A stretch of DNA of 64,000 nt. Source: SAR86 cluster bacterium SAR86E (GTDB lineage Bacteria > Pseudomonadota > Gammaproteobacteria > Magnimaribacterales > D2472). This document shows, piece by piece, positions 1 through 64,000 of the stretch. How positions within the stretch are numbered: the first letter of the stretch is position 1; each line of letters opens with the position of its first letter. The notes under the pieces are model-generated. The model did not search any database. It worked only from the letters and a program-made list of their open reading frames with translations, and had not been told where the DNA came from. The stretch spans positions 163,388 through 227,387 of the forward strand of contig AMWX01000001.1 in assembly GCA_000307935.1 (NCBI GenBank), given 5' to 3'. The position numbers and the translations under genes were made by a program.

Positions 1-1542
1 GGCAATCCTGCTGTTAAAAGTAGTTTGAGCAGGAAATCCAAGACTTTTATACTCTTCTGACCACCATTCATCATTACCTACATAAAATTGTAGAGAAAGA
101 CCATCGAGATCGTTTAATGCAGAGTAAACCTTATCAGTTCTTTCTATTCGATATGATCTTGGTTTAACGTTATAAATATTGTCTACGTTTAAATCATTTT
201 TACTTAAATCATCTCTTTTAAATGGAGTAGTATCGGTTACAAGATTTTGATAGCTTTCATCGACATGAACACCCCAGTATGAAGCATATCCATGTATTCT
301 TTTTTTAACTATTCTTTCATTTTCAGTTCCTGCGTTCTCTGTAACTTCAACGATTGCTTTGATAGGAAATGAAGGGTTTTCTAGAGTATATGGGGTACCA
401 TCATCATTATAGACTCCATAATCCCAGACATTTTTAATAGTTGTTGTGGCATCTACAGAATAACAAGCTTCTGTGGTTGACCATCCATTCCGTGCTAAGC
501 GAGCTCTTACATCATCATTTAGGGTAACAGGTGTTGTTTTAGGATAGGTTCCATCTTCATTAGGCTGTTGCCAGTCAACATAAAACAACCCAGCAAGGGT
601 GGAGCAAAAAAGTTTATTTTCAGCATCCCGACCAAAAGTAAACTGACCAGTTACATTTACCTGAGAATCTCTGAATTCCTGCGACTGACAATTCCACCAG
701 TCTTCAGAACCATCACATGAAGGATCTATTAATGATTCATCAGACCATCCAGTCTGTCTAGTGTAAACACCCTTAACATCATCATTGGATAAAAATTCGG
801 CAGCAAGGTTAGCATCAGGTCCACTTCCTCGAGCTCTATACTTAATCGCATTACCTGTAGCAATTAAAGTCCCCTCACCTAAACTAGTACCATCAATACA
901 CCAACTCCAACCAGATGCAATTCTCTCATCGCTACACTCATTTCTAGCCCATGAGTCCTCTGGAAAGTCTTCTGGCCTGTTACCATTAGCAAATGATTGC
1001 CATTGAGCAACAAAATCTCCAAACCTTTTTTCTTCACTCTCACCATCTGTCTGTTTCAACTTAACGTATGTAAGCAACTTAGGCTGTCTATTAGTTTGTT
1101 CGTCAAAAGGAGTTTCATCAGCGAACCAAAGCTTAGATTCCTGAGATCCATCTATAAGAAATTGACTGTCAATTGTGAACTCATCAATGGCAACAGCAAC
1201 AACTGCATTATCGCCAGATGTAGCTGAAGATGCTGTGGTCGAAGATTGTGCGCTAACAGCTGCTGTCGCAGCAGTACCATCAGATGAACCTGACCCACCT
1301 GTTGATTGTGAACAGAGTGTTAAAGTTTGAGTTGCCTTATAGGCTCCATCATTAGCAAGGTCTTTAGTACCCATGTTGGCAATCTGACACAAGGTTTCCT
1401 GAGCATCATTGAGAGATTGTTGAATTTCTTGGTCAGCAACAAAGTTCTCAAAAGTATCGGTATCATAGTTTTCTTGCGCTACAACAAAGCAAGGAACTAT
1501 TAAGAGAGCTGTTAAGTAAGTTAGTTTATTTAATTTAGTCAT
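1..1542 (-). CDS. Secreted hypothetical protein, C-terminus cut by the window edge (N-terminal 514 aa visible)
   Basis: Absent from the ORF track because it runs off the window. A reverse-strand ATG at 1542 opens an uninterrupted frame to position 1 (1542 nt = 514 codons). The N-terminus MTKLNKLTYLTALLIVPCFVVAQE looks like a signal peptide. A Gly/Ser/Thr/Ala linker follows (GGSGSSDGTAATAAVSAQSSTTASSATSG), then a Cys/Trp/Asp-rich body. No family recognised. Confidence 0.6.
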   Translation of the reverse strand, partial: MTKLNKLTYLTALLIVPCFVVAQENYDTDTFENFVADQEIQQSLNDAQETLCQIANMGTKDLANDGAYKATQTLTLCSQSTGGSGSSDGTAATAAVSAQSSTTASSATSGDNAVVAVAIDEFTIDSQFLIDGSQESKLWFADETPFDEQTNRQPKLLTYVKLKQTDGESEEKRFGDFVAQWQSFANGNRPEDFPEDSWARNECSDERIASGWSWCIDGTSLGEGTLIATGNAIKYRARGSGPDANLAAEFLSNDDVKGVYTRQTGWSDESLIDPSCDGSEDWWNCQSQEFRDSQVNVTGQFTFGRDAENKLFCSTLAGLFYVDWQQPNEDGTYPKTTPVTLNDDVRARLARNGWSTTEACYSVDATTTIKNVWDYGVYNDDGTPYTLENPSFPIKAIVEVTENAGTENERIVKKRIHGYASYWGVHVDESYQNLVTDTTPFKRDDLSKNDLNVDNIYNVKPRSYRIERTDKVYSALNDLDGLSLQFYVGNDEWWSEEYKSLGFPAQTTFNSRIA

Positions 1543-1555
1543 AATTTATCCTTTC

Positions 1556-3310
1556 TTATAATGTTTCAATTACTTTAATTGCATCTGGAATATCAAATCC
1601 TTCAACCTGAAGTCTTCTTACATTGATTGTTAAATCTACAGATGTTTCCAAAGTCCCATCGGTTGCAACAATAGTCACTGAATATGCATTCTTAACAAAA
1701 AAATCAGGAGCTGATTTGAATGTTAATACACCGTCGATTACCTCAAAACTATCTGCGTCTGTACCAGAAAGTGTTATCGTTACCTCATCACCATCAACAT
1801 CCGAAATTTTTACATCAGAAACACTTGTACTTCCTTCAACAATAGTTGCGGAGGTTTGAGCTGAAATTGAAGGCGCATCATTTACAGGGGTGATAGAGAT
1901 GCTAACTGTGGAAGTAGAAGAAACTCCATTAACAGTAACAGTATATGTAAATGAATCATCGCCATTTTCATCAGCTGAGGGAGTATATGTAACTGAGTCA
2001 CCACTAATTGAAACAGATCCTTTAGTGGGAGCTGAAGCTATTGTTATAGTAGCTAAACCAGGAATGAGGTTATCATTAAACAAAACATTTAATGTAATAG
2101 CAGTATCTTCTTCGGTAACTCCTGAATCATCAATCGATAGGACCTCAGGGTCTAGAGAGCTAACTGATATAGATTCCGTGCTTGCAATATAGTTAGATAT
2201 TGAGTTTTCAGTATATTTTGCAGTGGTAGTGCCTGCAACACCAGCTCCAATATAACCTATATCTGTCTGAAGGGTGTTTAATGCAAAATTAATGATGCTA
2301 GTTGTAACAGAGCTATCTGACTTAACTTGAATTCTTGGAAGTGTTGATACAAGCGCTTGTACAGTATTTGCTTTATTAACATCACTAATAGACAACGCTG
2401 CATCTTCTACAACTTGATTAACAACATTCTCAATGAATGATTGAGACTCAATATCAATTTTAGTTGATGCAGTGGCAAAAGCATCCTCAAGTTGATTTGC
2501 AATTGCTAAAAATGAATTCTTAGTATCAACTTTATCAGTAGATTGATAATTAACAACACTAGTCATAGAAAGTGCTAAAACTGCAATTTGATTACCTTTC
2601 TCGTATAAAATACTATAAACGCCACCATCACTTAATTTGGCTACAGGATCAGTGTTTAGTATATTAATAGATGCATCAATGCCGAAAATTGTATTAATAT
2701 TCTCAGGGGAGTCCATCAGAACTGCTAGTGTAGTTAAAGGAGTAATTACTGGGCCATCCAAATAACCATCGTTTGGAGCTGCAAGGACAAGGTCATCAAG
2801 CAAAGTTTGGGTATCAACATCCGTTCCACCTATACTAACAAGAGTTCCATTATTTTGATAACCAAGGCTAAATTCACCACTCGAACCTGAAGTTTCAGAA
2901 TTCTCATCACTATCTAAAGCAGCATTATCATTCATATCATAAAAGACAGTGGCTCCAGATAAGTAACCATCAACAACATTACCAGCGCTCAGGCGGTTTC
3001 CAGTAACTGTAACTTGTTTAGAAATTGTGCCGCAGCTCAAAGAAAAGTTATTAGCTCCAGCTGAACTAATAGTTACAGACTCTGAGCCTGATCCAGCTTT
3101 AGAACCACTCCAAGCACCAGATGCAGAACAAGCAGTTTGATTGGATGACCAGGAAATAACAGCCACTTGACCAACAATCACTTGGGTTAGATCTGTGGAT
3201 AAAGTCATGGTTGGAGTATCACCACCACTACCACCACCGCCGCCGCCGCCACAAGATATAAGAACTGTGGTAGCAAAAATAGCATAGATGTAGTTGTTGA
3301 ATTTTTTCAT
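1556..3310 (-). CDS. Surface lipoprotein with Ig/cadherin-like repeats
   Basis: I prefer the ATG at 3310 (MKKFNNYIYAIFATTVLISC), which is preceded by AGAGGT. It has a lipobox LISC followed by a Gly7 linker. The C-terminal part carries cadherin/VCBS-like repeats (VNDAPSISA...DVDGDEVTITLSGTDADSFEV; TYTPSADENGDDSFTYTVTV). Confidence 0.7.
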   Translation of the reverse strand: MKKFNNYIYAIFATTVLISCGGGGGGGSGGDTPTMTLSTDLTQVIVGQVAVISWSSNQTACSASGAWSGSKAGSGSESVTISSAGANNFSLSCGTISKQVTVTGNRLSAGNVVDGYLSGATVFYDMNDNAALDSDENSETSGSSGEFSLGYQNNGTLVSIGGTDVDTQTLLDDLVLAAPNDGYLDGPVITPLTTLAVLMDSPENINTIFGIDASINILNTDPVAKLSDGGVYSILYEKGNQIAVLALSMTSVVNYQSTDKVDTKNSFLAIANQLEDAFATASTKIDIESQSFIENVVNQVVEDAALSISDVNKANTVQALVSTLPRIQVKSDSSVTTSIINFALNTLQTDIGYIGAGVAGTTTAKYTENSISNYIASTESISVSSLDPEVLSIDDSGVTEEDTAITLNVLFNDNLIPGLATITIASAPTKGSVSISGDSVTYTPSADENGDDSFTYTVTVNGVSSTSTVSISITPVNDAPSISAQTSATIVEGSTSVSDVKISDVDGDEVTITLSGTDADSFEVIDGVLTFKSAPDFFVKNAYSVTIVATDGTLETSVDLTINVRRLQVEGFDIPDAIKVIETL

Positions 3311-3394
3311 TATTACCTCTGAATTAAATACGAATAAAAATCTCATTACTTAATATATCAAGAAAAATGATATTAATGTAAAAAATATGTATTT

Positions 3395-4408
3395 TTAAAA
3401 AGTGTATTTTAGGTCTATGCCAATTAGCCCGAAATTTTGATCGAAATAATGCTCAGTGCGTTGGTTAAGAACTATTTGTTCAAATCCAAGTAAATTATTT
3501 TTATAAATCGTTCCATGCAATGAAAGCTCAAAATCGTTATAAATATATTTTATTCCTAGCTTTATCATAAGATTGTTATTTGGAAGACTTGTAGATAAAG
3601 AGGAATAATTATCTTGACTGTAATAGAGAAAACTTGTGTCATAAAAAATTGTACTATGTTTATTTATTTGAAAATCTTTTTTAATATTAAAATTTGCAAC
3701 ATAGGAGTCCCATGGATCCAATTGAGGCAATCTTGATAATGTTGATTCAATAATAGACCCTAAAGTTCCATTTCCCAATTGAAGGTTATATAGAAATCCA
3801 GATTTAATTTCACTCAATGGTGTTAACCAATTGAACTCATGTTCAGTCATAGAAACAGTCAATTTAATTTCGTCAGCAAGAATATTTGATACAGCTTTAG
3901 TTAATGACATCTTAATTGTTTGAGCCTTACCATCAATCATTAGTATGTTTTCATCCAAAGGATCAAATTGGGGTTTTGAATTTGTAATTTTGAGATCATA
4001 TCCATCGCAGGATCCAATTATTAAACCAGTAAATTCATAGCATTCAATATATTGCGTGTCAGCTTCTTGATGCTCTAAGCCTAGTGAAATTGCTAGGTCA
4101 GACTCAATTAAATAAAAAATTTCAATACTATTATTTGTAGATGTTAAATTTACATTTTTAGGTTCAGATGATCTCTGAACGTCTAGTTCAAACTCAGTAG
4201 AATTAATTAATAGACCAAATTTATTACGCAAAAGAAAAACCTCTAATGCATCATTTGAGCTTGTATCGAATGATTGTGGAATAGAAGGTAGGAAATCCCA
4301 TTCTTTATCAGCATAAGAAAAAGAAGTCTTAACATATCCATCTAACGCAAAAACATTGTAAGAAAATATAGATAAAAATAAAAAATATAAATAGAATTTC
4401 TTAATCAT
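3395..4408 (-). CDS. Putative outer-membrane beta-barrel protein
   Basis: 337 aa. Signal peptide MIKKFYLYFLFLSIFSYNVFA|LDG, a strand-like alternating pattern, and a C-terminal ...DLKYTF with the terminal Phe typical of OMPs. Family not recognised. Confidence 0.5.
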   Translation of the reverse strand: MIKKFYLYFLFLSIFSYNVFALDGYVKTSFSYADKEWDFLPSIPQSFDTSSNDALEVFLLRNKFGLLINSTEFELDVQRSSEPKNVNLTSTNNSIEIFYLIESDLAISLGLEHQEADTQYIECYEFTGLIIGSCDGYDLKITNSKPQFDPLDENILMIDGKAQTIKMSLTKAVSNILADEIKLTVSMTEHEFNWLTPLSEIKSGFLYNLQLGNGTLGSIIESTLSRLPQLDPWDSYVANFNIKKDFQINKHSTIFYDTSFLYYSQDNYSSLSTSLPNNNLMIKLGIKYIYNDFELSLHGTIYKNNLLGFEQIVLNQRTEHYFDQNFGLIGIDLKYTF

Positions 4409-5282
4409 GGAATTTCTTTACCAAAGCTGAAGTATCAAGCTTACCATAGCCCTCAGAATCTAATTTTTTATATTCATCAAACGTCTGTTTTCCTATGCTA
4501 AGTTGTAATTTTTGTTTTTGAGCTTCAGAAAGTATGATGCCCAAATCTTTAATCATTAAACGAATAGCAAAGCCAAAATCATATTCATTTGATACCATGG
4601 TTTTAAATCTATTATCCATTTGCCAAGACTGAGCTGCTCCATTGGAGATAGCTTCAAACACTTTACCTAAGTCAACATCATATTTTTTGCCAAAAACAAT
4701 ACTCTCAGATAAACCTTGTAATGTCCCTGCAATAGATAATTGATTCATCATTTTTGCTATTTGGCCATGGCCTGACTCACCAATATGAGTAATTGATTTT
4801 GTATATGCGCTTATGAAAGTAGATATTTTTGAAAAATTATCAATTGAACCACCAATCATTACTGACAAGGTTCCATTAACTGCTGCTATCTCACCTCCAG
4901 AAATTGGGGCATCATAAAAATCAACATTTTTTTTAATAATGATTTCATTTTTTATAAATTGATTGACCAATTCTAGTGAAGTTGTTGAATGATCCAATAT
5001 AAAGCTATTATCTTGAAGAGAGGAAATCAGTGATGAATCAAGCAGACTATTTGTTATTGCATGATCATCTTTAAGACATGTGATAATCCCATCAAATTTT
5101 ATATCATTGGTCTCAAATACATACTCTTTACCATTATATTTGGTAAGCCAAAGCTTGGTTTTTGATTGAGTTCTGTTGAAAACGTATAAATCTACATTAG
5201 GATTTTTAGATAGATGTCCAGCCATAGGAAAACCCATGGTACCAAGACCAACAAAAAGATATTTTTTTTTATATTTTTGCAA
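4401..5282 (-). CDS. NAD(P)-dependent oxidoreductase, 3-hydroxyisobutyrate/6-phosphogluconate dehydrogenase family
   Basis: 293 aa with N-terminal Rossmann motif GLGTMGFPMAGHL and family-typical length. Overlaps the downstream OMP gene by 8 nt. Confidence 0.8.
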   Translation of the reverse strand: MQKYKKKYLFVGLGTMGFPMAGHLSKNPNVDLYVFNRTQSKTKLWLTKYNGKEYVFETNDIKFDGIITCLKDDHAITNSLLDSSLISSLQDNSFILDHSTTSLELVNQFIKNEIIIKKNVDFYDAPISGGEIAAVNGTLSVMIGGSIDNFSKISTFISAYTKSITHIGESGHGQIAKMMNQLSIAGTLQGLSESIVFGKKYDVDLGKVFEAISNGAAQSWQMDNRFKTMVSNEYDFGFAIRLMIKDLGIILSEAQKQKLQLSIGKQTFDEYKKLDSEGYGKLDTSALVKKFHD

Positions 5283-5745
5283 GTTGGTATTGAGCAGATG
5301 ATACCTCTAAGGCTCCAGGTTCCTCAATATCAATTGAAGTAACTTTGCCATCTTCAATTAACATAGCAAATCTTTTGCATCTATCACCAAGACCAAAAGC
5401 TGAGCCGTCCATTTTTAATCCAAGTTCATTTGTTAAATTGCAGTTTCCATCAGCAATCATAATAATATCATTTGCATTTGATGCATCAGCCCATGCTTGA
5501 ATAACAAATGGATCGTTAACAGAAATAAAAATTACATTTAGATCCTTTTTATTAAATTTTGATAGATTCTCTACATATCCGGGCAAATGTGAACCATGAC
5601 AGGTTGGTGTAAATGCACCGGGAACCCCAACTAATAGAAATTTTTTATCTTTAAGTAAGTCAACTGATTCTTTGGTTCCAATCTCTCCGTTAGCAATTAC
5701 AGTAACTGTAACTGATGGAAATTGGTCATTAATATTAATTGTCAT
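5269..5745 (-). CDS. Peroxiredoxin, Prx5-type
   Basis: 158 aa with the peroxidatic-Cys motif PGAFTPTCHGSHLPGY. Confidence 0.85.
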   Translation of the reverse strand: MTININDQFPSVTVTVIANGEIGTKESVDLLKDKKFLLVGVPGAFTPTCHGSHLPGYVENLSKFNKKDLNVIFISVNDPFVIQAWADASNANDIIMIADGNCNLTNELGLKMDGSAFGLGDRCKRFAMLIEDGKVTSIDIEEPGALEVSSAQYQLAKI

Positions 5746-5841
5746 AATTTCTCCTTATGTAATTTTTAAATTTTACATGATTTGATTTAATTATAAATTA
5801 TTATGGTTGTCTTATTGTTTTAACATGCTAAAACATGTAGT

Positions 5842-6111
5842 ATGCACGTCATGAATTTATATACAGCTATTAAAAAATTAAAATCAGAGAAAGAGATTGT
5901 AAATTTCATGAGAGATTTATGTACACCGAATGAGATTGAAGCTCTTGAAGAGCGTTGGGAGGTTGCAAAAGAATTATATAAAGGGGAACTAACTTATAGA
6001 GAAATTGCATCTTTGCTGAATACATCAACTGCAACAGTTACACGTGTAGCTAGATTTTTATTCAAAGAGTCTAATGCTGGCTATTTATCCATTTTAAAAA
6101 AATACTCATGA
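5842..6111 (+). CDS. TrpR-fold YerC/YecD-family DNA-binding protein (HisR-like candidate)
   Basis: 89 aa. LCTPNEIEALEERWEVAKEL...TYREIASLLNTSTATVTRVARFL matches the YerC/YecD Trp-repressor-like family, including its HTH. The stop overlaps the hisG ATG (ATGA at 6108-6111). Confidence 0.75.
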   Translation: MHVMNLYTAIKKLKSEKEIVNFMRDLCTPNEIEALEERWEVAKELYKGELTYREIASLLNTSTATVTRVARFLFKESNAGYLSILKKYS

Positions 6112-6977
6112 ACTCTCAAAAAATAACAATTGCTATCCAAAAAAAGGGTCGACTATTTGATAATAGTAAAGATTTGCTTCTAAAGTCAGGAATTAAATTT
6201 ACTACATCAGGTGAAAAACTATTAGCTAGATCCTCAAATACCAATATAGATATTTTATTAGTCAGAGATGATGATATACCATCGTTGGTTAGTAAAGGTG
6301 TTGCTGATTTAGGAATAGTCGGTCAAAATGTTTTAGCTGAACAAGCGGCAACAAATAAGCAAATAGTAGCCAAAGAAATACTGTCATTAGGTTTTTCTAA
6401 ATGCAGACTATCATTTGCAAAACCACTTACCTCAAAATTAAGATCTCTGAAAAATAAATCAATAGCAACCTCCTACCCTGGCTTGGTAAAAAAGTATCTT
6501 GTTAAAAATAATCTTAAATCAAACGTCATAAAAATTAATGGTTCGGTAGAGCTAACACCTTATATAGGCATTGCAGACTGTATTTGCGATCTTATATCTT
6601 CAGGTGCAACTCTTGAGGCAAATAACTTAATTGAATTTAAGCATTTAATGGATTCACAAGCTGTGCTTATAGCAAAAACAAAATTTCATGATATTGAGCG
6701 AATAGATGTTCTAAATTTAATTAGACGATTTGAAGGTGTGATCAATGCAGCTGAAAGTAAGTATGTAATGCTTAATGCAGATTTAAGCTCAGCAGATAAA
6801 ATATGCAAACTTCTTCCAGGCGCTGATTCACCCACAATTATTCCGCTCCAAGAAAAAAGCAAAGTAGCAATACATGCGCTTTGTAGTGAACCGGTATTTT
6901 GGGAGACCATGGAAAAACTAAAAAAAAATGGTGCCTCTTCAATACTGGTTATGCCAGTCGAAAAAATATTGAATTAA
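6108..6977 (+). CDS. hisG: ATP phosphoribosyltransferase, long form
   Basis: 289 aa with DLISSGATLEAN and a C-terminal regulatory domain. First biosynthetic gene of the his operon. Confidence 0.9.
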   Translation: MNSQKITIAIQKKGRLFDNSKDLLLKSGIKFTTSGEKLLARSSNTNIDILLVRDDDIPSLVSKGVADLGIVGQNVLAEQAATNKQIVAKEILSLGFSKCRLSFAKPLTSKLRSLKNKSIATSYPGLVKKYLVKNNLKSNVIKINGSVELTPYIGIADCICDLISSGATLEANNLIEFKHLMDSQAVLIAKTKFHDIERIDVLNLIRRFEGVINAAESKYVMLNADLSSADKICKLLPGADSPTIIPLQEKSKVAIHALCSEPVFWETMEKLKKNGASSILVMPVEKILN

Positions 6978-8852
6978 ATGAAATTAATTAACAGATCAAA
7001 AGCTAACAAAGCAATTATCACGACTTCTAATTTTAAGATTGAAACTAAAGTTCAAAACTCAATTTTAAGATACAAAAAAATTATTCTGCAGAATGGTACT
7101 AAAGCATTTAAACAAATTAATGATGAGCTAGGGTTAAAAACACCCAAAACACTCAAAGTATCAATAAAGGATATTAAAAAATCTGAGGGCTTATTAACAG
7201 ATAACATTAAAATTGCTATTTTGCAGGCAGCAAATAATATCAAGACCGTTTGTAAGTCAGATCTAAACAAAGCTAACTTCAAGGCTATTGAGACCACTAA
7301 AGGAATTAAAATATGGAAGGAATTTAAACCAATAGATAAGGTTGGTATATATGTTCCAGGTGGATCAGCTCCACTTGTATCATCATTACTGATGCAATTA
7401 ATTCCTGCAATTGTTGCTGGTTGTAAAAATATCACGATATGCACTCCCCCATTAAAAAATGGTGATGTTGCACCAGAAATTTTATGGGCAGCTAAGCAAT
7501 ATGGCGTGACAAATATTTATAAAGTTGGTGGAGCTCAGGCAATTTTTGCCATGGCATATGGCTCAACGATAGTTCCGAAAGTAGATAAAATTTTTGGTCC
7601 TGGTAATGCATACGTCAATGCTGCCAAACAACTAATATCTAGTGAGGGAATCTCAATAGATCTTCCAGCTGGACCTAGCGAGGTATTGGTAATAACAAAC
7701 GATATCAATAAAGTTAAATTGGCAGCCTCAGATGCTCTCTCACAGTTAGAGCATGATCCTAACTCACAGGCTTTGATAATGTCTTGTAAGTTAAATGTTT
7801 TGAATGCAGTTAAAAAAGAAATTCAAAATCAACAAAAATTATTAAAGAGACAATCCATTTTAAAAGATAGCATTAAAAATTTGTTATTAATAAAAGCTAA
7901 GTCTTTCGTTGACAGCGTAGCTGTAATTAATGATTGTGCTCCTGAACATTTAATATTACTTGATGATGATTATTCTTTATATTTAAAAGATATTAATAAT
8001 GCTGGATCTATATTCTGTGGCCCTTTAAGCCCAGAATCATTTGGTGATTATGCTTCTGGAACAAATCATGTACTTCCAACCAATGGTAATGCTAAAACAC
8101 ACTCTGGACTAAGTATTAATGATTTTGGAAAGTATATTTCTGTGCAAACAGCCTCTCAAGAAGGATTTAATAATCTTAAAAATACAGTTATAGAATTAGC
8201 CAATGCCGAAAAACTAGATGCTCATATCAACGCTGTAAAAATTAGAGAGACATTTCTTGAGTCAGTGAGACCAGGCAGAACATCCGTTGATATTAGAAAA
8301 ACAAATGAGACCAGTATCTACATTAACTTAAATCTTGATGGTAGCGGAAATTACAATATAAATACTGGGATTAAATATCTTGATCACTTGCTTGAACAGT
8401 TTGCTAAGCATAGTTCCATTGACCTTCAATTAACCTCTATTGGAGATTTAGAGATAGATGAGCATCACTCAATTGAAGATATAGCCATAACTCTTGGAGA
8501 GTCTATTAAATCTGCTCTGGGACAGCGCAATGGAATTTCTAGATATGCTTCGAGTGAGACACTGGTAATGGATGAAGTTCAATGTAATGTGAGCATTGAT
8601 TTATCAACAAGAAGATATCTTAAATTCAAAGCATCTAAACTAAGAGAATTTGTAGGTGACTTCCCTACTGAAATGTTCAAGCATTTTTTTGTATCTCTTA
8701 TTAATTCAGCGGCTCTTACTTGCCACATAAATACAACTGGCGAAAATTCACATCATATATTAGAAGCAACCTTCAAAACATTTGCTCGAGCATTCAAATC
8801 CGCAATTGTCATTGAATCAGATTCAAGTTCCTCAACTAAAGGTGTCTTGTGA
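6978..8852 (+). CDS. hisD/hisB: Fusion protein: histidinol dehydrogenase (N) + imidazoleglycerol-phosphate dehydratase (C)
   Basis: 624 aa in one frame. HisD motifs: GGAQAIFAMAYG, IFGPGNAYVNAAK, SQLEHDPNS, GDYASGTNHVLPT, and a C-terminal LDAHINAVKIR. After about 10 linker residues, IGPD motifs follow: RKTNETSIYINLNLDGSG, DEHHSIEDIAITLG, GENSHHILEATFKTFARA. Confidence 0.9.
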   Translation: MKLINRSKANKAIITTSNFKIETKVQNSILRYKKIILQNGTKAFKQINDELGLKTPKTLKVSIKDIKKSEGLLTDNIKIAILQAANNIKTVCKSDLNKANFKAIETTKGIKIWKEFKPIDKVGIYVPGGSAPLVSSLLMQLIPAIVAGCKNITICTPPLKNGDVAPEILWAAKQYGVTNIYKVGGAQAIFAMAYGSTIVPKVDKIFGPGNAYVNAAKQLISSEGISIDLPAGPSEVLVITNDINKVKLAASDALSQLEHDPNSQALIMSCKLNVLNAVKKEIQNQQKLLKRQSILKDSIKNLLLIKAKSFVDSVAVINDCAPEHLILLDDDYSLYLKDINNAGSIFCGPLSPESFGDYASGTNHVLPTNGNAKTHSGLSINDFGKYISVQTASQEGFNNLKNTVIELANAEKLDAHINAVKIRETFLESVRPGRTSVDIRKTNETSIYINLNLDGSGNYNINTGIKYLDHLLEQFAKHSSIDLQLTSIGDLEIDEHHSIEDIAITLGESIKSALGQRNGISRYASSETLVMDEVQCNVSIDLSTRRYLKFKASKLREFVGDFPTEMFKHFFVSLINSAALTCHINTTGENSHHILEATFKTFARAFKSAIVIESDSSSSTKGVL

Positions 8853-9424
8853 CAGTAGCAATTATCAATTCTGGAGGAGCAAACCTTGGCTCTGTCCAAA
8901 GAGCTGTAGATAAGATCGGTTATAAAGCCATAATTACTAGAGAAATTAAAGACATTAGTGACAGTACTCATGTAATTATACCTGGTGTTGGATCTGCTTA
9001 TAATGTTATGAGATCTTTGAAGAAAACTAATCTAATTCAAACTATTAAAAGTTTATCGCAACCAGTTCTTGGCATATGCATTGGAATGCAAATATTGTTT
9101 GAATTTTCAGATGAAGGAAAAGTAGATTGTTTGGGTTTAATTCCAGGATCAGTTGAGAGGTTCAAGAGCCTTGATCATTTAAAAGTACCGCAAATGGGTT
9201 GGAATAAAGTAAGTTTTAATAATAGTCTAAGTGAATTTAATAATTATTATTATTTTGCAAATAGTTACTTCAATCCTATCAATCAATTTACAATTGCCCA
9301 GTCTCAATATGGCGTCTCTTTCACAGCAGCTATAAAATATAAAAATTTTATTGGTTGTCAGTTTCATCCTGAGAAATCATCTTTGGCTGGATCTAAATTT
9401 TTAAAAAATTTCTTACAATCATAA
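8849..9424 (+). CDS. hisH: Imidazole glycerol phosphate synthase, glutaminase subunit
   Basis: 191 aa with nucleophile-Cys motif GICIGMQIL and QFHPEKS. Confidence 0.9.
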   Translation: MTVAIINSGGANLGSVQRAVDKIGYKAIITREIKDISDSTHVIIPGVGSAYNVMRSLKKTNLIQTIKSLSQPVLGICIGMQILFEFSDEGKVDCLGLIPGSVERFKSLDHLKVPQMGWNKVSFNNSLSEFNNYYYFANSYFNPINQFTIAQSQYGVSFTAAIKYKNFIGCQFHPEKSSLAGSKFLKNFLQS

Positions 9425-10143
9425 TGAGAATATTTCCAGCCATTGATCTGAAAAATGGTAATTGTGTAAGATTGCTGAAGGGTAATTTCAATGATGTAAC
9501 TGAATATAATCGTAACCCTGTAAATCAAGCTCTTGAATTTTCTGATCATGGATTAAATTATCTTCATATTGTTGATCTTGATGGTGCGCAAACCGGCAAT
9601 CAAAAAAATATTAATTCTGTTAAAAGGATCATAGAGCTCAAAAATATAAAAATTCAGTTTGGTGGTGGAATACGAACTATTGATCAAATTGATGAATTAT
9701 TAAATATTGGCATCGAAAGAGTGATAATTGGGACGGCTCTTTTTAAAGATAATTTCTACGAAAGGTTGGTAAAAAATTTTGATCGAAGCCAAATCGTTCT
9801 AGCCTTAGACTTCAAAATTATCGATGATCATCCATTTATTTGTACTCATGGCTGGCAAAATGTATCAGAGGTAAACTTATATGATTTCTTATCCTCAGAA
9901 TGTTACTTTCAAAATATTTTAGCAACAGATATATCATTGGATGGTGCTATGAATGGTCCTAGTATTCATACCTATAAATATATTTGCGATAACTTTAAAT
10001 CATTAAATCTAATTGCCTCGGGTGGAATAAAATCAATCAGTGATATCAAGACTTTAAAAGAACTTGGTATCAATGAATCAATTGTTGGCAAAGCTATATA
10101 TGAGAAGAATATCTTATTAGAGGAACTGGTATATGTTAACTAA
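9424..10143 (+). CDS. hisA: ProFAR isomerase
   Basis: 239 aa with RIFPAIDLKNGNCVRL, GGGIRT and IVGKAIYE. Confidence 0.9.
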   Translation: MRIFPAIDLKNGNCVRLLKGNFNDVTEYNRNPVNQALEFSDHGLNYLHIVDLDGAQTGNQKNINSVKRIIELKNIKIQFGGGIRTIDQIDELLNIGIERVIIGTALFKDNFYERLVKNFDRSQIVLALDFKIIDDHPFICTHGWQNVSEVNLYDFLSSECYFQNILATDISLDGAMNGPSIHTYKYICDNFKSLNLIASGGIKSISDIKTLKELGINESIVGKAIYEKNILLEELVYVN

Positions 10144-10900
10144 AAGAATCATTCCATGCCTGGATGTTCGGGATGATGAGGTTGTGAAAGGTATTCAGTT
10201 TAGAAATCATGAATATGTTGGCTCTATCACTAATTTAGCTCAAAGATATTCAAATGATGGTGCAGATGAGTTAGTTTTCTATGATATTGGTGCAAGCACA
10301 TCTGATTCAACTGTTAAAAAATCATGGGTAAGTAAAGTTGCTGATGTTATTGATATACCATTTTGTGTGGCAGGTGGTATTAAAACTTTAGAAGATGCAG
10401 AAGAAATTCTAAATTTAGGTGCAGATAAAATTTCTATAAATACCCCGGCAATTGAAAATCCAAAGCTGATAACTGAATTAAGTAATGAATTTGGGTCTCA
10501 GTGCGTTGTAATTGGTATGGATATCAAAATTGAAGATAAGAAAAATTATGTTTATATGAAAACTGGTAGTGAAATAACCTCTCAATCGTCTAATAAACTT
10601 GCATCAGAATGGGTAAAACAAGTCCAAGAACTTGGGGCTGGCGAGATAGTGATTAATTCTATGAATAAAGATGGTATGAGAGATGGTTACAGTATTGATT
10701 TACTTAATGAACTCGGAGATATATGCGATATACCAATGATTGCTTCTGGAGGCGCTGGTAACATTAACCATTTTATTGATGTTTTTACATCGACTAAAGT
10801 AGATGGCGCTTTAGCAGCAAGCATCTTCCACAAACAAATATATTCAATTAATGATATAAAATCAGGTCTTTCAGCAAATAACATCAATATTAGATTATGA
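10133..10900 (+). CDS. hisF: Imidazole glycerol phosphate synthase, cyclase subunit
   Basis: 255 aa with KRIIPCLDV, FCVAGGI, ASGGAG and ALAASIFH. Confidence 0.95.
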   Translation: MLTKRIIPCLDVRDDEVVKGIQFRNHEYVGSITNLAQRYSNDGADELVFYDIGASTSDSTVKKSWVSKVADVIDIPFCVAGGIKTLEDAEEILNLGADKISINTPAIENPKLITELSNEFGSQCVVIGMDIKIEDKKNYVYMKTGSEITSQSSNKLASEWVKQVQELGAGEIVINSMNKDGMRDGYSIDLLNELGDICDIPMIASGGAGNINHFIDVFTSTKVDGALAASIFHKQIYSINDIKSGLSANNINIRL

Positions 10901-11493
10901 AATTTATTAATTTAGACTGGGATAAAGTGAACGGTTTAATTCCCGCAATCATACAAGATCACGTTACATTGCAGGTGTTAATGCTTGGATATATGAACAA
11001 AGAAGCTTTAGAAAAATCTCAATCAAAAGGATATGTAACATTTTTTAGCAGAACAAAACAAAGATTATGGATGAAGGGAGAAACGTCCGGAAATAAGTTA
11101 AAAATCATAAACATACATCATGATTGCGATAACGATACACTCTTAATCATGGCAGATAATTCAGGCCCGACATGCCATCTTGGAAGAAAATCATGTTTTG
11201 ATAAAGCACCCTACTCCTCAGATTTTATTAATAGCTTAGAAAAAACTATTGATAAGCGATTTGAAAGTAGCGATATCACATCCTACACATACCAATTAGC
11301 AAAAGATGGAATAAAAGAAATAGCTAAAAAGGTAACAGAGGAAGCTGGAGAAGTTTCAATATCTGCTGTAACCAATGATGGTAGGGTAATTGATGAGGCC
11401 GCTGATTTAGTTTTTCACTTATTAGTTTTACTCAGAAAGTTAGACATGGATTTTGAGCAAGTTGTAAATGAATTAAAAAATCGATCAAAGTAA
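10897..11493 (+). CDS. hisIE: Bifunctional PR-AMP cyclohydrolase / PR-ATP pyrophosphatase
   Basis: 198 aa with SRTKQRLWMKGETSGN, HHDCDNDTLL and GPTCHLG..SCF (HisI), then EEAGEV...EAADLVFHLLVLL (HisE). Confidence 0.9.
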   Translation: MKFINLDWDKVNGLIPAIIQDHVTLQVLMLGYMNKEALEKSQSKGYVTFFSRTKQRLWMKGETSGNKLKIINIHHDCDNDTLLIMADNSGPTCHLGRKSCFDKAPYSSDFINSLEKTIDKRFESSDITSYTYQLAKDGIKEIAKKVTEEAGEVSISAVTNDGRVIDEAADLVFHLLVLLRKLDMDFEQVVNELKNRSK

Positions 11494-11494
11494 T

Positions 11495-13159
11495 TTACTT
11501 TTCAATTACATAATTATTTACTTGATCCTTCATTTCTTTTCTAAGAACAAATAATGCAATTAAGTTGGGAATGCTTACCAAGGCTACAACAACATATGCA
11601 ATATTCCATATAATTTCAGTGTCTATAACTGCAGCTAAAATAAAACTAAATACATATATCATCCGGTACCATCTAACTCCACCCTCCCCAAATATATATG
11701 CAGTAGACCTATCGCCGTAATACGACCAAGCAATTGCTGTAGAGAATGCGAATAACAACAATCCAATTGCAACAATATACTCACCAATATTACCAAGTAC
11801 GCCAGATGAAAAGGCCTTGGCTGTTAGTTCAGCTGAATGAATTAATGATTTGCCCTTAACCTTTATTGATACATCATCCAAAGAACCATTTGATACAATT
11901 AATTTGCCGCTAAATAAATTACCAGCTTGATAAAATTTAACATCCTCTCCAATAGACTGTTTGTGAAAAATAGTAATTTCATCATCTTGAATAACTCCAT
12001 CTACAAGGCTTAGAGTTCCAGAATAGTTTTTAACTGATGATGTGTTTGAGGTAAAATTTCGCCTGTCAAGAATGAACTTACCTAACTCATCAACATCGTC
12101 TGCATTTTCTTCGCTATAAGATCCTTCAAAAATAAACATCGATGTTCTATCAAATGAATTTTCATATTTCTGGGTCCACGCTCCACTTGATAAAATAACT
12201 AGCGCAGTAACACTGCATACAACAATCGTATCTATAAATGGCTCCAAAATTGAGACCATTCCTTGCTCAACTGACTTTTCAGTTTTCGCAGACGCATGAG
12301 CAATGGGAGATGAGCCTTGACCAGCTTCGTTTGAATACAGCCCTCTTGCTACACCAAGTTTTAGACTCATGGCAAAGCTTGCTCCTAAGAAGCCACCAAC
12401 AGCAGCTGACCCTGTAAATACTTGAGAAAAAATAGCATTAAATGATGGAATGATATTTTGGTAATTCTCAATTAACACTATTAATGCGCCACCGAAATAA
12501 ATAACACCCATTAAAGGGACTAGCTTGCTTGCTATTTGAGCAATCCTTTTGATACCGCCAACAATAATTACCCATAACATAATACCCAGAACTAAGCCTG
12601 TAAGAAGTTTAGGTATGCTAAATGTTGACTCAAGAACATTTGCAATATTATTAATTTGAGGCATATTTCCACTTCCAATTGCACATATCATCATCAGAGC
12701 AGCAAAAAGAACCCCAACCCATTTCATATTCAAACCTTTTTCAATGTAATACATGGGACCACCAGATATGGATCCATCAGAAAGTGTAGTTCTGTACTTG
12801 TGAGCCATAGTAACTTCAACGAATTTTGTGGTCATGCCAAATATAGCTGTAACCCACATCCAGAAAATGGCTGCCGGACCTCCTACCCAAATAGCTAAAG
12901 CTACACCACCAATATTTCCCGTACCTACAGCACCTGACATCGCTGTTGTCAATGCTTCAAATGGACTTGTCTCACCCTTGGTTTCTTCTTTTACATACTT
13001 ACCTGTAACAATTCTCCATCCATGAGCGAAAAATTTAAACTGAGGAAAACCTAAATAAAATGTAAAAAATATACCAGTGCCAATAAGCAAAGCTGGAAAC
13101 CACCATGATCCACTTAAGTAACCATCTAATAGCAGTAAGAAATCATTAAACGCAACCAT
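11495..13159 (-). CDS. Alanine/glycine:cation symporter (AGCS family), long form
   Basis: 554 aa with the hallmark ALTTAMSGAVGTGNIGGVALAI. It carries an extra hydrophilic segment of about 100 aa (aa ~329-440). Confidence 0.85.
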   Translation of the reverse strand: MVAFNDFLLLLDGYLSGSWWFPALLIGTGIFFTFYLGFPQFKFFAHGWRIVTGKYVKEETKGETSPFEALTTAMSGAVGTGNIGGVALAIWVGGPAAIFWMWVTAIFGMTTKFVEVTMAHKYRTTLSDGSISGGPMYYIEKGLNMKWVGVLFAALMMICAIGSGNMPQINNIANVLESTFSIPKLLTGLVLGIMLWVIIVGGIKRIAQIASKLVPLMGVIYFGGALIVLIENYQNIIPSFNAIFSQVFTGSAAVGGFLGASFAMSLKLGVARGLYSNEAGQGSSPIAHASAKTEKSVEQGMVSILEPFIDTIVVCSVTALVILSSGAWTQKYENSFDRTSMFIFEGSYSEENADDVDELGKFILDRRNFTSNTSSVKNYSGTLSLVDGVIQDDEITIFHKQSIGEDVKFYQAGNLFSGKLIVSNGSLDDVSIKVKGKSLIHSAELTAKAFSSGVLGNIGEYIVAIGLLLFAFSTAIAWSYYGDRSTAYIFGEGGVRWYRMIYVFSFILAAVIDTEIIWNIAYVVVALVSIPNLIALFVLRKEMKDQVNNYVIEK

Positions 13160-13168
13160 AGTTAATCC

Positions 13169-13399
13169 TTATTTTTCAACCCAATCCATCAAATCTGTAT
13201 ATCCGCCAATCAGCTCGTCATCTATAAATATTTGAGGCATTGTTCTGGCATTGGGATTTCTTGTTATCAGAAGATCAAATATCTCGGGAAGTTCGACATT
13301 ATGCTCAAGATAAGAGATGTTATTTTGATCAAAGTAATGTTTAGCTTTATCACAAAATATACAATTTGATTTAGAATAGATTTCTACATTTTTAAACAT
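13169..13399 (-). CDS. Glutaredoxin
   Basis: 76 aa. The active site is CIFC (CxxC), followed by TMPQIFIDDELIGGYTDL. Confidence 0.8.
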   Translation of the reverse strand: MFKNVEIYSKSNCIFCDKAKHYFDQNNISYLEHNVELPEIFDLLITRNPNARTMPQIFIDDELIGGYTDLMDWVEK

Positions 13400-13417
13400 C
13401 AGAGGATTATAAGCTAT

Positions 13418-14182
13418 ATGTCATTATTTAATTTAAAAAATAAATCATTTTTAATCACTGGGTCATCTAAAGGTATTGGTAAATCAATTGCTTTTCAAGC
13501 AGCCTCTCATGGAGCTAGAGTAATTATATCAAGTAGAAAATTAGATGCTTGTAAGAATACAGCCAATGAAATAAATGAATCAATCGGCTCAGAGGTTGCA
13601 TTTCCTATCGAAGGTAATATCGCTAATGAATCTGATCTAATTAATCTAGTTGATGAAACAAATAAGTTATTAGGAAAAATTGATGTACTGATATGTAATG
13701 CTGCAACAAATCCATTTATGGGATCAATGGCAGATATTCCCTCTGAAGCTTTTGATAAGGTAATGAATAATAATATTAAAGCAAATCATATTCTTACAAA
13801 CCTAGTAACGCCTCAAATGATTGAAAGAAAAGATGGAGTAATTATTATAATTTCAAGTGTTGGCGGCACCATTGGGAGCAATATGATTGGTACATATAAT
13901 ATTAGCAAAGCTGCTGATATACAGATGGTTAAAAATATTGCGGTTGAATATGGTCATCATAATATTAGAGCTAACAGTATAGCTCCAGGATTAATAAGAA
14001 CTGATTTTGCAAAAGGCTTATGGGAAAATCCTGCAATTCATGAGCAATACACTAAAACACATCCCATGCGAAGAATTGGTGAACCTGATGAAGTTGCTGG
14101 GGCTGCAATTATGCTTGCTTCAGAAGCTGGAAAGTACATTAATGGTCAAACTATAATCGTCGATGGCGGCGCAACAGCTTAA
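13418..14182 (+). CDS. Short-chain dehydrogenase/reductase
   Basis: 254 aa with TGSSKGIGKSIA and YNISKAA (YxxxK). Confidence 0.8.
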   Translation: MSLFNLKNKSFLITGSSKGIGKSIAFQAASHGARVIISSRKLDACKNTANEINESIGSEVAFPIEGNIANESDLINLVDETNKLLGKIDVLICNAATNPFMGSMADIPSEAFDKVMNNNIKANHILTNLVTPQMIERKDGVIIIISSVGGTIGSNMIGTYNISKAADIQMVKNIAVEYGHHNIRANSIAPGLIRTDFAKGLWENPAIHEQYTKTHPMRRIGEPDEVAGAAIMLASEAGKYINGQTIIVDGGATA

Positions 14183-15168
14183 AATATATTTTTGATCTTA
14201 AAAAGAAAATGATTAAGACCAATTTGTTCATTTAGTGCCGGTACTTTCATGAGCTGCATTTTATAATCAAGCAAATCTTCAATTAAATCCGAAACTATTC
14301 TGCTCTTAACCTTTTTTTCAGCATAAACCGTAATAACTGGATGGGGTTTATAGAAATCTGTACTTATTGCTAAACAAATTTTTAAAAAAAGAATAATTGC
14401 ATTGATTTTTTCATCATAATTAATGCTTATATCTTTAAAGAACTTAATTAAATCTGAGTTGGAAACTTTGCCCAGACAGAATGAATTAAGGGTCTGTGTT
14501 ATTTCTAAATACTGATTAGCTAAATCATCATTGATTAATCTCTTGATTTCTAAAGGGGTTGAATCTGGAGCAAAATTCAAAACAGAATAATCAATATAGC
14601 CTTGATCAATAATCCACTGATTTAATGTATCTGCATTAGGGTTATTAATTGAAATTATGCTTGAGCGACTGTATATGGTTGGAAGAAAGTAATTACGTTT
14701 ATTGGAAACAATAAAAATATGCTTGTTTGCAGGTAACTCCTCTAATGTTTTTAGTAAAGCATTTTGCGCATTGACATTCATCAGATGCGCATCATATATT
14801 ACTGCAACCCTTCTTTGAGATACTGAATTTGACATTCCTATATACTCATTAAGAGCTCTCACTCCCTCTATCTTCTTGGATACAATTGAATCTTTTTTAG
14901 CTTTAGAAATTGAATACAAAGAGCTGGAACAAGAATCAGATGACAAAAAACAAAAATCTGGATGAGATGAAGCTTCGTAATAGTTGCATGAATTACAATG
15001 ATCACAAGGCGCATCTATCTGTGAACACAAAAGTCTTTTAGCAAAATGAGAAGCTAGTTCTGATTTAGCTAGACCGCTTTCTCCTTCAATAATTATTGAA
15101 GAGGCAAAGTTTCTCTGCTCATATTTTTTTAAAGTATTTTCAAGCCAAGGGTAATGCTTAATAGTCAT
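14179..15168 (-). CDS. holB: DNA polymerase III delta-prime subunit
   Basis: I prefer the ATG at 15168 (MTIKHYPWLE), 1 nt after the tmk stop. Zn-module-like CDHCNSCNYYEASSHPDF. Sits in the tmk-holB synteny. Confidence 0.8.
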   Translation of the reverse strand: MTIKHYPWLENTLKKYEQRNFASSIIIEGESGLAKSELASHFAKRLLCSQIDAPCDHCNSCNYYEASSHPDFCFLSSDSCSSSLYSISKAKKDSIVSKKIEGVRALNEYIGMSNSVSQRRVAVIYDAHLMNVNAQNALLKTLEELPANKHIFIVSNKRNYFLPTIYSRSSIISINNPNADTLNQWIIDQGYIDYSVLNFAPDSTPLEIKRLINDDLANQYLEITQTLNSFCLGKVSNSDLIKFFKDISINYDEKINAIILFLKICLAISTDFYKPHPVITVYAEKKVKSRIVSDLIEDLLDYKMQLMKVPALNEQIGLNHFLFKIKNIF

Positions 15169-15169
15169 A

Positions 15170-15763
15170 TCAAAGCAATTCCTTAATAAGCTTTTTTGTT
15201 TCATGTGTTACTTGATCAACTGACCTAGATGCATCAATTACATGAACTTCACTGCGATTGTTAGCTAGCTGAAGATATCCATTTCTTACATCACTAAAAA
15301 ATTCTGCTCCAGCAGATTCAATCCTATCAATGACATCATCAGATTTTCTCATAAAACCCTCATTGACATCGAGATCATATATTATTGTTAGGTTTGGAAT
15401 TGGACAATTAAGATCATCTATCAATCTATTTATTAATTTGAGTGATAATTTTCTTCCATACCCCTGATAAGCTATGGAGGCGTGATAGTACCTGTCACAT
15501 AAAATAAAATCCTCACTTGCATTTATTAGGTGCTGATTAATCATTTCAGCTCTTGCAGCAAACATTAGTAACAACTCTGTATGCGAGTCAATTTCTGAAT
15601 CTTTTGAAAGAAGCAACTCCCTGATCTTTTCACCAAAATCAGTTGACCCTGGCTCTCTTAAAAGTTTTACAGAGTTACCATTCTCCTTGAGCCAACTTAA
15701 AATATTATTTATTTGTGTAGATTTACCAACGCCTTCTATGCCCTCAAAAGTTATAAGTTTCAT
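15170..15763 (-). CDS. tmk: Thymidylate kinase
   Basis: 197 aa with P-loop FEGIEGVGKST, LREPG and a DRY-type motif (CDRYYHAS). Confidence 0.9.
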   Translation of the reverse strand: MKLITFEGIEGVGKSTQINNILSWLKENGNSVKLLREPGSTDFGEKIRELLLSKDSEIDSHTELLLMFAARAEMINQHLINASEDFILCDRYYHASIAYQGYGRKLSLKLINRLIDDLNCPIPNLTIIYDLDVNEGFMRKSDDVIDRIESAGAEFFSDVRNGYLQLANNRSEVHVIDASRSVDQVTHETKKLIKELL

Positions 15764-15766
15764 GAT

Positions 15767-16759
15767 TTAATTTAATTGATATTTTTTCACTGCCTGCAGA
15801 TGTTCCTTATAAGTCCTAGAGAATTTATGAGTTCCATCGCCTTTAGCAACAAAATATAAATAATCATTCCTTTCTCCTAATATTACTGCCTCTAGGGAAG
15901 TTTTGCTAATAGTAGAGATAGGTGTTGGTGGTAAACCATTTATTTGATAAGTATTGAATATATTATTTTTATCCCTAAGATTAGCCTTAGTTATATTCCC
16001 ATTAAAATTTGGTAACAAACCATAAATTATTGTTGGATCAGCCTGCAATCTCATGCCAATATGCAATCTATGCAAGAAGACCCCAGCTATTTTTGATTTT
16101 TCATCATCATTACCAGCTTCTTTTTCTACAATCGAAGCAAGTATTAATGCTTCTCTAAGTTCAGTTAAAGGCAAATCATTTGATCGTTTTTCCCATAAAT
16201 TATTAGATAAGGTTAGAAATTCTGATTGAGATCTTTGAAGAATTATTGAACTCGATTCTGCATGTTGGTAGAAATATGTATCCGGCCTTAAAGTACCCTC
16301 GATAAATGGAAGAGAATTTTTCAAACAATCAAAATTAAAACAATCATTAGTCAAGCTAGACCTTGCAAGAATATCCTCAATCTCATAAAGATTTTTACCT
16401 TCAGGAATTTCAAGTTTAAATATCTTTACTTTACCTTCTGAAAGCGATTTTAAAAAATCTCTCCATGAAAGATTATTTAAGTCATAAAAACCGGCTTGAA
16501 TCATTTCTATGTCATTAAATTTTAAAAAGATTTTTAAAAGGAAAATTTCGTACAAGTTCAATGAAAAATTATTTAGAATTGAATTCAGTGAGCTACCCTT
16601 TTTAACTTCAATTGATGAGATGTCATCAGATACCCTAGAGTGCGTAAATGACTCAGCAGAACCAATTAAAATCATTCCTGTGATAAGTATGATAAAAAAA
16701 GTAGTAAAGAGTTTAGATTTTTTTAAAGACAAGAGTAGAGTTTGTTCCCCCGAACCCAA
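15767..16759 (-). CDS. mltG: Endolytic murein transglycosylase (YceG family)
   Basis: 330 aa with an N-terminal TM helix, IEGTLRPDTYFY and ASIVEKEA. Only TTG starts are available (16759 or 16732), and both overlap the fabF 3-prime end. Confidence 0.85.
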   Translation of the reverse strand: MGSGEQTLLLSLKKSKLFTTFFIILITGMILIGSAESFTHSRVSDDISSIEVKKGSSLNSILNNFSLNLYEIFLLKIFLKFNDIEMIQAGFYDLNNLSWRDFLKSLSEGKVKIFKLEIPEGKNLYEIEDILARSSLTNDCFNFDCLKNSLPFIEGTLRPDTYFYQHAESSSIILQRSQSEFLTLSNNLWEKRSNDLPLTELREALILASIVEKEAGNDDEKSKIAGVFLHRLHIGMRLQADPTIIYGLLPNFNGNITKANLRDKNNIFNTYQINGLPPTPISTISKTSLEAVILGERNDYLYFVAKGDGTHKFSRTYKEHLQAVKKYQLN

Positions 16760-17945
16760 ATGAATTATTCATAGTAACGGACACATCTTTTTCTGTTGCA
16801 TTTAAAGGTGTGTAGTTTAAGTCACATAGCGGATCTGGGTTAATTAAGTTTATTGTAGGCGGGATTACTCCATCATTTATTGATTTTATACAGAAAATAG
16901 ATTCTATAGCTCCTGCTGCTCCGAGCGTATGCCCTGTCATTGATTTTGTGGAGCTTATTTGTGGCACAGATGAGCCAAATACACTCTTCAGAGCAACAGT
17001 TTCAGCAACATCGCCAAGTGGCGTGGAGGTACCATGAGCATTGATATAGTCTACGTCAGAAGCATTAATTTGTGCATCATCAAGGGCATTACTCATGGAT
17101 AGCGCAGCACCTCTGCCGTCGCTGGGGGGAGCTGTCATATGGTGCGCATCAGAGCTTGATCCGAAGCCGATAATCTCAGCATAAATATTGGCAGAACGAT
17201 TTTTTGCGTGCTCATACTCTTCGATAACTAAAGAGCCAGCTCCATCCGAGAGAACAAATCCATCCCTATCAATATCCCAAGGTCGACTTGCAGTTTCCGG
17301 AGATGGGTTTAGAGATAAAGCCCGGGCAGAGATAAAGCCTGCAATTGATAAAGGGGTTGAGGCCATTTCTGCACCCCCAGCTATCATTACATCTGCTTCA
17401 CCATATGCAACAGATCTAGCAGCTGTTCCTATGCAATGATTGCCGGTAGAACAGGCTGTAACAACTGAGGTGTTTGGACCCATGAAACCATGTTTGATGG
17501 ACACTAATCCAGAAATCATATTTACAATTGAGCCAGGCACAAAGAAAGGCGAGACTTTCTTAAAACCTTTCGATTCTAAAATAGATTTATTTTTTTCAAT
17601 GGTTTCAATTCCACCAATGCCTGCTCCAAAATTCACTCCTACCCTATTCAGGTCAGTTGATGAGTTGAGGATTCCAGAGTCTTCTATGGATTGATTTGCC
17701 GCAATGATGCCGTATTGAATAAAAGGATCGATTCTTCTTAATTCTTTGGAATCTAGATAATCATTAGGGAAAAAATTTTTAAGCCTACCACCAATAGTAA
17801 CTGGACTATTTTCAAGCCCAATATCTATTTTAGTTATCCCTGATATGCCATTGGTGCATGAGGTCCATGCATCTTTAACAGAATTACCTATCGGAGAAAG
17901 AATTCCTAATCCAGTAACTACAACTCTTCTGTGCAGTTGCTTCAT
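16713..17945 (-). CDS. fabF: 3-oxoacyl-ACP synthase II
   Basis: 410 aa with ACSTGNHCIG, NAHGTSTPLGD, MTGHTLGAAG and NSFGFGGTN. Confidence 0.95.
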   Translation of the reverse strand: MKQLHRRVVVTGLGILSPIGNSVKDAWTSCTNGISGITKIDIGLENSPVTIGGRLKNFFPNDYLDSKELRRIDPFIQYGIIAANQSIEDSGILNSSTDLNRVGVNFGAGIGGIETIEKNKSILESKGFKKVSPFFVPGSIVNMISGLVSIKHGFMGPNTSVVTACSTGNHCIGTAARSVAYGEADVMIAGGAEMASTPLSIAGFISARALSLNPSPETASRPWDIDRDGFVLSDGAGSLVIEEYEHAKNRSANIYAEIIGFGSSSDAHHMTAPPSDGRGAALSMSNALDDAQINASDVDYINAHGTSTPLGDVAETVALKSVFGSSVPQISSTKSMTGHTLGAAGAIESIFCIKSINDGVIPPTINLINPDPLCDLNYTPLNATEKDVSVTMNNSFGFGGTNSTLVFKKI

Positions 17946-17956
17946 TAAGATTTATT

Positions 17957-18187
17957 CTAGCTATTTGAATTTATATAATTAACTGCTTCTTGAACGGTTG
18001 AGATTTTTTCAGCTTCCTCATCAGCAATTTCTAAATCAAACTCTTCTTCTAAAGCCATTACTAATTCCACAGTATCTAAGGAATCAGCACCAAGATCATC
18101 TACAAATGATGCGTCAACCTTTACCTCGTCATCAGAAACACCTAGCTGTTCACAAACAATTTTTCTTACTCTTTCTTCGATACTCAT
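17957..18187 (-). CDS. acpP: Acyl carrier protein
   Basis: 76 aa with [27 protein letters not shown] upstream. Confidence 0.95.
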
Positions 18188-18249
18188 TTGGCATCCTCCG
18201 TTTAAAAAAATCTATTCTACAACATTTAAACCAAAAACAAATAAAATCC

Positions 18250-18972
18250 TCAACTCATAAATAAACCACCATCAACAGAGATGGTTTGACCAGTTATATA
18301 ATTTCCTTTAGATGAAGCTAAAAATAACGCTAAATCAGCAATATGCTGCGGATTACCCATTTTATTTGCTGGAATTTGATTTAAAATATTTTCTAAATCT
18401 TTATCTTGAAAATGATCTGTCATATCTGTCTCAATGAATCCCGGAGCAATACAATTAACTGTGATATTTCGTGCAGCAACCTCTTTTGCTAAGGCTCGAG
18501 TAAATCCTCCAAGACCAGCTTTGCTCGCTGAATAATTAACCTGCCCAGCATTTCCCATGAGTCCGGCAACACTAGATATATTAATAATTGAGCCAGACCG
18601 CTCTTTAACCATTGATTTAATGAATAATTTTGACATATTAAAAACACTTGTAAGATTCGTCTCTATAACATCATCCCAGTCTTCATTTTTCATTCTAAGA
18701 AAAAGCTGATCTTTGGTTATACCTGCATTATTAATTAAAACATTTGGAACTTTATCAATTTCTTTCAATTGATCTAGGCATGCTGAGATCTGATTTCTAT
18801 CAGTTACGTTTAATTGAATATGCAGGCATTCATCAGAACTCAAGACTTTGGCAAGGTCAAAGTCTGATCTGGATGTCCCCAAAACAAAATAACCATTATT
18901 TGAAAAGCATTTTGCTATTTCTAGTCCAATACCCCTAGAAACACCGGTAATAAAAACTATTTTTTTATCCAT
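18250..18972 (-). CDS. fabG: 3-oxoacyl-ACP reductase
   Basis: 240 aa with ITGVSRGIGLEIA and YSASKAGLGGF. Sits in the fab cluster. Confidence 0.9.
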   Translation of the reverse strand: MDKKIVFITGVSRGIGLEIAKCFSNNGYFVLGTSRSDFDLAKVLSSDECLHIQLNVTDRNQISACLDQLKEIDKVPNVLINNAGITKDQLFLRMKNEDWDDVIETNLTSVFNMSKLFIKSMVKERSGSIINISSVAGLMGNAGQVNYSASKAGLGGFTRALAKEVAARNITVNCIAPGFIETDMTDHFQDKDLENILNQIPANKMGNPQHIADLALFLASSKGNYITGQTISVDGGLFMS

Positions 18973-19903
18973 AATGATTCATCTTCTCATAAAAATCTTC
19001 TTCGGAAACAGAATAATACCCATCTAGCTTATTAGCTTTAAATAAGCCTGACAAAACTTTTCCAGGCCCACACTCTATTATTGGTAAATTCAATGTTGAT
19101 ATTAGCTCACATGTTTCAACCCATCTTACTGGAGAGTGTAACTGCGAGATCAACAGAGACGGAATATCCAAAGGAGACAACACAGAATCGACAGTTACAT
19201 TATGGATGATTTTTGTATTAGGCATATTAAATTCAACATCGTTCAGGCTTTGCTTAAACTTATCAGCTGCATCTAGCATTAAGCTGCTGTGAGAAGCGAT
19301 GCTTACTTTCAGTTTTATTGATCGTTTTGCACCCTTTGCAATACAAAGATCTTGAGCTCGCTCTACCGCATCATCATGCCCTGAAATAACTGTTTGATTG
19401 GGGGAATTTAAATTAGCGCATTGAACATGTGAGCTTTCATCTTTTGAAGAAGAAGAACATATTTCTGCAATTATGTCTTGATCTAACCCCATGATCGCAG
19501 ACATAGAACCGCTTGGAGCCAACTCCATGAGTTCGCCTCTTCTTCTAACTAATTTTAATGCGTCGACAATTGTTATTGAATTAGCAGCCACCAACGCTGA
19601 ATACTCTCCCAAAGAGTGTCCAGCAAAATATAGTGGATTAATATCAACAGCATTAATTAATTTTTGATAATGCAAATAAGAACAAAGAACTAACAGTGGC
19701 TGTGTAATTGAAGTTTCGTGAAGTAAATTTTCCGGACCTTCTTCGATCAGCTTAATTGAGTCACGTGAAATTAGCTCATTACAGCAATCGAGGACTGCTG
19801 AATATTCACTTGAAGTAGCTATATCTATAATACCGCCCTTCGACAGCATGGATAAATGTTGGGAACCTTGACCAGGAAATGCTAAAAAAGCAGAAAAAGA
19901 CAT
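18965..19903 (-). CDS. fabD: Malonyl-CoA:ACP transacylase
   Basis: 312 aa with FPGQGSQ and AGHSLGEYSAL. Confidence 0.9.
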   Translation of the reverse strand: MSFSAFLAFPGQGSQHLSMLSKGGIIDIATSSEYSAVLDCCNELISRDSIKLIEEGPENLLHETSITQPLLVLCSYLHYQKLINAVDINPLYFAGHSLGEYSALVAANSITIVDALKLVRRRGELMELAPSGSMSAIMGLDQDIIAEICSSSSKDESSHVQCANLNSPNQTVISGHDDAVERAQDLCIAKGAKRSIKLKVSIASHSSLMLDAADKFKQSLNDVEFNMPNTKIIHNVTVDSVLSPLDIPSLLISQLHSPVRWVETCELISTLNLPIIECGPGKVLSGLFKANKLDGYYSVSEEDFYEKMNHYG

Positions 19904-19905
19904 GG

Positions 19906-20118
19906 TTAGTCTTGAGTTTCGTTGTCCTCTACTTCTTTGATTGGTTTTCTTAGATCTTTAATTAAACGGCCTTTATAAAATCCATCTGCTGTCATTTGAT
20001 GACGGAGATGTCTTTCACCAGATACAGGATCGGTCGATAGAGTTAGGTCGGATAAATGATCATGAGATCGAATCATTCCACGTTTTGATCTAGTTTTTTT
20101 ACTTTTTTGTACTGCCAT
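19906..20118 (-). CDS. rpmF: Ribosomal protein L32
   Basis: 70 aa with [20 protein letters not shown]. It has an acidic C-terminal extension. Confidence 0.85.
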
Positions 20119-20153
20119 AATATTTTAAAAAAAATGCATACTATCAGATTAAA

Positions 20154-21095
20154 TTAAGATTTAATAGTTATATTATCAAGCTTAGATAACAGTATATCAA
20201 ATTCATTATTTTTCATTGCTTCATAACAAACTTCAATTCCATCTAAATCGATAAAAGAAATTGATGCGGCATGCAAAGCAAGACGACTGATCCCGACCTG
20301 TTTAACTATTTTTTTGTTTGTATCAAATAATCCGTACTTTTTATCATTAACAATCGGATGATTGAGGTTGGAGCTCTGAACCCTTATTTGATGCATTCTT
20401 CCTGTGCTTATAATAATTTCAACATAGGTAAATAATTTATATTTTTTTAAAATTTTAAATGCTGAGATCGCCTTCTTGCCTGCTATTGATTCCTGCACTT
20501 TATGAAAATGTTCTTTTGTTGAAGAATCAAGCTTAGATTCTACCTTTATGTTCTTCTTCATGACTCCTATTAAAATGGCTTCATACTTTTTTGTTACATT
20601 ATTATTTATAAGTTGTTTATGAAAATGTCTTAAAAATAATTTATTTTTAGACAATAAAACGCAGCCTGAGGTTGATTTATCAATACGGTGGCATAAATCA
20701 ATTTCTAATGATGGAAATTTAGCTCTAGCAATATCTACAAGACCAAATTGGTTATTGGTTCCCGAATGTACACTTAACCCAGGCTCTTTATTTACCAAAA
20801 TAAAATCATCATTTTGATCAATAATAGATGATTCAAACTCTATAAGCCTGGAGGATGGAATTTTAATATCATCCATATTTTCTTTAAAATTTATTAAATA
20901 TGGAGGGATTCTTATTTCATCATCTAGTGATAACTTGTACGTGGGTTTGATTCTGCCTGAGTTAACTCTGACTTCACCTTTACGAATCATGCTATAAATT
21001 TTTGATTTGGGAAGAGATCTATAAATATTAAAAAGGTAATTATCAATCCGCCTGCCAGCGTTATCTTTATCTATTTTTAGGTTTTTACCACTCAT
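20154..21095 (-). CDS. rluC: 23S rRNA pseudouridine synthase, RluA family (RluC-like)
   Basis: 313 aa with an S4-like N-terminus and catalytic motif HRIDKSTSGCVLL. Divergent from rne, as in enterobacteria. Confidence 0.8.
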   Translation of the reverse strand: MSGKNLKIDKDNAGRRIDNYLFNIYRSLPKSKIYSMIRKGEVRVNSGRIKPTYKLSLDDEIRIPPYLINFKENMDDIKIPSSRLIEFESSIIDQNDDFILVNKEPGLSVHSGTNNQFGLVDIARAKFPSLEIDLCHRIDKSTSGCVLLSKNKLFLRHFHKQLINNNVTKKYEAILIGVMKKNIKVESKLDSSTKEHFHKVQESIAGKKAISAFKILKKYKLFTYVEIIISTGRMHQIRVQSSNLNHPIVNDKKYGLFDTNKKIVKQVGISRLALHAASISFIDLDGIEVCYEAMKNNEFDILLSKLDNITIKS

Positions 21096-21361
21096 TTAAG
21101 GTAGAATACTCGAAATTGTTAGTTTATATGTAAAGCTACAAAAAAAAGCTTATGGCAAAGAGTCTTAAGCACTAATATAAGAATGCTGAAATACAGCATC
21201 ACAAGAGAAAGTTTACAAAGCACAAGGGTGCTAAAAGAATAATACAAGTTTTAAAAACTCCATATAGAAAAATGGAGTAAGTTAGAAGAGCTCCACAGGA
21301 TAAGACTCAACTAACTCTTCAAGCACCAGTGCTATTCACTTTCTCTGTACCGGAGAAAAAA
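21096..21361 (+). promoter_or_regulatory. rne promoter and long structured 5-prime leader (candidate autoregulatory UTR)
   Basis: 266-nt non-coding gap, the largest in the window. It contains several hairpins, for example atgctg-aaata-cagcat (21183-21199) and ctccat-N8-atggag (21258-21277). Confidence 0.4.
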
Positions 21362-23434
21362 ATGAAAAGAATCTTAATTAACTGTTCCTATTCTGATGAG
21401 CTGCGTGTCGCTCTAGTTGATGGAGCTAAGCTATTTGATTTAGATAATGAGTTTAATGCTCAATCCCTTCTTAAAGGGAGTATTTTTAAAGCCACTGTTT
21501 CCAGGGTAGAGACAAGCTTAGATGCAGCATTTGTTAATTTTGGTAGCGAAAAACATGGTTTTTTACCGTTAAAAGAATTATCAAGCGACTATTTTACAAA
21601 GGATGCTGAAGGCAAAAAGAAGTGCACTCTGAATGAAGGAGATGAAATTCTTGTTCAAGTTCTTAAAGAAGAGCGAGGAACTAAGGGTGCTGCCCTATCA
21701 AATCAAATATCGCTTGCAGGAAGATTTATAGTCTTAATTCCTAATTCTGAAAAGTCCGGCGGAGTATCAAGGAGAATATCTGGTGATGAAAGAGATGATA
21801 TTAAGAACGCACTGAATGCATTGCAAATTCCAGAAGGCATGAGCGTAATTGTAAGAACTGCTGGATTAGGAAGATCAACCGAAGAGTTGAAATGGGATTT
21901 AGATTATTTAATGAATCTATGGGAGCAAATAAAATCCACCCTTTCAGATGCACCAAGCCCTAGCCTTATATATAAAGATGATAAATTAATCTTGAGAGTA
22001 TTTAGAGATTACTTTAGAGATGACATAGAAGAAATTTTAATTGACGATGAAGCCATTCATGCAGAAGCACTTGATTTTGCTAAATCAGTTATCCCAGATC
22101 ATGCTGATAAAGTTATTTTCTACAATGAAGAGATTCCATTGTTTAATAGATATCAAATCGAAAGCCAAATTGAATTAGCCTTTCAAAGAGAAGTCTCTTT
22201 ACCATCAGGTGGATCAATAGTTATAGATCCAACAGAAGCAATGGTTTCCATTGATGTGAATTCAGCTCGTTCTACTAAAGGTAAAGACATTGAATCCACC
22301 GCATTTGCAACAAACATGGAAGCTGCTAAAGAAGTAGCTCGACAACTAAGATTAAGAGATCTAGGTGGTCTTATAGTTATTGACTTCATTGATATGCAGG
22401 ATGAAAAGCATCAGCAAAAAGTTGAGAACACTTTTAGATCCTCGGTCCAATCGGATAGAGCAAGAATCCAGATTGCAGCAATATCAAGATTTGGTTTATT
22501 GGAACTGTCGAGGCAACGATTAAGGCCTTCCCTGGAGGAAACTTATGACATACAGCATGTGCAGGTTCGAGGTACTCGATCTCTTGGTCAATCTATCTTA
22601 AGAATTATCAGTGAGGATGCTGCAAAAGAAAATACCGGTGAGATACATGTTTATGTGCCAGCAGATGTTTCAAGTTATTTACTGAATGAGAAACGAAGAG
22701 ATATTATTGCCATAGAAAATACTTACCAGGTTAATATTTTAATTATTGCTGATCCCTATAAGGCTAGACCTTATTATAAAGTTGCAAGAGTAAAAGCTGT
22801 AGCTGGTAAAAAGCCATTTTCTTATGACATGACACCTAACAGTCCTGAGCCATCAATGGACTGGCGCGATATAAATTCAAATAAAAAATCTTTGAGGCCT
22901 TTGGTTAAGGTCTCCGTTCCACCAAGAATGCCAAAGAAAAAAAATAAAATTGGGATCTTTGGATTTATAAAGTCTATTCTCACTCTTTCTATCTTTAAAT
23001 CAAAAAAGAAAAAAAATACCAATAAAAGAAGAAATAGAAACTACAAAAAAGGTCATCAAAAGGCTAATAAAAATACAAGAAATGATAGAAATCAATCAAA
23101 TCGGAATAATAGAAAAAATAATAAGCCTAATACCGCCAATCAAAAGAAAACTACTAATAAGAAAACATCTAAACCTGTAGTTATTCCGCCAAAGAATAAA
23201 GCCAAAGTTGATAATAAAGATTTGAAATCAAAAGAGACAGCAAAGCCGTCTGAAGATAAAGATGGTAATAAAGCTACGATTGATTCTAAGAATATATCAG
23301 CTTCAACTCCTGCGCCTACGCCAGCTTCAACTCCTGCGCCTACGCCAGCTTCAACTCCTGCGCCTACGCCAGCTCCAACTCCAGCACCTAAGCCTACTAG
23401 AGCTTTGAATGATCCTCGATATAAGAGCGAATAA
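21362..23434 (+). CDS. rne: Ribonuclease E (short form)
   Basis: I prefer the start MKRILINCSYSDELRVALVDG at 21362. S1 domain GSIFKATVSRVETSLDAAFVNFG and catalytic core VSIDVNSARS. The C-terminal tail is Lys/Asn/Arg-rich and ends in Pro/Thr/Ala repeats. Confidence 0.9.
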   Translation: MKRILINCSYSDELRVALVDGAKLFDLDNEFNAQSLLKGSIFKATVSRVETSLDAAFVNFGSEKHGFLPLKELSSDYFTKDAEGKKKCTLNEGDEILVQVLKEERGTKGAALSNQISLAGRFIVLIPNSEKSGGVSRRISGDERDDIKNALNALQIPEGMSVIVRTAGLGRSTEELKWDLDYLMNLWEQIKSTLSDAPSPSLIYKDDKLILRVFRDYFRDDIEEILIDDEAIHAEALDFAKSVIPDHADKVIFYNEEIPLFNRYQIESQIELAFQREVSLPSGGSIVIDPTEAMVSIDVNSARSTKGKDIESTAFATNMEAAKEVARQLRLRDLGGLIVIDFIDMQDEKHQQKVENTFRSSVQSDRARIQIAAISRFGLLELSRQRLRPSLEETYDIQHVQVRGTRSLGQSILRIISEDAAKENTGEIHVYVPADVSSYLLNEKRRDIIAIENTYQVNILIIADPYKARPYYKVARVKAVAGKKPFSYDMTPNSPEPSMDWRDINSNKKSLRPLVKVSVPPRMPKKKNKIGIFGFIKSILTLSIFKSKKKKNTNKRRNRNYKKGHQKANKNTRNDRNQSNRNNRKNNKPNTANQKKTTNKKTSKPVVIPPKNKAKVDNKDLKSKETAKPSEDKDGNKATIDSKNISASTPAPTPASTPAPTPASTPAPTPAPTPAPKPTRALNDPRYKSE
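23300..23395 (+). repeat. 24-bp tandem repeat, three perfect copies plus one degenerate, inside the rne 3-prime end
   Basis: gcttcaactcctgcgcctacgcca occurs at 23300, 23324 and 23348. A diverged copy follows (gctccaactccagcacctaagcct). It encodes (ASTPAPTP)n. Confidence 0.9.
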
Positions 23435-24224
23435 GTTGGCCGGAAATTGATGTATCAGGTGGAATAATAGGTAATTCTTTAATATTAAACCACCTCGCAT
23501 CTTCAAGCTCCATATCATTTAAGGCAATTTCACCTTCTATGTATTTACAAAAATAACCTAGCATCAGTTGAGCTGGAAATGGCCAAGATTGAGAAGAGTA
23601 ATAGTTAATATCTGATACTTGCACATTTACCTCTTCTTTTACTTCTCTAATTAATGCCTCTTCAGCACTTTCACCAGCCTCGATAAATCCTGCCAATGTA
23701 CTGTACATATTTGGAGGAAAAAATTTACTGCGACCAAGCAAGATTTTGTCATCATCATGTATCAATGTAATGATGCAAGGAGATATCGAGGGATAATTTG
23801 GGGCATTATTGCACGAACATTCGAAGGCACCCTCAGCTTCATTGAATGAATAGGCCTTCCCACAAAGGCTGCAAAATTTACTATTTAAAGCCCAAGCACT
23901 AAGAATTGATGCGCGAGATGCAATCAAAAAGCTTGATTGATCTAAAAATCCTAAAATCTGTCTTAAATCAACAAAATTTACAGAATTAGGATCCATAAAA
24001 AGACCTAAAATAGGCTCATTTTTATTAACCTCTAAAACATAAATGCGGTGACTCTCACTAGAAGCTATACAAAGAAATGGTCCTTTGTGATTTATCGGAT
24101 TTAAATCTTTTATTTTAAAAGTATAAGTATTTTTGCTTTGATCATATAAAATCTTATTATCACAAAATATAATTAGCTTAGAATCTTCGTTGATTGATTC
24201 GTGGAGTTCTCTGATTAATTTCAT
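23397..24224 (-). CDS. nudC: NADH pyrophosphatase (Nudix)
   Basis: Zinc ribbon CSLCGKAYSFNEAEGAFECSC and Nudix box GFIEAGESAEEALIREVKEEVNV. I prefer the ATG at 24224; the track's TTG at 24248 would overlap the nhaB start. The 3-prime end overlaps rne by 38 nt. Confidence 0.85.
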   Translation of the reverse strand: MKLIRELHESINEDSKLIIFCDNKILYDQSKNTYTFKIKDLNPINHKGPFLCIASSESHRIYVLEVNKNEPILGLFMDPNSVNFVDLRQILGFLDQSSFLIASRASILSAWALNSKFCSLCGKAYSFNEAEGAFECSCNNAPNYPSISPCIITLIHDDDKILLGRSKFFPPNMYSTLAGFIEAGESAEEALIREVKEEVNVQVSDINYYSSQSWPFPAQLMLGYFCKYIEGEIALNDMELEDARWFNIKELPIIPPDTSISGQLIRSYIEDHSKL

Positions 24225-24241
24225 GTTACTAGGATTTAAAT

Positions 24242-25753
24242 ATGACAAATAATTTATACAAAATGTTTCTAGGTGATTCGCCTGACTGGTACAAAAATAC
24301 CATCATAGCTTTTTTGATAATTAATCCCATTACTTTATTAATTTTAAATTCAATAGGTTTGAATGGAAGTTTTATTGTGGGATGGATGATTTTGTTGGAA
24401 TTCATATTTACTCTTGCTCTAGCACTTAAGTGTTATCCCCTTCAACCTGGAGGATTAATTGCAATTCAGGCTTTATATCTCGGTCTTACAAATCCTTACT
24501 CTTTATTGCATGAAATAGAACACAATCTAGAAGTTATTTTGCTTCTAGTGTTTATGGTTGCTGGTATTTATTTTATGAAAAATTTAATGCTAACGATTTT
24601 CACTAAATTGCTTCTTTCAATTCATTCAAAAACAAAATTATCTTTAATGTTTTGTTTTGTATCTGCTTTTTTATCTGCATTTCTTGATGCACTGACTGTA
24701 ACTGCAGTATTAATTGCTGTTGCAGTTGGCTTTTATAGAATATTCCACTTAGCTAACTCTGGCGTCGTATTTTCTGAAACAAATCATGATTATCTAAATG
24801 ATATTTCGCTTTCAGAAGAAGGCATTGAAGATTTAGAAAATTTTAAAGCCTTTTTAAGAGACTTGATTATGCATGGAGTTGTTGGTACAGCGCTTGGTGG
24901 CGTTTGTACTATTGTTGGTGAGCCACAAAATCTTCTTATTGCAAACGTTGCAGGCTGGGAATTCATTGAGTTCATGATTAAGATGGCTCCTATCACTGTC
25001 CCAGTTTTTATTGCAGGAATGATTACCTGTTTTTCAATTGAAAAACTTCATCTTTGTGGCTTTGGCAATCAATTGCCTCTTAGGGTTAAAGATATTTTCC
25101 ACGAATATAATGCTTATGAGGTTTCTCAAAGCACCCCTGAAAGTAAATTAGAGCTCTATATAGAAATGCTTGTAGGTATCTTTCTTATAATTGCATTAGC
25201 ATTGCACTTAGCAGCAGTAGGTATAATCGGACTTGGTGTAATTATTCTTTTAACATCATTTAAGGGCATTACTCATGAGCACGATCTTGGAGATGCTTTC
25301 AAAGAAGCATTGCCCTTTACTGCTTTGTTAGTTGTATTCTTTGGGGTTGTAAGCGTAATCGCAGACCAACAATTATTCACTCCAATTATTGCTTATGTGC
25401 TAGCTCAAGAACCTAGCAATCAAGCTCCAATATTCTTTGTTGCCAATGGGGTTTTATCCGCCATCAGTGATAATGTATTTGTTGCAACTATATATATCAA
25501 TGAAATAAAAGATGCTTTGGATATGAACATTATCTCTAGAGATCAATTCGATAAACTTGCGATAGCTATTAATACAGGAACAAATATTCCGAGCATTGCA
25601 ACGCCTAATGGCCAAGCGGCTTTCCTATTTCTTTTAACGTCATCTTTAGCGCCACTAATAAACCTTTCTTACATGCGTATGGTTATTATGGCTCTTCCCT
25701 ATACTGTCGTTTTAAGTGTTGTTGGGTTTATTGCAGTGGTAATAAATTTATAA
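24242..25753 (+). CDS. nhaB: Na+/H+ antiporter NhaB
   Basis: 503 aa. [34 protein letters not shown] and [13 protein letters not shown] closely parallel E. coli NhaB. Confidence 0.9.
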
Positions 25754-25756
25754 TTA

Positions 25757-26719
25757 ATGTCTATAAGCCATAAATTCTGCATTGCTCCAATGATGCAATG
25801 TACTGACATACATGATCGGTTCTTATTTAGATTAATAACAAAAAAAGCATTGTTGTACACAGAAATGGTTACAACTGGTGCAATAATTCATGGCAGATGC
25901 TATGAGCAGCTTAAGTTTAATAATGATATTGAGCATCCGGTTGCTGTTCAGCTTGGAGGTTCAGACCCTCATGAACTTGCTGAATGTGCAAAGATATGTG
26001 GTTCTCTGGGATATGATGAAATTAATTTAAATATTGGGTGCCCCTCTGAAAGGGTCCAAAAAGGTTCTTTTGGTGCATGTTTAATGCAAGATCCAGAATT
26101 GGTTAAAGATTGCATAGTTTCCATGCAGGAAGTTACCACCACTCCAGTTACAGTAAAATGTAGAATAGGTGTGAATGACAGAGATGATATAGATTTTTTA
26201 AATAATTTTGTCTCTAAAATATTAACCCCATCACTGAAAACACTGATTGTTCATGCAAGAGTGGCGATACTCAAAGGGCTAACTCCTAGACAGAATAGGC
26301 AAATTCCTCCACTGAAATACGATAATGTTTACCAGTTAAAAGATGAATTCCCTGATTTAGAGATCGTAATTAATGGTGGGATTAAAAATATAGATGAATC
26401 TCTGGATCATCTGAAAATCGTTGATGGTGTTATGCTTGGTCGAAGCCCATATGATAATCCCATGATTGTAAATAATGTAGATTCTAAAATTTTCCACGAA
26501 GTTGATATTGGCTTGGATAGAAAATCTATATTAAAAGCGTATCTTAAATATTGCTTAGAACAAATTGAAAATGGCTATCCCTTATCAAGGACTTTAAAAC
26601 ATATATTTGGTCTAAATCGTGGTTTAAAAAATGCTAAAGCTTACAGAAGCCTGATTCTAGAAACAATGCAAAAGAATAATTTAAAAGCAACCCAAGACGA
26701 CCTGATAGCCCTTGTTTAA
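25757..26719 (+). CDS. dusA: tRNA-dihydrouridine synthase A
   Basis: 320 aa with CIAPMMQCTD and INLNIGCPSERVQKGSFGACLM. Confidence 0.9.
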   Translation: MSISHKFCIAPMMQCTDIHDRFLFRLITKKALLYTEMVTTGAIIHGRCYEQLKFNNDIEHPVAVQLGGSDPHELAECAKICGSLGYDEINLNIGCPSERVQKGSFGACLMQDPELVKDCIVSMQEVTTTPVTVKCRIGVNDRDDIDFLNNFVSKILTPSLKTLIVHARVAILKGLTPRQNRQIPPLKYDNVYQLKDEFPDLEIVINGGIKNIDESLDHLKIVDGVMLGRSPYDNPMIVNNVDSKIFHEVDIGLDRKSILKAYLKYCLEQIENGYPLSRTLKHIFGLNRGLKNAKAYRSLILETMQKNNLKATQDDLIALV

Positions 26720-26722
26720 AAG

Positions 26723-27430
26723 TTAATCAAGCAAGAAGTCATCCATATCATCAACAAAATCATCGTTCTGATTTTCACCATTGCTTGATTCAAATTCTTG
26801 ATATTGCATATAAGAGTCTCTTATAAATGTATATCTGTCTCCAATAATTAAAGTTTCAACTTCTAAGTATCTAGCTCTTGTTTCAAGTGCATCGAGAGCC
26901 GTTATTCCAATCCTCACATCGGTCTCTTCAATGGCAAATGTTCCACTCAAAACTGAACTAATAGTTCTTCCAGCTAGCCCTCTTGGTGTAGAGGGTCCAT
27001 ATATTGGAATCATTAAGAATGGTCCTGAACCAACGCCCCACGCTCCTAATGTTTGACCAAAATCTTCATCGTGTCTTTCTAGTCCAAATTTAGATCCAAT
27101 ATCAATAAAACCACCAAGCCCCAAAGTTGAGTTTATAAGAAATCGAGAAAAATCATTGATTGCTAGCAATGGCTTACCTTGTAATAACTGATTGGCAGTA
27201 TTATCTAGCTCATTTAAATTTCTAAAAAAGTTACTCATCCCTATTTCTACAAATTCTGGTGTTACAGATGTATAGATTTCTGCTGCTGGTTTTGCAAAAC
27301 TATCATCAAGAAATTCATTAAAAGCCCAAACTTGTCGATTATATTGCTCAAAAGGGTCTGATTCAGCATAGGAGATACTACTTGTAAAAAGTAGGAAAAA
27401 TATTATGGGAAATTTTTTAAAGTTCATCAT
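26723..27430 (-). CDS. mlaA: MlaA/VacJ family lipoprotein
   Basis: 235 aa with a signal sequence and DPFEQYNRQVWAFNEFLD. Confidence 0.85.
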   Translation of the reverse strand: MMNFKKFPIIFFLLFTSSISYAESDPFEQYNRQVWAFNEFLDDSFAKPAAEIYTSVTPEFVEIGMSNFFRNLNELDNTANQLLQGKPLLAINDFSRFLINSTLGLGGFIDIGSKFGLERHDEDFGQTLGAWGVGSGPFLMIPIYGPSTPRGLAGRTISSVLSGTFAIEETDVRIGITALDALETRARYLEVETLIIGDRYTFIRDSYMQYQEFESSNGENQNDDFVDDMDDFLLD

Positions 27431-28143
27431 ATAATTTTTAGAACTTCATTATAGATTGTCTCAAAAAAAATTGATGAATTATCCGGATTAAAATCTGTTA
27501 ATTCTCTTGTTCTAGGAATTACACCTAACACTTTTAAACCAATATCATGCTCTAAATTAACCGGATTAAACTCTGGTATATATTCATTATTATCAGTTGA
27601 TATTGAATATGACATATTATCAATTAATCCAATGATTGGTATATTCAGCCTATCGAACATTGCCTTAGATTTAATAGTATCTTGAATTGCTAAATTACTC
27701 TGAGAAGTTACCAAAAGTACATAATTAGGCTTAATCTCAGCAGCAACAGTTAAATATGCATCACCTGTTCCTGGCGGCATATCTATAAATAAATAATCCA
27801 AGTCACCCCATTGAGTTAGATCTTTGAGTTGTTTGATGGCTCCACTCAACATTGGGCCCCTCCACATCGCAGCCTTATCGTTATCAAGAACAAAGCCCAT
27901 ACTGTTAAGCAAGATGTTATTAGTCTTGATTGGTATAAATGTTTTGCGTCCATCTACAGTCTCAACCTCTGGCTTCATATCAAGCACATCAAAAATAATA
28001 TGTTGATTAGGACCGTATATGTCAGCATCAAGGATTCCTACATTGAAATCTTTTGAAAATTGAGATGCGAGATTCGCACAAATTGTTGATTTTCCAACTC
28101 CGCCTTTTGCTGAGGCTATAGCTATTATTTGTTTGATGCCCAT
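27427..28143 (-). CDS. Mrp/ApbC/NBP35-family P-loop ATPase lacking the CXXC cluster ligands
   Basis: 238 aa with deviant Walker A SAKGGVGKST and DMPPGTGD. It is divergent from metG, as E. coli mrp is. Where the family has the CxxC motif, it reads NMSYSISTDNNEY. Confidence 0.8.
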   Translation of the reverse strand: MGIKQIIAIASAKGGVGKSTICANLASQFSKDFNVGILDADIYGPNQHIIFDVLDMKPEVETVDGRKTFIPIKTNNILLNSMGFVLDNDKAAMWRGPMLSGAIKQLKDLTQWGDLDYLFIDMPPGTGDAYLTVAAEIKPNYVLLVTSQSNLAIQDTIKSKAMFDRLNIPIIGLIDNMSYSISTDNNEYIPEFNPVNLEHDIGLKVLGVIPRTRELTDFNPDNSSIFFETIYNEVLKII

Positions 28144-28198
28144 TGATATAATTTTTTGATTTATAATACTTTATAAGCACTTAAATTAGGTCTCTAAG

Positions 28199-30166
28199 AT
28201 TAATAAATCAAGAAAAATAATCGTAACAAATGCCCTCCCATATGCAAATGGTGATATCCATGTAGGACATATACTTGAACATATCCAGACAAATATTTGG
28301 TCCCGATTTATGAAATTAACAAATAATGAGGTATTAACATTTTGTGCAGATGATGCTCATGGCGCTCCAATAATGATGAAAGCAGATGAGTTAGGTATTA
28401 AAGCTGCTGATTTTATTGACGAGGTTAAAATTAATCACGAAAAATCCTTAGCCAAATATGGAATTGAATACACAAACTATCACTCTACTCATTCACAAGA
28501 GAATGAAACATTAATTAATGAAATCTATCATGATGCGCAATCTGCAGGATACATATATAAAAAAGAAATAGAACAATGCTTTGATGAAGAAAAGCAGATG
28601 TTTCTTGCGGACAGATACGTTGTTGGGGATTGTCCTAAGTGCTCAGCTAAAGATCAATATGGAGATGGGTGTGAGGTTTGTGGTGCAACATACTCAGCAA
28701 CTGAGTTACTTAACCCACAATCATCATTATCTAAAACTGTGCCGACTACCAAAACCTCTGAGCATATATTTTTTGACCTCGAAAAAGCTAAAAGCAATCT
28801 TGTACAATTTCTAGATACAGTATCAATACAAAAACCAATTCTTGGAAAATTATCTGAATGGATTGATGGCGATTTAAAGAGTTGGGATATATCTAGAGAT
28901 AAACCATATTTTGGATTTAAAATTCCTGGAGAAAAAGACAAATATTTTTATGTGTGGGTTGATGCACCGATTGGTTATATGGCTACAGCAAGTAATTGGG
29001 CCTCTCAAAACTCTGAATCAATAGAAAGCCTATGGGGAAAAGATTCTGAATATGAGATTCACCATTTTATTGGAAAGGATATTACTTATTTCCATGGATT
29101 ATTTTGGCCAGCTCTATTAATGGAATCAAAATATAAACTCCCTAACAATATTCATGTGCATGGCTTTGTGACAGTGAATGGTGAAAAAATGTCTAAATCA
29201 AAGGGAACTTTTATAACAGCTGATCAATTTGCAGATGCCTGTGATCCAGAATTATTGAGGTATTATTTTGCAAGCAAATTAAATTCAAAAATTGAAGACT
29301 TGGATTTAAATTTTGAGGACTTGGCTCAAAAAGTTAACTCAGATTTGGTTGGAAAATTTTCAAATATTTTTAGTCGATCAGCACCCTTTATATCTAAAAA
29401 TGATGGTTTTCTAAGCAAAGAAATTCATAAAGAACACCTATCAAGCTCCTATCAATTCATTGATGAGATATTGATCCATTATGAAAAAAAAGAATTCTCA
29501 AAAGCAATTAAATTGATTATGCAGATTGCTGATGAAACCAATAAATATATAAATGAGCATACACCATGGAAACTTGATAAAAATGAAGCAGCAATTATTG
29601 CTACAACTGCCTTAAATGTTTTCAAAAATTTATGCATATTGTTGTCGCCAGTAACACCAATGCTATGCAAAAAAATGCTATCAATGCTAAATATTGATAG
29701 TTTGGAGATAGAAAATTTAGAAAAAGAATTAAAAGATTGTGAAATAAATGAATTTAAACCAATCCTCTCACGAGTAAAACCATTAAATATTCAAGATTTT
29801 TATGAAAAGGAAGAAAAGATGAATGAAGAAGATAATAATATAATTCAAATAGATGACTTTATGAAAGTTGATCTCAGGGTTGCTAAAGTAGAAGAAGCTT
29901 CCCATGTTGAAGGCGCTGATAAATTGCTAGCAATCAAATTAGATTTGGGTGATCTAGGAACAAAAAATGTTTTTGCTGGAATAAAATCAGCTTATGAGCC
30001 CTCCCAATTAGAGGGAAAATTAGTCGTAATGGTATATAACCTAGCGCCCAGAAAAATGAAATTCGGACTATCTGAGGGTATGATCTTAGCCGCTAGTGAT
30101 TCAGATGGAGGTATTTTTGTACTGTCTCCTGATTTAGGAGCAAAACCGGGACAAAAAATTAAATGA
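28199..30166 (+). CDS. metG: Methionyl-tRNA synthetase with C-terminal tRNA-binding (EMAP/Trbp111-like) domain
   Basis: The track ORF starts at 28310. The same frame upstream encodes the essential N-terminus [29 protein letters not shown] (HIGH motif). The frame is open back to a TAG at 28187-28189 and contains no ATG, GTG or TTG. ATT at 28199 is my tentative start. Also KMSKS and a Zn knuckle CPKC...CEVCG. Confidence 0.9.
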   Translation: [655 protein letters not shown]

Positions 30167-31206
30167 AAAAAGAAACAGACATATTAGTTATTGGAGCCGG
30201 ACCCGTTGGTCTCTTTACTGTGTTTGAAGCAGGATTGTTGGGTCTTAAATGTACGTTGATTGACAATTTAGATAAAGTTGGAGGTCAATGCTCTGAACTT
30301 TATCCCGAAAAACCAATATATGATATTCCAGGTGTGCCAAATCAAACAGCCCAAGAGCATGTAGATGCTTTAATGGAACAAATCAAGCCATTTGATTTTG
30401 ATTTACATCTATCTCAAAGAGTAGAGTTGATTGAAGTTCACTCTATAGAAGATGGCATTACGACGTGGTTGGTAAAAACCAATGAAGGCATCGAATGTAT
30501 AACTAAAAATATATTTATTGCAGCCGGGGCCGGTTCATTTGAGCCAAGAAGACCACCAAATATTGAAGATCCAGATAAATTTTTAGGTAATGGTGTAAGT
30601 TATGCAGTTAAATCTAAAGATCTATATAAAGATAAAAATTTATTTATTTTTGGCGGTGGTGACTCTGCTCTAGATTGGACAGTAGAGCTGGCGAAAATTG
30701 CCAAATCAGTAAATTTAATTCATCGCAGAGATCAATTTAGAGGAGCTCAACACACAGAAGCGCAAATGAGAGAACTGGTCCAAAGCGGTGAAGTTAATCT
30801 CATGACCCCTTTTCAAATTGATGAAATAATTGGCGAGGATAAAGTTACTGGTGTGGCATTAAGAAATTTCGATACAAAAGAATGCATTACACATGATGCT
30901 GACGAACTTTTATTTTTATTTGGTCTCAATAAAAAACTGGGTCCAATACTTGAATGGGAGCTTGATTTAGTATCAAAAAAAATATCAGTTAATACTGAAA
31001 ATTTTCAAACAAATCGAGATGGTATTTTTGCTGTAGGAGATATCAATGACTACCCTGGTAAATTAGATTTAATATTATGTGGATTCCATGAAACCACACT
31101 TGCTGTTCAAAAGGCATATCAAAGAAATTTTCCAGGCGAAAGAGTTCCATTTGGATACACAACCTCAAATACCAAATTGCAAAGGAAGCTGGGGGTTGCT
31201 GAGTAA
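30163..31206 (+). CDS. Ferredoxin-NADP+ reductase, thioredoxin-reductase-like type
   Basis: 347 aa with DILVIGAGPVGLF, GGGDSALDW and no CxxC redox centre. The ATG overlaps the metG stop (ATGA). Confidence 0.8.
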   Translation: MKKETDILVIGAGPVGLFTVFEAGLLGLKCTLIDNLDKVGGQCSELYPEKPIYDIPGVPNQTAQEHVDALMEQIKPFDFDLHLSQRVELIEVHSIEDGITTWLVKTNEGIECITKNIFIAAGAGSFEPRRPPNIEDPDKFLGNGVSYAVKSKDLYKDKNLFIFGGGDSALDWTVELAKIAKSVNLIHRRDQFRGAQHTEAQMRELVQSGEVNLMTPFQIDEIIGEDKVTGVALRNFDTKECITHDADELLFLFGLNKKLGPILEWELDLVSKKISVNTENFQTNRDGIFAVGDINDYPGKLDLILCGFHETTLAVQKAYQRNFPGERVPFGYTTSNTKLQRKLGVAE

Positions 31207-31211
31207 GCCTA

Positions 31212-31883
31212 ATGAGCAACTTAATTGAGTTAATTAACGCTGAATTACCTCAATTTCAATGCGGTCGTTGTGATACTCCAGGCTGCAGACCCTACGCAGA
31301 AGAAATTGCAAACGGCTCTCCTCATAATAGATGTGTGCCTGGTGGACAAGTAACGCTTGATAGGATTTCTGATATTTTAAATAGGGATTCCTTGGTACTT
31401 GATCATGACTATGGACCCGATTTAAAGTCTCAGGTTGCTCACATTGTTGAAGAAGATTGTATTGGCTGCACTAAATGCATTGACGCATGCCCTGTTGATG
31501 CTATTTCGGGTGCAGCTAACTTGATGCATAACGTGATAAACGATTTATGCACAGGATGTGAACTATGCATTGAACCATGTCCCGTTGATTGTATTGAATT
31601 AATTGACATTGATGAAGATAAATCTCTAATCGCAAGAGATAGCTCAAGTCATTTTTTTGATCTAAAGATAGAGTTAGATCTACGAAAAAAGAAAAAATCT
31701 AAAATGAATAAAAGTATTCATGAAAATTTAAATATTGGTGATTCTATAAATCAAAAATTGAAAAATAGGAATATTGATAGCGCTACATCATTAAAAAAAC
31801 TTCAATTAGAGATCCTTGAATCACAAAAAAATGAAAAATATATTAATTCTGAAGATATTGAAAAGTTAAAAAAACAACTATAA
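31212..31883 (+). CDS. Soluble RnfB/RsxB-like Fe-S protein (no membrane anchor) with Lys-rich tail
   Basis: LPQFQCGRCDTPGCRPYAEEIANGSPHNRCVPGG parallels the RsxB N-terminal Fe-S domain. Two 4Fe-4S ferredoxin motifs (CIGCTKCIDACP, CTGCELCIEPCP). The N-terminal TM helix of RnfB is absent. Confidence 0.7.
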   Translation: MSNLIELINAELPQFQCGRCDTPGCRPYAEEIANGSPHNRCVPGGQVTLDRISDILNRDSLVLDHDYGPDLKSQVAHIVEEDCIGCTKCIDACPVDAISGAANLMHNVINDLCTGCELCIEPCPVDCIELIDIDEDKSLIARDSSSHFFDLKIELDLRKKKKSKMNKSIHENLNIGDSINQKLKNRNIDSATSLKKLQLEILESQKNEKYINSEDIEKLKKQL

Positions 31884-32897
31884 ATCTTTTCTCTTAAGAG
31901 TTTCATTTATAGAAATTGATTTTTCTTTAGAGAAAATTATTGCCTCTCTGACTCTGTATGCAATTTCTCTCAATGCTTCTTCTGTTTTAGCTTCATCACG
32001 ATTTAAAAAATCTTTAGTCAAGCCTATAACTCCACCTGAATTTATTAAGGTGTCAGGTATAAAGAGTATTCCGCGTTCATGCAAATCATCTGCAATAGAC
32101 GTTTTAAGAAGTTGGTTATTAGCACCGCCAGCAATAATTTTACAATTAAGATTTCTGATAGAAGACTGTGTAAATATCCCCCCTACTGCACAAGGAGCTA
32201 ATAAGTCGCAATCGAAAGTAAAGGCATCATCAATACATGTAATATTTTTCTCATTAATGGTTTCAAGCTTTAATTTATCAATATCAGATATAAAAACATT
32301 TGCGCCTGCTCCTGCAAGATATTCAGCAAGTTTTTTTCCGACACTCCCGGCCCCTTGAATTGCAATTTTTGTTCCTTGAATGTTTTCAGATAAGTGTGTG
32401 TTTATTGCTTGTTCTATAGAATAGAACAATCCCTTGGCTGTATAAGGTCCTGGATCAACATTGTCAAAAACAAAATTACTATGTTTTTTTATAAACTGAA
32501 TATCCTCAAGTGTTATTCCTATATCTTCAGCTGATATATAAGAACCCTCTAGAAGGTTCAAAAAATCAGCAAATGCTGTAAGTAAAGCATCAGATTTTAT
32601 ACCATCTTTAAATATTACAGCTTTGCCCCCACCAAATGGAATTTGTGCGATATTATTCTTATCTGTCATGCCTCGAGATAAGCGCAAAACATCAGACAAG
32701 CCCGCATCAAAAGTATCATATTGCTTAAATCTACAGCCACCAATAGCGGGACCCTTTATGGAACTATGAATTGCAATTAAGGATTTAAGTCCAGCTTTTG
32801 AGTCTTCATAATAATAAACTTTTTCATGACTGAACTCATGATGGGCAGATATATTAACCCCATTGAAATTTAAATCTGTTATATCTTTAAAAATCAT
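31878..32897 (-). CDS. Leu/Phe/Val dehydrogenase family amino-acid dehydrogenase
   Basis: 339 aa with PFGGGKAVI (catalytic Lys) and GAGSVGKKLAEYL. Confidence 0.8.
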   Translation of the reverse strand: MIFKDITDLNFNGVNISAHHEFSHEKVYYYEDSKAGLKSLIAIHSSIKGPAIGGCRFKQYDTFDAGLSDVLRLSRGMTDKNNIAQIPFGGGKAVIFKDGIKSDALLTAFADFLNLLEGSYISAEDIGITLEDIQFIKKHSNFVFDNVDPGPYTAKGLFYSIEQAINTHLSENIQGTKIAIQGAGSVGKKLAEYLAGAGANVFISDIDKLKLETINEKNITCIDDAFTFDCDLLAPCAVGGIFTQSSIRNLNCKIIAGGANNQLLKTSIADDLHERGILFIPDTLINSGGVIGLTKDFLNRDEAKTEEALREIAYRVREAIIFSKEKSISINETLKRKDL

Positions 32898-32947
32898 ATT
32901 TATATTAAATTTTCGTTTATATTATACGTGCATATTAGAGGGCATAA

Positions 32948-33550
32948 ATGTTAAAAGATAGGTTTAGAAAATTCTTACCGGTAGTTGTAGATCTAGAAAC
33001 TGGAGGATTTAATTCAAAAAAAAATGCTATTTTGGAAATAGCAATTCAACTTATTGATGAAGAAAATTCAATGCTGGTGTTAGGTGAATCTCATAGATTT
33101 CATATAGAACCATTTCAAGATTTGTTGGTTGATGATGACGCCTTGGAATTTCTAAAACTAGATTTAAATCATCCTTTGAGGGTTGCTGTTGATGAGAAGT
33201 TTGCACTTGATTCAATATTTAAAATTATCAACAAGCAAAAAAATAAATATGAATGCTCTAGGGCTATTCTTGTAGGGCACAATGCTTTTTTTGATCATAG
33301 CTTCCTGCTGGAGGCCTGCTTAAGAAATGATATAAAGAAATCACCATTCCACCCATTTTCATTAATTGATACTGTGAGCTTGGGGGTCCTTGCAACCAAG
33401 CAAACTGTCTTAGCAAGGGTTTGTAAAGAATTAAATATTTCTTATGATAATGAGGAAGCGCATAGCGCAGCATATGACGCCATGGTTACTGCTGAAGTAT
33501 TTTGTAAAATTATTAATGATTATGATTTTAATACTATCTCTACAAACTAA
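32948..33550 (+). CDS. rnt: Ribonuclease T
   Basis: 200 aa with DEDDh motifs VVVDLETGGFN, VGHNAFFDHSFL and HSAAYDA. Confidence 0.85.
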   Translation: MLKDRFRKFLPVVVDLETGGFNSKKNAILEIAIQLIDEENSMLVLGESHRFHIEPFQDLLVDDDALEFLKLDLNHPLRVAVDEKFALDSIFKIINKQKNKYECSRAILVGHNAFFDHSFLLEACLRNDIKKSPFHPFSLIDTVSLGVLATKQTVLARVCKELNISYDNEEAHSAAYDAMVTAEVFCKIINDYDFNTISTN

Positions 33551-34265
33551 GCGAATCACCGACTTGCTGGCAACTAGCAGGCAGCAAACTAGTTTGCTGA
33601 TAGAACTCTTTTATACGTAAAAAATTACTTATAAAACCTTTGGTTCGATTGGGAGCTATTCCTGTTGGAATAAAATATTTTGCATTAAGTTTTAATTTAA
33701 CCAATCTTGCTTGATCGAGACCCATAGAAACTTGCACTAGCCCAAAGACCTTGACCATATCTACAGTGACGATGCATGCATCAACATTCTCAATTACTGT
33801 TTTATTATTAAACATGTGCGGTTCATGAAAAACCTTAGCCCTTATATTGCTAATCGTGTATGCAAAAGTTGTAGTATTGTATGGTTTACCTGCTTTAAAA
33901 ATTTTTAATTTAAATGAGTTAAGCATATATTCTCCATCAATATTAACTACTGTTACGTTGACAAAACCAGCTTCAGCCAAAACTTTTGAAGCTTCAAAGG
34001 TTGTATATATAGGAATATCATTGTTAAACAGTTTTAATGAATCTAAATCTAGATGGTCAGAAAAATGAGCAGTAATAATTATATGAGTAACCTTTTTAAC
34101 AAGGTTGTTTTTTATAAGGTATGCCTCTTGTATGGATTCTCGGCTTAGCAGCCAATGATATTTTGGGAAAACTTGTTTTTTTGTTAACCACGGGTCAACA
34201 ACAACTAAATCCTCTTGATTTGAATATACCCATGATTGGTAATCGTCGCCTCTAATAATTTGCAT
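33540..34265 (-). CDS. Hypothetical protein, possibly a degenerate MBL fold
   Basis: 241 aa. IIITAHFSDHLD resembles a degenerate HxHxDH motif. Weak call. Confidence 0.4.
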   Translation of the reverse strand: MQIIRGDDYQSWVYSNQEDLVVVDPWLTKKQVFPKYHWLLSRESIQEAYLIKNNLVKKVTHIIITAHFSDHLDLDSLKLFNNDIPIYTTFEASKVLAEAGFVNVTVVNIDGEYMLNSFKLKIFKAGKPYNTTTFAYTISNIRAKVFHEPHMFNNKTVIENVDACIVTVDMVKVFGLVQVSMGLDQARLVKLKLNAKYFIPTGIAPNRTKGFISNFLRIKEFYQQTSLLPASCQQVGDSLSL

Positions 34266-34303
34266 GTCTACATAATTTCATAAATGAGAATAAATACCAT
34301 ACT

Positions 34304-34322
34304 GATAATGATTATCATTAAA
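34304..34322. promoter_or_regulatory. Fur box
   Basis: gataatgattatcattaaa matches 16 of 19 positions of the E. coli consensus GATAATGATAATCATTATC. It contains a perfect 7-1-7 palindrome TAATGAT-t-ATCATTA (34306-34320). It lies between divergent genes 33540..34265 (-) and 34404..34844 (+). Confidence 0.6.
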
Positions 34323-34403
34323 AAAATACCTTAAATCAGTGGTTTACATTAATATAAAACAAATATAAAGTAACATCTATTAGCATTTAAAAAAGGAAAT
34401 ATT

Positions 34404-34844
34404 ATGGAAATGAAACAAATGAGTACAAATCAGGTTTGCGACATATTAAATGAGATAATGGAATATGAGTTAGCTGGTGTTGTTAGATATACGCATTCAT
34501 CACTAATGGTTTCTGGGCCCTATAGATTGCCTATAGTTACATTCCTAAAAGAGCAAGCAGCTGAATCAATGATGCATGCACAACAGGCGGGAGAACTATT
34601 GGTTGGTCTAGATGGTCACCCTAGTCTGAAAGTAGCAAAGATTGAAGAAACTCATAGACATTCAATCAAGGATATTCTTGAGGAAGGACTTGAGCATGAG
34701 TTACATGCTTTGAGTCTGTATAAAAAATTACTTTCGAGTGTTGCAGATGCATCTGTCTATCTTGAAGAGTACGCCAGAAGTATGATTGGTGAGGAAGAAC
34801 AGCACACACTTGAATTAAAAGCGATGTTAAAAGATTTCGGTTAA
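34404..34844 (+). CDS. Ferritin-like / bacterioferritin-family protein
   Basis: 146 aa four-helix-bundle pattern with di-iron ligand-like EYELAG...E..MHA and EHELHAL...EEEQHTLEL. Confidence 0.7.
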   Translation: MEMKQMSTNQVCDILNEIMEYELAGVVRYTHSSLMVSGPYRLPIVTFLKEQAAESMMHAQQAGELLVGLDGHPSLKVAKIEETHRHSIKDILEEGLEHELHALSLYKKLLSSVADASVYLEEYARSMIGEEEQHTLELKAMLKDFG

Positions 34845-34848
34845 TTGG

Positions 34849-35163
34849 TTATGAAACTGCGTCATTTATGAGCTTTTGAAGCTCTCCTGACTCATGCATT
34901 TCAGAAATAATATCGCAGCCGCCTACTAACTCGCCACTGACAAAAACCTGTGGAAAGGTAGGCCAATCTGAGATATTTGGAAGAGTTTGTCTTATTTCTT
35001 GGTTTTCAAGAATATCTACATATGAGAACTCAGCACCGCAGTCAATCAAGGATTGAATTGTCCTTGCCGAAAAACCACACTTAGGTTCATATGGTGAGCC
35101 TTTCATGTAGATTAAAATTTTATTGTCTTTAATTTGATCTTTAATTTTTTCTTCAATAGACAT
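34849..35163 (-). CDS. grxD: Monothiol glutaredoxin (Grx4 family)
   Basis: 104 aa with a CGFS active site and WPTFPQVFVSGELVGGCDI. Confidence 0.9.
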   Translation of the reverse strand: MSIEEKIKDQIKDNKILIYMKGSPYEPKCGFSARTIQSLIDCGAEFSYVDILENQEIRQTLPNISDWPTFPQVFVSGELVGGCDIISEMHESGELQKLINDAVS

Positions 35164-35918
35164 TAGTCTTTCCTTACAGATTTGATGTATTTTATTATGG
35201 TGTCCTCGAAACCAAATTTCAATGCATCTGTAATAATTGCATGACCAATCGAGACCTCATCAACTGATCCACAATCAATTAAATGCGGAAGATTATCTAA
35301 GTTTAAATCATGCCCAGCATTAATTCCCAGATTTAATTCATAGGCAGCATTGATACAGTCAACAATTTCATTTTTGCATATTTCGAAGTTTGTTAGATCT
35401 TCATCTGCTAAATAGTTTGCAAATGGTCCTGTATAAATTTCAATTCTATCAAAGCCAATTTCTGATGCGTATTTAACCGAGTTGATATTTGCATCTATGA
35501 ATAAGCTTGTTCTGATATTTAAACCTTTTAAAGAATCAAGGAAAAGCTGTAATTGATCGTTATGAAAACCTGGTTGCCATCCATGATCAGAAGTGATTTG
35601 CTTAAGATCATCCGGAACCAGGGTAACTTGATTGGGAGACGCTTGAATACATAGCTCTTTGAAACCAATAAAATCTCCATCAGGCAGGGAGAATGGATTG
35701 CCCTCTAAATTAAATTCAATATCATGATTTTTACAAATTTTTGAAATGGAAATGGCATCTTCGGAAGTTGCATGACGATGATCTGGTCTTGGATGAAGCG
35801 TTAAACCATCAACCCCGAGGTTGATACATTGCTCTGCATAATCAATTAATGAAGGTGTATTATTGCCTCTAGAATTTCTAATTAAAGCAATTTTATTTAA
35901 ATTGACACTTAAATTCAT
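35163..35918 (-). CDS. pdxJ: Pyridoxine 5-prime-phosphate synthase
   Basis: 251 aa with LSVNLNKIALIRNSRG, TLHPRPDHRH and NAGHDL. Confidence 0.9.
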   Translation of the reverse strand: MNLSVNLNKIALIRNSRGNNTPSLIDYAEQCINLGVDGLTLHPRPDHRHATSEDAISISKICKNHDIEFNLEGNPFSLPDGDFIGFKELCIQASPNQVTLVPDDLKQITSDHGWQPGFHNDQLQLFLDSLKGLNIRTSLFIDANINSVKYASEIGFDRIEIYTGPFANYLADEDLTNFEICKNEIVDCINAAYELNLGINAGHDLNLDNLPHLIDCGSVDEVSIGHAIITDALKFGFEDTIIKYIKSVRKD

Positions 35919-35932
35919 AAAAGATTAATCTT

Positions 35933-36361
35933 TTAGTCCCTATCTTTAAAATCCTCAACATTAATCTCAATTGTATTAACATCCTGAGGCTGAGAGATTG
36001 AAGATTCGTCCCAAAAAGCTCTGCCACTAGTAATCTTTCCTCTTTCGTCGACAACAAAGTGGTCTACTATAGATATATCCATTCCTGAATTATCATTTAT
36101 ATTTCTTACTTCCATGACAGCCTTTAAAATTCCTTCATTTGAGCAAACAACAGTTTCGACATTGGTTGGGGTTATTTGCATTCCATCACTGTGACCAAAA
36201 TCCCAAAAAGCACATATCGCTTCAATTCCGTTACATGGATCTGTGCCCACAGGATCCTCAAATACAGCCTCATCATCCCAAAGGCTTTTAAATAAATCTT
36301 TATCATTATTCTTGTAAGCTAAAACATAATTATCCAATGCAGCCTGAACTATCTCTTTCAT
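35933..36361 (-). CDS. Delta5-3-ketosteroid isomerase homologue (NTF2/SnoaL fold)
   Basis: 142 aa, alignable by eye to Comamonas testosteroni KSI. LDNYVLAY covers the Tyr14 position, AVFEDPVGTDP the Asp38 position and IVDHFVV the Asp99 position. Confidence 0.65.
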   Translation of the reverse strand: MKEIVQAALDNYVLAYKNNDKDLFKSLWDDEAVFEDPVGTDPCNGIEAICAFWDFGHSDGMQITPTNVETVVCSNEGILKAVMEVRNINDNSGMDISIVDHFVVDERGKITSGRAFWDESSISQPQDVNTIEINVEDFKDRD

Positions 36362-36855
36362 ACTTGATCCTTTTTTTGAATTCCCTTTTCTTTTAAAAGT
36401 ATTGTTGTAAATTTATCATCAGGACTTATTGGTGATACCTGCTCCCATATACGATCGTATTCTGAGTGTTGAATCAACCATTGATCATTATCTTTAATAT
36501 ATTTATCTTCATAAAGCGCTGTACCTTGGGTAACGCTACCTAAATCAAAATTATAAAAAATATCTTGTAAATACCATTTACCTTGGGCTTCTGCTTCAGA
36601 TAGAATTTCTATTTCAGGATGATGGGCGGTATGCATGGCAGCTGTCTTATTATGAAAGGCGTATTTAAGACTTTCTTTAATGGTTTCTTTTCCTTCAGAT
36701 TCCCATCTGTATGTACCGCCTCGATAATCAATAGTTATGTCTTTTGAAAAAACATTATCTAATAAATCAAAATCAGCCATATCAATCGCTCTAAAATATC
36801 TATGCTTAAGATTTTTAATCTCTTCTATATCAATTAATTTTTGCAATTTATCCAT
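36358..36855 (-). CDS. NTF2-like SnoaL_4-type protein
   Basis: 165 aa. IEEIKNLKHRYFRAIDMADFDLL is typical of the SnoaL_4/BaiE-like dehydratase-type NTF2 family. Confidence 0.6.
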   Translation of the reverse strand: MDKLQKLIDIEEIKNLKHRYFRAIDMADFDLLDNVFSKDITIDYRGGTYRWESEGKETIKESLKYAFHNKTAAMHTAHHPEIEILSEAEAQGKWYLQDIFYNFDLGSVTQGTALYEDKYIKDNDQWLIQHSEYDRIWEQVSPISPDDKFTTILLKEKGIQKKDQV

Positions 36856-36862
36856 GTGCCTT

Positions 36863-37615
36863 CTACCTCAGAAATGCTTGGCCGCCATCAAGCATGATGG
36901 TAGATCCAGTAATATAATTCATGCCATCAGAAAGTATGTGGCAAACAGCTTCACCTATGTCATCTTTGCAGTCACCTACCCTACCTAGTGGAATAGTTTT
37001 AAGAAATTCATTTGCCTCGTCAGGATATTCACTCATCCACCAATCCATGCCAGTTGATTTTGCTAGAGGCATTATGCAATTTACTAAAATATTATCTGGG
37101 CCCCATTCAACTGCAGCTGCCCTCGACAACGATCGAATTGATTCCTTAACGGCCGCATAAGCTCCATACGAACCTGAATCCGGTCTTAATGCTGAGGAGC
37201 TAGCAAGATTAATAATTTTCCCATCTCCTTTAAGATGCGGGTAAGAAGCTTTCATAAAACGGAATGTAGCTAAGGGACCAGAATTCCAACCATCAATAAA
37301 AGATTCATCCGTTACATCTAGAATATTCCCCAGTGGTACTTCTTGAGCATTATTTACTAAAATATTTAAAGAGCTAAATTTTGAAAGACTGATTTTAATT
37401 GAGTTATTAATTGATTCTATGTTCTTAACATCGCACTCAACAGCAAGTGCCGAACCACCCTTTTGATTAATATCATTAGCAACAGCTTCAACTTTTGTAA
37501 AAGTTCTTCCAACCAAGCAAACGTTTGCACCATATGATGCAAGGGCTCTAGCTATTCCCTCTCCAACACCCTGGCCAGAGCCTGTGATTAAAGCTGTTTT
37601 ATTGAAAAAATCCAT
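36863..37615 (-). CDS. Short-chain dehydrogenase/reductase
   Basis: I prefer the ATG at 37615 (MDFFNKTALITGSGQGVGEGIA), 2 nt after the upstream stop. YAAVKES (YxxxK). The track's longer ORF overlaps the upstream gene. Confidence 0.8.
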   Translation of the reverse strand: MDFFNKTALITGSGQGVGEGIARALASYGANVCLVGRTFTKVEAVANDINQKGGSALAVECDVKNIESINNSIKISLSKFSSLNILVNNAQEVPLGNILDVTDESFIDGWNSGPLATFRFMKASYPHLKGDGKIINLASSSALRPDSGSYGAYAAVKESIRSLSRAAAVEWGPDNILVNCIMPLAKSTGMDWWMSEYPDEANEFLKTIPLGRVGDCKDDIGEAVCHILSDGMNYITGSTIMLDGGQAFLR

Positions 37616-37617
37616 AT

Positions 37618-39327
37618 TTAGAAGTTTGAGCCGGTAATGTCTTTTGCTGCCAAGTAACCAAAAGTCATAGCAGGACCCAAGGTTGAGCCAGGACCAGGGT
37701 ATGTCGGTAGCAAAGCAGTAGAGCAATTACCACAAGCATATAGACCCGGTATAGATTTACCTTCTTTATTGAGAACTCTTGCATTTGTATCTATTACTAA
37801 ACCGCCCGCTGTTCCCATTTCACCTGGATATAAAACCATGCAATAAAAGGGGCCTGTCTGAAGAGGAGCAAGACATGGGTTTGGGGTAACGGATGGATCT
37901 CCATAATACCTATCATAGACACTATCACCTCGATGCAGATCAAGATCTTTGCCCGTTGCTGCATAAGAATTTACTTTTGCTTGAGTTGCCAAAAGTCCAT
38001 TCACATCTATTCCAGCAACTTCAGCCAATTCTTCCAATGTTTCGCCCTTTGATAAGAAAGAAGGAGTCCACCATTCTCTGGGAACAGCTGAATCAGGTTG
38101 CATGGATGATTGGAGAAGAGGTCCGCATGGACGATTTTTTCTGAATTTACTATCAAAGACCATATAGCAAGGAGCGCATGGATTTCCCTCTGCATATTTA
38201 TCAAACATATCATTTACAAAACTGACATAATTTTGAGATTCATTAGAAAATCTTTCACCATTCTTATTAACAGTAAAATTTCCTGGCATTGACTTATCCA
38301 CCATTGAAAGCCATCCTTTGTCTTGTCCTGGCACTTTCATAACTGTAGACCACCAACCTGTATCCATTTGATGTGTATCAGCCCCTAGTTTTAAAGCAGC
38401 CTTTAGTGCATCTCCTGTATTGTAAGTATTTGCAGCACTCCACTCTATATTTGTGGGTTTTGGTAAATATTGATCTCTTAAGCCTTGATCCTTTTCAAAT
38501 CCACCAGATGCAAGAATTACTCCTTTGTTAGCCTTAATATTTATTTCAACATTATTTTTAGTAGCTTTAATACCAATGACTGCTCCATTTTCATTAATCA
38601 GATCCGTCATTGCTGTCTCTGTCCATAAATCAACATTCCTATCTTTTAAAGATAAAATTAATCTTGCAACACCTGCATTACCCATAGTAAGACGTCTATC
38701 TTTCCAACCCCATCTCAATCTCATGGGTATATCTAAAATATATTTAGTAAATAGTTTCGCAAATAATGATTTCCATCCAGGCAATGCACCAAGAAGAAGT
38801 TGACCCTCTACCTGTGTAAAGTTCATATTAATTGGGCCCATGGTGAATGCGGTTTGAGGGTGCTGCTCTCTCAATTTTTTAAGATCATCGCCAAGTTCAG
38901 TTCCCTTAATTGGTTCAGGCTCCATTGATCTATTACCTGCTTTACCACCGGGATTATCTGGAAAGTAATCTGGGTAATGTTGCAAGTTTCTATACTTAAC
39001 TTGTGTATTATCATGAAGATAATCAATCATTTTTGGACCTTCAGAAAGGTAAGTTTCAACAAGTTCATCTTTAATTTTACCTTCAGGTGAAACGCTATTT
39101 ATATAATCTCTTGCATCTTGATCAGAATCATCAACATTTTCAGCTTTTGCATACCTGTTATTTGGAATCCATACACCTCCACCTGATGTAGCAGAAGTTC
39201 CACCAAATTGAGTGCTTTTTTCAATTACCAACGTTTTAGCGCCACCGTCGTGACTGCATATAGCAGATGTTAAAGCTCCATTACCAGAACCAATCACAAC
39301 TACATCAAATTCATAATCCCATTTCAT
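37618..39327 (-). CDS. FAD-dependent 3-oxosteroid 1-dehydrogenase (KstD)-like flavoprotein
   Basis: 569 aa. EFDVVVIGSGNGAL...VIEKSTQFGGTSATSGGGVWIPNN closely parallels the N-terminus of actinobacterial KstD as I recall it. C-terminal GLYACGNC. Confidence 0.7.
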   Translation of the reverse strand: MKWDYEFDVVVIGSGNGALTSAICSHDGGAKTLVIEKSTQFGGTSATSGGGVWIPNNRYAKAENVDDSDQDARDYINSVSPEGKIKDELVETYLSEGPKMIDYLHDNTQVKYRNLQHYPDYFPDNPGGKAGNRSMEPEPIKGTELGDDLKKLREQHPQTAFTMGPINMNFTQVEGQLLLGALPGWKSLFAKLFTKYILDIPMRLRWGWKDRRLTMGNAGVARLILSLKDRNVDLWTETAMTDLINENGAVIGIKATKNNVEINIKANKGVILASGGFEKDQGLRDQYLPKPTNIEWSAANTYNTGDALKAALKLGADTHQMDTGWWSTVMKVPGQDKGWLSMVDKSMPGNFTVNKNGERFSNESQNYVSFVNDMFDKYAEGNPCAPCYMVFDSKFRKNRPCGPLLQSSMQPDSAVPREWWTPSFLSKGETLEELAEVAGIDVNGLLATQAKVNSYAATGKDLDLHRGDSVYDRYYGDPSVTPNPCLAPLQTGPFYCMVLYPGEMGTAGGLVIDTNARVLNKEGKSIPGLYACGNCSTALLPTYPGPGSTLGPAMTFGYLAAKDITGSNF

Positions 39328-39500
39328 AATAATTTTTTTAATTTTTCTTTAAATTGTAACTAATTCACTATAACCCATAGGGTATTTTTTAAAAAATATT
39401 CATATATCTTTATTATTATTGACAAAATTTTCCCAGTTGATACCCCCAAATTATTTTCATTAATGTCTATAATCTAATTTTATAAATTTATAATGATTAG

Positions 39501-40631
39501 ATGAAAACTGACATATGTAAAAAACTTGGAATTGAATACCCTATATTTGCTTTTACTCATTGCAGGGATGTTGTTGTTGCAGTTAGTAAAGCTGGTGGAA
39601 TTGGGGTGCTCGGTGCTGTGGGCTACTCACCGGAACAACTGAAGGAAGAGCTTGATTGGATTGATGAGCATATTGGAGAGTATCCATATGGTGTCGATAC
39701 AGTAATTCCTCAAAAATATGAAGGGATGGATGAAAAAGATCCTGAGCAATTATTAGAATCTTTACAAAAAATGATACCTGATGGTCATAGAGAATTTGTT
39801 GAAGAGCTTTTATCAGATAACGGGGTACCCAAAGCCCCAGAAACTAATGGTCCCAAGGGAGGTCTCTTAGGTTGGACAGAGGCAACAGCTGAACCTCAAA
39901 TTGATGAAGCATTAAAACATCCAAACGTAAAATTAATTGCTAACGCCCTAGGTACTCCTCCAGCAGATATGATTAAGAAAATTCAAGATAAAGGAGTTTT
40001 AATTGGAGCCTTATGTGGAAAAATTAAACAAGCCGTTGCTCACAAAGAAGCTGGATTAGATTTTATAATAGCTCAAGGTGGTGAAGGTGGTGGTCATACA
40101 GGTGAAATAGGGAGTATTGTCTTATGGCCTCAAATTATTGATGCAGTAGATGGTTTACCAGTTTTAGCTGCGGGAGGTATTGGAAGCGGCCGTCAAATGG
40201 CTGCAGCAATGTCTACTGGAGCACAAGGTGTTTGGTGTGGCTCATTATGGCTTGCTGTAGAGGAAGCTGCTGCTCAACCAGCTGAAAAAGACTCTTATTT
40301 AAATGCAACCAGTGAGGATACAATTAGAAGCAAGGCTTGGACCGGAAAGCCTGCAAGAATGCTGAAAAATAAATGGACTGAAGCATGGGAAAATCCTGAA
40401 AATCCTGATCCATTACCTATGCCACTTCAAGGAATGATCACTTTTGATGCTATGAGACGCACCTCTATGTATGCTGGCTCTGGAAGCACTCAAGAAGTTT
40501 CGTTTAATGCTGCTGGACAAGTTATCGGGCAAGTGAAACAAATTGAATCTGTAAAAGATGTTATCTATAGAATGATTAATGAGTATCTTGATTCTGTTGA
40601 GCGATTAAACTCTCTGCTACCAAAAGAATAA
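39501..40631 (+). CDS. Nitronate monooxygenase (NMO/2-nitropropane dioxygenase) family FMN enzyme
   Basis: 376 aa with IIAQGGEGGGHTG and LAAGGIGSGRQMAAA. Confidence 0.8.
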   Translation: MKTDICKKLGIEYPIFAFTHCRDVVVAVSKAGGIGVLGAVGYSPEQLKEELDWIDEHIGEYPYGVDTVIPQKYEGMDEKDPEQLLESLQKMIPDGHREFVEELLSDNGVPKAPETNGPKGGLLGWTEATAEPQIDEALKHPNVKLIANALGTPPADMIKKIQDKGVLIGALCGKIKQAVAHKEAGLDFIIAQGGEGGGHTGEIGSIVLWPQIIDAVDGLPVLAAGGIGSGRQMAAAMSTGAQGVWCGSLWLAVEEAAAQPAEKDSYLNATSEDTIRSKAWTGKPARMLKNKWTEAWENPENPDPLPMPLQGMITFDAMRRTSMYAGSGSTQEVSFNAAGQVIGQVKQIESVKDVIYRMINEYLDSVERLNSLLPKE

Positions 40632-40640
40632 TTTTTATTA

Positions 40641-40823
40641 ATGCTTGCAAGTCTCTTTTCTGAGCTCAATGACTTGCTATGGGGTCTTGGTATAGTTTCT
40701 TTTTCTATAGTTGGATTGTTGATATTACCAAAAAAATTTTCAGATAAACTCGGTCAGCACCCTCTAATTTTAGTGATTATGTTTTTTACAATTCTATATT
40801 TAGTAATAAAAATATTTAACTAA
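40641..40823 (+). CDS. Possible small two-helix membrane protein
   Basis: 60-aa ORF 9 nt after the NMO gene with two hydrophobic stretches. No homology recognised. Confidence 0.3.
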   Translation: MLASLFSELNDLLWGLGIVSFSIVGLLILPKKFSDKLGQHPLILVIMFFTILYLVIKIFN

Positions 40824-42115
40824 TTGCTTGAATTGAAATCAGTTGAAAAGTCCTCGACTAAATTAATAAATGCTTTTACTCCATTAGATAAAGCAGAATC
40901 ATCAACATAAAAGTATGGTGAATGATTTGTTGGGCTATCCTCGTCACCAGGCGCATTCACTCCCAAGAAAAAGAATAAGCCTGGAACTTGTTTAGCAAAA
41001 AATGAAAAATCCTCAGCACCAGTCCTAGGAACTCTTGCCTCAAAAAAATCTCCATCAGCAGCTTCACTCAAAGAAGAAGAATATTTATTAGCAAGCTCTT
41101 CATCATTAACAGTTACTGGATAACCTCCATATACTTGAAATTCTGCAACAGCCTTGGCGTGATGAGCAGCAGCTACATTTTCAGCAATAAGCTTAATCTC
41201 ATCTCGTATTTGAGCGGCATAAGAATCTTTGAATGTTCTAATAGTGCCCTCTAAGAATGCTGTTGAGGGAATGATATTATTTCTTGTACCTGCTTTCATA
41301 ATGCCAACTGTAACCACTGCTTGGCTATCTAAGAGATTTAACCTTCTGCTAACAATCGTCTGGAGTGTTGTTGCTATATCGGATGCTGCAATAATTGGAT
41401 CTACGCCACTCCAGGGTCTTGAACCATGTGTTTGCTTGCCCTGTACAGTAATTCTAAAAGCTTCTGCTGACGCCATAATTGGTCCAGGCTTAGTCCAAAT
41501 TTGACCATTTTTAAAGTTTGAGACATGTAAACCAAAGATGGCATCAGGTTTTTCAATCTCAAAAAGACCTTCTTTAAGCATTAGCTCAGCACCGCCCTCT
41601 TCTCCCTCAGGTGCTCCTTCTTCAGCAGGTTGAAAAATTAGTAAAATATCACCATTTAGCTTATCAGTATTTCTAGATAGGAAGCTAGCAACTCCAAGCA
41701 ATACTGCTATATGAGCATCATGACCACATGCATGCATGACTCCAACTTCATTACCTTGATAGGTAGTTTTAACTTTTGATGAAAATGGCAGGTTAAGCTT
41801 TTCAGTAACTGGCAAACCATCAATATCAGCTCTGAGTGCAATTAGCGGACCTGGGTTTTGACCTCTAATAAATGCAGTAACTCCTGTAATACCAAAATCT
41901 GTATTAGGCTCAAGACCCATCTCAGTTAAAGCTTCAGCTATAGATTCTTGTGTTTTGTATTCTCTGTTAGATAGTTCAGGATACTGGTGAAAGTAATGTC
42001 TCCAGTCAGTAACCTTTGTCATGACTCCTTGAAGATCTCTATTCAATTGAGTTTTTAAACCATCTGCTGATAAGGGATTTATCAACAACATTAAAATAAT
42101 AAAGTTTCTCATCAT
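40820..42115 (-). CDS. M20D-family amidohydrolase (aminoacylase/hippurate hydrolase-like), secreted
   Basis: 431 aa with MHACGHDAH and a signal-peptide-like N-terminus MMRNFIILMLLINPLSA|DG. The ATG abuts the upstream stop. Confidence 0.8.
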   Translation of the reverse strand: MMRNFIILMLLINPLSADGLKTQLNRDLQGVMTKVTDWRHYFHQYPELSNREYKTQESIAEALTEMGLEPNTDFGITGVTAFIRGQNPGPLIALRADIDGLPVTEKLNLPFSSKVKTTYQGNEVGVMHACGHDAHIAVLLGVASFLSRNTDKLNGDILLIFQPAEEGAPEGEEGGAELMLKEGLFEIEKPDAIFGLHVSNFKNGQIWTKPGPIMASAEAFRITVQGKQTHGSRPWSGVDPIIAASDIATTLQTIVSRRLNLLDSQAVVTVGIMKAGTRNNIIPSTAFLEGTIRTFKDSYAAQIRDEIKLIAENVAAAHHAKAVAEFQVYGGYPVTVNDEELANKYSSSLSEAADGDFFEARVPRTGAEDFSFFAKQVPGLFFFLGVNAPGDEDSPTNHSPYFYVDDSALSNGVKAFINLVEDFSTDFNSSN

Positions 42116-42994
42116 CTAGCCTTTTTTAAATACATTGATAAAAATAGCCGGTGTTTTATCCAAATAATCCTTGAAATCTGAACGTCTCTCTAGCGAACGT
42201 TTATCCATCATTGAAACTGAAGCAACTGCTATTAAAGCATACATAATTAATGTGCCTATCAACAGCCATGCAAACGATAAATTTGCAGCTAGTGCGAATA
42301 CAAATAGGCTAAACCAAAATAATATTTCTCCAAAATAATTTGGATGACGTGAGTAATACCAAAGACCTGATTTCATAGTTTTAGGCTCAGAAAGATTTTT
42401 TCTAAAATTAAACATTTGTTGATCAGAGATAATTTGGATAATGACTGCTGCTATAGCTAAAAAAGCAGCCAAAATATCTAAACTATTTAATTCGTTACCC
42501 GGATAAGCAAGAGCATAAATCATTGGAAGTAATGCCATATAAACACAGAGCGTTGGAATAAGATGTATTGAACCAAAATCTACCATGAAGTATTGAAATT
42601 TATTATTTGTTTTCCCCTTCATCATAACGTAGCGCCAATCTTCATGTGAAAAACCTTCCCATGACCTCATCCAGTTATAGGTTAATCTTATGGCCCAAAA
42701 CAAGAGACATGCATGCATTAAAAATGCTCTTTGAACATTTCCTGCAGCCGAAATATCCGCCCAACACATGATAGTTAAAACAACTGGAATAACTGACCAG
42801 AAAGCATCATACCAACTAGAGTTTTTAAAAATTACGCTTAAAAAATATATAAAAATGGTAGCCTCAATATGACAGACAAGTACTTTAAATATTAGCGATG
42901 ACTCAGGAAAAAGGCTCCAAGTAAATAACATAGAATAAATGCACGCTATGTAACCAACTAAAATAACTGATAAATGTAAAAGTTTAGTTCTCAT
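42116..42994 (-). CDS. DUF1295 / steroid 5-alpha-reductase-like polytopic membrane protein
   Basis: 292 aa with multiple TM helices and YSRHPNYFGEILFWFS. The start overlaps the fbiC stop by 4 nt. Confidence 0.75.
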   Translation of the reverse strand: MRTKLLHLSVILVGYIACIYSMLFTWSLFPESSLIFKVLVCHIEATIFIYFLSVIFKNSSWYDAFWSVIPVVLTIMCWADISAAGNVQRAFLMHACLLFWAIRLTYNWMRSWEGFSHEDWRYVMMKGKTNNKFQYFMVDFGSIHLIPTLCVYMALLPMIYALAYPGNELNSLDILAAFLAIAAVIIQIISDQQMFNFRKNLSEPKTMKSGLWYYSRHPNYFGEILFWFSLFVFALAANLSFAWLLIGTLIMYALIAVASVSMMDKRSLERRSDFKDYLDKTPAIFINVFKKG

Positions 42995-45405
42995 GTGATA
43001 TTAGTTAATTTTTTAGGTTGATGATAATCATTATTTATTGAGATGAGAGGAATAGACTGCAAGTTAATTAAATCATGAAGATTATTATCCAATGAATCAT
43101 ATAATGTATTTCTCTGTTGTATGTTTAAGTTTAGCTCATTGGCAATTCCTACAACGTCCTCCAGTCGGAGCTCCTGACCAAAAGAAGCACCGGCAGATCT
43201 TGTAATAGATTCATTCATCAAAACTCCTCCAATGTCATTTATCCCAGAAGATAGAAGAAACTTCAGTCCTGGAAGACCCATTTTAACCCATGAGCCTTGA
43301 ATATTATTAATCTGGCCTTGGAACAAAATTCTTGCAACAGAATGAACCAAAATTGTTTCTTTGAATGTAGGTCCAGGTCTAGCATGGCCGCGCCTATATA
43401 TTGGAGCCTCATCTGCAACAAAGGGCAAAGGAACAAATTCTGTTATACCATTAGTTCTCTGTTGAAGGTTTAAAAGCTCCAATAAATGATGAGCAACATG
43501 AGCAGTTCTCTCTACATGACCAAACATCATTGTTGATGTTGTGGGCAATCCCACAGAATGCGCGGTTTCAATAATTTCGATCCATTGCTTGGTGGTAAGT
43601 TTATCGGGGCAAATAATTTCTCTGATATCATCATGTAAAATTTCTGCAGCCGTTCCTGGGAGTGAGTTCAAACCTGCTTTTTTTAACTCTAGAAGAAACT
43701 CTTTAGCAGAGATATTTAAAGTTTTTCTACCGTGATCGATTTCTAAGGGAGAAAAAGCATGAATATGAATTGATGGTGAGCATGATCTAATTGACCTTAC
43801 TATCTCAAGATAAGTTTCACCAGAATATTTTGGATGTATTCCACCTTGTAAACAGACTTCTGTAGCACCTCTTTCAACTGCTTCTTTTGTTCTTCGAATA
43901 ATCTCTTCATGTGAAATATTATACGGCTTGCCTCTGAGGTCATCATGCCCCCTGCCTTTTGAAAAAGCACAAAAATTACATTTAAAAGAGCAGATATTTG
44001 TATAGTTAATATTCCTGTTAACAACAAAAGTGATGTCTGATCCATGCACTTGTGACTTAACATCATTGGCATAATCAGTAACATATTTAAAGTCAGTATC
44101 AGACGTCTCAAGGAGCTGCTGAATATTCTCAATAGATGGGTTGTTTTCAACTTTATTAATGGATTGACGAATACTAGAATTAAATACAGCCTCAGGATAA
44201 GAAGGTATTTTAGTGCTAATTCCTGATCTCCAGAAATCAGAACGAATAAGGGACTTAGAATCAGTTATTTGAAGTAGCTTGGAAGATATTATAGGTGTTG
44301 AAAAACTATCAAGATCAGTAAAATATTTTGGATATAAGGTTGATCTTGATTCTAAAGATTGATTTGAAATCGAAGCTATTTTATTTAACTTTTCTATTTC
44401 AGGCCAAGCTGCCTCTGGGTTTACATAATCCTTGGTAACTGGTGATATTCCGCCAAAATCATTTATTCCAGACTGAGATAGCTGTTTTATATTGTCTGAA
44501 TTTAAATTAGGCGGGACCTGCAGACTAATATCACCAGGCAAGATCAATCTGGACATTGCAATTGTCCACATAAGCTCATCGAATGATGGTTCGCTAGCAT
44601 TTGCCATCAATGTATTGGGCTTTGCTCTAAAGTTCTGCACTATAACTTCTTGGATATGATTGTATGTGCGATGCAATTCGGCTATTTTTTGCAATGACTC
44701 TAAGCGCTCCAACCTTGTTTCACCAATTCCTATCAATATTCCAGTGGTAAAAGGAACCTTTTGTTTTCCAGCTTCCTCTAATGTCTTCATTCTGAAAATA
44801 GGATCTTTGTCTGGAGAGCCGTAATGTGGTTGACCTTTTTCAGTAAGCCGAGATGATAATGACTCAATCATCAAACCCATAGAGCCACTTAGAGGTTTAA
44901 GTTTAGTAATTTCATCAGCAGTTAAACAACCAGGATTTAAATGTGGTATTAAAGATGTCTCATTTAAAACAGCTTCAGCGCATGCAGCTAAATAATCATT
45001 TGTCGTCTTGTAACCATTCTCTAACAACCACTCTCTTGCAGCTTTGTATCTCAATTCTGGCTTATCACCTAGTGTAAATAAGGCTTCATAACAACCGTGA
45101 GCCTCGCCCTCTTTAGCAATTGAAATGACTTTGTCTATTGATAAATAAGGTGATTCAACTTTTTTAGGAGTTTGAGCAAAGGTACAGTAATGACAAACAT
45201 CTCGACATAAAAATGTTAAAGGGATAAACACTTTTGGAGAATAGGTTAATAAGTTTTTGTAATGTATTGTTTTCTTTTCGTAGGAAGCTTTTATCAAAGT
45301 ATCAGATAAACAAATATTAGCTAAGGAACTTAATTCAGAAAATTCAATTGATCCAGAAGCAATTAATCGCTCTAAGGTTTGGTTTGACTGTTCTTGAATT
45401 TTCAA
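42991..45405 (-). CDS. fbiC: FO (7,8-didemethyl-8-hydroxy-5-deazariboflavin) synthase, fused CofG+CofH
   Basis: 804 aa with two radical-SAM motifs, CRDVCHYC in the N half and CSFKCNFC in the C half. Confidence 0.9.
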   Translation of the reverse strand: MKIQEQSNQTLERLIASGSIEFSELSSLANICLSDTLIKASYEKKTIHYKNLLTYSPKVFIPLTFLCRDVCHYCTFAQTPKKVESPYLSIDKVISIAKEGEAHGCYEALFTLGDKPELRYKAAREWLLENGYKTTNDYLAACAEAVLNETSLIPHLNPGCLTADEITKLKPLSGSMGLMIESLSSRLTEKGQPHYGSPDKDPIFRMKTLEEAGKQKVPFTTGILIGIGETRLERLESLQKIAELHRTYNHIQEVIVQNFRAKPNTLMANASEPSFDELMWTIAMSRLILPGDISLQVPPNLNSDNIKQLSQSGINDFGGISPVTKDYVNPEAAWPEIEKLNKIASISNQSLESRSTLYPKYFTDLDSFSTPIISSKLLQITDSKSLIRSDFWRSGISTKIPSYPEAVFNSSIRQSINKVENNPSIENIQQLLETSDTDFKYVTDYANDVKSQVHGSDITFVVNRNINYTNICSFKCNFCAFSKGRGHDDLRGKPYNISHEEIIRRTKEAVERGATEVCLQGGIHPKYSGETYLEIVRSIRSCSPSIHIHAFSPLEIDHGRKTLNISAKEFLLELKKAGLNSLPGTAAEILHDDIREIICPDKLTTKQWIEIIETAHSVGLPTTSTMMFGHVERTAHVAHHLLELLNLQQRTNGITEFVPLPFVADEAPIYRRGHARPGPTFKETILVHSVARILFQGQINNIQGSWVKMGLPGLKFLLSSGINDIGGVLMNESITRSAGASFGQELRLEDVVGIANELNLNIQQRNTLYDSLDNNLHDLINLQSIPLISINNDYHQPKKLTNIT

Positions 45406-45409
45406 CGAT

Positions 45410-45985
45410 CTAACTGTTTATGTATTTAATTAGTTTGAAGTAATCTTCCTCGGAGTCAAGGTCATCTTGAAGGCTTTCAATTGAAATATCCTGATAATTT
45501 AATCTATTATTTTTAAATTCATGCATAAAAAGATTGTAACTATTGAGTCCAAATTTTAGATCAAAGGAAATTGCTGAATTAAACATCAAACAATTTGTAC
45601 CTTGCATCGAAAGATCTGAAATAATACTAACTTTTTTAATGTCAAAGGAATGAGCTAACTCATGGAGATCCGGTTCATTTATTTTAGGGAGATCTGCATG
45701 CATGATTAAAATAATGTCATTGGTTGTTTGCGCATAGATAGCTTCATTTAGACCATCGTTTAATGATGAGTTTGTGAAATATGAAGTTGAATAGTCTAGT
45801 TGTAAGCTCTTGTCATTTGTCACAACTGTTATTGAATTACAGATTTTAGAGTTGTGCAAAGTATCAATAGTTTTTTTTGCCATTGAGGCAGCTAAAACTT
45901 CTCTTTCAGGTGAGGTAATAATATTTGCTAATCGATTCTTTGAAGATGAAAACTTTTTAATCGGTATAAATGCAGAGACATTCAT
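45410..45985 (-). CDS. cofC: F420 biosynthesis guanylyltransferase (CofC/FbiD)
   Basis: 191 aa with N-terminal AFIPIKKFSSSKNRL (family IPxK....K.RL). Positioned between cofD and fbiC. Confidence 0.75.
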   Translation of the reverse strand: MNVSAFIPIKKFSSSKNRLANIITSPEREVLAASMAKKTIDTLHNSKICNSITVVTNDKSLQLDYSTSYFTNSSLNDGLNEAIYAQTTNDIILIMHADLPKINEPDLHELAHSFDIKKVSIISDLSMQGTNCLMFNSAISFDLKFGLNSYNLFMHEFKNNRLNYQDISIESLQDDLDSEEDYFKLIKYINS

Positions 45986-46915
45986 TTATTTTGATTCAAG
46001 CTCATCAATGATTCTCTTGGCAAGTGCATTTTTTTTATTAACATTGTTCATAATTAAATCAGCAATATGAACCTCATAACCTAGATCATTTAATTCATTA
46101 GACTCACTTACATCAGAAGAATCTATAAAAATTCTTTGTGAGTAATTATTATAAAATTTAGCAATAGTTTTTACACTTACTTCTTGGCCGAGTTCTTGCA
46201 TCATTTTTGCTGTTGGTCCTTTTAATGACTGAGCATTAACAATTGGACTAATAGTTGTAACATTATGCGAATAATCATGTAAATAATTTTTTAGTTTGGG
46301 TAACTGGAGCATTGGATTAATGCTTACATAGGGATTTGATGGGCATATGATGATTTCATCATAAGTTGACAAATCAAGGTCTTTGTTAAAATCTGCCTTA
46401 TCAAGACCCTTGAAAACAAAATCAGTTACAGGTGGTTCGCACTTCAATTTAACAAAATATTCTTGAAATGAAAGCAACCTATTTTTTGTTTGTATATAAG
46501 TTTCAACAGATTGATTGCTCATTGGAAAAATAAATTTTGGGAGATTGAATGACTCACATAAATTATGTGTTGCATCTGTAAGAGATTGTCCAGAATTAAT
46601 TAAATGTGTTCTTTGAATATGTGTTGCTAAGTCTTTGTCTCCAAGTTGAAACCATGTTTCTCCCTCCATATCAGACAAAGCTGAAAGCATATTCCATGTC
46701 TCATCTTTTCTTCCCCAGCCCTTTGATGTATCGGATTCACTGGCAAGGGTATACATCACAGTATCAAGATCAGGACAGATTCTTAAACCAAGATGCGTGA
46801 AATCATCTCCAGTATTAACTGCAATAGTTAAGTTATCTGAATCAATTGAATTTTTAAATCCCAAGGCAAGCTTGGCTCCCCCAACACCCCCACATAACAA
46901 CAAATAATTCTTCAT
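45986..46915 (-). CDS. cofD: 2-phospho-L-lactate (or analogue) transferase (CofD/FbiA)
   Basis: 309 aa with LCGGVGGAKLALG and an ICPSNP motif. Confidence 0.85.
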   Translation of the reverse strand: MKNYLLLCGGVGGAKLALGFKNSIDSDNLTIAVNTGDDFTHLGLRICPDLDTVMYTLASESDTSKGWGRKDETWNMLSALSDMEGETWFQLGDKDLATHIQRTHLINSGQSLTDATHNLCESFNLPKFIFPMSNQSVETYIQTKNRLLSFQEYFVKLKCEPPVTDFVFKGLDKADFNKDLDLSTYDEIIICPSNPYVSINPMLQLPKLKNYLHDYSHNVTTISPIVNAQSLKGPTAKMMQELGQEVSVKTIAKFYNNYSQRIFIDSSDVSESNELNDLGYEVHIADLIMNNVNKKNALAKRIIDELESK

Positions 46916-47745
46916 CTAAATAAGTCCTCTTCCTCACTTCTAATTAAAGATCGAGAGTCGCTAAGATTATTTTGTTTAAATTGATAGCCTTTGATTAATA
47001 CAACAGGTTTTTTTTGTGCAGCCTGGCCCATCAATAATGATGAGGCTGCTGCTAATTCGTCAGCGATGCCTATTTGAGTTACTTTTAACTCATTATTATA
47101 AAGGTCTTTTTTACCTCGCTCATCTAAAAGGCATTCAATGTTATGACTCCCTATCGTAAAACCTACTATTCCATTTCTAAAAGGTCTGCCCATAGTATCG
47201 GTGATAATTATAGATATGTTTTTTTGAAAGTATTGAGATATGGATTCTGAAATCTTCTTAGCTGATTCGTCAGGATTTTCTGGTAACAACAAGACAATAT
47301 TCTTGAGTTGATCAATGTTAGACCGATCAATTCCTGCGTTTGCATGAATAAATCCCAATTTATGCTCAACAATTAATACTCCCATTCTATAGCGGACCAC
47401 CTTTTGTGATTCATTGAGTATTGCTTGAATAAACTTTGGATCTTTATCAATTTTTGTAGATAAGGTCATGGCCTCTTCTGAGGGGTCCAAGTGTGAGATG
47501 TCGAGATATCTATTTTCTGATTTAGAAATAATTTTTTGAGCTATTGCAATGACATCTCCATCATCAATTGATATTGATTCAGAGGTTATAGCCTTGATGA
47601 TTTCTTTGGATACATCTTGTCCTGGCTGAATAAGCGGAAGTGTCTCTAGAGCAATGAGGTTAATGGAACTGATAATACTTCTCTTGTTAGTGGCCTGTGA
47701 TCTTAATGCCTGAATGTGCAAGTGAGTGTTTTTTATTGATCGCAA
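46912..47745 (-). CDS. cofE: F420-0:gamma-glutamyl ligase, single-domain CofE
   Basis: GDVIAIAQKIISKSE and HANAGIDRSN. At most 277 aa, with no C-terminal nitroreductase-like domain. The start is uncertain: only TTG codons at 47745 or 47721 are available, and both overlap fno. Confidence 0.85.
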   Translation of the reverse strand: MRSIKNTHLHIQALRSQATNKRSIISSINLIALETLPLIQPGQDVSKEIIKAITSESISIDDGDVIAIAQKIISKSENRYLDISHLDPSEEAMTLSTKIDKDPKFIQAILNESQKVVRYRMGVLIVEHKLGFIHANAGIDRSNIDQLKNIVLLLPENPDESAKKISESISQYFQKNISIIITDTMGRPFRNGIVGFTIGSHNIECLLDERGKKDLYNNELKVTQIGIADELAAASSLLMGQAAQKKPVVLIKGYQFKQNNLSDSRSLIRSEEEDLFR

Positions 47746-48319
47746 TTAATATTGACGTTAGAGCTTCAGCAGCAACTGAATTGCATAATGGTCCAGCATG
47801 CCAGCCAGTCAGACCAGCATCAGCTGCTAACTCAATTACGGTATTTCTAGCATCAAGAAAATCTCCAGCAACCAAAACATCACAATCAATCTCAGCATCG
47901 GTCTGCAGTAATTCAGCTGAAATATTTTGAAAAGCAGATACTACAGTAGTTTGTTCACCCAAAATAGATTGAGCATTTAATGCCGCAGAACCTATTTCAG
48001 GCAATTGAACCCTCATAACCTTTGGAGGCATCAGTGGAACAGTTGCATCAATCATTATCTTATTTTGCAAACCATCATCAATACTTATTAAAGTTGATTC
48101 TTGATGCGCAAATGGCACAGTTAAGCATGCGATTTCACAGATTTTAGCAGCATCAATATTCAACATTCCAGATGAACTTTCCAAGCCTAATTGCACAGCA
48201 ATTTCTTGAGCCTTAGGTAAATCACGGCTGCCAATAAGCACGTCATGTCCAGCCTTAATCCATCTTGAAGCCAACCCTTTACCCAAGGATCCTGTCCCGC
48301 CTAGAATAGCTATTTTCAT
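47687..48319 (-). CDS. fno: NADPH-dependent F420 reductase (Fno/NpdG family)
   Basis: 210 aa with MKIAILGGTGSLGKGLASRWIKAGHDVLIGSRD. GGAG RBS upstream. Confidence 0.8.
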   Translation of the reverse strand: MKIAILGGTGSLGKGLASRWIKAGHDVLIGSRDLPKAQEIAVQLGLESSSGMLNIDAAKICEIACLTVPFAHQESTLISIDDGLQNKIMIDATVPLMPPKVMRVQLPEIGSAALNAQSILGEQTTVVSAFQNISAELLQTDAEIDCDVLVAGDFLDARNTVIELAADAGLTGWHAGPLCNSVAAEALTSILIAINKKHSLAHSGIKITGH

Positions 48320-48463
48320 TTAATGTCTCCTAATTAATATTTAATAAATATTATACAAATTCGCCAACCAATCAATGGGTATCTTCATGAATAAATTTGT
48401 CAATATAAATTTAGCTTACATGTTCTATAATCAATTAGATCAGATCAGTAAAAAATACTAAAA

Positions 48464-49228
48464 ATGATAAATTTAAAAAATAAATCTGTAGTTGTAACTG
48501 GGGGCACAAAAGGTATAGGTATTGAAATTACTAAATCCTTTTTAAAACAAAATGCTAAAGTCTTTGTTCTGGCAAGACAGAAACCCAAAAGAAGTATTCA
48601 GGCCAAAGGCAACAGAGCGGTATTCATAGAATGTGATATTAGAAATATTGATTCATTGGATGATGCAGTAAAACAAATTAAAGGCTTATCAAAATCAATA
48701 GACGTTTTGATAAATAATGCTGGTGGGGCTCCAATGGCTAATGCTTTAAGCGCTTCAAACAAATTTCATGAAGCAATCATTGATTTGAATCTATCTGCGC
48801 CACTTAATGTAAGCCAAAGATTTGCCAAGATTATGATGAAACAAAAGACAGTTTCAAACATTATTAATATATCCAGTGTTACCGCAACTAGACCTACACC
48901 AGGAAGTGCTGCTTATGGAGCAGCCAAGGGAGGTCTTGTCAATCTAACTAAAACGTTAGCAGTTGAGTGGGCTCCCAAAATTAAAGTTAACTCTATAATT
49001 GTAGGTTATATAGAGACAGAAAATTCTGTAGTTCATTATGGAAGCAAAAAAGAAATCAATAAAGTGGCGAAAACTATCCCCATGAAAAGAATGGGTAAAC
49101 CAGAAGATATAGCTAATGCTTGTATCTTCTTCTCATCCACTTTAGCTGATTGGATTACAGGTGCTGCTCTTGAGGTTCATGGCGGCGGAGAACAACCAAC
49201 CTATCTTGAGTTTGCAAAGCCCAAATAA
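48464..49228 (+). CDS. Short-chain dehydrogenase/reductase
   Basis: 254 aa with VTGGTKGIGIEI and YGAAKGG. Confidence 0.8.
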   Translation: MINLKNKSVVVTGGTKGIGIEITKSFLKQNAKVFVLARQKPKRSIQAKGNRAVFIECDIRNIDSLDDAVKQIKGLSKSIDVLINNAGGAPMANALSASNKFHEAIIDLNLSAPLNVSQRFAKIMMKQKTVSNIINISSVTATRPTPGSAAYGAAKGGLVNLTKTLAVEWAPKIKVNSIIVGYIETENSVVHYGSKKEINKVAKTIPMKRMGKPEDIANACIFFSSTLADWITGAALEVHGGGEQPTYLEFAKPK

Positions 49229-49286
49229 AGAACTTTATATAATATCTTATGTCTAAATAAGCATCGATTAATTGATAGAAAAGAAA

Positions 49287-49817
49287 ATGAATGAAAAATA
49301 TGTGCAGGCCTTAATTCTTGGAAGTATCATTGGTCTTGCAATTGTGATTGACGATATAATCAGTCCAAAAAATTTAATTAATAATGCGCCTATTTCTATA
49401 GGGATTATTGATGAAAAGTCTAAAAATTCCGATCAGCTCATCAAAATATTAGAAAGCCTTGGTTCTGATCATGAGTTAAAGAATCATAAAGTTGTTTTAT
49501 TAGATGCTAACGATGATAAAACGATGAGCTCTAATGAATTAAAAAAGATATTTAAAATTAAAATTGATGGAAATGATATAAATAAAGAGGAAGTAAAAAA
49601 GGATATCAGGATAAAAGTTAATACAGATGATATATCCGATATAGATATTCAATCAATTTTTGATGAAATTCAAATACAGCTTAGTGATGAAGAATACATT
49701 GAAGTGAAATCAAAATTAGAAGATGCAAAATCTGAATTGGAGAATGAGTTAGCTGAAGCAGCAGATCAGTTAGGTAATGTTGATATTGATATTCAAGTTG
49801 AGGTTGATAAAAATTAA
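49287..49817 (+). CDS. Hypothetical membrane-anchored acidic protein
   Basis: One N-terminal TM helix (ALILGSIIGLAIVI) followed by a Asp/Glu/Lys/Ile-rich region. ATG at 49287; the track's TTG is at 49272. Confidence 0.4.
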   Translation: MNEKYVQALILGSIIGLAIVIDDIISPKNLINNAPISIGIIDEKSKNSDQLIKILESLGSDHELKNHKVVLLDANDDKTMSSNELKKIFKIKIDGNDINKEEVKKDIRIKVNTDDISDIDIQSIFDEIQIQLSDEEYIEVKSKLEDAKSELENELAEAADQLGNVDIDIQVEVDKN

Positions 49818-49818
49818 T

Positions 49819-51345
49819 TTATCCAAATAATTTTCTGACCAAGCGATTGCCCCAAAATATTTTTAAAGCTCCTTTTAGTTGCTCAAATGATTTGTCTGTA
49901 TAGGGATAAGCTGATGCTGACTTTTTGCCTATGATAATTGGCATTGGATGGGCATATGCTAACAAGCCCTCTTTTCCATTCACTACCCCTAGGCCACTTT
50001 CTTTGACTCCACCGAATGGAACTTCATTAACTCCATAGCTCATTGCCATATCATTTACAGAGCAGGCACCTGTTTCAATTGCTTTGGCTAATCTCTGACC
50101 TTTTTTTAAATCTTTGGTCCAAACATTTCCATTCAATCCATAATGAGATTGGTTGGCTAACATTAATGCTTCCTCTTCTGATTGAACTTTCATAATTGAG
50201 ATAATTGGCCCGAAGGTTTCATCTTTCATGATCTTCATCTCATGAGTAACTTCTACAAGAACTGTTGGTTCAAAATATAAGCCTTCAAAATTTGGATTTC
50301 TTTTCCCTCCAACCAATACCTTTGCACCTTTAGCGACTGCATCATTCACATGATCTTCGATGATTTCAACTTGCTTATCCCAAAAAGTAGGGCCAACATC
50401 ACCTTTACAATCATTGGATTGAATGAGAGATTGAGTTATTGAAACTGCCTCTGCAACAAACTCATCATAAACATCCTCCATGACATAAATTCTTTCAGTG
50501 CCACAGCAATACTGACCTGCATTCATACATGAGCCCACAACAGCACCACTAGCAGCATCTTTGATGTCTGCATCAGAACAAACAATCATGGCATCTTTGC
50601 CACCCAATTCAAGACTATAAGGAATCAGCATTTCTCCACATTTTGCTGCAATCTTTTTACCTGTAGCAACGCTACCTGTAAAAGAAACCTTATCTGGACC
50701 CTGGTCAATTAACTCCGCACCTGTCTCCCCATCTCCTATAACGGTCTGCACAAGGTGCTCTGGGGCTTCAGCTAACGCAAAAATTTCCTGCACCAATGCT
50801 CCAGACATAGGAGTAACTTCAGATGGTTTCACCACCACGCTATTTCCACAAAGAACAGCTTGAATGACTGGATTAATAGACAGTATGAATGGACCATTCC
50901 ATGGAGTAATAACTGCTACCACACCTCTTGGCTTGTATGTGATTATTGTTTTCTTAAGAAACTGCATAGGTCCATGCATCTTTATTTTTTTATCTGCTAA
51001 CCACTTTTGAGCTCTCTTTGCATAGAAGACCAAAGAATCAACAGCTGAAAATACTTCCATAGACATAGCTTCTTGCTCAGGTTTGCCAGTCTCTCTCATG
51101 ACAACATCCATGATTCTGTCTTGCTGCTGAATAACTACATCAGCAACCCTATGCATTAACTCAACTCTTTCTTTCAAAGTTGTTTTCTTCCACTCACTTT
51201 GCGCAACTTTGGCTTGGGTCATTATCGATGAAATCTCTTCTGATGAAGTGCATTCATAAGTATCGATATGAGAGAGATCGACCGGGCTTTTTAAAGTTAA
51301 TAGTTTTTTGCCGCTCTCTGAATGAGAGATAGAAAAAATAGCCAT
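49819..51345 (-). CDS. Aldehyde dehydrogenase
   Basis: 508 aa with ELGGKDA and the catalytic-Cys region NAGQYCCGTERIYV. Confidence 0.9.
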   Translation of the reverse strand: MAIFSISHSESGKKLLTLKSPVDLSHIDTYECTSSEEISSIMTQAKVAQSEWKKTTLKERVELMHRVADVVIQQQDRIMDVVMRETGKPEQEAMSMEVFSAVDSLVFYAKRAQKWLADKKIKMHGPMQFLKKTIITYKPRGVVAVITPWNGPFILSINPVIQAVLCGNSVVVKPSEVTPMSGALVQEIFALAEAPEHLVQTVIGDGETGAELIDQGPDKVSFTGSVATGKKIAAKCGEMLIPYSLELGGKDAMIVCSDADIKDAASGAVVGSCMNAGQYCCGTERIYVMEDVYDEFVAEAVSITQSLIQSNDCKGDVGPTFWDKQVEIIEDHVNDAVAKGAKVLVGGKRNPNFEGLYFEPTVLVEVTHEMKIMKDETFGPIISIMKVQSEEEALMLANQSHYGLNGNVWTKDLKKGQRLAKAIETGACSVNDMAMSYGVNEVPFGGVKESGLGVVNGKEGLLAYAHPMPIIIGKKSASAYPYTDKSFEQLKGALKIFWGNRLVRKLFG

Positions 51346-51347
51346 TG

Positions 51348-52418
51348 TTATAACTCCTTAAGTTTAGCTTCAAGCATTGGCGTTACATGATTGTTAATAT
51401 GTGCATTCATACCCATAGGCATAATCTCATAATGCTCTAGTTTACGAACAACTTTAACCATAATTACGGTAAATTTGTATAACGCTAAAATGTAATAGTA
51501 ATCAAAATCATCTGCGCTAAACCCTGTAAGCGCTTCCCATTTAGCAATAGTTGCCACGGGCCCAGGAAAACCACTCAACCTCTCTACATGGACGCCTTTT
51601 GAGTTGCAATCATCAATTGCAATTCCCCATGCAAGATCCATGCAAGGATCGCCGAGAGCTGCCATTTCCCAATCTAAAACAGCTGAGACTTGGCCATCGG
51701 GGTCATACATAATGTTTGCACATCTGCAATCGCCCCAAAGTATAGAGGCTTGAGTTGGTTTTGGTTTATTGGTTTTTAGCCACTCACGCGCTTGATCTGC
51801 AACGGGATGAGCTTCACCGTCCATAGCCCAATCATGAAAGTTAAAATAATAATTTAGCTCTTGATCAAGATAATCTTCAGAAAGTTCTGGTCTATTCAGA
51901 AATTTAAAATCTTCATTCGCAATATCAACTTGATGAATTTTAGCCATTTGCTCAACCCAACCCCACCAAATCCTTTCTCTAACCTCTTCTGAGGAATCAG
52001 CAACCCACCCTTCTTGATGAAACGGAGGATTATCAGATGGAGCATCACCACTTGCCATTTCCATAACATAAAACGAAGTTCCAAAAACTTCATCACTAGG
52101 CTCATACCAAAGGACTTTTGGAACTTTGATATCATGATCAGCTAGTTTTTGCATGATCAAAAATTGCTTATGAATATCATAGTCAGGAAATACAAAAAAA
52201 CCTTCAGGATAGAATCGCAGCACCATACCGGTCTTAATTCTTGTATCTTCTAATTTATATGAGACATTGAAACTTAATGTTTCATTTGAAAAGCCTGTAT
52301 TTTCAGGGCCGCCTAATAACTCCACATCTAGATCAGTGGCTCCATCTAGTTTTGTCTCAATCCAGTTACTAAAAATTACCTTAGTTGCATCTAAATCTCT
52401 TTCTTGTGGCTTTGGCAT
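51348..52418 (-). CDS. Phosphotransferase (APH/ACAD10-N-like kinase fold)
   Basis: 356 aa with WGDCRCANIMYD and VLDWEMAALGDP. Confidence 0.75.
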   Translation of the reverse strand: MPKPQERDLDATKVIFSNWIETKLDGATDLDVELLGGPENTGFSNETLSFNVSYKLEDTRIKTGMVLRFYPEGFFVFPDYDIHKQFLIMQKLADHDIKVPKVLWYEPSDEVFGTSFYVMEMASGDAPSDNPPFHQEGWVADSSEEVRERIWWGWVEQMAKIHQVDIANEDFKFLNRPELSEDYLDQELNYYFNFHDWAMDGEAHPVADQAREWLKTNKPKPTQASILWGDCRCANIMYDPDGQVSAVLDWEMAALGDPCMDLAWGIAIDDCNSKGVHVERLSGFPGPVATIAKWEALTGFSADDFDYYYILALYKFTVIMVKVVRKLEHYEIMPMGMNAHINNHVTPMLEAKLKEL

Positions 52419-52485
52419 TGTGTTGTTCTATTCATTGATTAAACATCAACCTTAATATAAATTTAATGAATTAAAAAGAAAAACT

Positions 52486-53568
52486 ATGGCTGATTTGTTT
52501 AAAGAAAAGTGGGATGCATTTTGCGAAAACCTTAAAGAAGTTGGATCAATTATCGAATCAGAATCCTCGCTTAGTGAAACAGATCAAGTAGAGGGATACA
52601 GATATTTATTGAGGCTGATGCGTTTGTCATTAGAGATGAATATGGAGCATTCAAATCCCTCATCACCTTCTTTTTATAATCTATCTCATGAAACAGCAAA
52701 AATAGGTGCAGACAACCCAGATAATATTTACTTAAATGCAAACATACAAGGAAATCAAACCTATGAAGTTTATGGCAATATTGGTGAAGTTGAGTATTTG
52801 AGTTTTGGAATAAAAGAAAATAGATATAGCAAAGATGGAACCATGGTCTCTCTTGGGGAGATTGATATCAAAGATATGAATGTGGATGATTCGGGAGATT
52901 TTATTTTGCATATAGGCGGCGCAACTAATTCCAAAAATTTCTTGCCACTTCCTAAAAATGCAAATATGTTAATTGTTCGACAAACTTATACAAATAGAGT
53001 TACTCAAGCTCATGCGAAAGTAAATATAAAAACTACAAGCTCGCAGGCAATGCCTGAACTTTTAACATCTGAAAAACTGGAAACTCATCTAAATCAATCT
53101 TTAGCTTTTGTAAGTGGAACTGCATCAACATTCTTAAAATGGGTGCATGAATTTAAAGAAAATCATAAAAATCAATTGCCATTAGGCGATCAGTCATTTT
53201 TTCAAGCTGCAGGTGGAGATCCAAAAATCTGCTATCTTCATGGTTATTATGAATTTAGTAAAAATGAATATATGGAAATTACAACTGATATACCTGATTG
53301 TGAGTATTGGAATTTTCAATTAGAAAATTATTGGATGGAATCACTGGATTATCGACACTACCCTATTCATATAAACGAATCCTCAGCTGTTCTTAATCTA
53401 GATAAGTCTATTACCATTAATGTTAGTCATTTACCTGTAAATTTAAAAAATAATCTGATAACTGAAGGTCGTAATAATGGGGCTATGCTGTTGAGATGGA
53501 TCGGAGCAACCACTCATCCAATCCCCAAAGTATTAATAAAAACACTTGATTCCATGGAGATGAGCTAA
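52486..53568 (+). CDS. Hypothetical protein (possibly DUF1214-like)
   Basis: 360 aa. First gene of a seven-gene plus-strand operon. The family assignment is from weak recollection only. Confidence 0.35.
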   Translation: MADLFKEKWDAFCENLKEVGSIIESESSLSETDQVEGYRYLLRLMRLSLEMNMEHSNPSSPSFYNLSHETAKIGADNPDNIYLNANIQGNQTYEVYGNIGEVEYLSFGIKENRYSKDGTMVSLGEIDIKDMNVDDSGDFILHIGGATNSKNFLPLPKNANMLIVRQTYTNRVTQAHAKVNIKTTSSQAMPELLTSEKLETHLNQSLAFVSGTASTFLKWVHEFKENHKNQLPLGDQSFFQAAGGDPKICYLHGYYEFSKNEYMEITTDIPDCEYWNFQLENYWMESLDYRHYPIHINESSAVLNLDKSITINVSHLPVNLKNNLITEGRNNGAMLLRWIGATTHPIPKVLIKTLDSMEMS

Positions 53569-54707
53569 TGCTTGATTCAAAACAAATAATTAATGCAGCA
53601 AAAAATCAAACAAATTTAGAGTATTTTGGTAATCCATTGTTTTTAGAGGGATTTGAGTGCCTTGTTCAGTCAATCAACGAAGAAGCAGATTTAAATTATA
53701 TTGGAATGGAGGCGCAGCAACATAGATTGATTGGCATATTGGCTAACTTGCTAAGAATAGAAAATGCTTGCATTCAACACCCTGAAATACTCACTGAAGA
53801 AATTAAGTCTCCTGTTGTAATTGTTGGTCTTCCAAGAACGGGGAGTACCATGACACACAGACTGCTTGCATCTGATCCAAGGCATACTGCCATGCTTTGG
53901 TGGGAGGGAAGATACCCAGCAATGCTTGATAATGAGGTTCGCGGTCATCCAAATGAAAGAATGGAGATGGGAAAGGCTGAGGTTGAGGCAGTTATGCAAG
54001 CCTCGCCAGAGGCTCTAACTATTCATCCTTGGGATTATAATGGTGCAGATGAAGAAATCCTGCTGTTAGAGCATACATTTTTAAGTACAGTTCCAGAGTC
54101 ATTTATGAGACTTCCAACCTATTCAAAGTGGGTTGAATCTCAAGATCATATTCATGCATATGCCCAACTTAAAATTATGCTTCAATACCTTCAATGGCAA
54201 AATCCTGGCAGAGGTAAAAAAAGGTGGGTATTAAAGTCTCCACATCATCTGGGTTTTATTGATAAACTTTTAAAAATATTCCCTGATTCAAAAGTGATTC
54301 AGACACACAGAGATCCATTAAAAACTGTCCCTTCTTTTTGTTCAATGTGTTCAAATTTGTTTGAACCTTTAACAAATTCATACAATAAAAATGCAATTGG
54401 TCATCATTGGGCTCATAAATTAGCCAAAGTTTTAAATCACTGTATGGAGGTTAGTAACTCAAATAAAGAAAACTTTTTGAACCTTGAATTTCAAAAAATG
54501 ATCAAAGATCCTATTCTTGAAATGGAACAGGTTTACAAGTTTATTGATGAAGATTTTACTGACCAAGCAGAAAATGCCATGAATGCATGGAAAGAAGAAA
54601 ATCAACACGAAATGGGTGCTCATCAATATTCACTAGAGGAGTTTGGCTTGGAGAGCTCATTCATAGATAGTTATTTCAGTGAATACATTAACCAATATAT
54701 AAGGTAG
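53568..54707 (+). CDS. Cytoplasmic sulfotransferase (PAPS-dependent type)
   Basis: 379 aa with a 5-prime-PSB-like loop VGLPRTGSTMTHRLL and a 3-prime-PB-like QTHRDPLKTVPS. Confidence 0.7.
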   Translation: MLDSKQIINAAKNQTNLEYFGNPLFLEGFECLVQSINEEADLNYIGMEAQQHRLIGILANLLRIENACIQHPEILTEEIKSPVVIVGLPRTGSTMTHRLLASDPRHTAMLWWEGRYPAMLDNEVRGHPNERMEMGKAEVEAVMQASPEALTIHPWDYNGADEEILLLEHTFLSTVPESFMRLPTYSKWVESQDHIHAYAQLKIMLQYLQWQNPGRGKKRWVLKSPHHLGFIDKLLKIFPDSKVIQTHRDPLKTVPSFCSMCSNLFEPLTNSYNKNAIGHHWAHKLAKVLNHCMEVSNSNKENFLNLEFQKMIKDPILEMEQVYKFIDEDFTDQAENAMNAWKEENQHEMGAHQYSLEEFGLESSFIDSYFSEYINQYIR

Positions 54708-54715
54708 GAATAAAG

Positions 54716-55492
54716 ATGTTATTAAAAGATAAAGTAGTAATTGTTTCGGGAATTGGGCCTGGATTAGGTCAAGAGCTTGCTTATGGCGCAGCTAGAGAAG
54801 GTGCGAAAATTGCTATAGCTGCTAGATCTACTGATCTATTAAATAAGCTCAAAGATGAGATCGGAAAAAAATCTGAAGTTATTGCTATTCCTTGTGATAT
54901 TACAAAACCAGAGGATTGTAAAAATTTGGTTGATGAGACAGTTAAAAAGTATGGAAAACTTGATGGTTTAATTAACAGCGCTTATCGTGCAGGCGACTTT
55001 AAGGAAATTGAAGATTCTGATTTTTCCGATTGGCAAGAAACGATGAATACAAATTTTTTTGGAACGATGAATTTAACGATGGCTGCCGTTAAAGAAATGG
55101 CTCCAAACAAAGATGGTGCAATCGTCATGATTAATAGTTTAATAACAAAAAAACCGCTACCAACTCAAGGAGGTTATGCTGCCTCAAAAGGTGCGCTAGC
55201 CACTGCAACAAAAATTCTTGCAAAAGAGCTGGGTCCAAAAGGCATCAGAGTGAACTCAGTCTACATGGGTTGGATGTGGGGTCCACCAGTTGAAATGTAT
55301 GTAAATTTTACCGCTGAATCTATGGGTGTTGAGCCTAAAGATGTAATAGATGGGGTTACCAAAGATATCCCATTGGGAATTATTCCAGACGATAGTGATT
55401 GTGCGAATGCTGCATTATTTCTGATTTCGGATCTTGCTAGAGTCATTACTGGTGCTAATTTAGATGTAAATGGTGGAGAATTTATGTCTTAG
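54716..55492 (+). CDS. Short-chain dehydrogenase/reductase
   Basis: 258 aa with VSGIGPGLGQELA and YAASKGA. Confidence 0.8.
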   Translation: MLLKDKVVIVSGIGPGLGQELAYGAAREGAKIAIAARSTDLLNKLKDEIGKKSEVIAIPCDITKPEDCKNLVDETVKKYGKLDGLINSAYRAGDFKEIEDSDFSDWQETMNTNFFGTMNLTMAAVKEMAPNKDGAIVMINSLITKKPLPTQGGYAASKGALATATKILAKELGPKGIRVNSVYMGWMWGPPVEMYVNFTAESMGVEPKDVIDGVTKDIPLGIIPDDSDCANAALFLISDLARVITGANLDVNGGEFMS

Positions 55493-55592
55493 ACGGGTAT
55501 CGAATGATATTTATTCGTCAAGTTAAATAAAAGTATTCCTCGTTTTTTTTATAAATAGGAATTTCAATACAAATATTGTTTAAAATCTAATT

Positions 55593-56459
55593 ATGGCAAT
55601 TAATAAAAATATTCATACCATCGATCTTATGCTTGGAATTCCTGAGCAAGAAGATAGGTCTGATTGGTATAAGTTTATGGAACCCCTGCTTCGTGATGAA
55701 GAGTCAAGATCTATGTTTAAGATGCCTGCTCAATATATGTTTAAAGATATACCCGAGACCGGCTCACATGACGATTTTATACAATACACCATTGAGCAAA
55801 TGGATAGATTTCATATTAACCAAGCAATGATAGGATTTCACGAGTCATCTGAGGTTAAAATTGAGGCAGCAAAAAATCATACCGATAGGTTCTTCTTTGA
55901 TCTTCCAGTTAATCCCAATATTGAAAATGAAGCTCAGAACATTAAAAGGCACTATGAAACCTATGGCATTAAAGCAGTTAGCGCTTTTCCATCAGGCATG
56001 TATCCACAAATAGCAATTAATGATCCAAAATGGCATCCAATCTATGAAATGTGTGTTGAGCTTGATATACCATTTTTTTGTTGTGTTGGTGTTCCAGGTC
56101 CAAGAATTCCTATGGCTCCTCAAAAAGTTGAACTGGTTGATGAAGTTTGCTGGTACTTCCCAGAACTAAAGTTTGTAATGCGGCATGGAGCAGAGCCTTG
56201 GACAGCATTAGCATGTAAGTTAATGCTTAAATATCCGAATTTATATTACTCAACCAGTGCATTCTCTCCTAAACATTATCCTCAAGATATAATTAATTTT
56301 GCTAATACTCGTGGGATCGATAAAATTATGTATGCAGGTTATTTTCCCATGGGATTATCGTTGGATAAAATATTCTCAGAAATGGATAGCGTGCCATTCA
56401 AAGATGAGGTTTGGCCCAAATTTTTAGGTGAAAATGCACGGAAACTTCTAAAACTATAA
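55593..56459 (+). CDS. Amidohydrolase_2-type TIM-barrel hydrolase/decarboxylase family protein
   Basis: 288 aa with a family-typical C-terminus FLGENARKLLKL. The N-terminal HxH metal motif is not evident (IHTIDLMLG). Confidence 0.65.
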   Translation: MAINKNIHTIDLMLGIPEQEDRSDWYKFMEPLLRDEESRSMFKMPAQYMFKDIPETGSHDDFIQYTIEQMDRFHINQAMIGFHESSEVKIEAAKNHTDRFFFDLPVNPNIENEAQNIKRHYETYGIKAVSAFPSGMYPQIAINDPKWHPIYEMCVELDIPFFCCVGVPGPRIPMAPQKVELVDEVCWYFPELKFVMRHGAEPWTALACKLMLKYPNLYYSTSAFSPKHYPQDIINFANTRGIDKIMYAGYFPMGLSLDKIFSEMDSVPFKDEVWPKFLGENARKLLKL

Positions 56460-56470
56460 ATGGTAAAAGA

Positions 56471-57466
56471 ATGAATAATAAAAAAAGATATCCCATGCCA
56501 ATTCCATTTGGTTGGTATGTAGTTGATTATGCTGCTGACCTCAAGCCTGGTGAAGTAAAATCAGTACGCTATTTTGGTCAAGATCAAGTTTTATTTAGAA
56601 CAACTAATGGTGAAGTCAGCATGCTTGACGCCTATTGTCCTCATCTTGGAGCTCATCTTGGTCATGGGGGTCTAGTTAATGGAGAATGCATTGAGTGCCC
56701 TTTTCATGCATGGAGATGGAAAGCTGATGGCAAGATAGGAGAAATACCCTACGCAAAAAATATTCCTCAAAAAGCTAAAGATACTCAGATTTTTAAATAT
56801 CCAACCTTAGAAAGAAATAACTTAATTTATGCTTGGTACCATCCCAATGGAGATCAGCCGCATTATGATGTGGAAACCTACCCAGAGATCAGTGATCCAG
56901 AATGGGGAGATGAATTCGAAAAATATGAATATGAAATTAAATGTCATATTCAAGATATGGCAGAAAATGCAGTCGATGCTGCTCATTTTATGTATGTTCA
57001 CGGGGTTGTATCCTATCCAGAATTTGAAGTCAGATACGATAAGCAAAAGAGATTCTTTTCACAACAAGCCAATATGGAAACCCCACGGGGAGTTGTTAAA
57101 GGAAAGATTTCAGGAGCCTCAAATGGCCCTGGTGATAATTTTACGAAGTTTGAAGGTATATGCGATACCCTTCTCTTGGGTTCAACCACTCCCACAGAGA
57201 ACGAAGAGGTCATCACTAGATTTTCATTCCTTCAAAAAAAGGTTAATGGTGAGGTACCGACAGGCGGAGTTGGCGCAGCAATAATTGCTGATATTAATAA
57301 ACAAGTTAAAGAAGATATTCCTGTTTGGGAAAATAAAAAATATGCATCTAAACCTGTATTGTGTGACTCTGATGGGCCGATTGCAAAATTCAGAAAACAT
57401 TTTGCAACTTTTTACACTGAATATAATGAAGCAGATGCAATTGAAGCTTTAAAAATCGACCAATGA
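56471..57466 (+). CDS. Rieske [2Fe-2S] non-haem iron oxygenase, KshA-like
   Basis: 331 aa with Rieske motif CPHLGAHLGHGG...CPFHAWRW and mononuclear iron motif ENAVDAAHFMYVHG. Confidence 0.85.
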   Translation: MNNKKRYPMPIPFGWYVVDYAADLKPGEVKSVRYFGQDQVLFRTTNGEVSMLDAYCPHLGAHLGHGGLVNGECIECPFHAWRWKADGKIGEIPYAKNIPQKAKDTQIFKYPTLERNNLIYAWYHPNGDQPHYDVETYPEISDPEWGDEFEKYEYEIKCHIQDMAENAVDAAHFMYVHGVVSYPEFEVRYDKQKRFFSQQANMETPRGVVKGKISGASNGPGDNFTKFEGICDTLLLGSTTPTENEEVITRFSFLQKKVNGEVPTGGVGAAIIADINKQVKEDIPVWENKKYASKPVLCDSDGPIAKFRKHFATFYTEYNEADAIEALKIDQ

Positions 57467-57906
57467 TCAATCTTTACCATAATGAAAATTTAAAATGGAA
57501 GCGTTTTCAAGGAGGCAATGATTTTGATTATCCTATAGATTATTCAGCAGCTTTATTAAATGCAAACGAAGATGGTCATGTAGATATTCTTTATAGGTGG
57601 GAGGCAGATTGTTACTGCCATTTTCATAGACATACAGCTGAAGTTTCATCAACAGTTCTTGAGGGAGAGCTTCATGTCATTGATATTGATCTGGCTTCAG
57701 GAGAAGAGATTGGAACTAAAATCAGAAAAGCCGGTGATTATGCACATAAAGAACCGGGAGATGTGCACATGGAAAAAGCAGGGCCCGATGGAGCTTTGGT
57801 GCTATTTAATTTATATGCACCCCAAGGAGTCTTGGCTGAGTCTTTAAATAAGGATGGTGCTGTAATTGGCAAAGCAACTTTGGATCAATTATTAAAAAAA
57901 ACATAA
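57463..57906 (+). CDS. Cupin-fold protein (ChrR-like cupin)
   Basis: 147 aa with His-rich CHFHRHTAEV...GDVHME. The start overlaps the Rieske gene stop by 4 nt. Confidence 0.5.
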   Translation: MINLYHNENLKWKRFQGGNDFDYPIDYSAALLNANEDGHVDILYRWEADCYCHFHRHTAEVSSTVLEGELHVIDIDLASGEEIGTKIRKAGDYAHKEPGDVHMEKAGPDGALVLFNLYAPQGVLAESLNKDGAVIGKATLDQLLKKT

Positions 57907-57911
57907 AAAGG

Positions 57912-58403
57912 TTATTTGTTTAAAATAAATAAAAGATTTTCTTTCAAACTTGCAGATACAAGTCCAACTCCTTCAAGCATTATCTTTGGTGTCTCTTCAA
58001 TTCTCCCTATCTCTATTTTGTCTTTGTAAAAGATGATTGTAGGTGTTTTTTTAACATTTAATATTTTTCCTCTATTTAGAGGCTCGTTTTTATTATAATC
58101 TAGGCCAATTAAAGAGATCATTTCAGATTTGAGATTTATATCTTCGAGCATTCTTAATAGCTTTGGAACTTCTCTTTGACTGTCATGACACCAAGTGCCA
58201 AATAAAATTTCAACACTAATTCCATCTAAATCAAGAATGCTATCAAAATAATAAGGCTTAGCAGAAAGATAATTTTTATAAAATTGATTATCCTTTAGAA
58301 ATAATTCATCTTTTGAAAGATCGCCAATTAATGGCAGGTTACTAGATGAAAAAACTGGAATGCTTATTAAAAGGACTAGAGGTAAATAGATAAGTCTTTT
58401 CAA
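57912..58403 (-). CDS. Periplasmic thioredoxin-fold protein (CxxS-type)
   Basis: 163 aa with TTG start, a signal peptide and FGTWCHDSQREVP (single Cys, WCxxS). Confidence 0.5.
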   Translation of the reverse strand: MKRLIYLPLVLLISIPVFSSSNLPLIGDLSKDELFLKDNQFYKNYLSAKPYYFDSILDLDGISVEILFGTWCHDSQREVPKLLRMLEDINLKSEMISLIGLDYNKNEPLNRGKILNVKKTPTIIFYKDKIEIGRIEETPKIMLEGVGLVSASLKENLLFILNK

Positions 58404-58415
58404 AACAAATTATCT

Positions 58416-58586
58416 CTAAGATTCAAGGAGCTCAAAATCGAATTTGCTCACTCCGCAATCAGGGCATGTCCAATCATCGGGTATATCCTCCCACAAAGTG
58501 CCAGGAGCCAGACCATCATCAGGGTCACCTAGTTCCTCATCGTAAATATATCCACAAATTACACATTCATATTTTCTATAGGTCAT
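58416..58586 (-). CDS. Rubredoxin
   Basis: 56-aa ORF, below the track's length cut-off: [56 protein letters not shown]. Both CxxCG knuckles and the aromatic core are present. The ATG lies 2 nt after the upstream MFS stop. Confidence 0.85.
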
Positions 58587-58588
58587 AT

Positions 58589-59929
58589 CTATTTCTGCAA
58601 GGTTGATTTTATTTTTGCATGATCTTCTCTTGTTAGAGAGTGAGAAAAAAGCAAATAAGCAGCTATAGAATAACTAATAATAGGTACAAATGTATAGATA
58701 TAAAAAATAGCCATTTTTGAAGAATCAGTATTTTGAACGCCAATACTGATATCGAACCCCCACAACATTTCTAGCACAACGTATGGAATAACAGCAGCAA
58801 GTGCAAAACCGACCTTTGTCATGGTTGTTAGATAGGAAAAGACAGTTCCAGAAATATTTTGACCACTCTCTAGATTTAATTTATCTGAAATATCAGCAGT
58901 AATTGCATTAATCAACGGTAAGGGCCCAGAAAAAGCGAAACCATAAAGGATGATAAATGAACCAACAGCAATTAATTTAGAGAAATCATCAAAATCTTTG
59001 ATAAACCAGTAGCCAGTAAATCCAAGCAATAAAACTATAATTGCGTATAAACAGGCTATGCCAGCAGCATAATGTTTTGATGTTTTTAGACCAAGAGTTC
59101 TCCACACCCATAAACCTAGAACACTTACAACATAGTATGCGAGCATGAGTCTAGATGAGTACTCAGGCAGTTCAATAACTACCTCCATCCAAATTAAATA
59201 CAAAGCTCCGTTTAAACTCATGCAAAAAGCAATTAACACGGATGCAAATACAATTTTATTCAGCATTTTATTACTGAAGAGGTTTCTAAATGCCTTAAAA
59301 GGATTATCAGATTTAATGATTGAGCTTGGTTGATACGAATCAGGCACTTGGACCAATGCATTAAAAGTTATCAAAGGGATGCAAATTAAAACAAAAACGC
59401 CAATTGCATTAACTTTTGCTTGAAGTGAGGGATCATTAATTTCTACAATGGCTGGTATAGCAATAACTGAAAACATTCCCAACAGAGACATGAGCTCTCT
59501 TAATGTTAAAAGCTTTGTCCGATCATCATAATTTGGAGCAAGAAATGAGGACCAAGATAACTGAGTGATACTACTTAAAGTGAAAGCTACATAGATAAAA
59601 AATAGGCCGGTAAAAAAATATAGAATAGAAGCTTGTTCAATCGATGGCAAAAAGATTAAGTATATTGCAATCATAAAAACTGGAGTTGATAGAAAAATCC
59701 ATAATTTATGTTTGCCCCATCTTGAGGGAAATCTATCAATTAAAACTCCCATAATGGGATCAGTAAGAATGTCTATGAAGCGACCAAGAAAAAAAATTAT
59801 CCCAACAACCGATAACCCTAAACCGAGATCATCTGCGTAAAAAGGCAGAATAAAAATAAACATTGGCATGCCTGCTGCCGACGTTGGAAAATTAAGAGCT
59901 GTGTAGGATAGACGTTGAAAAATATTCAT
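58589..59929 (-). CDS. MFS/GPH-family (MelB-like) transporter
   Basis: 446 aa with about 12 TM segments and [18 protein letters not shown], typical of glycoside-pentoside-hexuronide symporters. Confidence 0.8.
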
Positions 59930-60088
59930 ATGGTGAATTAAACACTTTCAGATATTTTCAAAAAGATGAAATTATCTTTGCGTCATACCCTTAATGTTAA
60001 GTTTAGATTATCAATATAAGATTTTTTACTGGCTTGGTAAAGAAAACTATTCGAATGAAAAATTATTTCTCAAGTATAATGTTGCAGT

Positions 60089-60165
60089 GCGCCCGTAGCT
60101 CAGCTGGATAGAGTACTTGGCTACGAACCAAGGGGTCGGGAGTTCGAATCTCTCCGGGTGCGCCA
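60089..60165 (+). tRNA. tRNA-Arg (anticodon ACG)
   Basis: A 77-nt cloverleaf folded by hand. Acceptor GCGCCCG/CGGGTGC, D arm GCTC-AGCTGGATA-GAGT, anticodon arm CTTGG-CTACGAA-CCAAG, T arm GGGAG-TTCGAAT-CTCTC, with encoded CCA. Close to E. coli tRNA-Arg(ACG). TATAAT at 60075-60080. Confidence 0.9.
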
Positions 60166-60166
60166 A

Positions 60167-61615
60167 TTATTTTTCAGGATTATAAAATTTTAAAGTTGAA
60201 TCTTTAATAGAAAAAACTCTTACCAAAAAAATATCTTTTAAATAATTTTGATAGTTTCTCCATGGAGACTTTTTCCCTTGCTTTGGAAGACGATCTAGCG
60301 CTCTTTGAACATAGCCCGATGTAAAATCAATATACTCATCGTCAACTATCGCAGAAGGATCCTCATTAGGTACACATGCAGTAACACCTTGAGCATCCAT
60401 TTGATTCAGTAACCGACACACATATTCACAAGTTAAGTCTGCTCTAAGAGTCCATGAAGCATTCACATAACCAAATGAAAAAGCAAGATTGGGTACACCA
60501 CTTAGCATCATGCCTTTGTAAGAAAGCTTATTATGAGCATGAACTTGCTCATTATCCACAAATACGTTTACCCCGCATAATGCATTTAATTCAATACCGG
60601 TAGCTGTAACAATAATGTCTGCATCGATATGATCGCCTGATTTTAATAATATCCCCTCTTCTGTGAATCTATCTATTGAATCTGTAACAACTGAAGCTTT
60701 ATCTTCATTGATAGAGTTAAATAGATCGCTATCAGGAACAAGGCACATTCTTTGATCCCATGGATTATATGTGGGAGTAAAATGTTTATCGACATCATAA
60801 TCATTGCCAAGCTCGTCTTTCACAAGGCTAATTAGTCTGTCTTTTACCTTTTCGGGATATTTACGCGCTAGAAAAAAGCCGAGACTTGTGCGTAAGATAT
60901 TTTTCCATCTAATTAAGAAATAAATAATTTTTGTAGGAAAAACTTTTCTTAAAGCATTGCTCCAAGAATCTTCTCCAGGAGCTGAAATAACATAACTAGG
61001 AGATCTTTGTAACATGGTTACATGGCTGGCTTTGTCAGCCATGGCAGGAACCAATGTAACAGCTGTTGCCCCGCTTCCAATAACAATTATTTTTTTATTT
61101 GTATAGTCTAATGAAACATCCCAAAATTGAGGATGAATAATGGGTCCCTTAAATAATTCTTGGTTAGAAAAGTGAGGCATATAGGGTTTATCGTAGCTAT
61201 AGTAACCCCCGCACATAAAAAGGAAATTACAAGACATTGAAATCTCTGCACCATTGTTGCTCACAGCAAGTTCCCAAATTGATTTTTCAGAAATCCAATT
61301 AGCTGAAATAACCTTTTGATTAAAAATAATTTTTTTTCTTAAATCATACTCATCAACGGTTTCATTTAGGTATTCAAGAATGGATGGTCCATCTGCAATA
61401 GACTTTTTATGAATCCATGGCTTAAATCTGAAACCTAAAGTATGCATATCTGAGTCTGATCGAATTCCTGGATATTTAAATAAGTTCCATGTGCCGCCCA
61501 AAGAATCCCTGCCCTCCAAGATTGCAAAAGACTTATTTGGGCAGCTTTTTTGAAGATTGTAACCAGCCGCTATTCCTGAAATTCCTGCTCCAACAACAAT
61601 AATATCTTTATGCAT
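60167..61615 (-). CDS. Type I Baeyer-Villiger (flavin-containing) monooxygenase
   Basis: 482 aa with VVGAGISGIAAG, the BVMO fingerprint FKGPIIHPQFWD (FxGxxxHxxxW[P/D]) and VIGSGATAV. Confidence 0.85.
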   Translation of the reverse strand: MHKDIIVVGAGISGIAAGYNLQKSCPNKSFAILEGRDSLGGTWNLFKYPGIRSDSDMHTLGFRFKPWIHKKSIADGPSILEYLNETVDEYDLRKKIIFNQKVISANWISEKSIWELAVSNNGAEISMSCNFLFMCGGYYSYDKPYMPHFSNQELFKGPIIHPQFWDVSLDYTNKKIIVIGSGATAVTLVPAMADKASHVTMLQRSPSYVISAPGEDSWSNALRKVFPTKIIYFLIRWKNILRTSLGFFLARKYPEKVKDRLISLVKDELGNDYDVDKHFTPTYNPWDQRMCLVPDSDLFNSINEDKASVVTDSIDRFTEEGILLKSGDHIDADIIVTATGIELNALCGVNVFVDNEQVHAHNKLSYKGMMLSGVPNLAFSFGYVNASWTLRADLTCEYVCRLLNQMDAQGVTACVPNEDPSAIVDDEYIDFTSGYVQRALDRLPKQGKKSPWRNYQNYLKDIFLVRVFSIKDSTLKFYNPEK

Positions 61616-61629
61616 ATAAAATCCTAAGC

Positions 61630-63264
61630 TTAAGGTCGAGAAGCATCTCGAATGGCTCTAAATTCATTTCCTTCATACCAGTTAGGCCATTGTGAGCCAT
61701 TTGCTAGATCTTTACTAACGTTAAAAATAACATCTATCGATTGATTAAGGCCTTCAAGGTCCCAAGACGAATCATATTCATCAGAAACGCCATGATATGA
61801 ATCTAAGCGATATTGCTCTTCCAACAAAAATCCAGCCTCTTTACCGCCTTCAACAAGATCGAAGCCTCCGTCAGCATAGAGCATTGGGACACCTCTTTTA
61901 GCTAAACTGATGTGATCAGAGCGGTAGAAATATCCCTTTTCAGGATTTGGATCAGGATTAATATACCTTCCATTCTTTTGCAATTCCTCATCAAGCAAAT
62001 CCTCAAGCTCAGACGCTCCATAACCTACTACAACCATATCATTTGTTAAACCTGTGGGTAAAATACCGTCATAATTAAATCCAGCAACAATATTAGATAA
62101 TTTTATAGGTGGATATTTAGCAAAATACTCTGACCCAAGAAGACCTGATTCTTCCAGGGTAACAGTTAAAAATAAAATTGATCTATCGGTTTGGACTGCA
62201 GAGAATCTCTTTGCAAATTCAAGCACTGCTGCTACTCCGGTTGCATTATCAACTGCGCCATTAACGATATTATCTTCAGCTGGATCTGCTAAATCCATTT
62301 TCCCTAAATGATCCCAGTGAGCCATGAACAATAGATACTCATCAGGCCTCTTTATGCCTTTTTTAATGGCGGCAATATTGTGAGACTGCAAATATCTAAC
62401 TCTGTTATGAAGTTCTGAATTCAATGTTAGTCCGCGTAAAGGAAAGGCTGAAAAAGTTTTCTCTAATGCTATTTCTTTAAGCGCAGCATAGTCAAAACCA
62501 GTGAAATTAAGAACATCATTTAAAATGGTATCTCTGATCCATCCTTCAAGAATGACTCTGTCAGCTCCTAAATCATCTCTTTGCAAATCCAGCTGAGGTC
62601 CCTGCCAGCTATTCTCAACAACACTCCATGGATATGCAGCTGGTTCCTCATCATGAACAATAATTGCAGCAGCGGCACCCTGCCTCGCAGCTTCTTCAAA
62701 TTTATATGTCCATCGACCATAATAAGTCATTGATTTACCATTGAAAAGTCTCAGTTTTCCAGTTGCAAATCCTGGATCATTTATAAGAATTACTACGGTT
62801 TTTCCTGTGACATCAATTCCTTCGTAATCATTCCAGCCATACTCAGGCGCAACAATTCCATAACCAACAAATACAACTTCACTGTCTCGAATCTTTCTGT
62901 AATCTCTTGCTTGCTTAGTCCAGAAGACAACCTCTTCTCCAGCAATCATTTTTCTATCATTACCCCTAAAAGACAATGTTAAATAGGAGTCATCTTTCAA
63001 TGTAATTTCAGATGCAGGAACCTCTAAAAAATAGTCATCACCAACAGGATCAAGGTTTAAGTTTCTAAAATTTTGCGATATAAAATTTTTTGTTAATTTC
63101 CCTCCTTCAGTTCCTGGAGCTCTACCCTCAAACTCATCTGAGGATAATGTTGATATCCAATACCGTAATCTTTCATCGGTAGTATCACCAATATTCTTTG
63201 AGCAACCTGTATATAGAAATAGGCAAATCAAGCATGGGACAGTCAGCAATTTAATATTTTTCAT
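61630..63264 (-). CDS. M28-family aminopeptidase lipoprotein with PA domain
   Basis: 544 aa with lipobox LYTGC, HWDHLG and NGAVDNATG. Confidence 0.8.
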   Translation of the reverse strand: MKNIKLLTVPCLICLFLYTGCSKNIGDTTDERLRYWISTLSSDEFEGRAPGTEGGKLTKNFISQNFRNLNLDPVGDDYFLEVPASEITLKDDSYLTLSFRGNDRKMIAGEEVVFWTKQARDYRKIRDSEVVFVGYGIVAPEYGWNDYEGIDVTGKTVVILINDPGFATGKLRLFNGKSMTYYGRWTYKFEEAARQGAAAAIIVHDEEPAAYPWSVVENSWQGPQLDLQRDDLGADRVILEGWIRDTILNDVLNFTGFDYAALKEIALEKTFSAFPLRGLTLNSELHNRVRYLQSHNIAAIKKGIKRPDEYLLFMAHWDHLGKMDLADPAEDNIVNGAVDNATGVAAVLEFAKRFSAVQTDRSILFLTVTLEESGLLGSEYFAKYPPIKLSNIVAGFNYDGILPTGLTNDMVVVGYGASELEDLLDEELQKNGRYINPDPNPEKGYFYRSDHISLAKRGVPMLYADGGFDLVEGGKEAGFLLEEQYRLDSYHGVSDEYDSSWDLEGLNQSIDVIFNVSKDLANGSQWPNWYEGNEFRAIRDASRP

Positions 63265-63328
63265 GTCTTGTATATATTCATAACACTAAAGTATAAAATA
63301 CATTTACAAACCATTGGGGCACTTATTT

Positions 63329-64000
63329 ATGAAAAATTTTTTAAGATTTATCACCTTTAACTTAGCATTAGTATTTACTGTGTCAGCTTCTATGCTGAAT
63401 GATTTACCAGAGATTAAATATGATTCATTTACGTTGGAAAATGGTTTAACTGTAATTGTTCATGAGGACCGAAAAGTTCCAATGGTGGCAGTCAATGTTT
63501 GGTATCACGTTGGGTCAAAAAATGAAAATGAAGGAAAAACTGGATTTGCACATTTATTTGAGCATCTTATGTTCAATGGAACAGAAAATTATAACAATGA
63601 ATACTTTGAGCCTTTTGAAAAAATAGGTTCCACCGATCAAAATGGAACCACCAACTCAGATCGTACAAACTATTTTCAGAATGTTCCAACCAATGCGCTT
63701 GATTTGGCTCTTTGGATGGAATCTGACCGAATGGGTCATCTTTTAGGTGTTGTTGATCAAGAGAAGCTTGATGAGCAAAGAGGCGTTGTTCAAAATGAAA
63801 AAAGGCAGGGAGAAAACCAGCCATATGGTAAAGCATTTACTAGAATAAGTAAGTCGGCATTTCCAGAAGGACATCCCTACTCATGGTCAGTCATTGGATC
63901 AATGGAAGATTTAGATGCTGCATCGCTTGAGGATGTTCAAGAGTGGTTTAAAACATACTATGGTCCGAATAATGCAGTGCTGGCATTAGCTGGTGATATA
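63329..64000 (+). CDS. M16 (pitrilysin) family zinc peptidase, C-terminus cut by the window edge
   Basis: Not in the ORF track. ATG at 63329 opens a frame to the window end (224 codons). MKNFLRFITFNLALVFTVSAS is a signal peptide. It has the inverted zinc motif GFAHLFEHLMFNGT (HxxEH). Confidence 0.85.
   Translation, partial: MKNFLRFITFNLALVFTVSASMLNDLPEIKYDSFTLENGLTVIVHEDRKVPMVAVNVWYHVGSKNENEGKTGFAHLFEHLMFNGTENYNNEYFEPFEKIGSTDQNGTTNSDRTNYFQNVPTNALDLALWMESDRMGHLLGVVDQEKLDEQRGVVQNEKRQGENQPYGKAFTRISKSAFPEGHPYSWSVIGSMEDLDAASLEDVQEWFKTYYGPNNAVLALAGDI

Follow-up and report, generated by a model that had tools for sequence, protein, structure and literature searches.

A conserved SAR86 operon encoding KstD and ketosteroid isomerase homologues and a likely BaiE/Hsh2-type dehydratase, a probable opening module of steroid-nucleus catabolism

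Introduction

BaiE, from Clostridium scindens and its relatives, and Hsh2, from Sphingobium sp. Chol11, are 7α-hydroxysteroid dehydratases of the SnoaL_4 fold that yield 3-oxo-Δ4,6 steroids. As far as we know, most descriptions of the Δ4,6 variant concern Sphingomonadaceae; Δ4,6 intermediates have been shown by experiment to be formed by N. aromaticivorans F199 and S. herbicidovorans MH. A related enzyme, SteC, takes off a 12β-hydroxyl (PMC13101464). Ring A is served by ketosteroid isomerases (KSI; EC 5.3.3.1), such as those of Comamonas testosteroni and Pseudomonas putida, and by Δ1-dehydrogenases (KstD), among them AcmB, the cholest-4-en-3-one/3-ketosteroid Δ1-dehydrogenase of Sterolibacterium denitrificans. 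Rings C and D involve IpdC, a reductase of the NMO family.

In SAR86, Bergstrand et al. (2016) predicted strain SAR86E to be a steroid degrader, the genome having passed their multi-gene test for a full pathway (PMC4810484). According to the passages of Freel et al. (2024) drawn on here, steroid catabolism is predicted in the Suzuki-family genera G01–G03, where alone KSI (K01822), kstD (K05898), kshA, hsaA, hsaC, tesI and fadD3 co-occur, with hsaD almost missing (0, 0.2 and 0 per genome; PMC11582366). Both predictions concern the organism group studied here and, as far as the parts drawn on go, provide gene counts only; the same passages of Freel et al. describe neither the operon presented below nor its position flanked by pdxJ and F420 genes (PMC11582366), and the supplementary tables consulted list neither baiE nor hsh2. 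Here we analyse a 64 000 nt stretch of the SAR86E genome (hereafter the window) that contains an operon whose content is mostly already known, the one addition being a likely 7-hydroxysteroid dehydratase.

Results

The earlier note on this DNA had described a tightly packed four-gene run on the minus strand from 39327 down to 35933, and ORF calls confirmed all of its coordinates. The run consists of a KstD-like gene (37618..39327, minus strand; 569 aa, N-terminus MKWDYEFDVVVIGSGNG...GGTSATSGGGVWIPNN), a classical short-chain dehydrogenase (SDR) gene (36863..37615, minus strand; 250 aa), a SnoaL_4 gene (36358..36855, minus strand; 165 aa) and a KSI-like gene (35933..36361, minus strand; 142 aa, holding the motifs LDNYV, FEDPVG and VDHF), separated in turn by a 2 nt gap, a 7 nt gap and a 4 nt overlap. 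The KSI-like gene had been taken as the last of the run, which proved incorrect: pdxJ begins 14 nt past its stop on the same strand and is itself overlapped by 1 nt by the glutaredoxin gene grx (34849..35918 for the pair, minus strand; Pfam PdxJ and Glutaredoxin), and a scan of the stretch from the KSI-like gene to grx found no terminator-like sites. These two are probably co-transcribed housekeeping genes outside the enzyme set; their order is kept in every SAR86 locus reaching that far, and the run-on of the operon into them points to expression that is constitutive and not induced by substrate.

Synteny of the gene block extends over 37 SAR86 species-level genomes; the block sits at a fixed place, with pdxJ on one side and the F420 genes on the other, and its best-conserved proteins are the KstD-like and NMO-family ones. 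Catalytic residues of the block are invariant across the SAR86 loci.

As judged by alignment, the 569 aa flavoprotein is a 3-ketosteroid Δ1-dehydrogenase homologue of the AcmB type. It has the FAD_binding_2 architecture of AcmB (Pfam, E = 4e-73) and aligns with that enzyme (PDB 7p18) over residues 7–567 at 42 % identity (E = 4e-138), so that the resemblance to KstD proposed earlier was borne out from end to end. KstD1 of Rhodococcus erythropolis was also matched in the PDB (E = 3e-78); its alignment (4c3x) falls into two pieces that skip query residues 158–215, whereas AcmB spans them, and the membrane-associated segment that AcmB possesses and KstD1 lacks (PMC9736390) is present. Residues Y118, Y121, Y367, Y543 and G547 align with AcmB Y115, Y118, Y363, Y536 and G540, thereby retaining the catalytic base Tyr (Y363 of AcmB), two helper Tyr residues and the Gly, and these catalytic positions are invariant in 35 loci. 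Orthologues carry the IMG name 3-oxosteroid 1-dehydrogenase. Unlike the source of AcmB, the host is an aerobic, streamlined marine gammaproteobacterium.

The SnoaL_4 protein (Pfam, E = 8e-26) had been left without interpretation in the earlier note. It is a homologue of the BaiE/Hsh2-type 7α-hydroxysteroid dehydratases: apart from three BaiE sequences (E = 4e-22 to 4e-21), the PDB has no significant relatives of it, and its AF2 model (pLDDT 90) retrieved BaiE as the top four Foldseek matches (35–36 % identity, TM ∼0.8), whose E values improve on those of the next family by a factor of 1e5. Residues Y20, D25 and H75 correspond to Y30, D35 and H83 of BaiE and are invariant in 39 loci. Identity is higher to homologues from Sphingobium and Novosphingobium (43–47 %) than to BaiE, and at 43 % includes an NTF2 gene within the steroid cluster of N. 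aromaticivorans plasmid pNL2, where it adjoins ipdAB-type, NMO and HsaC-like VOC genes. The protein resembles BaiE and Hsh2 both in these three residues and in its linkage to steroid genes, and by way of the pNL2 and S. herbicidovorans genes it may be an orthologue of Hsh2. BaiE differs from the SAR86 setting in acting on CoA-ester substrates within an anaerobic reductive pathway. As SteC acts on a 12β-hydroxyl, the hydroxyl position attacked by the SAR86 protein is not certain. The set had earlier been called A-ring-type, and enzymes for ring A are indeed present; given a 7α-dehydratase homologue, however, it would address rings A and B and not A alone.

The 142 aa protein is a Δ5-3-ketosteroid isomerase homologue. 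Although Pfam places it in SnoaL_2, each of its best 52 phmmer matches in the PDB is a ketosteroid isomerase (E = 2e-9 to 5e-6), and the same holds for the top 50 Foldseek matches of its AF2 model (pLDDT 93; target TM 0.80–0.88). The model superposes on KSI crystal structures from C. testosteroni and P. putida (TM 0.85–0.88, rmsd ∼2.2 Å) at 23–28 % sequence identity. The catalytic triad had been described as intact, and in the sequence alignment Y12, D36 and D100 do match C. testosteroni Y14, D38 and D99, which would place the general base Asp and the Tyr/Asp oxyanion hole at equivalent positions. This triad is unchanged in 38 of 38 related loci; position 100 is occupied by Glu in P0109, a homologue from the databases with 46 % identity. 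The protein differs from these KSIs (125–131 aa) in its length, in a C-terminal tail of ∼20 residues that was modelled with lower confidence, in having Trp in place of both the auxiliary Tyr55 and Phe30 of the C. testosteroni enzyme, and in sharing one operon with KstD, SDR and dehydratase genes. Orthologues bear the IMG name steroid delta-isomerase, and a KSI homologue in Sphingobium TomTYG65 lies 6 kb from a KstD gene. For both this protein and the KstD-like flavoprotein, the resemblance greatly exceeds what chance would give, and the best matches proved to be steroid enzymes rather than generic fumarate-reductase or limonene-epoxide-hydrolase types.

The SDR is a probable hydroxysteroid dehydrogenase. 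Its longest ORF opens with TTG at 37726; we took it to start at the ATG at 37615 (MDFFNKT), giving the 250 aa called for the orthologue. The protein belongs to adh_short_C2 (Pfam, E = 8e-44) and has the motifs TGSGQGVG, NNAQ and YAAVK. All NCBIfam matches were below cut-off and neither a curated model nor a solved hydroxysteroid dehydrogenase stood out in NCBIfam and the PDB, where the best match was an unnamed SDR (7wbc); the 3-beta-HSD type named earlier is thus at most putative. On pNL2, a homologue with 51 % identity is encoded immediately upstream of the Hsh3 homologue WP_011906908.1 (PMC12175502), and B. arboris has another, with 53 % identity, at a distance of 1.6 kb from a SnoaL_4 homologue. 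Overall, three of the four operon proteins have relatives encoded next to steroid genes in bacteria known to degrade steroids or bile salts.

Discussion

The KstD, KSI and dehydratase assignments are three independent pointers to steroids within one operon, and we consider it fairly probable that the four genes form an opening module of steroid-nucleus catabolism in the streamlined SAR86 (Magnimaribacterales) lineage. We know of no enzyme activity for any SAR86 protein. In the order that we infer, the SDR would convert one of the ring hydroxyls to a ketone, with the 3-OH as the most likely target, and the KSI homologue would yield a 3-oxo-Δ4 steroid by bringing the Δ5 double bond into conjugation. 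Where a 7α-hydroxyl is present, the BaiE/Hsh2-like enzyme would remove it as water to leave a 3-oxo-Δ4,6-diene, and the AcmB-type KstD, with FAD, would add the Δ1 double bond. The resulting dienone or trienone would then be 9α-hydroxylated and undergo ring opening through enzymes whose genes lie elsewhere. Natural substrates may be Δ5-sterols of phytoplankton, together with products of their oxidation that carry a 7-hydroxyl, or else the bile salts and bile alcohols of fish.

The four reactions, namely oxidation of an alcohol, isomerisation of an enone, β-elimination of water and α,β-desaturation, might instead be applied to non-steroid alicyclics or terpenoids, such as products of carotenoid and terpenoid breakdown, or carboxyl-rich alicyclic matter, which we regard as unlikely. 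The top NCBIfam models for the KstD-like protein are KstD equivalogs, and their scores (528 and 521 bits) are under the curated cut-offs of 788 and 789; desaturases acting on non-steroid cyclic ketones also belong to this family, and models for 4-oxocyclohexanecarboxylate desaturase and uncharacterised paralogues match the protein at 315–473 bits (ChcC1 and ChcC2 at 363 and 315 bits), as do cyclohexanone-dehydrogenase-type PDB entries (8am8, E = 5e-42). Moreover, the SDR is generic by sequence, and in genomes of ∼1.3 Mb a full steroid pathway is a large investment. Nevertheless, the nearest solved relatives of the three assignable enzymes bind steroids, the KstD-like protein has the extra domain of AcmB, homologues outside SAR86 adjoin steroid-pathway genes, and downstream seco-steroid genes are reported from the same SAR86 genera in the passages of Freel et al. 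cited above (PMC11582366).

Among readings that retain steroids as substrates, these might be modified without being mineralised, whether as a means of detoxification or by oxidising sterols or bile salts only in part and releasing the dienone or trienone. A search of the window turned up neither ring-cleavage nor HIP genes, with hsa, ipdAB and acyl-CoA dehydrogenase genes all missing, the operon sits amid housekeeping genes and is apparently joined to pdxJ and grx, hsaD is nearly absent from the table of Freel et al. in the part used here (PMC11582366), and transient release of such intermediates is known for bile-salt degraders. We nonetheless judge modification alone to be rather improbable: the window also encodes, 17 kb from the operon, a KshA-type Rieske oxygenase, so the partial pathway described earlier is partial for the window only; the cited passages report kshA, hsaA, hsaC, tesI and fadD3 in the same genera (PMC11582366); and SAR86E passed the full-pathway test (PMC4810484). 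The earlier suggestion that this lineage transforms steroids agrees with published SAR86 genomics (PMC4810484, PMC11582366). The window presumably belongs to genera G01–G03 and the SAR86E genome presumably carries the remaining pathway. Finally, that the 142 aa protein is a second steroid dehydratase or other NTF2-fold enzyme, in an operon paralleling baiA/baiCD/baiE/baiI with BaiI, a KSI-like putative 7β-dehydratase (PMC12175502), is very improbable, since, although NTF2-fold enzymes with Tyr/Asp residues run many reactions, Pfam assigns the protein no further than SnoaL_2, Tyr55 is replaced and the gene directly adjoins the BaiE-like gene, the full KSI triad is retained in all related loci with Glu at the third position in one distant homologue, its best fold and sequence matches are without exception KSIs, and the folds of scytalone dehydratase, LinA and BaiE match the neighbouring SnoaL_4 protein and not this one.

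Beside the proposed steroid module, an NMO-family gene (39501..40631, plus strand; 376 aa, an FMN protein) diverges from the four-gene run across a 173 bp intergenic region (39328..39500, from ORF coordinates). Promoter-like matches in this region (39353–39326, minus strand; 39388–39416, plus strand) do not exceed the frequency obtained with shuffled sequence, which leaves it simply as the likely promoter location. The protein (Pfam NMO, E = 1e-47) has the NMO/FMN TIM-barrel family in common with IpdC, and had been labelled IpdC-like; this label gained no support, as the protein shares 27 % identity, with 65 gap positions, with the pNL2 NMO beside ipdAB-type genes, and FabK scores equally well (best PDB matches, E = 1e-32; FabK model, 154 bits, its cut-off being 453). 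Neither ipdAB nor echA20 was found near the gene in the window. Its closer relatives (45–59 % identity) form an NMO subfamily other than that of IpdC, and the three annotated homologues examined (45–51 % identity) adjoin CoA-ligase, thiolase and hydratase genes. The NMO flavoprotein is linked to the steroid set by position alone, a divergent placement kept in every sufficiently long locus at 78–99 % identity.

Gene layout of the operon

The ORF listing for this region, which bore out the gene coordinates of the earlier note, places four genes in a run on the minus strand: a KstD-like flavoprotein of 569 aa (37618..39327; Pfam FAD_binding_2), an SDR of 250 aa (36863..37615), a SnoaL_4 protein of 165 aa (36358..36855) and a KSI-like NTF2-fold protein of 142 aa (35933..36361), spaced by +2, +7 and -4 nt. 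The SDR start was taken as the ATG at MDFFNKT, and the same length has been called for its orthologue. An NMO-family protein of 376 aa is encoded divergently on the plus strand (39501..40631), across a 173-bp gap from the KstD-like gene. The 142-aa gene had been regarded as the end of the run; in fact pdxJ starts 14 nt further on, a glutaredoxin gene overlaps pdxJ by 1 base, and a terminator scan found no terminator-like site between these three genes. When the operon region was scanned for both promoters and terminators, sites were no commoner than in shuffled sequence, and the operon boundaries are thus drawn from gene spacing only.

The G+C content of the window is ∼35 %, an Rfam scan of it returned one tRNA only, and the remainder of its first half is made up of housekeeping genes (his, fab and RNase E genes). 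Within the his operon, HisD and HisB domains are joined in a single 624-aa ORF (6978..8852, plus strand), which looks like a gene fusion.

The flavoprotein and the 142-aa protein

The KstD-like protein carries an N-terminal GxGxxG motif, seen as VVVIGSGNGAL, and matches Pfam PF00890 (FAD_binding_2) over residues 8-550 (E = 4e-73). Its resemblance to 3-ketosteroid Δ1-dehydrogenase, noticed previously from the N-terminus, held when solved structures were searched: the best match was AcmB, the KstD of Sterolibacterium denitrificans (PDB 7p18; E = 4e-138, residues 7-567, 42 % identity). KstD1 of Rhodococcus (4c3x) aligned in two pieces (E = 3e-78) that skipped query residues 158-215, a stretch that AcmB covers and that corresponds to the AcmB membrane-associated domain, the defining feature of the AcmB subgroup (PMC9736390). 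The catalytic base of these enzymes is a Tyr (KstD1 Y318, AcmB Y363), with partners Y119/Y118, Y487/Y536 and G491/G540 (PMC9736390); Y367, Y121, Y543 and G547 of the SAR86 protein align with AcmB Y363, Y118, Y536 and G540, and do not vary across 35 loci. Both of the top-scoring NCBIfam models were 3-oxosteroid 1-dehydrogenase equivalogs (NF005882 and NF009478), with scores of 528.4 and 520.6 bits that fall under the equivalog cut-offs of 788 and 789; orthologues are named 3-oxosteroid 1-dehydrogenase by IMG, which bases its names on KO. Enzymes of the 5β-Δ4 type are Old Yellow Enzymes and so belong to another family, and a Δ4-(5α) dehydrogenase (4at0) matched the flavoprotein at only E = 9e-21, far behind AcmB and KstD1. 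With both of these types set aside on such grounds, we assign the flavoprotein, by sequence comparison, as a 3-ketosteroid Δ1-dehydrogenase (EC 1.3.99.4) homologue of the Δ1 type.

For the 142-aa protein, the best 52 PDB sequence matches were all ketosteroid isomerases, with E-values from 2e-9. In the Comamonas testosteroni enzyme, the counterparts of Y12, D36 and D100 are Y14, D38 and D99, as had been claimed from alignment by eye, and these positions are unchanged in 38 of 38 loci. D36, which lies in FEDPVG and is the equivalent of the general base D38, is invariant in these 38 loci and in 17 database homologues; position 100 is a Glu in one distant database homologue (46 % identical). The structural modelling that the earlier note had proposed gave the same answer: an AlphaFold (AF2) model built from a 17-sequence alignment reached a pLDDT of 93.3, and the top 50 Foldseek matches in the PDB were KSI without exception; they came from three genera and had target TM scores of 0.80-0.88. 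The KSI fold is an NTF2-like α+β cone of ∼125-131 residues, to which the SAR86 protein adds a C-terminal tail of ∼20 residues. A second difference is W53, a Trp in all 38 loci, which replaces the auxiliary Tyr55 of C. testosteroni KSI (Tyr57 in Pseudomonas putida). Since Y55F mutants of KSI keep substantial activity, this Tyr is an auxiliary rather than a defining feature. Taken from sequence and model, the protein is a ketosteroid isomerase (EC 5.3.3.1) homologue and putative isomerase. Outside SAR86, the nearest plasmid-borne homologue (42 %) comes from a Sphingobium strain, one of a group investigated as degraders of steroidal alkaloids, and a KstD gene (41 %) lies 6 kb away from it; distant KSI-like homologues elsewhere (L005-L007) had no steroid gene context and are thus uninformative.

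A putative 7α-dehydratase

The main addition to the earlier account concerns the SnoaL_4 protein, whose only significant solved relatives were three BaiE (bile-acid 7α-dehydratase) structures (E = 4e-22 to 4e-21). Its Y20, D25 and H75 align with BaiE Y30, D35 and H83 and are invariant in 39 loci, sphingomonad ones included. The role of BaiE D35 is reportedly treated by Bhowmik et al. in 2016; Y30 and H83 have been assigned positions at the 3-oxo group and the C6/C7-OH (PMC12065433). A model of the SnoaL_4 protein (pLDDT 90) returned BaiE as the top four Foldseek matches (35-36 % identity, E = 2e-14), with the next family at E = 4e-9 and scytalone dehydratase and LinA trailing by five orders of magnitude.

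Among plasmids in the collection, Sphingobium and Novosphingobium supplied the closest relatives (43-47 %). The homologue on pNL2, a plasmid of Novosphingobium aromaticivorans F199 (43 % identity, E = 2e-42), adjoins genes for CoA-transferase A/B, an NMO, enoyl-CoA hydratases, a VOC dioxygenase and acyl-CoA dehydrogenases, a neighbourhood that is a steroid-nucleus cluster. F199 and Sphingobium herbicidovorans MH convert 7α-hydroxy bile salts into Δ4,6 intermediates, a reaction assigned to Hsh2, the BaiE homologue of Sphingobium sp. Chol11 (PMC12175502). Using the single plasmid-borne homologues of F199 and MH as stand-ins for Hsh2, the SnoaL_4 protein showed 43-44 % identity (E = 2e-42 to 6e-43); for a reciprocal-best relation to Hsh2, Feller et al. 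set at least 35 % identity and E ≤ 1e-25. SteC, a relative of the BaiE/Hsh2-type dehydratases, removes a 12β-OH. Judging from sequence, model and context, the SnoaL_4 protein is likely a BaiE/Hsh2-type dehydratase homologue, with the 7α position putative. Our search of the literature found no paper linking SAR86 to a dehydratase of this type, nor was a baiE or hsh2 entry found in the SAR86 supplementary tables; Hsh2 homologues have been noted in marine metagenomes, with the organisms not named (PMC12175502).

A further 47 % homologue (L050, 9287..10528, in a 3-Mb genome) has an EthD-domain gene directly upstream. The 7β-dehydratase Hsh3 has the EthD fold (PMC12175502), and the arrangement looks like a pair of 7β- and 7α-dehydratases.

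The SDR and the NMO-family protein

The SDR matches Pfam adh_short and adh_short_C2 and contains TGSGQGVG, NNAQ and YAAVK, such that the classical SDR motifs and the catalytic Ser-Tyr-Lys are all present. Its identity could be narrowed little further by database matches: all 230 NCBIfam matches fell under cut-off, the best PDB match was an unnamed SDR (7WBC), and 7α-HSDHs appeared at E ∼1e-25 among many FabG-type matches. Support for a candidate 3β- (or 3α-) hydroxysteroid dehydrogenase came from genomic context: a homologue on pNL2 (51 %) lies immediately upstream of WP_011906908.1, listed as the F199 homologue of Hsh3, and hsh3 lies near hydroxysteroid dehydrogenase genes (PMC12175502). In Burkholderia arboris, an SDR homologue (53 %) is found 1.6 kb from a SnoaL_4 homologue. 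On pNL2, a sulfotransferase gene precedes the SDR and EthD/Hsh3 homologues in a row (7802..10525), and the window also encodes a sulfotransferase (53568..54707); these genes could be a hint of sulfated steroids or bile alcohols as substrates.

The NMO-family protein had been described as IpdC-like, a label that did not survive comparison. It is 27 % identical, with 20 % gaps, to the IpdC-type NMO of pNL2, whose flanking genes encode CoA-transferase A/B and hydratases; no such ipdAB/echA20-type neighbours of the NMO gene were found in the window, and the protein scores equally well with FabK in NCBIfam and the PDB. Annotated relatives at 45-51 % identity lie among CoA-ligase, thiolase/DUF35 and enoyl-CoA hydratase genes, as on a Tsukamurella plasmid (L055, 7001..10325) and in two further loci (L053 and L054). 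Such neighbourhoods in other bacteria suggest a tie to acyl-CoA metabolism, without pointing to a specific function. The Tsukamurella homologue also adjoins two F420-dependent oxidoreductases, which echoes the SAR86 arrangement, where the NMO is paired with genes for F420 biosynthesis. The fixed divergent position and the high conservation of the SAR86 NMO argue for a link to the operon.

Conservation across SAR86

Database relatives of the 142-aa protein were from SAR86 cluster bacteria and marine metagenomes, and an exact-sequence lookup of the protein gave no match. Scanning one genome per species, we found the KstD-like flavoprotein in 37 loci at 77-99 % identity, nearly all titled SAR86, the closest (99 %) being from the single-cell genome AG-313-O08. 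The order of genes is fixed in all loci of sufficient length: bacterioferritin, glutaredoxin, PdxJ, the KSI-like protein, the SnoaL_4 protein, the SDR, the KstD-like protein, the divergent NMO, an M20 peptidase, a DUF1295 protein and FbiC. Eleven proteins of the neighbourhood were compared in 37 SAR86 species, and the KstD-like protein (77-99 %) and the NMO (78-99 %) were the most conserved of them. In L047, the locus most distant from the window, identities were 79 % for the KstD-like protein, 78 % for the NMO, 67 % for the KSI-like protein and 60 % for both the SDR and the SnoaL_4 protein, with the housekeeping neighbour PdxJ falling to 46 %. Constraint on the flavoprotein and the NMO is therefore stronger than on the adjacent housekeeping enzyme.

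SAR86E was already listed among predicted steroid degraders (Bergstrand et al., PMC4810484). According to Freel et al. (PMC11582366), KSI (K01822), kstD (K05898), kshA, hsaA, hsaC, tesI and fadD3 are present only in the Suzuki-family genera G01-G03, which have genomes of 1.3-1.5 Mb with 34-40 % G+C and include SAR86E, in G03. IMG names the orthologues steroid delta-isomerase and 3-oxosteroid 1-dehydrogenase; NCBI names them NTF2-family and FAD-binding proteins. As KSI and kstD are reported only in G01-G03, with SAR86E in G03, and the IMG names match, the window probably belongs with these genera; the G+C of the compared loci (0.31-0.40) does not discriminate.

Proposed pathway and its meaning

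The predicted enzymes, identified by homology, fold and conserved residues, could act in sequence, whereby the SDR would oxidize a ring hydroxyl, the KSI homologue would isomerize Δ5 to Δ4, the dehydratase would eliminate a 7α-hydroxyl to give a Δ4,6-dienone, and the KstD homologue would introduce the Δ1-desaturation. The order of steps, the target of the SDR and the substrates are what we infer. A Rieske protein of 331 aa with a KshA C-terminal domain is encoded on the plus strand of the same window, 17 kb from the operon (56471..57466); KshA (3-ketosteroid 9α-hydroxylase) is its best solved relative (E = 7e-45), compared with which it is ∼55 residues shorter.

The finding is real, and sequence, predicted fold and context all lend the steroid reading good support. 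It restates, in finer anatomical detail, what the literature already holds; the dehydratase assignment and the core-genome status of the operon are modest additions. The operon reveals no new kind of system. It does anchor a prediction published as gene counts in a concrete and conserved operon, three enzymes of which have clear assays, and with the added putative 7-hydroxysteroid dehydratase the field of candidate substrates shrinks to 7-oxygenated sterols or bile salts. Several percent of surface-ocean bacteria are SAR86, and sterols are a large and poorly tracked share of algal lipid carbon. Most descriptions of the Δ4,6-type route so far come from Sphingomonadaceae of soil and fresh water. 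A speculative extension, which we consider rather unlikely, is that a streamlined, globally abundant SAR86 sublineage keeps a core, probably constitutive ring-A/B steroid module including a 7α-dehydratase, and so runs a Δ4,6-type route in the open ocean on fish bile salts or on 7-hydroxylated sterols that arise when phytoplankton sterols undergo photo- and autoxidation. If true, this SAR86 lineage would be a specific sink for oxidized sterols in surface seawater.

Other genes of the window

A complete-looking block for coenzyme F420 biosynthesis (42991..48319, minus strand) encodes FbiC, CofC, CofD and CofE together with an F420-dependent NADP oxidoreductase, with the FbiC end next to the steroid operon in those SAR86 loci that are of sufficient extent. 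To our knowledge, this cofactor is not usually associated with marine Gammaproteobacteria. A steroid 5α-reductase-like DUF1295 membrane protein (42116..42994, minus strand) has a conserved place, flanked by the M20 peptidase and FbiC, in nearly all of the SAR86 loci reaching it, and appears as 'det2' in Freel et al. (PMC11582366). The neighbours of the Rieske gene encode an SDR (54716..55492), an amidohydrolase_2 protein (55593..56459) and a 147-aa protein without a Pfam match (57463..57906). An FMO/Baeyer-Villiger-type flavin monooxygenase (60167..61615) and a pair consisting of an aldehyde dehydrogenase and an APH-family kinase (49819..52418), all on the minus strand, are further oxidative, xenobiotic-type genes of the window.

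Follow-up and report, generated by a model that had tools for sequence, protein, structure and literature searches.

Two genes behind the coenzyme F420 operon of SAR86, encoding a DUF1295 membrane protein and an exported M20D amidohydrolase, are probably passengers of the F420 transcription unit

Introduction

The coenzyme F420 operons on plasmid pCME4A9I of Croceicoccus marinus and on plasmid 2 of Aromatoleum aromaticum EbN1 are made up of the same five genes as the operon of SAR86, including a cofE that encodes the ligase only, and the identity to SAR86 is 47-51% for fbiC and npdG. Their gene order is fbiC-npdG-cofE-cofD-cofC, whereas in SAR86 fbiC is the last of the five and is followed by two extra genes. 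Neither plasmid operon contains a DUF1295, M20/M20D or nitroreductase gene, and flanking genes encode LLM or PNPOx-type oxidoreductases.

The first of the extra genes encodes a DUF1295 protein, for which the original prediction suggested a role as dehydro-F420-0 reductase. The known enzymes, the FbiB C-terminal domain and stand-alone FbiE, are soluble, FMN-dependent proteins of the nitroreductase fold (PMC8498797), whereas the DUF1295 protein is a polytopic membrane protein of unrelated fold, and the proposed reaction is the sole point in common. UsgR, a PEMT/DUF1295-like membrane protein of ustilaginoidin biosynthesis, is a proven ene-reductase with a non-steroid substrate, and such C=C reduction of non-steroid substrates within the superfamily was the premise of the suggestion (PMC8597850). 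However, UsgR is fungal and acts on a naphtho-gamma-pyrone (PMC8597850), and it is likened to the SAR86 protein by description.

The second extra gene encodes an M20D amidohydrolase. YxeP of B. subtilis (1YSJ), SACOL0085 of S. aureus (4EWT), the N-acyl-glutamine aminoacylase of Corynebacterium (6SLF) and plant ILL2 (1XMB) match it at E-values of 1e-60 to 1e-66 and have the same layout of a catalytic and a dimerisation domain. The SAR86 enzyme carries a cleavable signal peptide of ~17 residues, whereas the cited cytoplasmic bacterial and archaeal enzymes, including CpsA, do not. In the literature searched, we found neither a discussion of F420 in SAR86 nor a link between DUF1295 and F420. Here, we describe a complete SAR86 F420 operon with a ligase-only CofE and assess the relation of the two extra genes to it.

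Gene content and transcription unit

The seven genes lie in the order npdG-cofE-cofD-cofC-fbiC-DUF1295-M20D on the minus strand of a 64-kb window, which is the whole stretch of SAR86 DNA that was analyzed. The features are as follows.

npdG (NADPH-dependent F420 reductase, Fno), 47687-48319, minus strand; ORF; TIGR01915 183.9 bits, cutoff 149.8
cofE (F420-0:gamma-glutamyl ligase), 46912-47745, minus strand; PF01996 over residues 36-253 of 277; TIGR01916 266 bits
cofD (2-phospho-L-lactate transferase family), 45986-46915, minus strand; TIGR01819 269.6 bits, cutoff 257
cofC (guanylyltransferase), 45410-45985, minus strand; PF01983; TIGR03552 101.5 bits, just below the cutoff of 105
fbiC (fused CofG/CofH FO synthase, 804 aa), 42991-45405, minus strand; TIGR03550 and TIGR03551, both above cutoffs
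DUF1295 gene (292 aa), 42116-42994, minus strand; PF06966, 150.6 bits, E 6e-44
M20D metallo-amidohydrolase, exported (431 aa), 40820-42115, minus strand; PF01546 and PF07687; TIGR01891 324.6 bits, cutoff 153.75
Sec-type signal peptide of M20D, MMRNFIILMLLINPLSA before DG, 42065-42115, minus strand; pattern kept in SAR86 orthologues
Hydrophobic small ORF of 60 aa, convergent, 40641-40823, plus strand; ORF and tblastn

The gene calls, family assignments and junction geometry given in the original prediction were all confirmed by the ORFs, the junction sequences and domain searches, and the motif YSRHPNYFGEILFWFS and the N-terminus MMRNFIILMLLINPLSADG that it quoted are both found in the sequence. 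The word 'island' that it used for the surroundings is a misnomer, since the his operon, fab genes, metG and RNase E mark the window as core chromosome. The first gene, npdG, is the only one of the run with a clear AGGAG ribosome-binding site (upstream sequence TTAGGAGACATTAA). CofE consists of the ligase domain and lacks a C-terminal nitroreductase domain; its start is uncertain, with a TTG at 47745 that overlaps npdG by 59 nt and later starts called in related contigs. The cofC gene of SAR86 is very divergent, and fbiC is 97% identical to that of the SAR86 single-cell genome AG-313-O08.

At the junction of fbiC and DUF1295, the sequence reads ATC ACA TGA in one frame and ATG AGA ACT in the other, forming an ATGA overlap at 42991-42994. 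At the following junction (GGC TAG ATG ATG), the M20D ATG at 42115 comes directly after the DUF1295 stop (42118-42116). Both genes are thus on the same strand as npdG to fbiC, with junctions of -4 and 0 nt, and from this geometry only we infer translational coupling and co-transcription with the F420 genes. The convergent 60-aa ORF ends in a stop codon that overlaps the M20D stop, so that there is no intergenic space for a terminator; with tblastn, this ORF was matched over its full length in 21 SAR86 loci (43-95% identity) and in part in a further one. An internal promoter or terminator had been named as evidence against a single unit; our scan found no terminator-like site between 40.6 and 43.1 kb. 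Consensus matches were rarer than in shuffled sequence, and the scan therefore says nothing on internal promoters. An Rfam scan revealed no riboswitch or leader near the operon; its sole match in the window was a tRNA at 60089-60162.

Tight packing is common in the window as a whole. Gaps of ≤4 nt were found in 26 of the 40 same-strand neighbour pairs (median gap 0), and among the tight pairs are unrelated genes (pdxJ, glutaredoxin and SnoaL, for example). A coding density of 96.3% has been reported for a SAR86 isolate (PMC11582366), and the tight packing of DUF1295 and M20D against fbiC would reflect a genome that is ~96% coding. Most likely, their position behind the F420 genes results from nothing more than the gene packing usual in so compact a genome; where genomes are streamlined, an operon-like arrangement says little about shared function. 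Both DUF1295 and M20D are genuine and intact genes of SAR86 and would form the 3' part of the F420 transcription unit. In our judgement they probably take no part in F420 biosynthesis; they would be co-transcribed with the F420 genes as passengers.

Conservation of the linkage

The order fbiC-DUF1295-M20 is kept in ~30 SAR86 loci, in which the DUF1295 identity falls to 49-53%. The adjacency of fbiC and DUF1295 survives the deepest SAR86 divergence sampled (fbiC 57%, cofC 33-34% identity), the ATGA overlap is retained in most lineages, and rearrangements fall just after M20 and never within the three-gene run. The depth of this adjacency and the unbroken run speak against the passenger reading. 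We considered this conservation as a sign of function and rejected it. The entire block of 16 genes from APH to SnoaL2 is equally syntenic across SAR86, and the conservation of the three-gene run is therefore not specific.

Outside SAR86, the linkage was absent from all F420, DUF1295 and M20D loci examined, so that the neighbourhood conservation that the original prediction had named as a check holds within SAR86 only. None of 74 fbiC-bearing plasmid or chromid replicons carries a DUF1295 gene, and the sole DUF1295-bearing replicon of the collection (Persicobacter) has no F420 genes within 20 kb. Behind one fbiC from Spongiibacteraceae lies a 509-aa ORF, and tblastn detected no DUF1295 on the 3.3-kb contig. 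The closest non-SAR86 homologues of the DUF1295 protein (36-45% identity) are from Bacteroidota and others and lie in non-F420 contexts, with F420 genes at 0 of 7 loci. Likewise, neither DUF1295 nor F420 genes were found within 10 kb of any of 79 non-SAR86 M20D loci.

Alternatively, the products of the two genes could work as a pair in a function that has nothing to do with F420. An amino-acid conjugate would be cleaved in the periplasm by the M20D enzyme to yield a hydrophobic acyl or sterol-like moiety, and the DUF1295 protein would then saturate this moiety on its way to catabolism by the neighbouring NMO, KstD-like, SDR and SnoaL proteins. In every SAR86 lineage seen, the two genes adjoin with junctions of 0 to -4 nt, and their surroundings contain many genes of a steroid or alicyclic catabolic type (KstD-like, KshA-like Rieske, two SnoaL, SDRs, sulfotransferase, FMO). 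Moreover, according to a published description, SAR86 degrades lipids and steroids and breaks lipids down in the periplasm (PMC11582366). However, the two genes do not occur together at any of the 79 M20D or 7 DUF1295 loci outside SAR86. M20 is also the slower-evolving gene (minimum identity 67% vs 49% for DUF1295), which does not indicate co-evolution. The sole contig with an apparent HSP20-SDR-DUF1295-M20 arrangement lacking fbiC (L117) was discarded as an assembly chimera on the basis of blastn: bases 2209-3779 are 99% identical to SAR86 MED-G84 (L023), bases 197-2283 match another contig (L118), and the join sits in the conserved RHPNYFGE region. We therefore regard such a pair as unlikely.

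The DUF1295 protein

PF06966 covers residues 50-281 of the DUF1295 protein (profile positions 2-235 of 235; cutoff 20.4 bits). Among 60 homologues (36-92% identity), 30 columns are invariant, all of which are present in the window protein; they include R216, H217, P218, N219, Y220, G222, E223, F226 and W227 of the RHPNYFGE..FW motif. The AlphaFold model (pLDDT 95.5) is all-helical and polytopic, and the best PDB folds are SRD5A2, delta14-sterol reductase, PbSRD5A and ICMT. SRD5A2 (7BW1), PbSRD5A (7C83) and MaSR1 (4QUV) are among the best structural matches, at 15-19% identity, TM-scores of 0.32-0.46 and Foldseek E-values >0.01. In hhalign, the core SDxxMxxFRK...RHPNYFGEILFW aligns with a PF02544 protein and would correspond to the SDxx(L/M)xx(L/F)RK ... 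PNxxGEIxxW cofactor core of the SRD5A and sterol reductases; no such comparison is possible for the N-terminal half and the substrate pocket. The window protein itself has no PF02544 match at E ≤0.001, only PF06966 and a sub-threshold ICMT match; some orthologues show precomputed 'weak' PF02544 matches.

By analogy with these reductases, the expected chemistry is an NADPH-dependent reduction of an activated C=C bond within the membrane. The protein would act as a membrane ene-reductase on a hydrophobic lipid, isoprenoid or sterol-like substrate, cofactor and substrate both being those that we infer from its relatives. To our knowledge, no bacterial DUF1295 member has an established substrate. 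PF06966 members, annotated as 'steroid 5-alpha reductase family enzyme', recurrently have SDR/3-beta-HSD, PF02544 Steroid_dh and sulfotransferase or sulfatase neighbours outside SAR86, whereas the SAR86 copy lies behind fbiC. A reductase for steroid-like or other hydrophobic substrates, which the original prediction had offered as its alternative, is the better fit to these neighbours in other phyla.

Rather than contributing to the synthesis of the cofactor, the DUF1295 protein might consume it, as a membrane reductase with F420H2, regenerated by NpdG, in place of NADPH as hydride donor. This would explain its place in one operon with npdG and the cof genes, and it would be a new use of F420 in an abundant surface-ocean bacterium. 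The window contains no gene of the known F420H2-using families (LLM, FDOR), and F420-dependent oxidoreductases flank F420 operons elsewhere. On the other hand, the putative SRD5A-type cofactor core is common to homologues from phyla generally without F420, its invariant motif being identical in organisms that lack the cofactor, and in alignment this motif falls on the NADPH site of PF02544 proteins. We know of no member of the DUF1295/steroid-reductase superfamily that uses a deazaflavin. Together with the lack of co-occurrence with F420 genes outside SAR86, this makes F420H2 a highly improbable hydride donor.

Reduction of dehydro-F420-0

The DUF1295 protein has also been proposed as the non-orthologous dehydro-F420-0 reductase missing from a Gram-negative F420 producer whose CofE has no nitroreductase domain. 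According to this proposal, CofC and CofD use PEP, and the DUF1295 protein saturates the enolpyruvyl group with NADPH. The ligase-only CofE and the absence of a PF00881 gene among the scanned ORFs of the window are consistent with it and count against a mere passenger role, since they leave a reductase unaccounted for if PEP is the precursor. Further points in its favour are the retained ATGA coupling to fbiC and a protein family whose design suits the transfer of hydride to activated C=C bonds, as indicated by the fold, hhalign and UsgR (PMC8597850). If true, the proposal would mean a new F420 route in a bacterium that ranks among the most abundant of the surface ocean. It would also close the gap in the origin of the lactyl moiety, which in Gram-negative F420 producers without a nitroreductase domain may come from a supply of 2-phospho-lactate or from an unknown reductase (PMC8764529). 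In the window, an APH-family kinase gene (51348-52418) and the aldehyde dehydrogenase gene next to it are candidates for L-lactate phosphorylation and lactaldehyde oxidation, respectively.

The comparative data do not support this role: DUF1295 was found with F420 genes neither in the 74 fbiC replicons nor at the 7 DUF1295 loci, that is, there was no co-occurrence outside SAR86. Croceicoccus and Aromatoleum share the CofE-only design yet have no DUF1295 gene. For Paracoccus and Oligotropha, which are cited as F420 producers, CofC prefers 2-PL in vitro (PMC8764529), which likewise counts against a reductase. The non-F420 contexts of the closest homologues point in the same direction. Moreover, dehydro-F420-0 is soluble, anionic and cytoplasmic, whereas the substrates of the superfamily are hydrophobic. 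PF00881 is absent from the scanned window ORFs, but nitroreductases encoded elsewhere in SAR86 genomes have been reported (PMC11582366), which is a further point against the proposal. We also attempted to derive the CofC substrate preference (PEP, 2-PL or 3-PG) from solved CofC/FbiD proteins, and rejected the approach as it yielded partial alignments with E-values of 7e-5 to 8e-3; the SAR86 CofC is too divergent for its preference to be read from sequence. Overall, we consider it very doubtful that the DUF1295 protein is the dehydro-F420-0 reductase, and the evidence makes its value as a new enzyme for heterologous F420 production unlikely as well.

The M20D amidohydrolase

The closest solved relatives of the M20D protein are YxeP, 4EWT, AgaA and ILL2. 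The HACGHD, PAEE, GxH and NHSP motifs are invariant in 8 orthologues, as are C130, H132, E166, H197 and H398, which, going by the known structures of the family, we take to be the Cys/His/Glu/His/His metal ligands. The score against the CpsA equivalog NF040868 is below the cutoff (353.8 vs 500 bits).

The signal peptide was judged by a hydropathy window and by the n-h-c pattern in an alignment of orthologues. In every SAR86 orthologue the N-terminus combines a basic residue with 12-15 hydrophobic residues and with small residues at -3/-1, although the letters drift. Among the non-SAR86 relatives, a signal peptide is present in nearly all with ≥43% identity and missing in most with ≤41%. The periplasmic role favoured by the original prediction is in agreement with this distribution, and the signal peptide makes a periplasmic location probable.

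Trimming of the oligoglutamate tail of F420, which had been put forward as a further possibility, found no comparative support, with none of the 79 non-SAR86 M20D loci near F420 genes. The subfamily of the SAR86 enzyme is a secreted one with members in many phyla, which also speaks against action on a cytoplasmic F420 tail. The M20D protein is most likely a periplasmic aminoacylase or carboxypeptidase. As a Sec-exported two-metal amidohydrolase of this type, it would act on short peptides or N-acyl amino acids scavenged by SAR86 and free the amino acids in them. Several of its relatives outside SAR86 have peptidase or amidase genes as neighbours.

Organization of the F420 gene run

ORF calling, with families assigned through Pfam and NCBIfam, recovered the predicted run of seven minus-strand genes from 48319 down to 40820, with the caveat that the start of cofE is uncertain.

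47687-48319, minus strand: npdG, first ORF of the run (TIGR01915)
46912-47745, minus strand: cofE, F420_ligase domain only (residues 36-253 of 277)
Third ORF, between cofE and cofC, minus strand: cofD (Pfam/NCBIfam)
Fourth ORF, between cofD and fbiC, minus strand: cofC (Pfam/NCBIfam)
Fifth ORF, minus strand: fbiC, fused CofG/CofH (Pfam/NCBIfam)
42116-42994, minus strand: sixth ORF, DUF1295 protein of 292 aa (PF06966, E 6e-44)
40820-42115, minus strand: last ORF, M20D amidohydrolase of 431 aa (TIGR01891, 324.6 bits against a cutoff of 153.75)

Reading of the sequence also confirmed the ATGA overlap between the fbiC stop and the DUF1295 start at 42991-42994, and the zero spacing between the DUF1295 TAG and the M20D ATG (42116/42115). 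A terminator scan gave no terminator-like site between 40.6 and 43.1 kb. The longest cofE ORF, beginning with TTG at 47745, shares 59 nt with npdG. The cofE family models first match at residue 28-36 and gene calls in relatives give products of 157-240 aa; the true start probably lies further downstream.

Of the window's 40 pairs of adjacent genes on one strand, 26 lie at most 4 nt apart, plainly unrelated neighbours among them, and the median gap over all pairs is 0. A coding density of 96.3% is reported for one cultured SAR86 isolate (PMC11582366). Start/stop overlap is therefore the default here and alone no indicator of shared function, and the fbiC-DUF1295-M20D packing is not special for this genome.

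Genomic setting and conservation within SAR86

The fbiC gene is 97% identical to the copy in AG-313-O08, a single-cell genome of SAR86. Of 24 related genome loci, 23 come from marine bacteria of the SAR86 type, 17 of them with SAR86 in the title, and the remaining one is a Spongiibacteraceae MAG. Elsewhere the window carries core chromosome genes (his operon, fabD/G/F, tmk-holB, RNase E, metG, nhaB, mlaA) together with a catabolic oxidoreductase set (KstD-like, KshA-like Rieske, two SnoaL, several SDRs, sulfotransferase, FMO); the "surrounding island" of the original prediction is thus core chromosome rather than a mobile island. Within the his operon, one 624-aa ORF (6978-8852, plus strand) is an apparent hisD-hisB fusion, with histidinol dehydrogenase at residues 25-423 and imidazoleglycerol-phosphate dehydratase at residues 463-605.

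The order fbiC-DUF1295-M20 holds for DUF1295 homologues at 85, 67, 53, and 49% identity, with junctions within -4 to +6 nt across about 30 SAR86 loci. In the same loci the whole block is syntenic (APH, Aldedh, (SDR1), npdG, cofE, cofD, cofC, fbiC, DUF1295, M20, NMO, KstD-like, SDR2, SnoaL4, SnoaL2), so that conservation inside SAR86 cannot tell function from inherited gene order. Rearrangements occur directly past M20 in four comparison loci (L004, L025, L026, L029) and none within the fbiC-DUF1295-M20 run, as is expected of any operon. One single-cell genome (L013, 12578-13958) has shortened reading frames for DUF1295 and M20, and in a JGI contig (L004, 7570-12184) fbiC and M20 are broken into pieces; either frameshifts from sequencing or assembly are responsible, or the genes are decaying locally.

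Linkage outside SAR86

Among the loci compared, the linkage of DUF1295 and M20D with cofCDE/fbiC was confined to SAR86. In the Spongiibacteraceae MAG a 509-aa ORF follows fbiC, and tblastn found no DUF1295 on that contig. Homologues of fbiC (46-52% identity) are present on 74 replicons of a plasmid collection, including those of Croceicoccus, Aromatoleum, Sphingobium, Sinorhizobium, Leisingera, and Rhodococcus; none of the 74 has a DUF1295 gene. A single replicon of the collection (Persicobacter, 2e-40) carries a DUF1295 homologue, with no F420 genes within 20 kb. In Croceicoccus marinus and Aromatoleum aromaticum the operon as annotated runs fbiC-npdG-cofE-cofD-cofC, with a ligase-only CofE and with LLM or PNPOx-type oxidoreductases on its flanks, and contains no DUF1295, M20, or nitroreductase gene.

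Conversely, no F420 genes were found at seven non-SAR86 DUF1295 loci (36-45% identity; Bacteroidota, an actinobacterium, and others), where SDR/3-beta-HSD, PF02544 Steroid_dh, and sulfotransferase or sulfatase genes recur. In L007, L008, L115, and L118, DUF1295 lies directly 3' of an SDR or adjoins PF02544 Steroid_dh and a sulfotransferase or sulfatase. Such neighbourhoods suggest a conserved module, as yet uncharacterised, that modifies lipids or sterols. An apparent DUF1295-M20 pair without fbiC (L117, ENA ERZ27252072 k141_314274) was discarded as a two-organism assembly chimera whose join falls inside a conserved motif region of the two DUF1295 genes, a warning for neighbourhood analyses on short assembled contigs.

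Similar kinds of genes surround the F420 operon in the window (35.9-57.5 kb) and on plasmid pCME4A9I of the marine alphaproteobacterium C. marinus (88-128 kb): both have two NTF2/SnoaL-like proteins, a KstD-like FAD oxidoreductase (35% identity), SDRs, a Rieske protein, and a sulfotransferase (28% identity), whereas F420-type LLM oxidoreductases occur on the plasmid and are absent from SAR86 at this locus. F420 may serve alicyclic or steroid-like catabolism of this type.

The DUF1295 protein and the F420 pathway

An AlphaFold model built from 60 homologues is all-helical and of high confidence (pLDDT 95.5, pTM 0.92). Its best PDB matches are weak (TM 0.32-0.46), led by 8xku_G, a subunit of the Arabidopsis Ycf2-FtsHi complex, and followed by SRD5A2, the delta14-sterol reductase MaSR1, PbSRD5A, and ICMT. 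Profile comparison aligned SDQQMFNFRK...RHPNYFGEILFW with SDNILINLRK...CPNLMGEIIEW of a PF02544 protein (probability 83.5%, E 8e-6). We take this region, from what is known of SRD5A2, to be the nicotinamide-cofactor core; its residues are invariant among homologues, including those from phyla generally without F420. This pattern points to use of NADPH and a role independent of F420, and F420H2 as the reductant is most improbable. For UsgR, a fungal relative, ene-reductase activity is proven (PMC8597850). On the model, the profile match, the invariant core, and UsgR, DUF1295 is taken to be a putative membrane ene-reductase acting on a hydrophobic substrate.

As originally stated, dehydro-F420-0 is reduced by the FbiB C-terminal domain or the stand-alone FbiE where PEP is used (PMC8498797). 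In Gram-negative producers with a ligase-only CofE, CofC prefers 2-PL in vitro, the in vivo substrate not being settled by assay (PMC8764529). The SAR86 CofC is highly divergent and aligns just in part with solved CofC/FbiD structures (E 7e-5 to 8e-3). As for the proposal that DUF1295 performs this reduction, SAR86-internal synteny is its only tie to that step. The window ORFs scanned include no member of the nitroreductase (PF00881), LLM, or FDOR families. DUF1295 is missing from other proteobacteria whose F420 operon is built the same way, the substrate would be a soluble anion, in contrast to those of its superfamily, and nitroreductases are reported elsewhere in SAR86 genomes (PMC11582366), making this role very unlikely.

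The M20D protein

The M20D protein scores under the NCBIfam CpsA equivalog cutoff; its nearest solved relatives are YxeP, SACOL0085, N-acyl-glutamine aminoacylase, and ILL2, and the Cys/His/Glu/His/His residues to which we assign putative metal-ligand roles are invariant. Alignments to the CpsA profile and the 4EWT chain begin about 20 residues in, leaving an N-terminal extension of roughly that length. Although the sequence of this extension drifts, every SAR86 orthologue retains in it a basic residue, a hydrophobic stretch, and small amino acids at -3/-1, bearing out the original argument that a signal peptide would place the enzyme in the periplasm. In a metagenome scan, signal peptides were predicted in nearly all relatives of at least 43% identity and mostly missing at 41% or below. 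No DUF1295 or F420 genes occur within 10 kb of 79 non-SAR86 M20D loci, which other peptidases or amidases often adjoin. M20D is thus a member of a widespread, predicted secreted M20D subfamily. Since F420 is a cytoplasmic cofactor, the suggested trimming of its oligoglutamate tail is unlikely.

The observed gene arrangement therefore stands, and its interpretation only in part, an F420 role for either protein being unsupported. Most likely, the DUF1295 and M20D genes are passengers at the 3' end of the F420 transcription unit in a streamlined genome, and would encode an SRD5A-like membrane ene-reductase and a periplasmic M20D amidohydrolase. Either enzyme would suit the way of life described for SAR86, that of a scavenger of lipids and steroids.

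Neighbouring genes

Immediately upstream of the F420 operon, every SAR86 locus has genes for an APH-family kinase and an aldehyde dehydrogenase (49819-52418, minus strand, in the window). In the most divergent lineage (L005, 2114-5337) both share the strand of npdG and lead into it across ~10 nt. The pair could provide 2-phospho-L-lactate, acting as CofB-like lactate kinase and CofA-like lactaldehyde dehydrogenase; to our knowledge, the CofB enzyme has never been identified. The dehydrogenase scores highest as succinate-semialdehyde dehydrogenase (462 bits, against only 297 for the lactaldehyde dehydrogenase model), which counts against the CofA-like assignment.

Convergent to M20D in most SAR86 loci is an NMO/FabK-like FMN enzyme of the enoyl-reductase family (39501-40631, plus strand; 76-99% conserved). 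As pure speculation, such a soluble FMN ene-reductase would be a chemically more natural dehydro-F420-0 reductase candidate than DUF1295. Nine nt past its stop begins a 60-aa, two-helix hydrophobic ORF (40641-40823, plus strand) whose stop overlaps that of M20D. Full-length tblastn matches in 21 SAR86 loci (43-95% identity), besides one partial match, make a genuine small membrane protein probable.

Follow-up and report, generated by a model that had tools for sequence, protein, structure and literature searches.

Conserved genes for coenzyme F420 biosynthesis and reduction probably form a functional operon in the marine SAR86 cluster

We describe five adjacent genes of the SAR86 cluster that, with high probability, constitute a functional operon, passed on by vertical descent, through which coenzyme F420 is made and reduced. 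SAR86 bacteria are uncultured, dwell in the photic zone and are among the most abundant bacteria of the surface ocean. The genes lie in a 64-kb stretch of DNA, hereafter the window, whose host belongs to SAR86 (Gammaproteobacteria), its FbiC being 97% identical to that of the SAR86 SAG AG-313-O08. Purifying selection on the genes and their conservation throughout the clade suggest that SAR86 produces F420 and uses NADPH to reduce it, and thereby support a preliminary description of this DNA, which had considered both probable, with Fno as the reductase. The gammaproteobacterial host proposed in that description proves to be SAR86, neither an actinobacterium nor an archaeon. The gene order is fno-cofE-cofD-cofC-fbiC, with all five genes on the minus strand (42991-48319):

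47687..48319, minus strand: fno (npdG), NADPH-dependent F420 reductase, 210 aa, first gene of the operon (TIGR01915, PF03807)
46912..47676, minus strand: cofE, single-domain F420-0:gamma-glutamyl ligase, 254 aa from a probable ATT start (TIGR01916, PF01996)
45986..46915, minus strand: cofD, 2-phospho-L-lactate (or enolpyruvyl) transferase, 309 aa (TIGR01819)
45410..45985, minus strand: cofC, guanylyltransferase activating the side-chain precursor, 191 aa (PF01983; TIGR03552 below cut-off)
42991..45405, minus strand: fbiC, fused CofG-CofH FO synthase, 804 aa (TIGR03550, TIGR03551, PRK09234)

Families were scored with NCBIfam profile HMMs, using their curated cut-offs, and with Pfam profile HMMs. 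Four of the five proteins pass the NCBIfam cut-offs, and family E-values between 4e-29 and 7e-298, obtained for five neighbours in a single pathway, are far past chance. Fno scores 183.9 bits against TIGR01915 npdG (cut-off 149.8) and aligns along its whole length with the Fno of Thermobifida fusca (5N2I, E 2.8e-34) and of Archaeoglobus fulgidus (1JAX). CofE scores 266.2 bits against TIGR01916 (cut-off 180.65) and runs end-to-end with A. fulgidus CofE (7ULD/2PHN, E 3e-48, 168 bits), residue 6 of one matching residue 6 of the other; PF01996 is its sole Pfam match and a nitroreductase domain is absent. CofD reaches 269.6 bits against TIGR01819 (cut-off 257.45), and aligns with Methanosarcina mazei CofD (3C3D, 177.5 bits) and Mycobacterium smegmatis FbiA (6UVX, 166.6 bits). 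CofC is the exception, falling 3.5 bits short of TIGR03552 (101.5 bits, cut-off 105) while passing PF01983 (54.6, cut-off 22). FbiC scores 486 against TIGR03550 CofG (cut-off 213), 499.7 against TIGR03551 CofH (cut-off 374) and 990 bits against PRK09234.

The profile HMMs, which the preliminary description had named as a check, uphold its five family assignments, and the five ORFs lie at the positions and on the strand given there. Its single-domain CofE is borne out by Pfam and by the alignment to solved CofE, and the two CxxxCxxC motifs that it read in a fused 804-aa CofG/CofH are located at residues 67 and 472 (C67-x3-C71-x2-C74, CRDVCHYC; C472-x3-C476-x2-C479, CSFKCNFC). Key residues are retained on alignment, namely these radical-SAM cysteines and the ligand- and metal-binding K10, D98, T130, S149, D175 and D177 of CofC, which are invariant in SAR86 alignments. 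The three junctions are also as first described: cofC and cofD abut (45985/45986), cofD and cofE overlap by 4 nt (46912-46915), and a 4-nt gap (45406-45409) separates cofC from fbiC. The GC content of the operon (0.350) is practically that of the window (0.347).

Synteny extends over the operon and about 20 kb of flanking DNA in 20 SAR86 genomes, as far as those with 55% identity in FbiC. The full set of five genes occurs in the same order in 18 species-level genomes of SAR86 and in two deep lineages of the clade whose FbiC is 55% identical. Purifying selection acts on each of the five, with dN/dS of 0.01-0.10 for fno, 0.05-0.11 for cofE, 0.07-0.13 for cofD, 0.07-0.12 for fbiC and, for the fastest-evolving of the five, cofC, still 0.11-0.17. 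Evolution is faster in the F420 genes than in the adjoining ones (CofC is 53% identical between genomes whose NMO is at least 90% identical), which points to weaker constraint. Outside SAR86, the same order recurs in a marine gammaproteobacterium of 56% GC (L029/L030; FbiC 52% identical), where two luciferase-like genes flank the operon and the one divergent from fno is an F420-dependent LLM (TIGR03564, 315.8 bits, cut-off 234). The identical order beside such a gene indicates that fno-cofE-cofD-cofC-fbiC is, as judged by comparative genomics, a recurrent F420 module.

Two signals for expression lie upstream of fno:

48350..48357, minus strand: putative extended -10 promoter element, TG-n-TATAAT (TGTATAAT)
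48327..48330, minus strand: Shine-Dalgarno GGAG, 7 nt ahead of the fno ATG

The window and 19 SAR86 loci all carry TTTGTATAAT unchanged, whereas the intergenic sequence around it diverges; transcription would start from this conserved element. A generic promoter scan did not pick it up because it has no -35 match. GGAG is likewise kept across the aligned SAR86 intergenic regions, with GGGG in one locus. For cofE, the start given in the preliminary description, a TTG at 47745 (46912-47745), is most likely wrong: it entails a 59-nt overlap with fno, is found only in the source genome and its closest relative, and 11 of 21 SAR86 sequences carry an in-frame stop just 5' of a conserved Ile-Ile. These observations make a non-canonical ATT at 47676, 10 nt past the fno stop, the most likely start. 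Translation of cofE would then probably proceed from a weak ATT and yield little CofE, which counts against a functional operon.

In the pathway we propose, FbiC, with its two fused radical-SAM enzymes, would convert tyrosine and a riboflavin precursor into the deazaflavin FO. CofC would use GTP to activate a three-carbon phospho-acid, most likely 2-phospholactate or phosphoenolpyruvate (PEP) and not 3-phosphoglycerate (3-PG), and CofD would join the activated acid to FO, yielding F420-0 or dehydro-F420-0. The single-domain, archaeal-type CofE would append the gamma-glutamyl tail, and Fno would spend NADPH to hold F420 reduced, if the reaction runs in the presumed direction.

The window scan took in every ORF of at least 150 aa, the four small ORFs not covered by these and the two partial ORFs at the window ends. 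Across about 74 kb (the window and 10 kb past its right end) no known F420-dependent client (LLM, FDOR/PNPOx, Fgd) was detected, so that the same observation in the preliminary description holds, and the F420H2-consuming enzymes presumably lie elsewhere in the genome. Neither a nitroreductase-type dehydro-F420 reductase (FbiB C-terminal or FbiE type) in these 74 kb nor a known 2-phospholactate route was seen, and the pathway is therefore not demonstrably closed. The completeness claimed for the operon is thus unproven as regards a source of side-chain precursor or a dehydro-F420 reductase. In favour of the operon reading, Fno is likewise the sole encoded F420-reducing enzyme in betaproteobacterial and Tectomicrobia producers (PMC8498797).

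Within the operon reading, a tentative sub-variant, possible though short of an even chance, is that PEP is the precursor and that dehydro-F420-0 is reduced by an enzyme other than FbiB or FbiE, or used as dehydro-F420. PEP is a universal metabolite, whereas bacteria have no known source of 2-phospholactate (PMC8498797); the glycine of CofC discussed below is of the type seen in PEP/2-PL enzymes, and the CofD score for FbiA, a phosphoenolpyruvate transferase, is near that for archaeal CofD. Against it, the single-domain CofE has no nitroreductase-family gene to accompany it in the scanned region, and CofC is closer by profile to archaeal M. mazei CofC (2I5E, 43.3 bits) than to Mycobacterium tuberculosis (Mtb) FbiD (30.7). 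Even with proteobacterial CofCs that have been characterised, moreover, in-vitro assays fail to tell whether 2-PL or PEP is used (PMC8764529).

It is very unlikely that 3PG-F420 is made, as in the betaproteobacterial endosymbiont Mycetohabitans (Paraburkholderia) rhizoxinica, although the reduction step would then be unneeded and the absent reductase accounted for. The two systems are alike in their Gram-negative, proteobacterial host, fused FbiC, single-domain CofE, CofC, CofD, Fno as the sole known F420-reducing enzyme and lack of recognisable clients nearby (PMC8498797). Acceptance of 3-PG is marked by Ser/Thr at S162 of Mrhiz-CofC, equivalent to Mtb G163 (PMC8764529). The profile alignment of SAR86 CofC with Mtb FbiD (6BWG) places G146 on G163, S149 on S166, D98 on D116 and T130 on T148, with K10 aligned too and D175/D177 matched to D188/D190 by position alone. 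Gly146 is invariant in 13 SAR86 CofCs and the two deep lineages, in contrast to the serine of M. rhizoxinica, which argues against 3-PG use and for a lactyl or enolpyruvyl rather than a glyceryl side chain; of the three precursors that the preliminary description had listed, 3-PG therefore ranks as unlikely. Furthermore, the position equivalent to His145 holds Q, N, I or S and never His, and Mycetohabitans CofC (7P97) is the weakest match of the three solved structures. The hosts also differ, a fungal endosymbiont versus free-living, streamlined marine bacteria.

A further alternative, highly improbable, is that FO is the real product, for example as a photolyase antenna chromophore in the sunlit ocean, the side-chain genes being dispensable remnants. 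It draws on the photic-zone habitat of SAR86, on the lack of a local client, on fbiC standing alone in Pseudohongiella relatives and on the use of FO alone by photolyases in some organisms (PMC8498797). An FO-only organism, however, would resemble those Pseudohongiella loci and not SAR86, where every complete locus has intact copies of cofC, cofD, cofE and fno that are under the selection given above and are kept down to 55% FbiC identity. FO genes also mostly accompany F420 genes, FO being the precursor (PMC8498797).

Three genes border the five:

42116..42994, minus strand: DUF1295 membrane protein, steroid-5-alpha-reductase-like (PF06966, 150.6 bits)
40820..42115, minus strand: M20 amidohydrolase (TIGR01891 subfamily; 324.6 bits, cut-off 153.75), last co-oriented gene, abutting the DUF1295 gene
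48464..49228, plus strand: SDR oxidoreductase, divergent from fno (NF005893, 331 bits, cut-off 255)

The DUF1295 gene overlaps the fbiC stop by 4 nt and is probably co-transcribed with fbiC; a functional tie to F420 is not supported. To our knowledge, characterised members of the DUF1295 superfamily use NADPH or SAM, which counts against an F420H2 client. The closest solved relatives of the M20 protein are YxeP and N-acyl-amino-acid amidohydrolases, and because its N-terminus (MMRNFIILMLLINPLSADG) is signal-peptide-like, it probably acts outside the cytoplasm. Beyond it, a convergent NMO gene ends the co-oriented run. The SDR gene occupies, throughout SAR86, the position at which L029/L030 have the F420-dependent LLM, and sequence comparisons gave no evidence that it uses F420. 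Scarcely credible is a seven-gene operon with DUF1295 as a new F420H2-dependent reductase for sterol-like or enone substrates of the neighbouring KstD, KshA-like and SDR genes: the overlap and abutment, the DUF1295-fbiC adjacency in every SAR86 lineage including the deep ones, the single terminator-like site of the scanned region (within fbiC, none from there to the end of the run), the want of a canonical client nearby and the frequency of enones and quinones among substrates of F420H2-dependent enzymes (PMC8498797, Table 5) speak for it, but the adjacency is little informative because gene order in the flanks is itself conserved throughout SAR86, three unrelated genomes with DUF1295 homologues show no F420 genes around them, L029/L030 lack DUF1295 downstream of their operon, and the M20 protein is probably extracytoplasmic.

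Returning to the five-gene operon, its parts resemble several known systems. With archaea (M. mazei, A. fulgidus, Methanocaldococcus jannaschii) it shares a single-domain CofE and the closest CofC and CofD matches, whereas archaeal CofG and CofH are two proteins (PMC8498797) and not one fused FO synthase, and an archaeal-type 2-phospholactate source (CofA/CofB) was not identified in the SAR86 locus. With the FbiA-FbiB-FbiC-FbiD set of Mycobacterium it shares the fused FbiC, the CofD similarity to FbiA and the PEP-binding residues of Mtb FbiD; it differs in that the window has neither an FbiB C-terminal nitroreductase domain nor a stand-alone FbiE, and that the associated reductase is Fno, not Fgd. 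Cof-type genes also occur in the alphaproteobacteria Paracoccus denitrificans and Oligotropha carboxidovorans, whose CofCs favour 2-PL or PEP in vitro (PMC8764529). Both species additionally have Fgd and produce F420 in trace amounts only (PMC8498797), whereas in SAR86 the genes sit together in a compact operon led by fno, which is conserved throughout an abundant marine clade. L029/L030 match the SAR86 gene order and differ in their surroundings, with luciferase-like flanks instead of SDR beside fno and DUF1295 and M20 downstream.

The preliminary description, which held F420 to be only sporadically documented in Proteobacteria, overrated the novelty. Proteobacteria and marine metagenomes are already established as carriers of F420 genes (PMC8498797), and public pipelines already label the SAR86 genes as FO synthase or CofH; we found no papers on F420 in SAR86 in the literature. 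Taken together, the operon would extend a known F420 pathway to a new lineage, SAR86, an extension that is real but ordinary.

The five minus-strand open reading frames (ORFs) of the preliminary description lie exactly where it had placed them, and the gene junctions it had described agree with the ORF coordinates. Their positions and profile matches are as follows:

47687-48319, minus strand: fno, NADPH-dependent F420 reductase; TIGR01915 (npdG) 183.9 bits against a cut-off of 149.8; aligns to 5N2I and 1JAX
46912-47745 (TTG start), minus strand: cofE; TIGR01916 266.2 bits against a cut-off of 180.65; alignment with 7ULD/2PHN at E 3e-48
45986-46915, minus strand: cofD; TIGR01819 269.6 bits against a cut-off of 257.45; full-length alignment with 3C3D and 6UVX
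45410-45985, minus strand: cofC; TIGR03552 101.5 bits against a cut-off of 105; Pfam PF01983 54.6 against 22
42991-45405, minus strand: fbiC, fused CofG-CofH FO synthase; TIGR03550 (CofG) 486 against 213; TIGR03551 (CofH) 499.7 against 374

Family assignments, previously proposed from sequence motifs, were checked using profile HMMs, and Pfam and NCBIfam are concordant for all five genes. Four of the five score above their NCBIfam cut-offs; CofC falls marginally (3.5 bits) short of TIGR03552, yet passes the Pfam threshold. Because E-values range from 4e-29 to 7e-298 for five adjacent genes of a single pathway, chance is ruled out. FO synthase, CofC, CofD and CofE, that is all four components of F420 biosynthesis, are thus present, together with Fno as the F420-reducing enzyme at the locus. 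CofE is single-domain, as had been described (254-277 aa, PF01996 only). Loss of catalytic residues, a concern raised at that stage, was not seen: K10, D98, T130, S149, D175 and D177 of CofC are all invariant in the SAR86 alignments, the first four aligning to residues of Mycobacterium tuberculosis (Mtb) FbiD, and FbiC keeps one CxxxCxxC radical-SAM motif in each of its CofG and CofH domains (CRDVCHYC, residues 67-74, and CSFKCNFC, residues 472-479).

One gene boundary required revision. The TTG originally chosen as the cofE start (47745) overlaps fno by 59 nt, and we moved the start to an ATT at 47676 on account of in-frame stops upstream in related genomes. More specifically, 11 of 21 SAR86 sequences have an in-frame stop 0-4 codons ahead of a conserved Ile-Ile pair, which itself follows the fno stop, and in five genomes none of the first 50 open-frame codons is ATG, GTG or TTG. 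Past Ile-Ile, the N-terminal segment is conserved and fits the family model from model position 2 onwards. Fifteen sequences have ATT as the first Ile codon and three have ATC, with ATT/ATC found one codon further on in two others; the pair lies 0-15 nt past either an in-frame stop or that of fno (window 47674-47689, minus strand; homologous loci L003-L025). For one deep SAR86 lineage, the public gene call also starts at ATT. Starting at 47676 yields a CofE of 254 aa, residue 6 of which aligns to residue 6 of Archaeoglobus fulgidus CofE. Translation of cofE therefore probably begins at a non-canonical ATT/ATC codon, possibly aided by coupling to fno termination. An Fno-CofE fusion through readthrough or frameshifting was rejected, since the frame relation between the two genes differs among genomes (0, +1, +2).

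The host had been recognised from sequence as an AT-rich gammaproteobacterium, correctly so: SAR86 belongs to the Gammaproteobacteria and is neither actinobacterial nor archaeal. With a GC content of 0.350 for the operon and 0.347 for the window, composition gives no sign of recent transfer. In a scan of one genome per species, 23 SAR86-type genomes yielded FbiC relatives at 69%-97% identity, the closest in the single-amplified genome (SAG) AG-313-O08. All five genes occur in the same order within the stretch analysed in 18 of these 23 genomes, and the other loci are interrupted by contig ends or masked. Gene decay was considered for one locus (L021) and rejected, as 1,932 masked N bases, not pseudogenes, account for the apparent loss. 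Gene order and flanks are unchanged in two far deeper SAR86 lineages, whose FbiC is just 55% identical; a third FbiC at 55% identity falls in a cluster that includes a sequence labelled SAR86 by NCBI.

Selection on the operon was assessed by pairwise dN/dS against seven relatives, giving 0.01-0.10 for fno, 0.05-0.11 for cofE, 0.07-0.13 for cofD, 0.11-0.17 for cofC and 0.07-0.12 for fbiC. The KstD, NMO and aldehyde dehydrogenase genes next to the operon gave 0.01-0.05 in the same comparison, so the F420 genes are clearly constrained, but more loosely than their neighbours. The fastest to evolve is cofC, with 53-60% protein identity between genomes whose NMO is 90-94% identical. Synonymous divergence across the region (window 36358-55492) is mosaic: relative to the SAR86 locus L004, dS is 0.17-0.42 for the F420 genes and 0.78-1.69 for the flanking KstD, NMO, APH and hyp360 genes, and relative to L022 the low-dS block moves to the stretch from the aldehyde dehydrogenase through SDR_c (L007 was also in the comparison set). 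Such a mosaic fits homologous recombination between SAR86 populations.

Several observations bear on the chemical variant of the cofactor. At the position where Mycetohabitans CofC has S162, corresponding to Mtb FbiD G163, a Ser/Thr accompanies acceptance of 3-phosphoglycerate (3-PG), and a Gly accompanies enzymes using 2-phospholactate (2-PL) or PEP (Hasan et al., PMC8764529). In a profile of 13 SAR86 CofCs, the FGxxS segment aligned to FGPDS of Mtb FbiD; allowing for the 14-residue tag offset carried by the 6BWG chain, G146 equals G163 and S149 equals S166. All 13 SAR86 CofCs, and those of the two deep lineages, have Gly146, the Ser/Thr diagnostic of 3-PG being absent, and the His145-equivalent position is occupied by Q, N, I or S in SAR86. 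An invariant G146 combined with a non-His residue at the 145-equivalent position makes a Mycetohabitans-type 3PG-F420 pathway unlikely in SAR86. Comparisons with solved structures lean slightly toward the archaeal type: for the CofC profile, the match to Methanosarcina mazei CofC (43.3 bits) exceeds those to Mtb FbiD (30.7) and Mycetohabitans CofC (29.3), and CofD is nearly equidistant from archaeal CofD (177.5 bits) and FbiA (166.6 bits). No dehydro-F420-0 reductase (the FbiB C-terminal nitroreductase domain or FbiE) was found among the ORFs of the window or in the 10 kb past its right end. Other proteobacteria are alike in that neither a PEP-route reductase nor a 2-PL source has been identified (PMC8764529, PMC8498797). 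In the archaeal route, 2-phospho-L-lactate is made by the lactaldehyde dehydrogenase CofA together with the lactate kinase CofB, a protein yet to be identified in any organism (PMC8498797). On the operon's strand, some 1.5-4 kb upstream, lie genes for an aldehyde dehydrogenase and an APH-family kinase; the idea that this pair makes 2-phospholactate found no support, as two opposite-strand genes cut it off from the operon and it is missing from the operon of a marine gammaproteobacterial outgroup. Overall, we consider it likely that the operon is functional and serves F420 biosynthesis and, through Fno, F420 reduction; its product would be a lactyl-type cofactor built from 2-PL or PEP.

Candidate consumers of reduced F420 were searched for in every ORF of at least 150 aa, four smaller ORFs outside these and both partial end ORFs, using Pfam or NCBIfam. 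No luciferase-like (LLM), PNPOx/FDOR, Fgd or nitroreductase family was detected in the 64-kb window, which bears out the impression, first gained from the sequence alone, that known F420-dependent oxidoreductases are absent from it. The view was extended 10 kb past the right end through a contig with an identical M28 peptidase, and no F420 client was found among the genes of this extension (M16 peptidase, P450, ABC-F, thioesterase and fatty-acid hydroxylases). The client and nitroreductase negatives hence apply to about 74 kb of the genome.

The outgroup (loci L029/L030; 56% GC, FbiC 52% identical) shares the gene order fno-cofE-cofD-cofC-fbiC with SAR86. Divergent from its fno lies an F420-dependent LLM (TIGR03564, 315.8 bits versus 234), with a second LLM 5 kb off, whereas SAR86 has a short-chain dehydrogenase (SDR) in place of the LLM. 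When this TIGR03564 protein served as a probe for a SAR86 client, all 120 matches listed were at least 77% identical to the outgroup lineage, so this search carries no information on SAR86. The outgroup loci (700-12500) come from an abundant lineage and have mevalonate-pathway genes nearby, and a contig that may be as long as about 3 Mb carries a close homologue. Contigs of Pseudohongiella-type metagenome-assembled genomes (L028, L032) carry fbiC alone, with cofC, cofD, cofE and fno not found within 10 kb. This is the picture expected of an FO-only organism and suggests that this lineage uses only FO.

No canonical client, dehydro-F420 reductase or known 2-PL source is visible around the operon. 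An alternative is that the pathway is completed or used by a component not yet described, or that the deazaflavin is shed into surface waters as a common good; we regard this as improbable. On one reading, a new F420H2-dependent class would be sought among the co-conserved neighbours, namely the translationally coupled, reductase-like DUF1295 membrane protein, the divergent SDR and an orphan resembling PDB 6ANS; on another, the new element would be a side-chain route instead of an enzyme class.

The DUF1295 gene follows fbiC with a 4-nt overlap with its stop, an M20 amidohydrolase gene abuts DUF1295, and the co-oriented run ends at a convergent NMO gene. Judged by this spacing, the likely transcription unit would extend from fno to M20 (48319 down to 40820). 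In the 144-bp region 5' of fno, we identified an invariant TTTGTATAAT as a probable extended -10 element (48357-48350) and a GGAG Shine-Dalgarno (48330-48327); in an intergenic alignment of the window with 19 SAR86 loci both are conserved, in contrast to the remaining spacer, which diverges. A generic promoter/terminator scan gave fewer sites than shuffled sequence and missed the conserved -10. Adjacency of DUF1295 to fbiC and of M20 is kept in all SAR86 lineages, and about 20 kb of flanking sequence is kept too, so this adjacency says little about a link to F420. A direct F420 role of DUF1295 is very improbable, as supporting gene context is lacking outside SAR86: no F420 genes occur near DUF1295 homologues (39-43% identity) in three unrelated genomes. 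One of these homologues adjoins a Steroid_dh paralogue, a sulfotransferase and a 3-beta-HSD-like gene, which echoes the sterol-/lipid-type theme of the SAR86 neighbourhood (KstD, KshA-like Rieske, SnoaL proteins, sulfotransferase). The M20 protein has a signal-peptide-like N-terminus and resembles N-acyl-amino-acid amidohydrolases. We regard DUF1295 and M20 as probably co-transcribed passengers in a compact genome. In SAG AG-447-I15 (L007, 12412-14600), DUF1295 and M20 are split over reading frames and the five F420 genes are intact, which could be sequencing error or genuine decay of both downstream genes.

The operon is enclosed by a conserved block of catabolic oxidoreductases (window 36358-40631 and 49819-61615; locus L036, 1-10000). 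This block comprises a KstD-like 3-ketosteroid dehydrogenase, NMO, two SnoaL-like proteins, four SDRs, an aldehyde dehydrogenase, an APH-family kinase, a sulfotransferase, an amidohydrolase_2, a KshA-like Rieske oxygenase, a cupin and a BVMO/FMO, as well as a rubredoxin (in L036) and a P450 just past the window. Its composition suggests the breakdown of sterol-, terpenoid- or lipid-like substrates. Always beside the sulfotransferase is hyp360 (52486-53568, plus strand), a conserved 360-aa orphan with no Pfam or NCBIfam match; it is strongly homologous to 6ANS (E 6e-97), deposited as an 'uncharacterized protein', and its single-sequence AlphaFold model was unusable (pLDDT 32.7).

Two features elsewhere in the window were also recorded. 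At 6978-8852 (plus strand), one 624-aa ORF joins a histidinol dehydrogenase domain (25-423) to an imidazoleglycerol-phosphate dehydratase domain (463-605) and looks like a hisD-hisB(IGPD) fusion within a his operon. On the minus strand at 1-3346, a protein of 596 aa carries bacterial Ig/cadherin-like repeats; the partial ORF that comes next, at least 514 aa long, matches no family, and a large surface protein may be encoded here.

Proteobacteria and Chloroflexi both include confirmed F420 producers, F420 biosynthesis genes are abundant in marine metagenomes, FbiC is fused in Proteobacteria, and some proteobacterial producers have Fno alone; the role of F420 in Proteobacteria is listed as an open question (2021 review, PMC8498797). 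In the portion of the review text available, the word 'Gammaproteobacteria' does not occur. Literature searches found nothing relevant on F420 biosynthesis in Gammaproteobacteria, and none linking SAR86 with F420, deazaflavin, luciferase-like enzymes or photolyase. Public annotation already names SAR86 proteins FO synthase or CofH. The novelty claimed in the preliminary description is thus reduced, the pathway being known from Proteobacteria and the ocean and its genes already annotated; what stands is that an abundant, streamlined bacterium keeps it. Although the annotation is right and conservation across the clade is noteworthy, the system as such was already known. With SAR86 uncultured and its gene annotations publicly available, the practical value is limited.

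SAR86 bacteria rank among the most abundant heterotrophs in sunlit ocean waters and have small, streamlined genomes. F420 production by SAR86 is putative and finds indirect support in purifying selection, under which this 5.3-kb, five-gene pathway is maintained clade-wide. Such retention implies that F420-dependent chemistry contributes to SAR86 fitness. The interest lies in a globally abundant, streamlined bacterium maintaining the pathway with no known consumer in the surrounding 74 kb. SAR86 is a candidate contributor to the F420 genes that are abundant in marine metagenomes (PMC8498797), and the oxidoreductase-rich surroundings of the operon (KstD, KshA-like Rieske, BVMO, P450 and several SDRs) suggest that it may have a role in reductive steps in the breakdown of recalcitrant organic matter.
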